Of a DNA stretch of 22,536 nt, positions 1-22,536 are shown piece by piece. The notes beneath the pieces were generated by a model. The model was not told the DNA's origin, searched no databases, and worked only from the letters and a program-made list of their open reading frames with translations. How positions within the stretch are numbered: the first letter of the stretch is position 1; every line of letters begins with the position of its first letter. Location of the stretch: NCBI GenBank assembly GCA_015523565.1, contig WAKA01000004.1, positions 1 to 22,536 on the forward strand, in the 5' to 3' direction. The translations under genes and the position numbers were made by a program. Origin of the DNA: Candidatus Heimdallarchaeota archaeon (GTDB taxonomy: Archaea; Asgardarchaeota; Heimdallarchaeia; Heimdallarchaeales; Kariarchaeaceae).

Positions 1-620
1 AACAGCTCGACAGCCTGATGGAAGAGATAGTTAAAAATTATTTGATATACAAAGAATTCAAAAATCAACTTGATGCATATTTGGCTCGAAAGGACAGGTT
101 AGTCCCTGTGGAAACCATAGAGCAGTTGGAAGAGAAAATCCTCAAGAGAGCTGAAGGAATTGCCAAGAAGAAAAACGTAAATCCAGCAGGCAAAACCTAT
201 ATCACGCAAGAACAGCTTGACAGCCTGATGAAGAAGATATTTAAAGATTATTTAACACATAAAGAATTCAAGAATCAACTTGATGCATATTTGGCTCGAA
301 AGGACAGGTTAGTCCCTGTGGAAATCATAGAGCAGTTGGAAGAGAAAATCCTCAAGAGAGCTGAAGGAATTGCCAAGAAGAAAAACGTAAATCCAGCAGG
401 CAAAACCCATATCACACAAGAACAGCTCGACAGCCTGATGGAAGAGATAGTTAAAATATATTCTGCATATAAAGCAGAAAAAACACATATTACACAAGAA
501 CAGTTCGATTACGTAATGGAAGAGATATTTAAAAAATATTCGACATACCAACCAGGCAAAACTTATATCACGCAAGAACAGCTCGACAGCCTGATGGAAG
601 AAATATTTAGATCCTATACA
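1..620 (+). repeat. In-frame tandem repeats within rpoA2: two 210-bp (70-aa) units (1-210, 211-420), then 78-bp (26-aa) period units starting at 421, 499 and 577
   Basis: The anchor aacag(c/t)t(c/t)ga recurs at 1, 211, 421, 499 and 577. By hand count units 1 and 2 differ at 14 of 210 positions. The peptide KT(H/Y)ITQEQ(L/F)D..M..I recurs. Confidence 0.95.
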
Positions 621-3053
621 TTTGCCGAAATGGAACCTGGCACATCTGCGGGGGTTGTTTCTGCACAAAGTATTGGAGAACCAGGAACACAAATGTCATT
701 GAGTGGAGATGAGATTGTCCTAATAATGGATGAAAACGTTGTCCAGACGGTGTTCATTGGTGATTTCATTGATGAGCTATTGATGAGCGAAAAAGTAGTC
801 AAGCAGGGGGATACGGAATACCTTGATTTTCCAGAAGATTATCACGTCTATGTGCCTGCTGTTTCTGAAGAGGAAACCATCCAATGGAAAAGACTGAAAC
901 AGGTCAGTAGACATGCACCAAATGGAGATCTTCTCCACGTTAAAACCGCAAGTGGTAGGCAAATCATTGCCACACCAAGTCATTCCTTCATTACACGAAA
1001 GAATGGAAAAATCGTTGCGGTTCGTGGAGATCAACTTACAACAGAAGATTTTGTCCCAATTGCGATGGGCATACCAACAATCAATCCAATTTCCACAATC
1101 TATTTTGAGGAAGACAGCGTCAGGTTGGGACACACAGTTATTGAACAGGCATTGGTAACACCTCAAGGAGAGATTGTGGCACCTTCAGAAAGCTCAAGCA
1201 AGTTTTCCCTTCCTCTGACAGAGACATGGGGATATTTCTTGGGAACATTGATAACAGTGGGATACAATGACGGGGAAGAACTCACGATTGCATCATCCAA
1301 TCCCAATATTTATGAGGAACTTGTGGCATATTTTGAAGAAAATGACCTTAATGTATCCTTGGCGAGAGACCATGTGGAAAACCAACTTTATGAAATTAAA
1401 ATTACAGGAGAGGATCTTGCCTATGCAATGGACTTGTTGATTGATTCCTTTGATGAAGGGACTTCCACTCCTGTTTGGGTATTGAATACGCCAAATGATT
1501 TCATTAAAGGGTTTATCCAAGGAGTTTTCGATCATGGAGCAGATGTAGAAAACGGCATTGTTTTCAAATTCCAAAACCCCGACTTTGTTAAGCTTCTTGC
1601 CCATATGCTTGGAAAGTTTGGCATATTTGCATTGATTGACACCCAATCTGAAACGTCATCCCTTCAAATACCAGTTGAAATGCTTAATCAATTCAATGAT
1701 GTTGTTGGATTTAGGTCACCTTCGAAAGCAAATGACCTATTGACAAAGATTTCCCAAGTTGGCAGAAAAGATTCTGTTCCCGGACTCAAAGAAACATTGA
1801 ACCAATTAAAATCAAAATTGGGAATTGATTTAGAAATCAAGGATGCGATCAGCAGGGAAGAAATTCTTGAAATTATTAAGAAAGCCCAGGAAGCAGAAAA
1901 TACAGATGAGGAAATACAGCAACTTGTCAAGGCATATGAAAGCCCCATTTATTGGGATCGCATTGTCTCAATAGAATATGAGAAACCATTTACAAAATAT
2001 GTTTATGATTTTGCGGTAGAAGGTTTGGAGACATTTACAACCTTTGATGGCATCATCACCCACAATACCTTGAGAACTTTCCACTTTGCAGGGGTCAGGG
2101 AAATGAATGTCACATTGGGGCTTCCTAGACTTATTGAACTGGTGGATGCAAGAAGAAACCCAAGCACCCCTTCGATGACCGTTGCTCTCAAAGGAGAATA
2201 TGCCTCGGATGAGACAAAAGCAAAACAGGTTGCACAGAATATCGAACTTACAACCATCCATAGCGTGGCAAAAGGGCTTGAAATAGATCAAATACATCTC
2301 AGGGTCAATATCTTGCTTGATGAAGAACTCCTGATTGATAAGGGAATTACTGCGGAAGATATCAAGCAAAAGATCATTGAAAAAAGAGTTGCACAAAAGG
2401 TCATGGTCGAAGAAAATCTGATTATTGTTACACCAGACAAGGAAGACCCGACACTTCAAGACCTTCAAAAACTTTCTGAAAAACTCAGGCTTATACCCAT
2501 TAAGGGATTGCGAGGAGTAAACAGGGTGATGATCCGTAAGAAAAAGATTGATGAGGGAGATGACGAAAAAGTCGAATATGAAATACTTACGGAAGGAAGC
2601 AACTTTAAGCAATTGATGAGGGTTCTTGGAGTCGATCCAAGAAACTCATATACAAACCACATCCATGAAATTGCAGAAACCTTGGGTATTGAAGCCGCAA
2701 GAAATGCAATCATCAAGGAAGCAAAGGAAGTCATGGAAAAACAGGGGCTTGAAGTTGATGACAGACATATGATGCTGGTGGCTGATCTGATGACGTTTTC
2801 TGGAGATATCAGACAAATAGGAAGACATGGTATCTCTGGAGAAAATGCATCAATCCTTGCAAGAGCAGGGTTTGAAGTCACAGTCAAACACCTGCTTGAC
2901 GCGGCTGTCAGAGGAGAAGAGGATCACCTTGTCGGCATCATTGAAAATGTCATTGTAGGTCAAGAAATCGCAATAGGCACTGGGATGGTTGATTTGACCA
3001 TTTCTCCAAATTATAGGGAATTCGCACCCAAAAAACAAAACAAATCGTCGTAA
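3..3053 (+). CDS. rpoA2: DNA-directed RNA polymerase subunit A'' (Rpo1C, or the C-terminal part of a fused Rpo1), intein-containing, 5'-truncated by the window edge
   Basis: Hallmark motifs SAQSIGEPGTQM|TLRTFHFAG, NVTLGLPRLIELVDAR, LGIEAARNAI, VDDRHMMLVADLMT, IGRHG, ARAGFE and ENVIVGQ..IGTG. The frame is open from base 3 (QLDSL before the ATG at 18), so the true start is probably upstream of the window. Confidence 0.97.
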   Translation, partial: QLDSLMEEIVKNYLIYKEFKNQLDAYLARKDRLVPVETIEQLEEKILKRAEGIAKKKNVNPAGKTYITQEQLDSLMKKIFKDYLTHKEFKNQLDAYLARKDRLVPVEIIEQLEEKILKRAEGIAKKKNVNPAGKTHITQEQLDSLMEEIVKIYSAYKAEKTHITQEQFDYVMEEIFKKYSTYQPGKTYITQEQLDSLMEEIFRSYTFAEMEPGTSAGVVSAQSIGEPGTQMSLSGDEIVLIMDENVVQTVFIGDFIDELLMSEKVVKQGDTEYLDFPEDYHVYVPAVSEEETIQWKRLKQVSRHAPNGDLLHVKTASGRQIIATPSHSFITRKNGKIVAVRGDQLTTEDFVPIAMGIPTINPISTIYFEEDSVRLGHTVIEQALVTPQGEIVAPSESSSKFSLPLTETWGYFLGTLITVGYNDGEELTIASSNPNIYEELVAYFEENDLNVSLARDHVENQLYEIKITGEDLAYAMDLLIDSFDEGTSTPVWVLNTPNDFIKGFIQGVFDHGADVENGIVFKFQNPDFVKLLAHMLGKFGIFALIDTQSETSSLQIPVEMLNQFNDVVGFRSPSKANDLLTKISQVGRKDSVPGLKETLNQLKSKLGIDLEIKDAISREEILEIIKKAQEAENTDEEIQQLVKAYESPIYWDRIVSIEYEKPFTKYVYDFAVEGLETFTTFDGIITHNTLRTFHFAGVREMNVTLGLPRLIELVDARRNPSTPSMTVALKGEYASDETKAKQVAQNIELTTIHSVAKGLEIDQIHLRVNILLDEELLIDKGITAEDIKQKIIEKRVAQKVMVEENLIIVTPDKEDPTLQDLQKLSEKLRLIPIKGLRGVNRVMIRKKKIDEGDDEKVEYEILTEGSNFKQLMRVLGVDPRNSYTNHIHEIAETLGIEAARNAIIKEAKEVMEKQGLEVDDRHMMLVADLMTFSGDIRQIGRHGISGENASILARAGFEVTVKHLLDAAVRGEEDHLVGIIENVIVGQEIAIGTGMVDLTISPNYREFAPKKQNKSS
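696..2066 (+). mobile_element. Intein (457 aa) in RNAP A'' with a degenerate LAGLIDADG homing endonuclease domain
   Basis: Interrupts GEPGTQM|TLRTFH. It starts with Ser (SLSGDEIVLI, block A), has block B (IATPSHSF), blocks F/G (VYDFAVEGLETF...IITHN) and a +1 Thr. Endonuclease-like blocks are YFLGTLITVG, FIQGVFDHGA and LLAHMLGKFGI. Confidence 0.95.
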
Positions 3054-3054
3054 G

Positions 3055-3073
3055 CTTAAGTAATATATAAAAA
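3055..3073 (+). promoter_or_regulatory. Putative archaeal TATA box for rps12
   Basis: cttaagTAATATATAAAAac lies about 35-40 nt upstream of the uS12 ATG, in the 50-bp intergenic gap. Confidence 0.45.
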
Positions 3074-3103
3074 CAAGAAATCCGTCAGCTAATAAGAAGC
3101 AAC

Positions 3104-3547
3104 ATGACTAGATCAAAGAGTCCAAATGGTGAATTCGCTGCAAGGAAACTTCTAAAGAAAAGACAGAAAATGAGATGGAAGGACATTTATTATAAAAGAA
3201 GAATGTTGGGACTGAACAAAAAGGCAGACCCTCTTGAAGGTGCACCACAAGCGACAGGAGTCGTCTTGGACAAATATGGTGTCGGTTCCAAACAGCCAAA
3301 CAGTGCTCTTAGAAAATGTGTCCGTGTCCAACTGATCAAAAATGGAAAGCAGATAGGAGCATTTGTCCCACATGACGGAGGATTGCTTTACATAAACGTT
3401 CATGACCAAGTCACTGTGGAAGGCATTGGTGGTGCTCAAAAAGGTGCAAAGGGTGACATCCCAGGTATTAAGTGGAGAGTGATGAAAGTCAATGGAGTTG
3501 CCCTTTCTGAGTTAGTCACTGGTCGCAAGGAAAAAGCAAATAGGTAA
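3104..3547 (+). CDS. rps12: 30S ribosomal protein S12 (uS12, archaeal/eukaryotic S23 type)
   Basis: [57 protein letters not shown]. Confidence 0.98.
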
Positions 3548-3553
3548 AGATTT

Positions 3554-4192
3554 TCAGGAAGCCATTTTTATTAAATAATACTTTTTGCGAAGCTTGAAAA
3601 ATTTCTTGGCAAATTCCGTCTCACTAATCTCAACATCATCAAATTGATCTTCCAATTGATCCAAGGCAGTTTCCAGATCCAATAAGGTATCTTCAACCAA
3701 TTGTTTCCTATTGATTTCATTGACTGGACTATTCTGCACTTGCATCAATTCTTTTTGTTTTTCTGCAATCATTGCTTCCAATTGTTGAACTTGGGTTTTT
3801 AATGCCTCCTTCTGAAGATTTAGCCCTGTGGAATGGGATGGGGAACTGGCAATTATCTGGAGACGACCACCCCTTATCAAGGTTTCTGCTTCTTTAATTA
3901 TCTGGAAAACATGGTAGTCAGACCTCCATCGCCTCATTCGACGAGTATGGAGATACCCTTCAGGATCCGCACTAGGATGACTCCCATTCAAGATTCGAAC
4001 AGAAGGGGGACGGTGAGGAAAATCATGGGGAATCTCTACAAGTACTTCGACAGGGTTACCAGAAGAATCCGATATGCGTCCAATCCATCTATGCAAGTTT
4101 CCGTGATCAGGAGAAAATCCAGCATTATACCTGTATATTAAAAATGCCTCTTTGCTTAGGGTAGCATCATCAACCATTTTCAATTTCATCAT
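3554..4192 (-). CDS. UEV (catalytically inactive E2 fold) + coiled coil + Vps23/Vps37 core-like C-terminus; ESCRT-I-like subunit
   Basis: E2-fold pattern W.G.I...V.VEIPHDFPHRPPSVRI...HPSADPEGYLH...W, with no catalytic Cys (the protein has no Cys). A heptad coiled coil LKTQVQQLEAMIAEKQKELMQ follows. The C-terminus LDQLEDQFDDVEISETEFAKKFFKLRKKYY resembles the Vps37 Mod(r)/Vps23 steadiness-box hairpin. Confidence 0.75.
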   Translation of the reverse strand: MMKLKMVDDATLSKEAFLIYRYNAGFSPDHGNLHRWIGRISDSSGNPVEVLVEIPHDFPHRPPSVRILNGSHPSADPEGYLHTRRMRRWRSDYHVFQIIKEAETLIRGGRLQIIASSPSHSTGLNLQKEALKTQVQQLEAMIAEKQKELMQVQNSPVNEINRKQLVEDTLLDLETALDQLEDQFDDVEISETEFAKKFFKLRKKYYLIKMAS

Positions 4193-4260
4193 TCATTTTC
4201 CGATATTTATTCTTGCCCATTCATCATTGAAAATGTACGTAAAAACAAACATAAGATTTT

Positions 4261-6285
4261 TCAAATTACGCTTTTTTCGACATCTGTTGGAAGGAGAACA
4301 CCACCTTTGAGTTTTGAGCCTATGTCCCTCGGCGAGTGAACAATAATCTTTTTACCCTGAAAATCGTTAAGAATATTTTCAAGTGTTAAACCAGAAGTAT
4401 GACCACTAAGAGATATCTTGTGAACTGACTGGGAATATTTGTCCTTTACTTTTGGGTTGGAGGTTAAAAGCTGATACCCCAAGGTATTTGGAGCTTGATA
4501 ACCTGTGATGATAACACCCGTTTCACTGTCATCACTTGTAGCATCCAAAAGCCTACGGATGGTACCCGCTTGGAGCATGCCATTACCGGAAATGACTATC
4601 GTGTTTTCGGTAAATTCTTCCTCACTAAGAGTGGGAACCATCTCAACCTTGTTTTTTATACCATCAGGGAGAAAATTGAATTGCAGATTTCGAATAACTT
4701 TAACACCCATTCCTGCAACATATATTTTCCATTTAGGATCTATCCCCTGTCTAAGCAATTGATAAAGCACCTCTTGAGTTCGACCCACACTAAATGCAGG
4801 GATAAGAACCCTTGAAGAGGACGAAAGAACTTCATGATAGACTTGGGCATTATCTATTGGTTCTTTTGGACGACCATAATAAGTTCCATCAAACAAGATT
4901 GCACGTTGCTCCTCAATTGGAAATTTTGCCCCAGGGAAAAATGCAGTCCCATCTGCATTGAAATCACCAGTGTAGAACAATGTCTTTCCACCAATTTCAA
5001 GATTAAAACCTGTTGAACCAAAAAGATGCGAGGCTTGAAATGCAGTGACATCAAAATTTGGCAAGACAGAGAAGGATTGACCCGTCTCAATCTCATTGAT
5101 ATTTTGAAGGGCAGAGATTATATTTTTGCCAGAAACAATTTCTGAAATAAATTTATTGCCATGTATTGCATTTGTAGACCATGTCGACTTTAGCACATTT
5201 GCCGTATCATTCCAAAGAATTTCACATAGTGCGCGTGTCTCTTTTGTCGCGAATATTGGAATATCTGGCTTGATTGACTGAAGCAACGGCAATGCACCAG
5301 AATGATCAAGATGGGCATGGGAAAGAAGCACAGCGTCAACCTTCTGTAAAATAGGAAGCCAAGAGGGAATGCGGTTGTTGAGAACACTCATGCCAAAATC
5401 AAGCAGAATTAGACCATGCCTAGTTTTAACCAATATGGCTGAATGACCAATGTGGCTACCGCCCGGAAAATATAATTGTATCTGTTCCTCCACTTCTGGA
5501 CGAGAAAACGTAAATTTTGGTAACCATTCCATCAAATACCGCTGTGGAATTTTCAACGCAAGATTTGCATCAAATGGATTTTGAGGAAGATCCTGCATTT
5601 TATTTCCAAGTACAGTGAACGATGGAGGAAAATCCGAAAGAAAAGTATCTGATCGAAAATCATCGTCCACGGATTTCCAAGACTTGTATTTTCGAGTCTT
5701 TCTTTTTAACAATTCATCAACAACTGGAACTGCATCCTTTGGATAGAGCCATTGAATCAATTGCTCCAAAGTTTCAGTTGCATACTCGGAAATATGTTCC
5801 ATAAATGCATCTGGTCTTTTGGAAAGAGTTGCAACAATTGAACTGATTTCTTGAATTGATGTGGAAACATTCTTGCCTGTAAGAGAAACATAGGATTCAA
5901 CCAAGTCAGGCAAATATGGAAAACCAAGTGAAAGTTCCCAAAAAATTTGTTTTGCCTTTCCGAACCAATCGTCTTCATTAGCATCCATCAACAAGGAAAC
6001 AAATGCGACTTTTTCCTTTTCAGCAAAAACATCTTTTGAGAGTAAAATTTTTACAAAACTTACAAGTTCCTCATAGCGAAGTTCATCACGGGAATACAGG
6101 ATAGGTACAGAAACCAAGAAAATTTCAGGGTCATCTAATTCGCGAATATTCCACAAGGTTTCCTGGATTACATCCACCAAACCATCGATAGTCAGGTTAT
6201 TTTCCCGTAACCAATTGTCAAAATTCCAATTTTTTTGATGAATGGATTTCACTATTTCGAAAAAAGACTTATGCTCTTTTGTCAC
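4261..6285 (-). CDS. Metallo-beta-lactamase/beta-CASP ribonuclease (CPSF73/aCPSF-like) with a ~265-aa N-terminal extension
   Basis: GG..IG.SA, LLDFG, SHAHLDHSG (HxHxDH), ASHLFGS, YTGDF, DGTY, VLIPAFSVGRTQE, GYQAPNTLG, LSGH, IVH. GTG start. Confidence 0.9.
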   Translation of the reverse strand: MTKEHKSFFEIVKSIHQKNWNFDNWLRENNLTIDGLVDVIQETLWNIRELDDPEIFLVSVPILYSRDELRYEELVSFVKILLSKDVFAEKEKVAFVSLLMDANEDDWFGKAKQIFWELSLGFPYLPDLVESYVSLTGKNVSTSIQEISSIVATLSKRPDAFMEHISEYATETLEQLIQWLYPKDAVPVVDELLKRKTRKYKSWKSVDDDFRSDTFLSDFPPSFTVLGNKMQDLPQNPFDANLALKIPQRYLMEWLPKFTFSRPEVEEQIQLYFPGGSHIGHSAILVKTRHGLILLDFGMSVLNNRIPSWLPILQKVDAVLLSHAHLDHSGALPLLQSIKPDIPIFATKETRALCEILWNDTANVLKSTWSTNAIHGNKFISEIVSGKNIISALQNINEIETGQSFSVLPNFDVTAFQASHLFGSTGFNLEIGGKTLFYTGDFNADGTAFFPGAKFPIEEQRAILFDGTYYGRPKEPIDNAQVYHEVLSSSSRVLIPAFSVGRTQEVLYQLLRQGIDPKWKIYVAGMGVKVIRNLQFNFLPDGIKNKVEMVPTLSEEEFTENTIVISGNGMLQAGTIRRLLDATSDDSETGVIITGYQAPNTLGYQLLTSNPKVKDKYSQSVHKISLSGHTSGLTLENILNDFQGKKIIVHSPRDIGSKLKGGVLLPTDVEKSVI

Positions 6286-6421
6286 TAATTATGATAAAAA
6301 TGGGAGATATTTATGTATCTCTAAGAAGAAAGAAGTAAAAAAAAAGATTTCACAAGTTAGTATTGCAATATTTGCTTATAGAGATATTTAATAATATGAA
6401 CTTCCTGTGGTATTTAGAAAA

Positions 6422-7210
6422 ATGAGCGAAGAAACTAGCGCAGTAAAGAGGACACTCAAATTCATCGTACAAAATATCGATAAGCTAAGAGAGCAAGTGG
6501 GGCTTAAATTTGCTGAGATCGAACAACAATTGGAATTGTTCCAAAAAGAAATCAACACCATAAAAGGGCAGGTTGAAAATATCAAAAGTATAGTGACGAA
6601 ACCTCAAGCTACCTCTGAATTTACACAATTGGCACAACGCCTTGATTCATTAGAAAAGGCAGTTGCATCACTCAGTTCAACAATCCATACACCACAACAA
6701 ACATCAACATATATTCCCACACCACCTGTCAGACAGCAAATGCCACCACCAGTTTCTCCACAACCCACAGTACCAAGTTCTGCAGGAGTTATCCCACCAG
6801 CACCCACGGGTAGACCACCAACACCACAGCCAACCCCTACACCATCACCTGCACAAACACCAAGACCAACGACCATTCCTTCACCAACGCCACAGCCAAC
6901 CTCTACACCATCACCTGCACAAACACCAAGACCAACAACCATTCCTTCACCAACGCCACAGCCAACCACCACACCGTCACCCACCACTCCTCCACCAGCG
7001 CAAACACCGCAACCAGCCCCCATTTCCCCACCAACGCAAACGCCATTGTCACCAACCAAACCTACCACACCAACCCAACCACATACAACAACGCCTACAA
7101 CCACTACAATTCCAAAAACTAGCAGTATTTCTACAAAGAAACCGTCAATTGACTTGACAGACGACAAAAAAGAACTTATGGAAGCATTGAAAAGAATTGA
7201 AGGAATTTAA
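6422..7210 (+). CDS. Hypothetical protein: N-terminal coiled coil, ~150-aa Pro/Thr-rich linker, C-terminal amphipathic helix
   Basis: ORF 6407-7210; the ATG at 6422 is preferred over the GTG at 6407. Heptad pattern in the first ~85 aa, a low-complexity P/T/S/Q middle, and the end DDKKELMEALKRIEGI. Confidence 0.8.
   Translation: MSEETSAVKRTLKFIVQNIDKLREQVGLKFAEIEQQLELFQKEINTIKGQVENIKSIVTKPQATSEFTQLAQRLDSLEKAVASLSSTIHTPQQTSTYIPTPPVRQQMPPPVSPQPTVPSSAGVIPPAPTGRPPTPQPTPTPSPAQTPRPTTIPSPTPQPTSTPSPAQTPRPTTIPSPTPQPTTTPSPTTPPPAQTPQPAPISPPTQTPLSPTKPTTPTQPHTTTPTTTTIPKTSSISTKKPSIDLTDDKKELMEALKRIEGI
6818..6982 (+). repeat. 66-bp (22-aa) coding tandem repeat, 2.5 copies (PTPQPTxTPSPAQTPRPTTIPS)
   Basis: Near-identical units at 6818-6883 and 6884-6949, plus a partial unit at 6950-6982. 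Confidence 0.9.
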
Positions 7211-7259
7211 GATCATCTACAAAATAAACTCTTTATATCCACATAAGGAATGACCACGT

Positions 7260-7778
7260 GTGAACTTAATTCAACTTGACTATGAGTTAACTAAAAAAAT
7301 AGCCACAATAATGCCTGAAAAATCCATCATACGTCCAATCATACGATTGTTTACGCATACAGGAACCTTCATGTTTTGGGCACCACTATTAATTGCCTGG
7401 TATTTTGTCTCACCTGGAAATTGGCAGATTCCGTTTCTTATTGCACAAACAATTAACATGTTAATGGTTCAAGTTTTGAAAAGAATGATTAAAAGAGAAA
7501 GACCTGAGTTTGGAGATCATAGTATGGGAGTTGTAAAGTTTGATGTGCATAGCTTCCCTTCAGGACACAGTGCAAGAGCAGGACTCATAATGGTAACCTT
7601 ACCATTTATTTTTCCACATTGGACTGTCTTTTGGATAGTTTATGCAATTGCCCTAATGATTTCCCGGTTGCTTTTAGGATTGCATTATGTAAGTGACATC
7701 CTCGCAGGACTTCTATTGGGATTCTTGTCTGCCCTTTTTCTTCTTCCCTTTTCTTTTTTTGCTCCGCTTTTTGGGTAA
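7260..7778 (+). CDS. PAP2-family membrane (lipid) phosphatase
   Basis: All three PAP2 motifs are present: K......RP (KRMIKRERP), SFPSGH and SR...G.HY.SD. Several hydrophobic helices. Confidence 0.93.
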   Translation: MNLIQLDYELTKKIATIMPEKSIIRPIIRLFTHTGTFMFWAPLLIAWYFVSPGNWQIPFLIAQTINMLMVQVLKRMIKRERPEFGDHSMGVVKFDVHSFPSGHSARAGLIMVTLPFIFPHWTVFWIVYAIALMISRLLLGLHYVSDILAGLLLGFLSALFLLPFSFFAPLFG

Positions 7779-8357
7779 TATTTCAGATTGCACTTCCATT
7801 TCAGGAATTGGTTCTTCTTCAACACCCTTCACTAATTTTTCCTGTTGTTTAAGATATTCATCCTTTGCCATCAATGAAATAACAGTGGCACTGGCAACCA
7901 AAAGCCAGTTGAAAACTTGCGTTTCTACATTCTCACCCATTTCAAACAATTCCCAAGGACGATCCGTCACTCTTTGCAAACTCAATGCCTCCATCACCTG
8001 TGACTTTGAGAGGCTCCCCAACTTAGAACTATCAGGAATGACAAGAGCCACAGGTTTTGGAATTCCCTGCCAAACGAAATACTCCCAAAAGTTTCTTCTC
8101 ATCTCACTGACATTTTCATCGTTGATATCCAAAACGAGTGCAATACCATCTATCTCAGGCATTTTGTTAGGAAATCGAAAACCTTCCAAGCTGTCAACTT
8201 CAATCAAATCCCAGTTAATTGTTTTCACATCTTCGTCTTTTGGAGAAAGCTCTATCAACTTTTGCAGTAAGGGACTTGTTTTCCCCACCCTGATGAAAAG
8301 AAAATCAAGCCTGCCATAGTCATTACGCTCCAGTAAAAAATTAAGCAACCGTTTCAC
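7713..8357 (-). CDS. Arf-family small GTPase-like protein with degenerate nucleotide-binding motifs (pseudo-GTPase)
   Basis: Collinear similarity to Arf: GKTS.LLQKL, INWDL, IDGIALVLDINDENVSEMR, VALVI, LSKSQVMEALSLQRVTDRPWELF, VFNWL. GTG start with GGAGG upstream. G1, G3 and G4 are not canonical. Confidence 0.6.
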   Translation of the reverse strand: MKRLLNFLLERNDYGRLDFLFIRVGKTSPLLQKLIELSPKDEDVKTINWDLIEVDSLEGFRFPNKMPEIDGIALVLDINDENVSEMRRNFWEYFVWQGIPKPVALVIPDSSKLGSLSKSQVMEALSLQRVTDRPWELFEMGENVETQVFNWLLVASATVISLMAKDEYLKQQEKLVKGVEEEPIPEMEVQSEILPKKRSKKRKGKKKKGRQESQ

Positions 8358-8433
8358 AATTCCTGTTGCCTCCTACCACTTAAATAAAGATTGATAGCGA
8401 CAGTTCACAATAAAGCAAGAAATAAAAAGACTT

Positions 8434-9078
8434 ATGATAGAAGTAACATACGTGAAAAAAATAATTGTCATTTCAATCTTGTTCATCATTGCATTTTCAA
8501 CACTCCAAGCAAATGCCTATAGTGAGAAAAACGGTATTGAAAGGGGAGATAACGTAAGAATGGCATATAAGGGAGTATTGCCAAATGGAACCGTGTTCGA
8601 CCAAAAAGACGACATAGTGTTCAAAAACATGGATTATGGAAACTATATCGAAGGATTTGTTGACAATGTCCTTGGAATGAAAATAGGGGACAAAAAAACT
8701 TTTGATGTACCCCCTGAAAAGGGATATACAAATCCAGACCATTACCTATATGGCTTTACACTTCGTTTTACCGTTGAGATCTTGGGAATTGAAGGATACA
8801 CACCAGGACAAGACAATGGAAACCAAAAATCAGAGAATTTCATTTCAAAAACGTTTACCTTTGCCGCATGGATTTTTGGAATCATATTAATCCCAGTGGT
8901 TGTTGTGGGAACTTATAGATTCCTCAATGAAAAAGTTGTGAATAAGGCGGCACATATATGTGCAATAGGTGGAGAAAGGGCAGACGGAATTTGTACAAAG
9001 TGCGGAACACCCTATTGCAGATCCCATTTTATCAAAGGATGTCAAAAGTGTGGTGGTGTCACACTCCAACCAAAGTGA
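8434..9078 (+). CDS. Membrane-anchored FKBP-type peptidyl-prolyl isomerase with a C-terminal Cys/His zinc finger
   Basis: Signal-peptide-like KKIIVISILFIIAFSTLQANA (alternative GTG start at 8452). FKBP motifs GD.V...YKG.L.NGTVFD, I.GF...V.GMKIGDKK...VPPEKGY and TLRF.VEIL. A TM helix follows, then C..G..A...CTKCGTPYCRSH...CQKC. Confidence 0.88.
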   Translation: MIEVTYVKKIIVISILFIIAFSTLQANAYSEKNGIERGDNVRMAYKGVLPNGTVFDQKDDIVFKNMDYGNYIEGFVDNVLGMKIGDKKTFDVPPEKGYTNPDHYLYGFTLRFTVEILGIEGYTPGQDNGNQKSENFISKTFTFAAWIFGIILIPVVVVGTYRFLNEKVVNKAAHICAIGGERADGICTKCGTPYCRSHFIKGCQKCGGVTLQPK

Positions 9079-9084
9079 AGAAAC

Positions 9085-10005
9085 TTGCCAAATGAAAGAA
9101 TTTTAAGTAAACGCTATAGGACAGACCTTCATGTAGTTAGGTCTTTAGTCAATTCATTAGGATACAACGAAACAGAAGCAATTCTAAAAATGCATCCTTC
9201 TGATATTAGGGTCACTGCACGGGTGAATTTGTTGAAGACGACAAGAAAAAAGGCGATCAAGGCATTGAAACAAGAAGGAATCAGGGCATTGGAGATTGAT
9301 GAAATTCCTGAGGGAATTGAAATTATCCATGGTCAACCAAAGCTTGGACACTCAATCGCATATCTTCAAGGACTGGTGACACCCCAAGGACTTGGATCCA
9401 TGACTACCGTGCATATCCTAGATCCTAAACCAGACGAATTGATATGGGACATGGCAGCCGCTCCTGGAGGGAAAACCACATTCATCGCTGAAAGAATGAG
9501 AAACAGGGGCTGGTTGATTGCAAACGATATAAACAGGGCAAGACTACGGGCTGTGCAAGCAAACATCAAAAGGCATGGAATTACAAACACCATCATTACC
9601 CATCACGACGCAACAGACCTAAAGCTACCTCTACAGTTTGATAAAATTCTCCTTGATGCACCATGCACTGGTGAAGGACTGTTGGTTTCCCAACCAAGAA
9701 GAAGAACCTCAAAAGACATCTCAGACCCATTTGTACTTCAAAGAATGCAGCAAAGGCTTCTCCACAATGCACTAAAACATCTCAAGCCAAGAGGAACGTT
9801 GGTGTATTCAACATGTTCACTTAATGTAACCGAAAATGAAGAAGTAATCAAACCATTCTTGAACCAAGCCCAATTGCTAAAAGTGGAGATGCAAATAAAG
9901 ATCAAACCCGTCAATTCCCCCATATTTGAACAAGCAATTCGCCTTCTCCCTTCAAGACATGGATGTGACGGGTTTTTCATTGCAAAACTCAGGAAGAAGG
10001 GATAA
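9085..10005 (+). CDS. NOL1/NOP2/Sun (RsmB/RsmF) family RNA m5C methyltransferase
   Basis: RVNLLK, DMAAAPGGKTT, ANDI, FDKILLDAPCTGEG, LVYSTCS...ENE, DGFFIAKLRK. Both catalytic Cys motifs (PC, TC) are intact. TTG start. Confidence 0.95.
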   Translation: MPNERILSKRYRTDLHVVRSLVNSLGYNETEAILKMHPSDIRVTARVNLLKTTRKKAIKALKQEGIRALEIDEIPEGIEIIHGQPKLGHSIAYLQGLVTPQGLGSMTTVHILDPKPDELIWDMAAAPGGKTTFIAERMRNRGWLIANDINRARLRAVQANIKRHGITNTIITHHDATDLKLPLQFDKILLDAPCTGEGLLVSQPRRRTSKDISDPFVLQRMQQRLLHNALKHLKPRGTLVYSTCSLNVTENEEVIKPFLNQAQLLKVEMQIKIKPVNSPIFEQAIRLLPSRHGCDGFFIAKLRKKG

Positions 10006-10008
10006 ACC

Positions 10009-10464
10009 ATGATAATTTCAAAAGAAGAAGCAGAAGAAATCCTTAGAGACGAAATCGGGATTTTTGTACAATTGAAAGACAAGGGAAATTACATGATCCT
10101 CAAATCCGAGGGGAAAACACGACTTTCATGGATCAGGGGAACACCACCCACAATTGAAGAGGACATGGTAGAAGTGGGATTCCAACTCGCCGCATATGAC
10201 GATAAAAGGAAACAGGTATTTCCAACAATCATGGATTGCATTGCCAATGTCCCCACACTTGAAATTTCATCATTCAAAATACAGAACACAGTGACAAAAG
10301 GAAAACCTGTGAAAATTGAGCGGTTCCAAGAGTTTGAAGGACAGCAGGTAATCTTGACTGCAAATGACCATCCCCTTGCATTGGGCATGATTCTCTTTGG
10401 GGAATTTCAACCAATCATTGATGTGGGATGGTATTTACGAGCCGCAGAAAAACAACAATCCTAA
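10009..10464 (+). CDS. NIP7/PUA-like ribosome biogenesis protein (divergent)
   Basis: The C-terminal VIL.....PLALG...IIDVGWYLR resembles the NIP7 family end (D.G.YLR). It lies 3 bp downstream of the Nop2-family methyltransferase, and the size fits. Confidence 0.6.
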   Translation: MIISKEEAEEILRDEIGIFVQLKDKGNYMILKSEGKTRLSWIRGTPPTIEEDMVEVGFQLAAYDDKRKQVFPTIMDCIANVPTLEISSFKIQNTVTKGKPVKIERFQEFEGQQVILTANDHPLALGMILFGEFQPIIDVGWYLRAAEKQQS

Positions 10465-11123
10465 TCAGCCAATATCTTAGACACTTCTTTCATCTCTGTT
10501 GACCATGAATCATATTCAAATGCAAAAATCAATGCAAATATGGCAACCTTATATGCATAAATGAAAACAAGGATATTCCAAAATTGTAGATCCAGTGGAA
10601 TAATTGTATAATTCACTACACCAGATATGAACATCACAAATGAAAAAATGAAGTCGGCAATTGCCAAGATTCTTAGTCTACGACCTCGTGAATATGCCAA
10701 TGGAGACAATGCAATCAAATACAACGAAACGGAAAAGAACAACGACCCCAACGGAGAAATCCAATAAAGTGTTGTGAATGCCAAAGGAAGCTTGACGTCA
10801 TATATCAAAAGGGAAAACACCATGATAAATCTACCTAGAAAGGAAAACAATAAAAAGGGAATAACAGTCCCCAATAATTTTTTGTCAATTCTCAAGGCCA
10901 TCGCAGGAAACGCATAGACATTTACAAGCCAATCCCCTAAAAGGATCAAACCTACAATAATGGTCACCAATGTAGAAGGGGCCCGCCTAAAGAAAAATTG
11001 AAAGCCAATTGTCTGAACAACCGTGGCAGAAAGAAACGCCATCGCAAAAAATTGCAAGCCATTACTCCAAGAAAGATAGCCGATACGTTTCTGTAAATCA
11101 TAATCAGAAACATTTTGATACAT
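10461..11123 (-). CDS. Hypothetical multi-pass membrane protein (about 6 TM helices)
   Basis: 220-aa ORF made of successive hydrophobic segments; no family recognised. Confidence 0.75.
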   Translation of the reverse strand: MYQNVSDYDLQKRIGYLSWSNGLQFFAMAFLSATVVQTIGFQFFFRRAPSTLVTIIVGLILLGDWLVNVYAFPAMALRIDKKLLGTVIPFLLFSFLGRFIMVFSLLIYDVKLPLAFTTLYWISPLGSLFFSVSLYLIALSPLAYSRGRRLRILAIADFIFSFVMFISGVVNYTIIPLDLQFWNILVFIYAYKVAIFALIFAFEYDSWSTEMKEVSKILAD

Positions 11124-11171
11124 AATTTACTCACAATTTTTCATTATAAGACCATTCACAAACCTTTCTGT

Positions 11172-11912
11172 TCATTTGGAACCAAATATCCTGTTCTTGA
11201 GTGGAGTATAAATCTCATCCCGTAGAGTATCAATCCATAGGGTAATGGGATCCAAGATTCTTACATTTCTTTTCTCAATCATGAAAGTGAAAAGAATAGT
11301 CCCGACAAACCCCAATGGTTCTCCCATCCTGTCGTGGGCAAGAGTCCAGGCATACTCATGGGAAACACCAAAATCATATGAAAGGACAGTTGTAATGGCA
11401 ATCATGGCGGCAATCCTGAGGGTATTGCCAATGAACAGGAAAAGCAGAACCAAAAAGGAAGCATTGATCCTGTCCTTTATTTTCGCGGGTGTTGACCAGA
11501 TCAAACCCAACAACAACGACCCTGCCTGCATCCCTGTACAAGCACGGACAATAATGTAATAATTGGGTACACCAACCTCACCTTCAATGGAAATTGCAGG
11601 ATATGTGGCTCGCGAAGAGTCATAAAGATTGTAAAGTATCCGATCAACGAAACCAAGAGCAGAGGTTTGGTCTTCATAGATGAAAAGCCGTGGGTTAAAA
11701 CCAAATATGTTCAGGAAGAAATAGCTAACCTTAGTTGTCAGCATTTCCAGACCAAAATATGGGGGGAATACATAAAGCACCACGGTCATCATGAATGTAA
11801 ATCCAAAAGAATATAATGCATAGTTTCTTCTTTCTTTGCCCTTCAGCGTAAGTAATGGATGGGAATCATCTTCAGTTGGAATCAGTCTTTCAAAATCAGG
11901 TAGTTCCAGCAT
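11172..11912 (-). CDS. Archaeosortase/exosortase family transpeptidase
   Basis: Catalytic triad motifs IIVRACTG (Cys), GNTLRI (Asn/Arg) and LAHD (His) in a multi-TM protein. The ATG at 11912 with upstream GGAG is preferred over the GTG at 11936. Confidence 0.85.
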   Translation of the reverse strand: MLELPDFERLIPTEDDSHPLLTLKGKERRNYALYSFGFTFMMTVVLYVFPPYFGLEMLTTKVSYFFLNIFGFNPRLFIYEDQTSALGFVDRILYNLYDSSRATYPAISIEGEVGVPNYYIIVRACTGMQAGSLLLGLIWSTPAKIKDRINASFLVLLFLFIGNTLRIAAMIAITTVLSYDFGVSHEYAWTLAHDRMGEPLGFVGTILFTFMIEKRNVRILDPITLWIDTLRDEIYTPLKNRIFGSK

Positions 11913-11997
11913 ACATTTTTCTCTCCTTTTATTCACTTAAATAACTATCCTTTCTGGAATACTACAAAGATAAACAGACATGTCTTCTTTTGACAGG

Positions 11998-12525
11998 TCA
12001 TTCCTTCCTTGCCAAAAGCTCATCAATTGCATTGTACATCGTCAAAAATAGACTTTTATAACGATTCAAGTCATCAACACTTTTTTGTGAAAAATATTTC
12101 CTCATTCTAACCCTGAATCTCTCCAAAGTATCTGGATCATTCAAATCAGGCATTTCTCCATGAAACAAGGGGTTGTTGACCCTTAGCTTGTCAAACACTT
12201 TTAAGCCTACAGGAGTGATTTGATACATCTTCTCCTTTTTGTTTTCCGTTTCAACCTCATTGATCATCCCCAGCGACAGCATCTCACTCAAGATTGGATA
12301 AACAGACCCTGGTGATGGAATCCACTTATGGTGGGAGTATTCCGAAATGAAATTGATCAAATCCATGCCTGTCAGCATTGGAAAATTCCCATTGCTGTCA
12401 CGATCACGAAACCGTTTGAGGATGATTAACCTGAGAAAACCGCGTTTCACCTTTTTTTCCCATTTGCCATATGCATCATTGACTTTGGCTTCCAGATCAT
12501 CACTTTCCCTTAAAACAGAAGACAT
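11998..12525 (-). CDS. PadR-family transcriptional regulator
   Basis: RGFLRLIIL...G.DLI..I......W.PSPGSVYPIL..M...G.I...K.YQITPVG, the PadR winged-helix signature. Confidence 0.9.
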   Translation of the reverse strand: MSSVLRESDDLEAKVNDAYGKWEKKVKRGFLRLIILKRFRDRDSNGNFPMLTGMDLINFISEYSHHKWIPSPGSVYPILSEMLSLGMINEVETENKKEKMYQITPVGLKVFDKLRVNNPLFHGEMPDLNDPDTLERFRVRMRKYFSQKSVDDLNRYKSLFLTMYNAIDELLARKE

Positions 12526-12701
12526 TCACACTTACAATATTTCCAGCATTCAAAATCTTTTCGAATTAAGATATGAAATTAAATTTGTCAATTTGTATGA
12601 AAAAAACAATTCAAGCATGCAATGCTTCCCCCAAAACATTTTTATTTGTCAATTCAAGATTATACTTGTTCGCCCGTGGGGGAGAACGGAGGTAATGAGA
12701 A

Positions 12702-14258
12702 ATGTTAATTGGTCTTGTAAGAAGACTGGGTGAGATTAAATCCAATCAGTCTGAACGAATAATACTTGAGACAGCCATTAAAAATCAAAAACCATACAAA
12801 CAGAAGGAGTTCTTCGCGGTTGACGTAAACCTTGAAGATGGGCAATATAAAATCCATCTTGAAGAATATGATTCAAATAAAGAATTATTATATCTCAGGG
12901 GTATTAAGGGAGGTCATTCGGAAAACTTATCTCCAGTCCTCAATGTTAAACCAAAAGAAAAAGAGAAGGAAAAGATACTCAATATTTCGAAGTTTCCTTC
13001 TGAAAATACATTGTTTCGAAAATATGGTCTGAAAAGAGAGGAGTTCCCAATTTATACAAATTTGATCAGATGGTTTGAAAACAAAAAGGAAAATATCCAA
13101 GAAGACATTCAATCACTAATAACACAGAACTACATAAACGAGAAAACAAAAAAAATTGGAAATAATGCCCCTACAATGGTTGTTTTTAAAGTGTTAAAAG
13201 ACGGAGACCATTGTTATCCTGGAGAAATTGATGAGTTTGTACAAGCATACCTCCACATGAATACACCGCCAAAACCAAAAAAATCACAAATTGGCACATG
13301 CATGGCCTGTGGTCAGAAAAAACCATTGACAACCACAAAAGACATTAAAACAGACCTTTTTGAATTCTTTTCCCTTGATTTGAATAATTTTATTATAGGA
13401 ATGGATAATTCCAAAACATGGCAATTGACCCTTTGCTTGGATTGTCAAGACCTTGTAAAACTAGGACTTTCTGTGTTGGACAATGAATTGAAATTCAGGG
13501 CATACACAAAAAAAATTGATTCCAAAAAAACCTTGTTTGTTGATCATTCACTTCTGCCAACTGCTTATGGGGAACAATTAGTTATCCAAGTAATAAACAA
13601 TTTGAAAAAAATCAGAAGGGAAAAATCAGAAGAGGAAAGACAGTCCATCCGTAAAGAAATAGAAGAGATCCAGCAAAGGATGGAAAGAGCAAACAAAAAA
13701 GCAATAAGAAAATTGAAAAGTGAGCTAAAGAAAAAGGAAGAGACATTTGGTAAAATAAAAGACTTTGCACAGATTGATGAAAGAGAGGTGTTGAAACAGT
13801 TTGCTGAAAAAGGAGTATCGTATGTGGACCTCTATTATATCAATGAATCTGTGGGGGTTGGAAACTCAAAAAAGGTATTCATGGACATGACATTTGTCAA
13901 TGCCAAAACTCTGAAGGAACTTTTGACACAGATTGACAGGATTGAACAGGAATTCGCAAGCAAAAACCTCCTTGTCTGGAAAGGAAAACCATACAGGTTT
14001 GAATTCGGAAAATTATATTCACTGTTCACCATAAAGATGGCAGACTTAGTCAGGAAAGCATTACTTACAAGAATCACTGTCAAGGAAAGAGAATTGGCAA
14101 GAGATGCCTTGAAAAGCTTAAGAGACCCATTTTTGAAACTTAATGCAGGGATTGATAAAAACATATGGATCAGTAGGGAGGAATACCATCAACGACTCAG
14201 CACTTTCCTCTTTGTTGACCAACTGTTGAATTCACTCAACCTATTGAAGGAGAAATAA
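12702..14258 (+). CDS. cas8b: CRISPR type I-B large subunit Cas8b (Csh1/TM1802-like), lacking its C-terminal helical domain
   Basis: First gene of the cas operon, upstream of cas7/cas5/cas3. Zn ribbon CMAC...LCLDC, FFSLD..NF, YL.G..G..S.NLSP. GGAGG precedes the ATG. Confidence 0.75.
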   Translation: MLIGLVRRLGEIKSNQSERIILETAIKNQKPYKQKEFFAVDVNLEDGQYKIHLEEYDSNKELLYLRGIKGGHSENLSPVLNVKPKEKEKEKILNISKFPSENTLFRKYGLKREEFPIYTNLIRWFENKKENIQEDIQSLITQNYINEKTKKIGNNAPTMVVFKVLKDGDHCYPGEIDEFVQAYLHMNTPPKPKKSQIGTCMACGQKKPLTTTKDIKTDLFEFFSLDLNNFIIGMDNSKTWQLTLCLDCQDLVKLGLSVLDNELKFRAYTKKIDSKKTLFVDHSLLPTAYGEQLVIQVINNLKKIRREKSEEERQSIRKEIEEIQQRMERANKKAIRKLKSELKKKEETFGKIKDFAQIDEREVLKQFAEKGVSYVDLYYINESVGVGNSKKVFMDMTFVNAKTLKELLTQIDRIEQEFASKNLLVWKGKPYRFEFGKLYSLFTIKMADLVRKALLTRITVKERELARDALKSLRDPFLKLNAGIDKNIWISREEYHQRLSTFLFVDQLLNSLNLLKEK

Positions 14259-14261
14259 AGC

Positions 14262-14705
14262 ATGACCGAAAAATCTTTTGAGGAAAAACTTAGGGAAGAC
14301 AATGCATTCCTTGAGAAAATCTTCAACACAAACTATTTTGAAAACAGACCTGATAGGCAATTGGCTTACCTTGTCGGAAGATATTATTCAAAAGCCACCT
14401 ATCTGCAACAGAGGGAGCTAAAAACAAATAGCCTCATTAAGAAGCTTCCTAATTTCACCAAACGACTAGATCTGCAAAAGATCAATTCAATGATGAACGA
14501 ATGCAATCTGGTGCTGCAGAAAATAGCATCAATGAAGAAAACCAGCAATGTGATGCTTGCAGACCTTAGGAACAGAATTTTTGACCTAATGCAAGCCATT
14601 GAGGAAATCACCAGCGACCATAATGAGCTGGGAATTGCATTCCAAATGGGCTACGACAGCTCACTTGCACAGTTAAGAACTGAAGAGGAGGAAAACAAAA
14701 AATGA
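14262..14705 (+). CDS. cas11: Cas11-like small subunit (equivalent to the Cas8b C-terminal domain), encoded as its own ORF
   Basis: 147-aa all-helical protein between cas8 and cas7. AYLVGRYYSKATYLQ and AFQMGY match the Cas8b/Cas8c C-terminal (Cas11) pattern. AAGGAG precedes the ATG. Confidence 0.7.
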   Translation: MTEKSFEEKLREDNAFLEKIFNTNYFENRPDRQLAYLVGRYYSKATYLQQRELKTNSLIKKLPNFTKRLDLQKINSMMNECNLVLQKIASMKKTSNVMLADLRNRIFDLMQAIEEITSDHNELGIAFQMGYDSSLAQLRTEEEENKK

Positions 14706-15625
14706 ACAAAAGAAGAGAAATCGTATTCATTTATGATGTAAGAGACAGTAATCCAAACGGAGACCCCGATGACCAGAACAGACCAAGAATGGACGAAGAC
14801 GACTATAACGTTGTCACTGACCTAAGACTCAAAAGAACAATCAGAGACTATTGGTTGACAAAAGAGTCGGAAGGAAACCAAGTCTTGGTAAGAAGAAAAG
14901 TCGTGGAAAAAGATGGAACAGTCATGTCAATGAAACAATTGATTAAGGATGCTCTTGCAATAGACAAAGTAGAGGGTGATACCCGCGAAAAGATCAGAAA
15001 GGGACTCCCTGAAAAATTTGTTGATGTAAGGGCATTCGGAGTTGTAGGAACCGTAGAAGGCGCAAATGTTGCATTGACGGGCCCTGTACAGTTCTCCATT
15101 GGAAGATCAATGAACAAGCCAACCATCAAAAGCTATTCCATCTCATCAACAATAGCCTCTGAAGAAGGAAAAGGACAGGGATCATTGGGAGAGTTCCATA
15201 CCATAGACTATTCACTCATCAAGTTTCATGGCATTGCCTGTGAATACAATGCAAAAGAAACCAATTTCACAGAAGATGACCTCAAATATGTCTACGAGGG
15301 AATGTGGAACGGAACCAAAAGACTCAATACCAGAAGCAAAGTCAACCATGTTCCAAGACTTCTTTTGGCGGTTGTTTCCAAAGAAAGAGAATTCCAAATT
15401 GGAGACATAGATAAGGGATTGATCCTTGAAAATGAGGAAGGAATCAAAACACCTGACCAAGCAATCGTCAATATTTCCGGTTTACTTCAAAGGCTCAACC
15501 AATTCAAGAATTCCATTGATTCAATTGAATTGAAGGAGGACGGAACATTGACATTTACTGACGGCTCAAAAACCTCCCAAAAAATAGAAGATTTTCTTGG
15601 AGGATTCAATATCATCCATATCTAA
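14702..15625 (+). CDS. cas7: CRISPR-associated Cas7 (Csh2/Cas7b family)
   Basis: NPNGDPD..NRPRMD, VTD.RLKRTIRDY, DVRAFG, TGPVQFS.GRS, MWNG....TRSK....PRLLL. ATGA overlap with the upstream gene. Confidence 0.95.
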   Translation: MNKRREIVFIYDVRDSNPNGDPDDQNRPRMDEDDYNVVTDLRLKRTIRDYWLTKESEGNQVLVRRKVVEKDGTVMSMKQLIKDALAIDKVEGDTREKIRKGLPEKFVDVRAFGVVGTVEGANVALTGPVQFSIGRSMNKPTIKSYSISSTIASEEGKGQGSLGEFHTIDYSLIKFHGIACEYNAKETNFTEDDLKYVYEGMWNGTKRLNTRSKVNHVPRLLLAVVSKEREFQIGDIDKGLILENEEGIKTPDQAIVNISGLLQRLNQFKNSIDSIELKEDGTLTFTDGSKTSQKIEDFLGGFNIIHI

Positions 15626-15637
15626 GGAGGTCAGGGC

Positions 15638-16486
15638 TTGAAAGCATTGGTGACCACCATCCAAGGGGATTTCGCCCATTTCAGGGTTCCTGAAACCACA
15701 CGGGAAAACTTGAGCTATCCATTCCCACCAAAAACTGCAATCATCGGAATGTTTGCCGCCACTTTAGGAATTCAAAAAAATGAATATTGGGACGAAAACC
15801 ACCCTTTGCAATCACTAAAGGTCGCCTTGGAAATCATCAACCCCTTGAAAAGAACTTTTATGAAAGTCAATTACATCAGAGTAAAGGAAATAATCAACAT
15901 TACAAGAGGAACAAAAATTTTCTTGCCTGAAGACCCTTTTGCCACAGAACTTATTGAATTAAAAGGAAAGGAATACAAGAAAAAGAAAGACTTCTCAAAA
16001 TATAAAATGGGAATGAATGCACCCTTCAAAATGAACATGATGAAGGACGTCGCCTATAGGATATATGCAACAACAGACAACAAGGAACTATATGATGAAC
16101 TGAAACAAAGATTCATTGACAGGAAATTCACTTTCCCGCCATATCTGGGACATGCAAACCTGTTGGCACACTGGGTTTATGAAGGGGAATACGAAATAAA
16201 ACCAATCTACGAAATGGATAAAATCGAATGCCATTCAATCGTTCCCTTCTCAGCTTTGGATATGCAACGGGAAACATACGACCTGTCGGGAATCCCTGTC
16301 ATTTATAATGTCCCAATGACCATGAAAGCGGTCAATCCCAAGAAAAAGATTTCAATCTGGAACATGATCGTCGACAAAACAGATTCAGTATTCCTTGTCA
16401 GACCAGATGAACCTTTTGTCGGATATTTCAAGAAGGGACATGCATATACTGTCAAGGATATTGAAAAAACCATTACCTTCCTATAG
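15638..16486 (+). CDS. cas5: CRISPR-associated Cas5 (type I-B)
   Basis: GDFAHFR.P......SYPFPPKTAIIGMFAA.LG, DV.YRIY, F.PYLG. TTG start preceded by AAGGAGGT. Confidence 0.93.
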   Translation: MKALVTTIQGDFAHFRVPETTRENLSYPFPPKTAIIGMFAATLGIQKNEYWDENHPLQSLKVALEIINPLKRTFMKVNYIRVKEIINITRGTKIFLPEDPFATELIELKGKEYKKKKDFSKYKMGMNAPFKMNMMKDVAYRIYATTDNKELYDELKQRFIDRKFTFPPYLGHANLLAHWVYEGEYEIKPIYEMDKIECHSIVPFSALDMQRETYDLSGIPVIYNVPMTMKAVNPKKKISIWNMIVDKTDSVFLVRPDEPFVGYFKKGHAYTVKDIEKTITFL

Positions 16487-19054
16487 GTGAACCATTTGGA
16501 AGAGTCCAAATTACATGACTTCCCCTATGGAAAAATACTTTGGGCAAGACCAGACCAACCATTGGAACAGCATCTATCCAGCTTGAGAAAAAATATCCAC
16601 AAATATAAATTCAAGATTCCATTTTTCCAATTGCCCTCAGATGCATTGGGAATCCAAAGTGATGAGACAATCCACCTGCCACATTGGCTGGTTATGGACT
16701 TGATGAGCATCCTTGTCGCCTGCCATGATTTCGGGAAGTTGTCCCCGCATTTCCAATATAAAATCATCGGCAACAAACTCCCAAAGCAGCAAATCGCATT
16801 AAGCTACCATACAAAGACCAGCGGGTTTTTCGCCTATTACCTCTTGGACGAATATTTCCATCAGTACAAGAAGGAAATCGTGAATAATTTGCCAGACAGC
16901 AGGATATTCAAAATCATCAGGGACACCTTCACAGCAAGTATAACCTATTCAATCATCAACCACCATACACCAAAACTGAGCACAACATTGGGTGAAAAAA
17001 TCGAACTTGAAAATGAAACACTCATAACCATTGCATTGCTGGTCAACCATGTCTATCCACAAAAGTTCATTGTCGACATCCCAAATGAAGTGCACAATAA
17101 AGAGTCATCAGTGGCAGAACTGCTGCAAGCCGCATTGAAATTGTCGAAACCAGCAGAACACATCATTGAGAAGGCACTTGAAAGACTTAAAGAACTAGTA
17201 GACCCAATTGATTTGGAAATCACACTTGAAACAACAGATATCAGGGAGATGGATACCAATTGGCTTTATGACCTTTATGACGAACTGGAAGAATTGTGGG
17301 AACAAACACAGGAAAAACCCTTGCTCTTCAATGCATTCCTTTTCATGCATTCCATGCTTGGAAACCTGGATGAATGGGATGCCCGAACATTCCACCAAAA
17401 TTCCGACCAGCATGACGACGAATTTGATTGGGACTATAACTGTTTCATGCCTTTTGACTCAGTTGACAGATTTAGGATCAAAAAGTTTGGATCAATCAAT
17501 AACCATGATGAACGATCCGCAAGAATAATTTCGCTCAGAAACAACCTCTATGAAAATGTCAGGGACACATCCATTCCTGACAACCCATCTGCATTCATAA
17601 TCGAGGCACCGACAGGAGCCGCTAAAACATTGGCAATGATAAATCTCGCCCTTAAACTCGCAAAAAAGCAACACGGACAGACAGGTAAAACCCCCCGCAT
17701 CATCTACGCCCTTCCGTTCGTGTCAATCACCGATCAAGTGGGAGAAGTAATCAAAGAGGTATTGAAGCAAAACAACATTTCCACTAAAAACCTGATCGTC
17801 CACCACCAGTACTCTGAATTCCCAGAATATGTGTTCGAACCCATGTTTGACGAGGACAAGGAAGAGGTCACAATTACACGGGCATTAACTGCAACTAAAC
17901 TATGGCATGCACCCATTATTGCAACAACATTCGTCTCACTCATGAACACCATATTTTCAGGAGTAAAAAGATCAATCCTAAGATTCCATAGGATTGCAGG
18001 ATCAATCATCATCCTCGATGAGGTGCAGTCAATTCCGCCAAGGCATTGGGAAATCGTGTCAATGACCCTAGACCATCTAATAAGGCATTTCAACAGCAAT
18101 ATCATCATCGGGTCCGCCACCAATCCAAAACCGCTCTCAAATTCAATCAGGAACACCGTGAAAATAAAGCCAGACACAAAACCATTGCAAATGGTCAACA
18201 GGTATACACTGAAAATAGAACATCAACCCCAGACAATCGATCAATTCATAGAAAGATTTTCAGAACCCGTAACCACAATGATCGTTGTCAACACAAGAAA
18301 ATCCTGCAGGACAATCTATGACAACCTGATCAAGAAATTCCCTGAAAACCATGTATTCCTCCTGTCAACTTGGCTAAGACCTATTGACAGAAAAAGAACA
18401 ATCAAGACCATCCAGCAAAGACTGAAACACAATTTGACCACAATCCTCGTCACCACACAGGTTGTTGAGGCAGGAGTGGACCTAAGTTTTGATACAGTCT
18501 ACAGGGATTTTGCACCCCTCGATTCAATAATCCAAGTCGCAGGAAGATGCAACAGGAATTTCGAAAGGGAAATGGGAACCGTAAACCTCATCAACCTCGT
18601 AAATGAAAACAACAGCCCATTTGCACCGTTAATCTATGACAAGGTCTCACTGGAAGCAACTAAGGAACTACTTGAAAATGTCACTGAATTGGATGAACTG
18701 GAACTCAGAAAATTAACCCACAGGTATTACAGCAACATTGCTCAAAGAAGAGTCACATCAAAGGCACTCAAGGAAAGAATGATAACAGACATTCCAAAAC
18801 TGAGCCAGACATTCAAGCTTATCGAGGAAAGACCACAAACAAGCCTTGCCATTGTCCCCAAACGCTACCTCCAAATACTGAACTTCCAAAGGAAAACAAC
18901 AATAAAAGTCCTTAACCTTTTCACAATTGCAATAAGCCATAATGACCTGAAAAACATCAAGCACAAAAAGAGAAAAATCTCAGGAACAGAGGTGCGAATC
19001 ACCACAATAGAGGAATGCGACAACTATAGCAAAAAAGCAGGCTTGTCCGTCTAG
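16487..19054 (+). CDS. cas3: CRISPR-associated Cas3 (HD nuclease fused to SF2 helicase)
   Basis: HD domain L.QHL, CHDFGK, INHH, LD..DA. Helicase APTGAAKT, IIYALPF.SITDQ, ILDEVQ, SAT, VVNT, TQVVEAGVD.SFD, APLDSIIQ.AGRCNR. Confidence 0.96.
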   Translation: MNHLEESKLHDFPYGKILWARPDQPLEQHLSSLRKNIHKYKFKIPFFQLPSDALGIQSDETIHLPHWLVMDLMSILVACHDFGKLSPHFQYKIIGNKLPKQQIALSYHTKTSGFFAYYLLDEYFHQYKKEIVNNLPDSRIFKIIRDTFTASITYSIINHHTPKLSTTLGEKIELENETLITIALLVNHVYPQKFIVDIPNEVHNKESSVAELLQAALKLSKPAEHIIEKALERLKELVDPIDLEITLETTDIREMDTNWLYDLYDELEELWEQTQEKPLLFNAFLFMHSMLGNLDEWDARTFHQNSDQHDDEFDWDYNCFMPFDSVDRFRIKKFGSINNHDERSARIISLRNNLYENVRDTSIPDNPSAFIIEAPTGAAKTLAMINLALKLAKKQHGQTGKTPRIIYALPFVSITDQVGEVIKEVLKQNNISTKNLIVHHQYSEFPEYVFEPMFDEDKEEVTITRALTATKLWHAPIIATTFVSLMNTIFSGVKRSILRFHRIAGSIIILDEVQSIPPRHWEIVSMTLDHLIRHFNSNIIIGSATNPKPLSNSIRNTVKIKPDTKPLQMVNRYTLKIEHQPQTIDQFIERFSEPVTTMIVVNTRKSCRTIYDNLIKKFPENHVFLLSTWLRPIDRKRTIKTIQQRLKHNLTTILVTTQVVEAGVDLSFDTVYRDFAPLDSIIQVAGRCNRNFEREMGTVNLINLVNENNSPFAPLIYDKVSLEATKELLENVTELDELELRKLTHRYYSNIAQRRVTSKALKERMITDIPKLSQTFKLIEERPQTSLAIVPKRYLQILNFQRKTTIKVLNLFTIAISHNDLKNIKHKKRKISGTEVRITTIEECDNYSKKAGLSV

Positions 19055-19059
19055 ACATT

Positions 19060-19923
19060 TCAGAGCATATGAACCATGGTTTTACGCAAAAATACCCTGT
19101 CAAAGTCAAAACGCCCCAAACCCGCGGAACGCCCTCGTCCAACACCAGTCAAGAACCCCAATTTCAGTAAATGAAACATGATTTCGGCGGCATCCGCACT
19201 GTCCGCACCAAGCTTGACCAACCCAACCCAACCCTTATGAACCTGATCCTTGCCCGTATGAACTGTAATGATGGAACCCTTGGCATAGTGCAAACTAACA
19301 TGGTCATGCATGTATTTGACAGTGCTCTCCTCGTCAATTGCATTGTCAGGATACCAAACATTCCAGATGGACACCAAATTGGGAAAAATATACTTGGGAT
19401 CAGGCCATACAAAGAAACTGGAACCAGTACTGAAAGAAACAGGAGTCTGGAAACGAATGGCAACAGGATTTCCCAATTTTACCCCACCAAGCCTCGTGAT
19501 ATCAAAAGGAACCAATTGCAATGGCTCAAGAACCAAACCATCGTATTCTGCCCTCCAATTGCCTGAAAATACCTTCGGAATGACACTTGAAAGGGAATCA
19601 TTGCAGGTTGCCACATCCATGTACACAATCTCCCCCTCTTGCAATCCCGAATCCTTCGATCGCCTTCTCATCGGTGCACCAAAAGCAGTCCGCATCCTGT
19701 TGAGCAGGTCATTGCCAGACGAAGAAGGAAAATGAACCTTGCCAAATTGAGTCAACGAATAATCCAAGATCCCCTCCTGATCATGGACATCTTTCGCCAA
19801 ATGAGAATCATAGGCATCCAATGCCTTGAAAAACATGCCACGAGCCATGGCTCCCGAAAAACGGGGAATGGTTCCAAATGCCGCAGTCCTGAAAAACAAC
19901 CTGAAGTACTTGACTTCTCCCAC
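19060..19923 (-). CDS. cas6: CRISPR-associated endoribonuclease Cas6
   Basis: C-terminal Gly-rich loop GVGRGRSAGLG, RFQTPVSF, PDP..IF.NL...WN, GW.G.V, and an N-terminal A..VHD......YSL. Convergent with cas3. Confidence 0.9.
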   Translation of the reverse strand: MGEVKYFRLFFRTAAFGTIPRFSGAMARGMFFKALDAYDSHLAKDVHDQEGILDYSLTQFGKVHFPSSSGNDLLNRMRTAFGAPMRRRSKDSGLQEGEIVYMDVATCNDSLSSVIPKVFSGNWRAEYDGLVLEPLQLVPFDITRLGGVKLGNPVAIRFQTPVSFSTGSSFFVWPDPKYIFPNLVSIWNVWYPDNAIDEESTVKYMHDHVSLHYAKGSIITVHTGKDQVHKGWVGLVKLGADSADAAEIMFHLLKLGFLTGVGRGRSAGLGRFDFDRVFLRKTMVHML

Positions 19924-20205
19924 AACCTACATGGATACATCCCGTTTATTTCACTTTGCATTTCAAATTGCCGTTTCGCGTAACTATCAAAAACAATGGA
20001 AATCAGCCCAAGGGATTTCGGTATCACCAATCAGCCGAAATCAATGGTTTTAGCAACTGAATTTTTAGACCAGACAATCACCATCACCATCAAACAACCT
20101 GAATTGAAGCCATAAACAACCTCAGTTAACCTGAGAAACCAGCATAATCGACAATCCCTGATAGAAGTAACAACCACTGTTCATGATTAACAAAAACCTT
20201 TGAGA

Positions 20206-20225
20206 TTTGTCAACATATTGACAAA
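20206..20225. promoter_or_regulatory. Perfect inverted repeat TTTGTCAA-N4-TTGACAAA; candidate transcription-factor operator
   Basis: Seen directly in the intergenic region between the divergent cas6 and 20264 ORFs. Confidence 0.45.
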
Positions 20226-20263
20226 AAAAAGGATTTATTAACAAAAAAAGGAATACAGTTATA

Positions 20264-20710
20264 GTGATTACCAATTATTTTACAGGAAACTGTTTTTTCA
20301 TAATATTCTGTAAGAGAGACAACAGTGTCCACAGTATATTCCGTTGCAACAATTACCTGACAAAAAAGCAGGTCATGAAGCTTATTGTCAAACTTTACAA
20401 TAGGTTCAAGGAATCATCGCATACACGAATTGGTTACAGCAAAATAGAAAAGTGGACCATTTATTACCTCCATCACAAATATTGGTTTTTTGCAATCATT
20501 TCAGTGATTTCCAACATCGAAGAACAAATGAAGAAAATATATGGTCTAGTTCCATTGATTGAGCCTGTTCTAGATCAAGCTGAATTCGATTGGGAAAAAA
20601 TCAGGGCACTTTTTCCATTGAACCCAGAACCGTGCAGTGAATGCAAAAGCATATGCAACCCCAATCAGAACACATTTATCAAATTAAACCAAGACGTTTT
20701 AGAGTTGTAA
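20264..20710 (+). CDS. Hypothetical protein, possibly longin-like fold, with a C-terminal CxxCxxxC motif
   Basis: 148-aa ORF with a GTG start filling the gap between cas6 and ubiA. The hydrophobic pattern suggests beta-beta-alpha-beta-beta-beta-alpha. The start is uncertain. Confidence 0.5.
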   Translation: MITNYFTGNCFFIIFCKRDNSVHSIFRCNNYLTKKQVMKLIVKLYNRFKESSHTRIGYSKIEKWTIYYLHHKYWFFAIISVISNIEEQMKKIYGLVPLIEPVLDQAEFDWEKIRALFPLNPEPCSECKSICNPNQNTFIKLNQDVLEL

Positions 20711-20744
20711 TGCCACACTAGTCACCACCAATTCATTGAAGCCT

Positions 20745-21719
20745 TCAAATCCCCAAAGGGTTTGTCAATGCCTCCCACCATCGGATTTCCCCAAGTCTCC
20801 CATCACTCCAAAGATATGCAAGATAACTGACTGCCCATGCAAACATGACCCCTGCAACCATCAGTGGCCGGGAAATCAAAAACCCTGCAATCAGGGAATA
20901 ACATGCAATCTTTACGCCATGGAATGCCGCATGTTGCAATGCATGTATCCCCAATGCATCAAGAAGGAGGTAAATAACCCAGCCTACAGCCGCAAAAATA
21001 GACAGGAATATCCAAAACACAGCAGGAAGAGCAATGATAAGCGATAGGTACGCCATGGAAACAGCAAAAACAGCAAGAATGAGTTTACGCGTATTCCCAA
21101 TGCCATAACGGACAGGAAAAGTCCTGACATTGCCCTTCAAATCCATGGGATAATCCCTGAGATCCCCCGCAATATGGGAGAAAAGGTCAAGAAGCCCAAC
21201 AAACAACGCAACCAAATATTGATGCCAATATCCAAAATAAGATGCCACAACCAGATAAAATGTCATCCCTGAAAATGTCCGGAACAAATATGTGAGAAAC
21301 GTGTACCGCTGGTGCTTGAAGTAGCCATAAAGAAGCCCGCAGACAATCATTGCCTCCAGCCAACCAAGGGTGACTAGCGAAGAGCTGAACGCAATCGCAT
21401 TCATCACGACCAATATCGACACAAGAAATATCGGGACGTATTTCGGGGAAACATATCCCGAAGTGAAAAGCCTATCCCGCCCCATCTCGGCATCCTCATC
21501 CCTGTGCATCCAATCGTTGAGACCAAAAAGGAAAGGCATCAAAAGGAACAGCATCAGCCATGCCATGAGAATTTCAAGAGGGGAGGGGGAAATACCGTTC
21601 AATGAGATCACCATCAAGACAATGACCATCTGGTGTATGATGTGAAAAGGCCTGACAAGGAGCAGGGACTGCCTGAACGGGAAATGACGGATGTTCCTGC
21701 TTGTAACCGCAAAATTCAT
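20745..21719 (-). CDS. UbiA-family prenyltransferase
   Basis: LVRP near the N-terminus, a first Asp-rich motif NDWMHRDED....R.R....G, a second motif DLRDYPMDLKGNVRTFPVRYG, and many TM helices. The ATG at 21719 is chosen because the longer ORF (21863) starts inside the terminal CRISPR repeat. Confidence 0.85.
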   Translation of the reverse strand: MNFAVTSRNIRHFPFRQSLLLVRPFHIIHQMVIVLMVISLNGISPSPLEILMAWLMLFLLMPFLFGLNDWMHRDEDAEMGRDRLFTSGYVSPKYVPIFLVSILVVMNAIAFSSSLVTLGWLEAMIVCGLLYGYFKHQRYTFLTYLFRTFSGMTFYLVVASYFGYWHQYLVALFVGLLDLFSHIAGDLRDYPMDLKGNVRTFPVRYGIGNTRKLILAVFAVSMAYLSLIIALPAVFWIFLSIFAAVGWVIYLLLDALGIHALQHAAFHGVKIACYSLIAGFLISRPLMVAGVMFAWAVSYLAYLWSDGRLGEIRWWEALTNPLGI

Positions 21720-21851
21720 TGCAACAACAAAGCAAGTTAGATTTTTAAAAAAAGGGAACAATGAAGGAAAAAAACATGACTGAGAAAAAATTTGCACTTG
21801 CAACCTTACGGCAATTCTAGAAAAGCAGTTCATTGGCGTCAGAGGATGGGA

Positions 21852-22536
21852 AAACCAATCCAATTTCTAGGTTTTAGAGCTTCGCGACAGAACTCGACAG
21901 AACTCGACAAAAGTGTTTCAATCCTATTTCTAGGTTTTAGAGCTTCGCGACTTAAAGCAACCTTTGGTTTATTATTCATTTGATGAAGAGTTTCAATCCT
22001 ATTTCTAGGTTTTAGAGCTTCGCGACCACAGCAACCATACATCCATTATCTGTCAACGGCTTGTGTTTCAATCCTATTTCTAGGTTTTAGAGCTTCGCGA
22101 CTGACAAACGAACATGAACTGTACATCACATTCCATCTATTTCAATCCTATTTCTAGGTTTTAGAGCTTCGCGACTATGCCTGCGAGCACCTGGTTATAT
22201 ATCCAGGTGCATAATTTCAATCCTATTTCTAGGTTTTAGAGCTTCGCGACGCGTTTTTGACCGCTGATATCAATTATGGCGGAACAGAATTTCAATCCTA
22301 TTTCTAGGTTTTAGAGCTTCGCGACGTTAATGTAAGAAGGGATGTATCGGAAAACCACCCAGTTTCAATCCTATTTCTAGGTTTTAGAGCTTCGCGACTA
22401 AGAAGGAAGAAGCAGTATTACAGGAAATCTAAAAGTTTCAATCCTATTTCTAGGTTTTAGAGCTTCGCGACTTTATATTAGTAACAATAATAGTCATAAC
22501 TATTTGTTGTTTCAATCCTATTTCTAGGTTTTAGAG
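21852..22536 (-). CRISPR. CRISPR array (trailer end): 37-bp repeat GTCGCGAAGCTCTAAAACCTAGAAATAGGATTGAAAC (minus strand), 10 repeats and 9 spacers visible, continuing beyond the window
   Basis: Repeats start at 21852 (degenerate), 21915, 21990, 22065, 22139, 22214, 22289, 22362, 22435 and 22509 (truncated). Spacers are 26, 38, 38, 37, 38, 38, 36, 36 and 37 bp. Orientation comes from the ATTGAAAC 3' end, the CCTA-GAAA-TAGG hairpin just before the 8-nt handle, and the degenerate repeat at the left end. Confidence 0.99.

Follow-up and report, generated by a model that had tools for sequence, protein, structure and literature searches.

The DNA analysed here, referred to as the window, comprises 22,536 nucleotides of contig C4 (WAKA01000004.1) in the assembly GCA_015523565.1 of Candidatus Heimdallarchaeota archaeon, a deep-sea vent Asgard archaeon. 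The first base of the window is also the first base of the contig, and it lies inside a tandem array at the N terminus of the RNA polymerase subunit A'' (Rpo1C). A second contig, C169, also terminates inside this array, and its positions 18872-19068 overlap window 1-197 with three mismatches. A first-pass annotation, made from the window alone, had suspected that the array extends upstream, and this is borne out by the two contig ends. The joined gene encodes 1079 aa (622 aa once the intein is spliced out) and carries at its N terminus three full 70-aa copies of a three-helix foot module and two partial 26-aa copies (+192 aa). The features of the locus are as follows.

3..3053, forward strand: A'' (Rpo1C) open reading frame, 1016 codons in the window; the 5' part is missing, and the start codon lies at C169:18685.
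1..32, forward strand: end (last helix) of full unit 1, the remainder of which lies on C169:18694-18871.
33..242, forward strand: full unit 2, 70 aa, in the order strand-helix-helix-strand-helix; where it overlaps the end of C169, 3 bases differ.
243..452, forward strand: full unit 3, 70 aa.
453..530, forward strand: partial unit s1, 26 aa, a unit minus 44 aa (helices 1-2); the most diverged copy.
531..608, forward strand: partial unit s2, 26 aa, with the native helix, which continues into the conserved RSY.
553..601, forward strand: 49-nt exact direct repeat, the other copy of which is C169:18848-18896.
609..695, forward strand: conserved core segment before the trigger loop (EPG ... AQSIGEPGTQM).
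696..2066, forward strand: 457-aa intein in the GTQM/TLRTFH motif, common to relatives of the same genus and outside the repeat.

The open reading frame matches PF04998, contains the trigger-loop motif and scores above the cut-off of the A'' family model TIGR02389 (421.8 versus 420.65). The gene for A' ends with a stop codon at C169:18671, and A'' begins with an ATG of its own at C169:18685, preceded by the ribosome-binding site GGAGGT; the two genes are therefore split. A fused A'A'' (Rpo1), which the first-pass annotation had considered, is ruled out by the same stop codon and ribosome-binding site. Translational restart within the array was also ruled out, since the internal ATGs have no preceding ribosome-binding site. 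A'' is a separate frame directly downstream of A', and both lie on one scaffold in L025, an independent ENA assembly (sample SAMN12239301). The split point between A' and A'' falls in the interval separating bridge helix from trigger loop (PMC8131849). The protein resembles archaeal Rpo1C (TIGR02389; 4qiw_C, 2waq_C, 7ok0) in being encoded by a separate gene after A', in its N-terminal helical foot segment and trigger-loop motif, and in having an intein at the usual motif. It differs in the length of the N terminus: 283 residues precede the AQS motif in the joined gene, which is 192 more than the roughly 91 found in relatives, and ordinary archaeal A'' has about 60-95. The intein is found in the genus and in scattered relatives and is absent in others; some congeners have a faint LAGLIDADG match. 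Fused A'A'' genes were seen in some other Asgard genomes (loci L107, L108 and L119; genomes G016, G124 and G122).

Within the open frame 3..3053, TRF detects repeats of 210 nt at 1-456 (2.2 copies, 92% matches) and of 78 nt at 395-609 (2.8 copies, 78% matches), the latter corresponding to the in-frame 26-aa sub-repeats that had been noted after the 70-aa units. The earlier count of 14 differences between two 70-aa units, 10 of them in the first 50 of 210 nt, is exact for window 1-210 versus 211-420, and the clustering has a P of about 0.003 (circular-window permutation). The true number for this pair may be 17, because bases 92, 95 and 102 of the first of these two units differ from the overlapping end of C169. 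In every copy the differences affect all four bases and not adenines alone, by which TR/VR mutagenesis from a diversity-generating retroelement was ruled out. All four junctions share one breakpoint, where the end of the last helix is joined to codon 4. The invariant R and near-invariant S that follow this helix are kept in the terminal copy only and are missing from all internal copies. Recombination between the two 49-nt repeats would delete 576 nt, leaving a gene with one unit. Other long in-frame repeats in the same genome are mostly of ordinary repeat-protein types.

The first-pass annotation had placed the module at the end of the foot region. Consistent with this placement, profile alignment places the unit on Rpo1C 13-86, with its last helix on yeast Rpb1 1036-1058 (profile match 1036-1080); the foot domain of eukaryotic Rpb1 corresponds to yeast residues ~871-1058. 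In AF2 models of relatives the unit forms a three-helix bundle (strand-helix-helix-strand-helix) with a pLDDT of about 80-90 over residues 11-80, and a single-sequence model of window 3-695 has a pLDDT of 38. Foldseek gave no significant match, the top rows being weak hits to RPC1 (E 0.76-2.7), and VIA gave a Z of 4.3 to 2waq_C 11-72, a value not above that of unrelated bundles. By its alignment to Rpo1C and to the foot helices of Rpb1, the unit is identified as the foot module of the largest RNA polymerase subunit.

To assess the array in read data, the vent sequencing run X1 and a further run, X2, were searched as Logan contigs and unitigs (k=31). X1 contains pieces over 33-95, 168-305, 276-347, 318-407, 378-446, 417-582 and 572-1500, and also a unit-1 variant of 318-406. 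When k=31 unitigs were simulated for 1, 2, 3 and 4 units, the 1- and 2-unit models were ruled out by boundaries that do not match, and the 3- and 4-unit models reproduced the X1 boundaries with the middle-unit path pruned, except for one split in the unit-1 piece. The middle-unit path is absent from the X1 contigs. Depth on 318-407 is ~2x that of unique sequence (about 50 shared versus 25 unique), and the predicted ratio is 1.87 for three units and 2.73 for four; X1 fits three better, with unitig depth serving as a rough guide only. With the upstream sequence included, the data are best accounted for by three full units plus two partial ones. Because the X1 unitigs match the three-unit model almost boundary for boundary, including head-to-tail junctions at a depth of 16-25, the array is real and not a misassembly, and the first-pass annotation's conclusion against a simple assembly duplication is supported. 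Concatenation of alleles of co-occurring strains at contig ends is scarcely credible: the array does straddle a break between two contigs whose overlap carries 3 mismatches, but the read-derived head-to-tail junctions of X1 are impossible from allelic variants, the copies (7-9% different) diverge far more than the strains do, and the reading frame and synonymous bias are preserved. Residual depth in X1 near 167-197 suggests an extra 31-nt record at ~10x, which may be a minor recombinant allele. L025 is identical to the present contigs upstream (BLAST 2859/2859) and has 3 differences in 5.5 kb downstream. A scan of JGI metagenomes yielded no relatives, and no partial proteins of the array were found from other assemblies.

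The divergence of the copies bears on the age of the array. Compared in pairs, the full units diverge at 15-25% of their synonymous sites and at 4-6% of their non-synonymous ones; for s1, synonymous divergence reaches about 40-70%. The changes that separate the three full units, 12 of them synonymous and 13 non-synonymous, give a dN/dS of 0.27 (P=0.0014 against neutrality), a value drawn from these 25 changes and from the join of two contigs. Two rows of the codon comparison, G009 and G011, were shifted by one codon and were left out. Compared with the congener P0002, the units give a dN/dS of 0.16-0.19 at saturated synonymous sites. The ~20% synonymous divergence and the dN/dS of ~0.27 indicate that the array predates the divergence of the strains and has been purged of damaging changes. 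Judged by the copies themselves, it is younger than the species splits and much older than the differences between strains. The earlier description of a recent internal expansion therefore stands in part: the expansion is real, in frame and absent from close relatives, but it is recent at the species level only (synonymous divergence of 0.15-0.25 between copies versus 3 differences in 8.3 kb between strains). Selection preserves frame and fold; a new activity need not be involved.

Tandem copies occur in one of the 46 genomes of the order with a match, that of the host, and in none of the other 45; family relatives have one unit (11/11). A repeat architecture common to related archaea, which the first-pass annotation had named as an observation against a recent expansion, is thus not seen within the order, and is seen in part more widely, as older arrays in Methanobrevibacter. 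There, A'' proteins (P0212, P0246, P0226 and others) are 496-1021 aa long with about 2-10 diverged module copies at a 43-aa period; RpoA2 of M. olleyae (557 aa) has about 5 copies and that of M. millerae (496 aa) has 3. An HMM of the terminal module matches 122 of 123 Methanobrevibacter upstream segments and 0 of 123 when these are reversed or shuffled. In both groups the enzyme's own terminal foot module is repeated in tandem upstream of the conserved core. The Methanobrevibacter arrays, with a period of about 43 aa, are old, highly diverged and spread over many genomes, whereas the present array has a 70-aa period, 91-93% DNA identity between copies and a single species as host. The Methanobrevibacter HMM does not score the window units, which is consistent with independent origins. 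No description of tandem foot-module arrays or N-terminal extensions of A''/RpoA2 was found in the literature searched, the coverage of which was limited.

Additions of other kinds are found at the same terminus. Older module copies are also present in P0014, from a vent archaeon, and in P0031; Lys-rich tails occur in the congener P0006 and in members of another Asgard family (L109-L116); HhH domains occur in P0005, and several Thermoplasmatota have HhH-like extensions. Taken together, these sequences mark the A'' N terminus as a permissive, recurrent hotspot for additions. The tails of P0006 (L006), L109-L116 and L126, many of them from that other Asgard family, are Lys/Thr-rich and pentapeptide-like. 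In P0005 (L106:624-2423), from a related vent archaeon, the A'' N terminus is fused to two HhH-like domains and a Lys-rich linker. In L117 (G127:C10), two CxxC...CxxC zinc-finger-like segments replace helices 1-2, and in L043, from an uncultured archaeon, more than 500 residues unrelated to A' lie in frame upstream of the A'' motif. The Si3 insertion of cyanobacterial beta', built of tandem SBHM repeats, is an example of a lineage-specific RNA polymerase insertion of repeated domains. It is likewise a small repeated domain added to the surface of the largest subunit, but it is a different domain at a different site (the trigger loop), old and fixed, while here it is the enzyme's own foot module that is repeated.

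On balance, we favour the interpretation that the array is a tolerated, folded surface appendage, which arose by tandem duplication at the free N terminus of the split A''. A first duplication would have placed codon 4 directly after the end of the last foot helix, and all the junctions probably descend from it, because the four share one breakpoint. Further rounds would then have given three full units, and an internal 132-nt deletion with another duplication the two 26-aa units. The single-sequence model of the array was uninformative (pLDDT 38), and the assignment of the docking helices is an inference. The terminal helix, as the sole copy before the invariant R-S-Y, would dock into the core in the normal manner, and the foot would be completed by the first two helices of one unit, likeliest unit 1 because it has the fewest amino-acid changes. 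The remaining copies may form small folded bundles of helices on the outside of the enzyme. Through the 49-nt repeat the array could revert to one unit, and a collapsed allele probably coexists with it. The persistence of an unstable array through a dS of about 0.2 hints that something may favour it, which counts against regarding it as merely tolerated.

Two indirect lines of evidence make it fairly likely that a one-unit allele is present in the population together with the array. The alternative, a minority prospect but a serious one, is that the real array is in all cells and that the apparent collapse in X2 and L025 reflects graph simplification; it departs from the favoured interpretation on polymorphism alone. 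In X2, a single 343-nt contig consists of upstream DNA, unit 1 and window 553-636. The join in this contig crosses the exact 49-nt repeat, which exceeds the Logan k of 31, and a pruned loop could mimic it; X1 too lost an internal path, and X2 is a low-depth, strain-rich run. The lack in X2 of any piece over 201-550, even of those expected at double depth, is by itself no proof of absence but speaks for a one-unit allele. In L025, a 100-N gap lies exactly between two copies of the 49-nt repeat. In simulated assemblies, a fork at both break points requires the two alleles together at k of 55 or 77, and arises from the array alone as well at k of 33. The two ends in L025 lie exactly at the two-allele fork for k >=50; the break is also expected from the expanded allele alone if the final k was <=49. 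Unit 1 of the X2 contig differs from the window at 10 positions, the same number as unit 1 of C169. Because the contig also carries the derived I-to-V change of unit 1, which is absent from the internal copies and from relatives, the one-unit form would probably have arisen recently, by collapse across the 49-nt repeat, instead of being ancestral. A structured part of an essential enzyme has here been amplified about four-fold and retained by purifying selection, and within the one species it has probably also been lost again.

The extra modules could also be adaptive, either by multiplying a foot surface that binds Rpo5, nucleic acid, a factor linked to transcription or, while the enzyme assembles, the A' C terminus, or by acting as a shield or as decoys that counter a viral polymerase inhibitor, with copy number tuning the effect. 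We consider this the main alternative, though rather unlikely. The internal copies are under purifying selection, yet a dN/dS of 0.27 fits selection against misfolding equally well. The novel junction changes faster, and basic tails and HhH domains have been gained repeatedly at the same terminus, both of which speak for an adaptive role. The independent, long-kept arrays of M. olleyae and M. millerae also favour it, but every other matching genome of the order has one unit, and a one-unit allele probably persists within the species itself. None of the internal copies retains the R-S that invariably follows the last helix. Foot mutants of yeast disturb Pol II assembly (PMC10778713), which indicates that the foot region matters but does not in itself assign a role to the extra copies.

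A broader form of this proposal extends beyond the present species. The free A'' N terminus would be an unrecognised docking platform, on which several lineages independently multiplied the foot module for partner valency or for deflection of viral inhibitors, with copy number switching within the population in the present case. The lineages concerned would be this Asgard archaeon, Methanobrevibacter and others. This is a conjecture to which we attach little probability. Foot-module arrays recur on A'' of culturable gut methanogens, in which this architecture is open to experiment.

The array had further been proposed as a model for how the larger eukaryotic foot arose, and this is not supported, because the enlargement of the Pol II foot is mostly an insertion upstream of the module. 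The spacing from YG-DG to PVN is 10 residues in archaea and 75-88 in Pol II-like proteins, a gain of 65-78 residues before PVN, in the A'-derived half, without repetition of the module. In favour of the proposal, the last helix of the unit aligns from yeast Rpb1 1036 onward, which puts the module in the terminal part of the Pol II foot, and the host belongs to a Heimdallarchaeia lineage. In contrast, the eukaryotic foot is enlarged by non-repetitive insertion mainly in the A'-derived half; in Pol III-like proteins the length varies after PVN, again without repeats, and no self-repeat of the terminal module was shown in any of the Pol II- and Pol III-like proteins examined. The A' of the host itself has the short archaeal YG-DG/PVN spacing, not a eukaryote-type enlarged foot, and the array is confined to a single species, in which A' and A'' are split. 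It is very improbable that the expansion recapitulates the eukaryotic route, and the array appears to tell nothing about the origin of the eukaryotic foot.

The remainder of the window contains several other features. Archaeal operons usually have the L30e and NusA genes between A'' and S12/S23.

3104-3547: ribosomal protein S12/S23, directly after A'' without L30e and NusA genes between; the same order is found in the congener L130.
3554-4192, reverse strand: UEV/E2-like domain joined to a Mod(r) coiled coil; the protein resembles Vps23/Vps37 and is of an ESCRT-I type characteristic of Asgard archaea.
6407-7210, forward strand: coiled-coil protein with a Pro/Thr-rich low-complexity tail containing a 66-nt repeat (94% matches).
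11172-11936, reverse strand: heimdallarchaeosortase, above the cut-off of NF045528, in keeping with a Heimdallarchaeia host.
12702-19923: Type I-B CRISPR-Cas genes (Cas7/Csh2, Cas5b, Cas3 and a convergent Cas6).
12702-14705: probable Cas8b with small subunit, with no match to an NCBIfam model.
21860-22536: CRISPR array with repeats of about 37 nt, running to the contig end; a degenerate first repeat is followed by a 10-nt tandem where a spacer would be expected.

Follow-up and report, generated by a model that had tools for sequence, protein, structure and literature searches.

In the accessible text of the Asgard Arf literature (bioRxiv 10.1101/2024.02.28.582541; AArfs, PMC11914678), these proteins are GTP-switching and have conserved G boxes, and the same text names no native partner. 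The Asgard ArfRs HodArfR1 (8OUK/8OUL) and GerdArfR1 (8OUM/8OUN) have the Arf fold and an N-terminal amphipathic helix without Gly2, both of which are common to the protein described here, termed pseudo-Arf. An a3 Trp and a b5 Pro are further shared with the Hodarchaeales-type ArfR clade. However, Asgard ArfRs keep the motifs G1–G5, bind GTP/GDP and have an interswitch that toggles, whereas pseudo-Arf lacks all G motifs, switch I and strand b2 and, unlike them, is tied to an operon encoding AAA+, vWA and HEAT-repeat proteins.

Eukaryotic class I pseudoGTPases, including AAGAB, CENP-M, dynein LIC and the p190RhoGAP pG domains (PMC12490416), represent a second point of comparison. They employ a G fold without nucleotide motifs as a binding module, and pseudo-Arf appears to do likewise. 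In AAGAB, the partner sits on the side facing away from the nucleotide pocket (PMC12490416), the same location that is predicted for pseudo-Arf by modelling. The partner of AAGAB is a longin sigma subunit, whereas that predicted for pseudo-Arf is a HEAT solenoid, and profile, Foldseek and VIA-align searches returned no AAGAB match; as far as tested, the two have independent origins. A G fold, degenerate motifs and purifying selection would place pseudo-Arf in this class, and its sequence suggests that it is also blind to nucleotides.

An Arf back side resting on a helical solenoid is known from Arf1, which contacts AP-1 gamma adaptin via W172, A136 and A137 (PMC5540999). This contact is an auxiliary allosteric one made by GTP-loaded Arf (PMC5540999) and is not used in COPI (PMC5482573). 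Pseudo-Arf W151 aligns with Arf1 W172 and lies in the predicted interface, whereas the positions aligning near A136/A137 lie outside it. The likeness is one of back-side solenoid contact and is not founded on homology between the HEAT protein and adaptin.

The genes accompanying pseudo-Arf resemble the AAA+/vWA modules MoxR/RavA-ViaA and chelatase I/D and the PrkA/YeaG-YeaH-SpoVR/YcgB trio: here an AAA_5/Mg-chelatase-like ATPase is followed by a DxSxS vWA protein and a probable zincin-fold protein. In AAA+/vWA pairs, the ATPase pulls on its client via the vWA protein. The present operon differs in that its genes are without a Pfam PrkA/SpoVR match, show atypical Walker motifs and are joined by extra HEAT and pseudo-Arf genes. 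AAA+/vWA modules are not known to include HEAT or pseudo-Arf subunits.

The window analysed in this study is a stretch of 22,536 nucleotides on contig C4 of the 3.57-Mb genome of a Candidatus Heimdallarchaeota archaeon (Kariarchaeaceae). An initial annotation of its sequence had proposed a nucleotide-independent Arf-fold protein with a possible membrane-binding helix and a polybasic tail. On the evidence presented below, pseudo-Arf probably does not switch but works as an adaptor, permanently paired with a HEAT-repeat protein, in the service of an AAA+/vWA remodelling machine.

Gene structure and conservation

The coordinates of the gene, its motifs and its neighbours are collected in Table 1. 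The intact 214-aa frame and the upstream GGAGG reported in the initial annotation were both recovered; the latter sits within a 76-bp gap common to the pseudo-Arf gene and the divergent FKBP gene. Four close homologues (54–58% identity) share the start codon and have their C-terminus at 175–180 aa, compared with 214 aa in the window protein. The closest homologue belongs to MAG J059, a member of Kariarchaeaceae according to the table of the ArfR preprint. An identical protein is present on 3 contigs. The gene can be regarded as expressed-looking and conserved rather than as a pseudogene, with the purifying selection seen in relatives.

Table 1. Position of the pseudo-Arf gene, its sequence features and associated genes (window coordinates unless a contig is given)
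Feature	Position	Strand	Basis or remark
Arf-fold pseudo-GTPase gene	7713–8357	(-)	214-codon ORF, GTG start; G-domain core at about residues 14–162
N-terminal amphipathic helix, residues 1–11	8325–8357	(-)	Model helix 2–11; hydrophobic moments
Relic P-loop	8277–8285	(-)	First G1 Gly represented by G25; K26-T27 incidental; alignment and column census
Dead G3, DLIE for DxxG, catalytic Gln lacking; preceded by the deletion of switch I and b2	8199–8210	(-)	Motif census
Helix a3 conserved patch R87, W91, E92, W96	8070–8099	(-)	Conservation; 87–88 and 91–92 in predicted interface
Dead G4, PDSS for NKxD	8025–8036	(-)	G4 columns non-canonical across family rows
a4-b6 loop, family signature S126, R129, T131, D132, R133	7950–7982	(-)	Centre of predicted HEAT-binding face
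Helix a5, W151–L162	7872–7907	(-)	W151 aligns with Arf1 W172; predicted interface
Species-specific Lys/Arg tail, residues 194–214	7713–7778	(-)	Overlaps the final 22 PAP2 codons in register, on the opposite strand
GGAGG, putative Shine-Dalgarno-like site	8369–8373	(-)	11 nt 5' of GTG; from sequence
PAP2-family phosphatase gene	7260–7778	(+)	Convergent neighbour; Pfam PAP2 2e-20
FKBP-domain protein gene	8434–9078	(+)	Divergent neighbour; Pfam FKBP_C 6.8e-13
HEAT-repeat protein gene, 267 aa	C219:7183–7986		

Arf fold and ancestry

Profiles were required to place the protein, since the single sequence matched only Arf in Pfam (E 0.087) and nothing in NCBIfam. All 10 weak phmmer matches in the PDB were Arf/Arl proteins, and a profile of 41 family sequences reached Arl1 at 1.8e-9, the Asgard ArfRs 8OUK/8OUL/8OUM/8OUN at E about 3e-7, and also Arl3 and Arf6, in agreement with the suggested retention of the Arf-specific segment order. 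Two matches, P0023 and P0026 (1823 and 1556 aa), consisted of many short stretches and were dropped as repeats. The AlphaFold2 model (pLDDT 86.5, pTM 0.75) runs from an N-terminal helix through b1, a1 and a single strand (46–54) to b4-a3-b5-a4-b6-a5. Its best 50 Foldseek matches were Arf-family entries throughout, and the best VIA-align matches were Arf6, Arl13B and HodArfR1-GDP (Z 12.5–12.9; for HodArfR1-GDP, Z 12.5, rmsd 3.8, 155 aligned). By structure as well as by profile, the fold is thus a small G domain closest to Arf proteins.

Furthermore, hhalign of the family against one Asgard ArfR gave 96.5%, and profile bits were highest for Hodarchaeales-type ArfRs (up to 57.5), followed by eukaryotic Arfs (14–37) and RasL/MglA-type proteins (no more than 12.4). 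The family forms one clade (100/99) in a tree of 112 rows, outside the RasL clade, on a long stem (0.97) and in a fork with ArfR groups that lacks resolution. Arf ancestry is well supported, and the tree leaves the donor ArfR lineage without support. The genome also encodes an Arf-like GTPase with intact motifs on contig C139 (5135–5707), which makes pseudo-Arf an extra paralogue.

Loss of the GTPase motifs

The motif census covered 24 aligned family rows and 68 family sequences in comparison with ArfR and eukaryotic rows. G1–G5 are kept in every ArfR and eukaryotic row and in no family row. The first P-loop Gly had been reported as missing and the GKT taken for an Arf segment, and neither reading held. 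G25, the residue directly after strand b1, occupies the column of the first Gly in GxxxxGK[ST] and is retained in 22/24 rows; the model has the end of b1 at residue 24 and the beginning of a1 at residue 31. The Gly-Lys-Thr columns of G1 are occupied by L-L-Q in the window protein, and the GK[ST] that caught the eye is incidental, being present in only 9 of the 68 sequences, with K26-T27 kept in the window genus. The GxxxxGK[ST] expression matched a single one of the 68 sequences, within a C-terminal tail.

The alignment bore out the reading of DLIE for DxxG and PDSS for NKxD. DxxG occurs in 0/68 sequences, the G2 Thr column is empty in 24/24 rows, G5 is lost across the family, and NKxD-like matches fall at other places of the chain than G4. 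The initial annotation was right that switch I is shortened, but the loss is larger: the segment between the G1 Gly and the b3 Trp spans 24 residues versus 42–43 in Arf/ArfR, which means that switch I and strand b2 are both deleted, and the model has one strand in place of b2-b3. This deletion removes the interswitch toggle, the element by which Arf function is defined (bioRxiv 10.1101/2024.02.28.582541). Given the complete motif loss, pseudo-Arf would neither bind GTP nor switch. Taken with the fold matches, the family-wide loss supports the description of an Arf-fold protein without nucleotide motifs. One orthologue (L053:6217–6819) has about 30 charged residues inserted at the site of the deleted switch I, which suggests that this region is unconstrained.

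Distribution and selection

The survey comprised 400 Asgard genomes, 59 of which belong to five families of the Kariarchaeaceae/Heimdallarchaeaceae/Gerdarchaeales group. Pseudo-Arf is present as a single copy in 57 of these 59 genomes and absent from the other 341 sampled. By family, it was found in 12/12 genomes of the window's family, 1/1 of f2, 30/31 of f3 (including two closed genomes of 3.08 and 3.33 Mb that match Heimdallarchaeum), 3/3 of f4 as divergent copies, and 11/12 of f7 (including a Gerdarchaeales MAG). The two remaining genomes, which lack the gene, have completeness values of 86% and 64%. The f4 orthologues (L044:6262–6738, L110, L111) are more eroded, with a shortened a1 region and loss of W96 and D132. 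Weak matches also occurred in Hodarchaeales and other Asgard genomes; those inspected were Arf-type GTPases with intact motifs and not orthologues.

Median pairwise dN/dS was 0.097 in f3 and 0.148 in f7. These values were taken from relatives rather than from the window copy because dS was saturated against its congeners. Orthologues that have likewise lost the motifs do exist and are under purifying selection. The annotators had known of no characterised archaeal example, and no published one turned up in the literature: pseudo-GTPases and Asgard Arfs are known kinds, and no paper was found on their combination in an archaeal Arf-fold pseudo-GTPase. The accessible supplements of the ArfR preprint hold neither the family motif nor its accessions, and the family may be included as 'unannotated' in its main table.

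Operon and partner genes

The pseudo-Arf gene stands at the head of an operon in 43 or more of 54 genomes; this operon encodes an AAA+ ATPase, a MIDAS-vWA protein, a zincin-like protein with HAxxH and a HEAT protein. By genome-wide coordinates, the vWA gene lies 1.6–1.7 kb downstream of pseudo-Arf on the same strand in 43/54 genomes. Among the 25 loci read, the next same-strand gene encodes a 513–525-aa ATPase in 18, followed, where the contig extends, by genes of 461–480, 503–541 and 249–272 aa. The vWA and HEAT genes are limited to the same five families as pseudo-Arf, a co-occurrence that was counted among kin genomes and does not constitute independent evidence.

The first partner is a chelatase/AAA_5-type (MoxR-type) AAA+ ATPase with atypical Walker motifs (Atlas 0.97; weak AAA_5 and Sigma54_activat matches in 14–15 of 17 members). 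The vWA partner has an invariant MIDAS (D243, S245, S247, T321, D352) with DxSxS. The third partner appears to have a zincin fold, with HAxxH in place of HExxH: nearly all 50 VIA-align rows were zincin-fold proteins (best Z 8.8, rmsd 4.7, 173 aligned), and Foldseek with the 505-aa protein gave no match at E ≤0.001. In the searches with the partner genes, GcvP matches were rejected as an artefact of a glycine-cleavage protein in alignment A3; with alignment A8, which is free of it, no PDB match was significant. Pfam AAA_PrkA (PF08298) and SpoVR (PF04293) had no match at the operon in four genomes, where controls were positive, nor in scans of partner-family members. The likeness to PrkA-YeaH-SpoVR is hence one of architecture only.

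In the window genus and in family f4, the pseudo-Arf gene lies outside the operon. The window genome retains the four partner genes intact on C219:7183–12448, apart from pseudo-Arf, with the chelatase/MoxR-type AAA+ gene adjoining the MIDAS-vWA gene. The first position of the operon, the usual slot of pseudo-Arf, is taken by a gene with a Zn-ribbon-like Cys motif (193 aa, C219:12509–13090 (-), L075), and a congener (L077:9623–10207) shows the same arrangement of the operon with a Zn-ribbon-like gene in first position. In f4, the pseudo-Arf gene is about 5–6 kb from the HEAT gene.

Predicted complex with the HEAT protein

The pseudo-Arf of the window genome was folded together with its unlinked HEAT protein, one of four possible partners. 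The complex model scored 0.79 against 0.00 for the best of 3 controls, although the passing score may owe something to memorised structures, as Arf-solenoid complexes are present in the PDB. The score mark is passed by 58/80 solved and 2/110 mismatched pairs, a calibration that is only rough for a complex folded with custom alignments. At least 84% of contacts are shared between runs, with partner pLDDT of at least 81. The predicted interface comprises residues 87–92, 126–136 and 151–162 and part of the N-helix (residues 4, 7, 8, 10 and 12), that is, the back side, and this face would lie opposite the former nucleotide pocket.

Six of the seven conserved polar residues lie in the predicted interface and face HEAT E98, D122, Y125 and K156, which are conserved at 83–100%; R129 is paired with D122 and Y125 in the model. 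Over all interface columns, the conservation excess is significant on the HEAT side (p 0.009) and not on the Arf side (p 0.09). All interface residues are kept in the congeners (54–58% identity). Family f4 shows a joint change of HEAT E98 and of T131/D132, its neighbours in the model, which counts as a single event; in the one genome aligned, a Tyr occupies the otherwise invariant E98. A role of the invariant D132 as MIDAS ligand of the vWA protein was also considered; D132 lies in the predicted HEAT interface. Collectively, the modelling supports binding of pseudo-Arf to the HEAT protein.

N-terminal helix, polybasic tail and membrane binding

The amphipathic N-terminus noted earlier was confirmed, as the model has a helix at residues 2–11 and its hydrophobic moment (0.59) compares with 0.49–0.61 in canonical Arf/ArfR. 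It is kept in Kariarchaeaceae and Heimdallarchaeaceae and absent in Gerdarchaeales orthologues (moment 0.25–0.28). The polybasic tail likewise exists but is confined to this species: close orthologues end earlier, with a net charge of 0 to -6. The tail coincides exactly, in codon register, with a 66-nt antisense overlap with the PAP2 gene, which adjoins pseudo-Arf in the window genus only, among the loci read. The overlap corresponds to the last hydrophobic stretch of PAP2, whose Phe/Leu codons give Lys on the opposite strand and dictate the tail. Since the PAP2 end is unchanged in congeners, the Arf-like frame is the one that ran on. The tail has 12 Lys/Arg residues versus a mean of 7.5 from resampled PAP2 codons (P about 0.02, post hoc). 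Thus, it is mostly a by-product of the overlap, and the modest excess is compatible with recent tuning.

The chief rival explanation, which is compatible with an adaptor role, holds that pseudo-Arf, its interswitch toggle gone, is mainly a constitutive membrane tether, its N-helix and basic tail anchoring the protein together with its HEAT/AAA+ partners. A helix moment like that of canonical Arfs, kept in two families, agrees with this, and Asgard ArfRs need the N-helix for membrane binding according to the preprint (bioRxiv 10.1101/2024.02.28.582541). Moreover, Gerdarchaeales orthologues, which have lost the helix, mostly carry a Lys-rich tail of their own (net +1 to +10); this looks like anchor swapping and keeps a membrane role open. 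The post hoc excess of Lys/Arg in the window's tail points the same way. However, that tail does not extend beyond the PAP2 overlap, the closest orthologues have none, and the helix residues contact HEAT in the complex model. From residue 2 onwards, the monomer model can be aligned with the GDP form of HodArfR1, which is the folded-back state, and the b2-b3 hairpin, the element that ejects the helix, is lost. Additionally, it is the back side, and not the helix, that carries the conserved residues. Membrane binding via helix and polybasic tail is therefore not supported in the form first proposed, and tethering as the main job is considered unlikely, albeit worth serious attention.

Further explanations

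Rather improbable is a sensor for the AAA+/vWA machine that holds a nucleotide or small ligand in a remodelled pocket. The persistence of G25 in nearly all rows and of K26-T27 in the window genus, together with confident modelling around the former P-loop, would suit such a site, but the P-loop Lys/Thr, G2 Thr, DxxG, NKxD and G5 are gone, and the former motif columns vary freely between subfamilies, unlike an expected ligand site. Even less credence is given to a decoy or regulator of canonical ArfR GTPases that sequesters their GEF, GAP or effectors and is unrelated to the AAA+/vWA genes. Canonical Arf-like GTPases do occur in the same genomes, and the gene stands outside the operon in the window genus; however, such partners read switch I, b2 and the switch II helix, all of them either deleted or degenerate here, the pseudo-Arf family is missing from Hodarchaeales although these possess ArfRs, and the distribution tracks the vWA and HEAT genes. 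Finally, a decaying Arf pseudogene or spurious ORF, as might be imagined from the lost stop codon with read-through into PAP2 and from the separation from the operon, is scarcely credible for an intact single copy in 57/59 genomes with dN/dS of 0.10–0.15 in relatives, 54–58% identity to congeners with every interface residue kept, and an identical protein on 3 contigs.

Other features of the window

The FKBP gene is next to pseudo-Arf in 11/25 loci, is a conserved neighbour in Kariarchaeaceae only and is probably not part of the system. Its product contains two hydrophobic segments, one of them N-terminal, and carries a Cys/His finger at the C-terminus (weak B-box match). The gene at 3554–4192 (-) encodes 212 aa in which a UEV/UBC-like domain at the N-terminus precedes a Mod_r (Vps37-type) region at the C-terminus, both below the Pfam cut-off; this ESCRT-I-like Vps23/37 candidate adjoins rps12 in congeners too. 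At 6407–7210 (+), a coiled-coil N-terminus is followed by Pro/Thr-rich repeats (66-nt unit) and a short C-terminal helix conserved in three genomes, a layout that we take to be reminiscent of a WH2-type actin nucleator. The beta-CASP metallo-beta-lactamase nuclease at 4261–6285 (-) has an N-terminal extension of about 280 aa without Pfam match, and an exosortase/archaeosortase-like membrane protein (weak Exosortase_EpsH match) is encoded at 11172–11936 (-).

At 1–628 (+), the start of the RNA polymerase A'' gene is tandemly duplicated over 210 nt (93% identical) and also has repeats of 78 nt. The intein-carrying ORF has 1011 aa versus 890 aa in congeners, and the extra length is due to an expansion or else to faulty assembly at the end of the contig. 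A Type I-B-like CRISPR-Cas cluster (TM1802/Cas8b, Cas7, Cas5 and Cas3, with Cas6 on the opposite strand) occupies 12702–19923, and a CRISPR array of about 10 repeats at 21848–22536 runs off the contig; cas1, cas2 and cas4 were not seen among window ORFs of at least 80 aa.

Proposed role and significance

The preferred reading is that of an ArfR-derived pseudo-GTPase which would bind no nucleotide and not switch, serving constitutively as an adaptor subunit. The back side of the protein (a3, a4-b6 loop and a5) is predicted to dock on the dedicated 267-aa HEAT-repeat protein. By analogy with AAA+/vWA pairs, the partner ATPase may pull a client via the vWA protein, and the pseudo-Arf/HEAT pair might serve this machine by positioning, stabilising or selecting. 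In the window genus, the gene has left the operon yet most likely serves the machine in trans, since the interface residues are kept.

A bolder extension, to which we attach little probability, is that the contact of the Arf-fold protein with a HEAT solenoid in Heimdallarchaeia shares the back-side mode of Arf1/AP-1 gamma adaptin and pre-dates eukaryotes, with the helix or tail of pseudo-Arf recruiting the AAA+/vWA machine to membranes; this would be an archaeal assembly of Arf, solenoid and vWA proteins made of coat-like parts. With no eukaryotic descendant found and no member in Hodarchaeales-type genomes, the family probably represents a side branch rather than an ancestor of eukaryotic coats.

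The family is an Arf paralogue that became a motif-less module early in Heimdallarchaeia and then remained single-copy. The window adds a split arrangement with a kept interface, the antisense origin of the tail and a corrected reading of the P-loop. The archaeal Arf-fold protein and its predicted partner are small (175 and 267 aa), and with the predicted interface residues named, the pair is testable. It may offer a handle on an uncharacterised AAA+/vWA/zincin-like machine in lineages close to eukaryotes.

Follow-up and report, generated by a model that had tools for sequence, protein, structure and literature searches.

In canonical type I-B, I-C and I-D CRISPR-Cas systems, the small subunit Cas11 is produced from an internal Shine-Dalgarno (SD) motif and ATG within cas8 or cas10d and has the same sequence as the C-terminal domain (CTD) of the large subunit. 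In type I-B, internal in-frame translation of Cas11b from cas8b was first shown in bioRxiv 10.1101/2020.04.18.045682. Internally translated Cas11b has since been documented for the TM1802 locus of Thermotoga maritima (PMC13199841), for Haloferax volcanii (PMC11899642) and for the Cascade of Synechocystis PCC 6714 (PDB 8H67; PMC11096372). Type I-B is stated to have no separate cas11 gene and to use a hidden internal start instead (bioRxiv 10.1101/2020.04.18.045682, PMC11899642, PMC11096372, PMC13199841). The composition of the Synechocystis I-B Cascade is Cas8b1-Cas7b7-Cas5b1-Cas6b1-Cas11b3, and the Cas8b CTD takes the first position of the belly (PMC11096372). In the T. maritima I-B Cascade, free Cas11 is required for the co-purification of Cas8b1 (PMC13199841).

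The stretch of DNA analysed here (22,536 nt at its full length, hereafter the window) carries what, judged from its sequence, is a type I-B effector module (Table 1). It consists of a Cas8b/TM1802 large subunit, a Csh2 Cas7, Cas5h, a fused Cas3, Cas6 and an adjacent CRISPR array. The subtype proposed in the initial annotation is thus borne out, as these proteins were all found by Pfam and NCBIfam. In one respect the locus leaves the textbook subtype, in which Cas11 has no gene of its own and lies within the cas8b frame with no stop between the two; here a TAA intervenes. No cas1, cas2 or cas4 was found within the window. Repeats identical to those of the window array, adjoining Cas1 matches, are present on another contig (C173), which may be linked to the window but was not assembled with it. 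The reverse complement of the array repeat ends in ATTGAAAC, and the array is therefore probably transcribed from the minus strand. The repeat closest to the cas genes is degenerate.

Table 1. Features of the type I-B locus, with their positions in the window, strand and supporting evidence.
Feature	Positions	Strand	Evidence
cas8b, large subunit without Cas11-like C-terminal domain, 518 aa	12702..14258	+	Pfam Cas_TM1802, AF2 model
AAGGAG, SD-like motif of cas11b, within the final cas8b codons	14247..14252	+	sequence, conserved in genus
TAA stop of cas8b, 3 nt ahead of the cas11b ATG	14256..14258	+	sequence, independent assembly
cas11b, stand-alone small subunit, 147 aa, six-helix bundle	14262..14705	+	PADLOC, BLASTP, AF2, fold matches
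cas7 (Csh2 type)	14702..15625	+	TIGR02590, 227 bits (cut-off 171.55); Pfam Cas_Cas7
cas5 (Cas5h type)	15638..16486	+	TIGR02592, 111.6 bits (cut-off 97)
cas3, HD nuclease and helicase in a single gene	16487..19054	+	Pfam Cas3_HD, DEAD, Cas3-like_C_2; TIGR01587, TIGR01596
cas6	19060..19923	-	Pfam CRISPR_Cas6, 7.9e-13
CRISPR array, ~10 repeats of 36-37 nt, spacers of 37-38 nt, runs off the window	21848..22536	-	

Direct reading of the junction between cas8b and the 147-aa ORF gives ...TTG AAG GAG AAA TAA AGC ATG ACC..., in which AGC occupies 14259-14261 and ATG 14262-14264. The two ORFs lie in one frame (14262-12702 = 1560 = 520 x 3) with a single sense codon after the stop. The earlier description of a same-frame ORF, one codon past the TAA and with its own AAGGAG, was confirmed by this reading and by the ORF list. 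The AAGGAG lies 14 nt upstream of the small ORF, counted from its first base to the ATG, and by its letters it resembles in motif and spacing the sites before cas8b (GGAGG, 14 nt upstream of the ATG), cas7 and cas5. AGGAG or GGAGG at -12 to -16 precedes these four genes and almost no other ORF of the window. AAGGAG or AGGGAG is also kept at the equivalent place across the genus. The end of the small ORF overlaps the start of cas7 at 14702 via ATGA, which suggests translational coupling.

The 147-aa ORF is no chance frame, since it has homologues at E values of 1e-45 to 1e-63 and its profile family holds 111 representatives. It is a separate Cas11 gene homologous to the Cas8b CTD, as had been surmised from the DNA alone, and PADLOC, BLASTP, profile and fold matches all lead to this assignment. 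The ORF matches the PADLOC Cas8b model PDLC01343 at positions 426-533 of 535 (E 2.3e-5), and its relatives match PADLOC Cas8b models, including the short PDLC01518 of 134 positions; none of the models matched bears the name Cas11b. By BLASTP the ORF corresponds to the final ~130 residues of full-length TM1802-type Cas8b proteins, with alignments to residues 516-644 in one fused Cas8b of 658 residues and to residues 397-522 in another of 527, both from related genomes. Its position among the cas genes was constant in every locus examined.

The AlphaFold2 (AF2) model of the 147-aa protein (pLDDT 92.1) is an all-alpha bundle of six helices. After VIA re-alignment, the best 14 PDB matches of this model were all Cas8c CTD, Cas11c, CasB, Cas11a or Csm2. 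Z was 8.6-7.1 with the Cas8c CTD (residues 490-608) or whole-chain Cas11c, 6.9 with CasB, 6.1-5.5 with Cas11a and 4.5 with Csm2. A Z of 7-8.6 is modest for a helical bundle, and the case is made by the exclusive Cas11 or Cas8-CTD nature of the top matches together with the sequence homology. Foldseek alone gave nothing at E<=0.001 for this model, although I-C Cas8c and Cas11c made up all of its top eight rows. Pfam and NCBIfam gave no significant family for the ORF, the sole match being a sub-threshold HEPPP_synt_1. A search of the PDB sequences with the Cas11-family profile produced chance-level matches only (E 0.3-0.7), as expected, because Cas11 families have no detectable cross-family sequence similarity (PMC11899642).

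The 518-aa Cas8b lacks the C-terminal helical bundle of full-length Cas8b, as had been suggested at the outset. Its Pfam Cas_TM1802 match (1.5e-25, 90.5 bits, cut-off 25.1) covers only profile positions 5-434 of 602, whereas fused relatives cover 1-601, and its AF2 model (pLDDT 87.6) aligns to residues 1-485 of type I-C Cas8c with Z 10.1-9.0. Cys200, Cys203, Cys245 and Cys248 are invariant. The small protein is predicted to dock on helices 462-511 of Cas8b in runs that agree in at least 98% of contacts, with a partner pLDDT of at least 83. The ipSAE was 0.82 vs 0.00 for the best control. This mark was attained in 58 of 80 solved complexes and in 2 of 110 mismatched pairs; the pass may mirror no more than the likeness of the pair, as halves of a split gene, to solved I-C relatives.

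From these results, the 147-aa ORF very probably does encode Cas11b, translated on its own as the small subunit of a type I-B Cascade, and the split is in all likelihood ancient and kept by selection. The following course may be proposed. In the lineage of the window locus, a stop codon would have come to stand directly upstream of the internal start of Cas11, so that cas8b ends at the domain boundary. Cas11b would then be made only from its own gene, via the SD within the last cas8b codons. Several free copies of Cas11b would line the Cas7 backbone as the inner belly filament of Cascade; for this backbone, spacers of 37-38 nt would correspond to about seven Cas7 subunits. In the structural model, one copy of Cas11b packs against the two final helices of the truncated Cas8b (residues ~462-511) with no covalent link; this docked copy may take the place of the covalently attached CTD in fused systems.

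Canonical I-B is among the closest known systems. The window has a Cas8b of the Cas_TM1802 family and equal types of Cas7, Cas5, Cas3 and Cas6, and its Cas11 domain starts at the aligned Met behind an SD, with a presumed role in the belly. Unlike canonical I-B, its cas8b stops before the Cas11 start, and all Cas11 copies must come from the separate gene. The best structural matches of both window proteins are found in type I-C, namely in Cas8c and internally translated Cas11c of Desulfovibrio vulgaris (PDB 7KHA, 8DEX, 8DFO). However, I-C has a fused gene, its Cas5 processes crRNA, there is no Cas6, and sequence identity is only 11-13%.

The separately encoded helical small subunit is shared with I-A (Csa5/Cas11a) and I-E (Cse2/CasB), and the I-E gene order of large subunit, small subunit, cas7 and cas5 is that of the window. 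In contrast to both, the Cas7 and Cas5 of the window pass the I-B-specific NCBIfam cut-offs (Csh2, Cas5h), and the homology of the small ORF lies with the Cas8b CTD and not with Csa5 or Cse2. Unlike I-A, which usually has split cas3' and cas3'', the window has cas3 as one gene. A type I-A (Csa5-containing) identity was considered and rejected in view of the Cas_TM1802 large subunit, the single cas3 and the Cas11a matches, which are weaker than those to I-C.

Across Asgard genomes the split layout is old, conserved and common. Each of the four genomes examined from the genus, that of the window and those of three other species (G001, G002, G003), has the two-gene form, which also occurs in further families of this order; the split loci also include two in G008 and those of G012 and G020. 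Identity of the large part between the window and the three other species is 57-60% and 42%, while the large subunits of split loci in other families of the order are 25-28% identical to that of the window. The small ORF is better conserved within the genus than the large one (69-73% vs 57-60%). The split junctions occur in frames 0, +1 and +2, with 4-nt overlaps among them. Five metagenomic loci (L024-26, L028-29) have the order cas8b (535-541 aa), cas11, cas7, cas5 and cas3, as in the window.

Among 400 Asgard genomes, the count came to about 17 loci for the split form and about 21 for the fused form, so that the split form makes up roughly 40% of the Cas11b-bearing loci, these being taken by an open frame of <=175 aa or >=590 aa. 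The initial annotation had foreseen a variant I-B architecture. A stand-alone cas11b does depart from the textbook subtype, and by this count it is not rare. What did not hold was the idea of a fission caught in the act, in the face of the split in four genomes of the genus and in other families, the divergence of the large subunits and the differing frames. Since the junctions of the relatives fall in frames 0, +1 and +2, the same-frame, one-codon geometry of the window is a 1-in-3 coincidence and no trace of a fresh stop.

Fused forms show where the boundary lies. The window's own genome contains a canonical fused I-B cas8b on contig C49, with an internal GGAGG-ATG (Met470) at the equivalent position, and the internal Met of fused cas8b is preceded by AAGGAG in G016 and by AGAGGAG in G007. 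Met1 of the stand-alone protein aligns with this internal Met. The locus is a conserved I-B variant in which the internal Cas11 start has probably turned into a gene boundary. A further form occurs in the same divergent Cas8b/Cas11 clade in P0014, L021-23 and G273:C17, where a split cas8b, truncated as in the window to ~500 aa, is followed by a gene of three tandem Cas11 units; unlike the single-domain form of the window, the product of this gene joins three Cas11 domains in one chain of 460-520 aa. The 486- and 482-aa ORFs upstream of cas8b in G020 and G012 were considered as triple-Cas11 genes and dismissed, as they gave no Cas11-profile match and no Pfam match.

Trees of the Cas11 domain and of the Cas8b N-part both put the window in a mostly split clade with support 99*. 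The split is the predominant state of this divergent Cas8b clade, which is common in Asgard archaea. In the sister clade, that of canonical TM1802-type Cas8b, every sampled member is fused in the N-part tree. The Cas11-domain tree has 38 fused vs 15 nominally split rows there, some of the latter being contigs of a few hundred bases, possibly fragments, which are not counted as evidence. Three fused proteins, P0008 (close to that of G007) and P0009 among them, fall inside the split clade, which means at least two changes of state. The trees are unrooted, and these changes may represent either fission of a fused ancestor or later fusions of an ancestrally separate gene; both directions, fusion and fission, were discussed in bioRxiv 10.1101/2020.04.18.045682.

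The strongest competitor of the proposed course is that the separate gene is ancestral to the clade and was never fused, the fused members being secondary fusions and the locus no product of fission. Beyond the unrooted trees and the split majority in the window's clade, this agrees with the nesting of the fused G007/P0008/P0009 group beside a split G008 locus (99*) and with the separate small subunits of types I-A, I-E and III (PMC3150331). On the other side, the sister clade is wholly fused in the N-part tree and mostly so in the Cas11-domain tree, I-C Cas8c, the structurally closest system, is fused as well, and parsimony therefore favours a fused ancestor. In addition, the junction coincides exactly with the internal SD and ATG of fused genes. 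We regard an always separate gene as unlikely, though clearly the least unlikely of the alternatives.

The remaining alternatives concern the junction itself. The in-frame layout could be functional if occasional read-through of the TAA gave a minority Cas8b-Cas11 fusion, and hence one tethered domain per complex, with most Cas11 coming from the separate start. Frame 0 with a single intervening codon would permit this in the window, and frame 0 occurs at 4 of 8 junctions (the window, G020 and both G008 loci). However, 4 of 8 is indistinguishable from the 1/3 expected by chance, and the three closest relatives, G001, G002 and G003, are in frames +2, +1 and +2, so that read-through cannot be obligatory. 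The stop is moreover a TAA, commonly considered the least leaky of the stop codons. Read-through is thus very improbable.

Still less credible is that a normal fused cas8b was disrupted by a recent nonsense mutation or by an error of assembly or sequencing, in which case the locus would be an artefact or on its way to becoming a pseudogene. The nonsense mutation and the sequencing error had been offered with the first description of the locus, and the single frame, with only the TAA and one codon between the ORFs, does look like the result of one point change. Nevertheless, an independent assembly from NCBI (GCA_027071915.1, contig JALSYK010000595.1) has the identical TAA and departs from the window in 2 of 5188 bases. 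Close homologues are not all fused, as the other three congeneric species and genomes further removed also have two genes, and the other frames and 4-nt overlaps of the relatives are beyond the reach of one substitution. Both ORFs have also stayed intact across this divergence, the small one being the better conserved. Finally, that the small ORF is an unrelated helical protein between cas8b and cas7 (a regulator or accessory factor) and no Cascade subunit, as the empty family and PDB profile searches might suggest, can practically be set aside, because its sequence homology to the Cas8b CTD, fold matches exclusively to Cas11 or Cas8 CTD and fixed gene position tie it to Cas11.

The preferred reading, a stand-alone Cas11b beside a truncated Cas8b, describes an incremental variant of a well-understood machine and no new mechanism. 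It has practical consequences. Annotation pipelines that expect a Cas8b of 600-700 aa would take such loci for truncated ones or list the small gene as hypothetical. In heterologous expression the internal start often fails, and split loci offer ready designs with two genes for this purpose; in the T. maritima work, Cas11 had to be expressed from a separate gene (PMC13199841). Furthermore, a genome with both split and fused I-B systems offers an internal comparison. For the biology of the family, the lineage shows another solution besides the internal start, a Cas8b without its C-terminal bundle and a stand-alone cas11b, which has been stable over long evolutionary distances. More tentatively, the window may belong to a distinct, Asgard-enriched I-B sub-lineage with a genetically uncoupled small subunit, which might have opened a route from fused to split to three tandem Cas11, with occasional re-fusion. 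If this is true, the sub-lineage would provide a natural series in which to study what determines how many small subunits Cascade contains and where they sit, and it would also bear on whether the covalent Cas8 CTD is dispensable.

Read directly in the window, the junction is ...TTG AAG GAG AAA TAA AGC ATG ACC..., and its earlier description (the cas8b end, the TAA, the 147-aa ORF in the same frame, the AAGGAG) proved exact against both the sequence and the ORF list. The ATGA at the end of the small ORF, a cas11b candidate, overlaps the start of the next gene. Shine-Dalgarno-like (SD) motifs (AGGAG or GGAGG, 12–16 nt upstream) precede cas8b, cas11b, cas7 and cas5, while outside these four Cascade genes one was found at a single GTG-start ORF of the window and none within 25 nt of the start of roughly 14 other window ORFs. 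Since the motifs precede these genes and almost no other window ORF, the pattern supports, at the sequence level, an initiation of cas11b independent of cas8b. It would fit an archaeon in which most genes start by leaderless or SD-independent initiation and SD motifs are used within the cas operon.

Features of the cas locus and its neighbours in the window
Feature	Position	Strand	Basis or remark
RNA polymerase subunit A'' gene	18-3053
heimdallarchaeosortase gene	11172-11936
PadR-family regulator	11998-12525	-
cas8b (large ORF, 518 aa)	12702-14258	+	ORF list; Cas_TM1802, 90.5 bits
AAGGAG	14247-14252	+	sequence
TAA stop of cas8b	14256-14258	+	sequence
ATG of small ORF	14262	+	sequence
cas11b (small ORF, 147 aa)	14262-14705	+	ORF list; frame common with large ORF
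cas7	start 14702		Csh2, TIGR02590, 227 bits, above cut-off
cas5			Cas5h, TIGR02592, above cut-off
cas3			single gene, HD and helicase domains
cas6		-
ORF called UbiA	20745-21863	-
CRISPR array	21848-22536 (window end)		repeats 36-37 nt, spacers 37-38 nt

The initial annotation had read the layout as a gene fission caught in the act. When the split point was compared across homologous loci, relatives were also found to carry two genes and were not all fused. The three remaining species of the genus all have two genes (small-ORF identity 73%, 70% and 59%; large-ORF identity 57–60% and 42%), and so do G008 (two loci), G012 and G020, which represent different genera and families within the order; the same gene order is seen on metagenomic contigs with more distant stand-alone homologues. 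The junctions differ: AAG GAG TGA AC ATG in the congeneric G001 (frame +2), AAG GAG TGA GAAC ATG in G002 (+1), frame +2 in G003, +1 in G012, and frame 0 in the window, G020 and both G008 loci. This recurrence dismisses a fission in progress, and a recent nonsense mutation is ruled out as well because one nonsense change cannot account for junctions in three frames; the common frame in the window is the chance expectation of one junction in three. A sequencing error is rejected by the independent NCBI assembly GCA_027071915.1, which differs at 2 of 5188 bases and has the same 518 + 147 aa layout and the same TAA. The layout represents a variant of type I-B that has been conserved. In two related genomes, G016 and G007, the gene is fused, and an internal Met preceded by AAGGAG or AGAGGAG aligns with the stand-alone Met1.

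G008 carries its second split locus on contig C600 (L020:345-3000). There, cas11b lies downstream of an ORF of only 306 aa, itself preceded by an additional open frame, and the large subunit may be further broken or otherwise organised. Directly upstream of the split cas8b of G020 and G012 lies an ORF without Pfam match (486 aa, L015:9160-10620; 482 aa, L016:8989-10437), neither of which matched the Cas11 profile.

That the locus combines a separate Cas11 with a Cas8b lacking its tail was supported by profile, alignment and fold. The window Cas8b spans only positions 5–434 of the 602-position Cas_TM1802 profile, the Pfam Cas8b family, while the small ORF matches positions 426–533 of 535 of the PADLOC Cas8b model PDLC01343 (E 2.3e-5), residues 516–644 of the 658-aa G016 Cas8b by BLASTP (E 4e-10) and the last 130 residues of G007 Cas8b (E 1e-12). 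Its family profile, from a search of 1.84 billion proteins, has 111 representatives in three architectures: stand-alone (133–170 aa), C-terminal ~130 residues of proteins of 570–750 aa, and three tandem copies (460–520 aa). In the long proteins the Cas_TM1802 profile is matched over its full length (positions 1–601 of 602). The AlphaFold model of the small ORF (51 family members, pLDDT 92.1) has six helices, and type I-C Cas8c or Cas11c fill its eight best Foldseek rows. Re-alignment gave Z 8.6–7.1 for Cas8c residues 490–608 and whole Cas11c chains, 6.9 for I-E CasB, 6.1–5.5 for I-A Cas11a and 4.5 for III-A Csm2, scores that are modest for a helical bundle, yet the first 14 entries are free of unrelated proteins. 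The 518-aa model (pLDDT 87.6) aligns to Cas8c residues 1–485 (Z about 10); therefore, the two ORFs together correspond to one Cas8c-like protein, cut where Cas11 begins.

Four cysteines of Cas8b (Cys200, Cys203, Cys245 and Cys248; CxxC...CxxC) are invariant in 26 of 26 aligned N-terminal parts, split and fused, which suggests a putative zinc-binding element. The loop between them (residues 228–234) is the sole low-confidence segment of the Cas8b model.

Unrooted trees of the Cas11 domain (114 rows) and of the Cas8b N-terminal part (34 rows) agree. A long branch (99% SH-aLRT) sets canonical Cas8b apart from a divergent, mostly split clade. All 19 canonical rows of the N-part tree are fused; of the canonical rows of the domain tree, 38 are fused and 15 carry a split label, and some of these 15 may be fragments. 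The domain tree assigns 24 split rows, 2 fused rows and 35 from triple-domain proteins to the divergent clade; the corresponding counts in the N-part tree are 10, 3 and 2 (triple-linked). Together with G012 and G020, the window forms part of a sub-clade (95%) made up solely of split loci; its large subunit is only 25–28% identical to those of these two genomes. Three fused proteins of the divergent clade adjoin a split G008 locus (99%), and thus at least two changes of state have occurred, their direction being inferred rather than demonstrated as the trees are unrooted. Among 400 Asgard genomes the family profile matched in 43; classed by open-frame length, there were about 17 stand-alone loci (139–172 aa, in 16 genomes), about 21 fused loci (599–752 aa), a few cut off by contig ends and two or three triple forms.

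The three tandem Cas11b-like domains are found in about 20 representative proteins (P0014, P0016, P0021, P0025, P0029-P0031 and others), with genes at L021:1910-3310 (also L022 and L023) and L037:4998-6401 (G273:C17). The gene directly follows a truncated cas8b (about 500–524 aa) and precedes cas7-cas5-(cas7)-cas3-cas6-cas2-cas4; the large subunits of these loci form a 99% clade within the split lineage of the N-part tree.

The cas genes of the window were identified by Pfam, NCBIfam and PADLOC, and cas1, cas2 and cas4 were not found within it. Identical repeats adjoin two Cas1 matches on contig C173 of the same genome, which is thus the probable site of the locus's adaptation genes; copies of the repeat whose 3′ end varies occur on C211, C143 and C182, so the array is spread in pieces over several contigs. 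Read on the reverse complement, the window repeat terminates in ATTGAAAC; the copy closest to the cas genes, which the ORF called UbiA overlaps, is degenerate. These two features point to probable transcription of the array on the minus strand. The divergently oriented PadR-family gene directly upstream of cas8b, present in GCA_027071915.1 too, may regulate the cas operon. The RNA polymerase gene carries an intein (Pfam Intein_splicing, 6e-20) between two Rpb1 domain 5 segments. The heimdallarchaeosortase gene assigns the genome to the Asgard archaea.

The type I-B papers compared here (bioRxiv 10.1101/2020.04.18.045682; PMC11899642; PMC11096372; PMC13199841) all describe the subtype as without a separate cas11 gene, whereas the window's locus has its own cas11b after the cas8b stop. 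The 2011 unification paper placed separate small subunits only in type III, I-E and some I-A (PMC3150331). Stand-alone relatives match end to end the 134-position PADLOC profile PDLC01518, labelled Cas8b, which suggests that curated sets already hold the split-off piece under that name.

A second, complete canonical I-B locus (cas6, cas8b, cas7, cas5, cas3, cas4, cas1) lies on contig C49 of the same genome (L036:1720-10024). Its Cas8b is fused (619 aa, Cas_TM1802 positions 1–601) and falls in the canonical clade of the N-part tree; its repeat differs from the window's, and its array is short and degenerate (30-nt repeat, 4 copies at L036:10497-10735). With GGAGG at the usual distance upstream, Met470 is the expected internal Cas11b start, and the genome would use both ways of making Cas11b.

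A pairwise prediction docked Cas11b against the final two helices of Cas8b (residues 462–511) with ipSAE 0.82 against 0.00 for the best control, passing a mark attained by 58 of 80 solved complexes and 2 of 110 mismatched pairs (contact agreement between runs at least 98%, partner pLDDT at least 83), though this pass may reflect likeness only because the pair are split-gene halves with solved I-C relatives. In Thermotoga maritima, Cas8b1 co-purifies with Cascade only if Cas11 is supplied (PMC13199841), consistent with Cas8b being kept in the complex through Cas11. In the Synechocystis I-B Cascade (Cas8b1-Cas7b7-Cas5b1-Cas6b1-Cas11b3), the Cas8b C-terminal domain is the first belly position (PMC11096372); by analogy, we infer that in the window's Cascade free Cas11b would occupy every belly position, including the one adjoining Cas8b.
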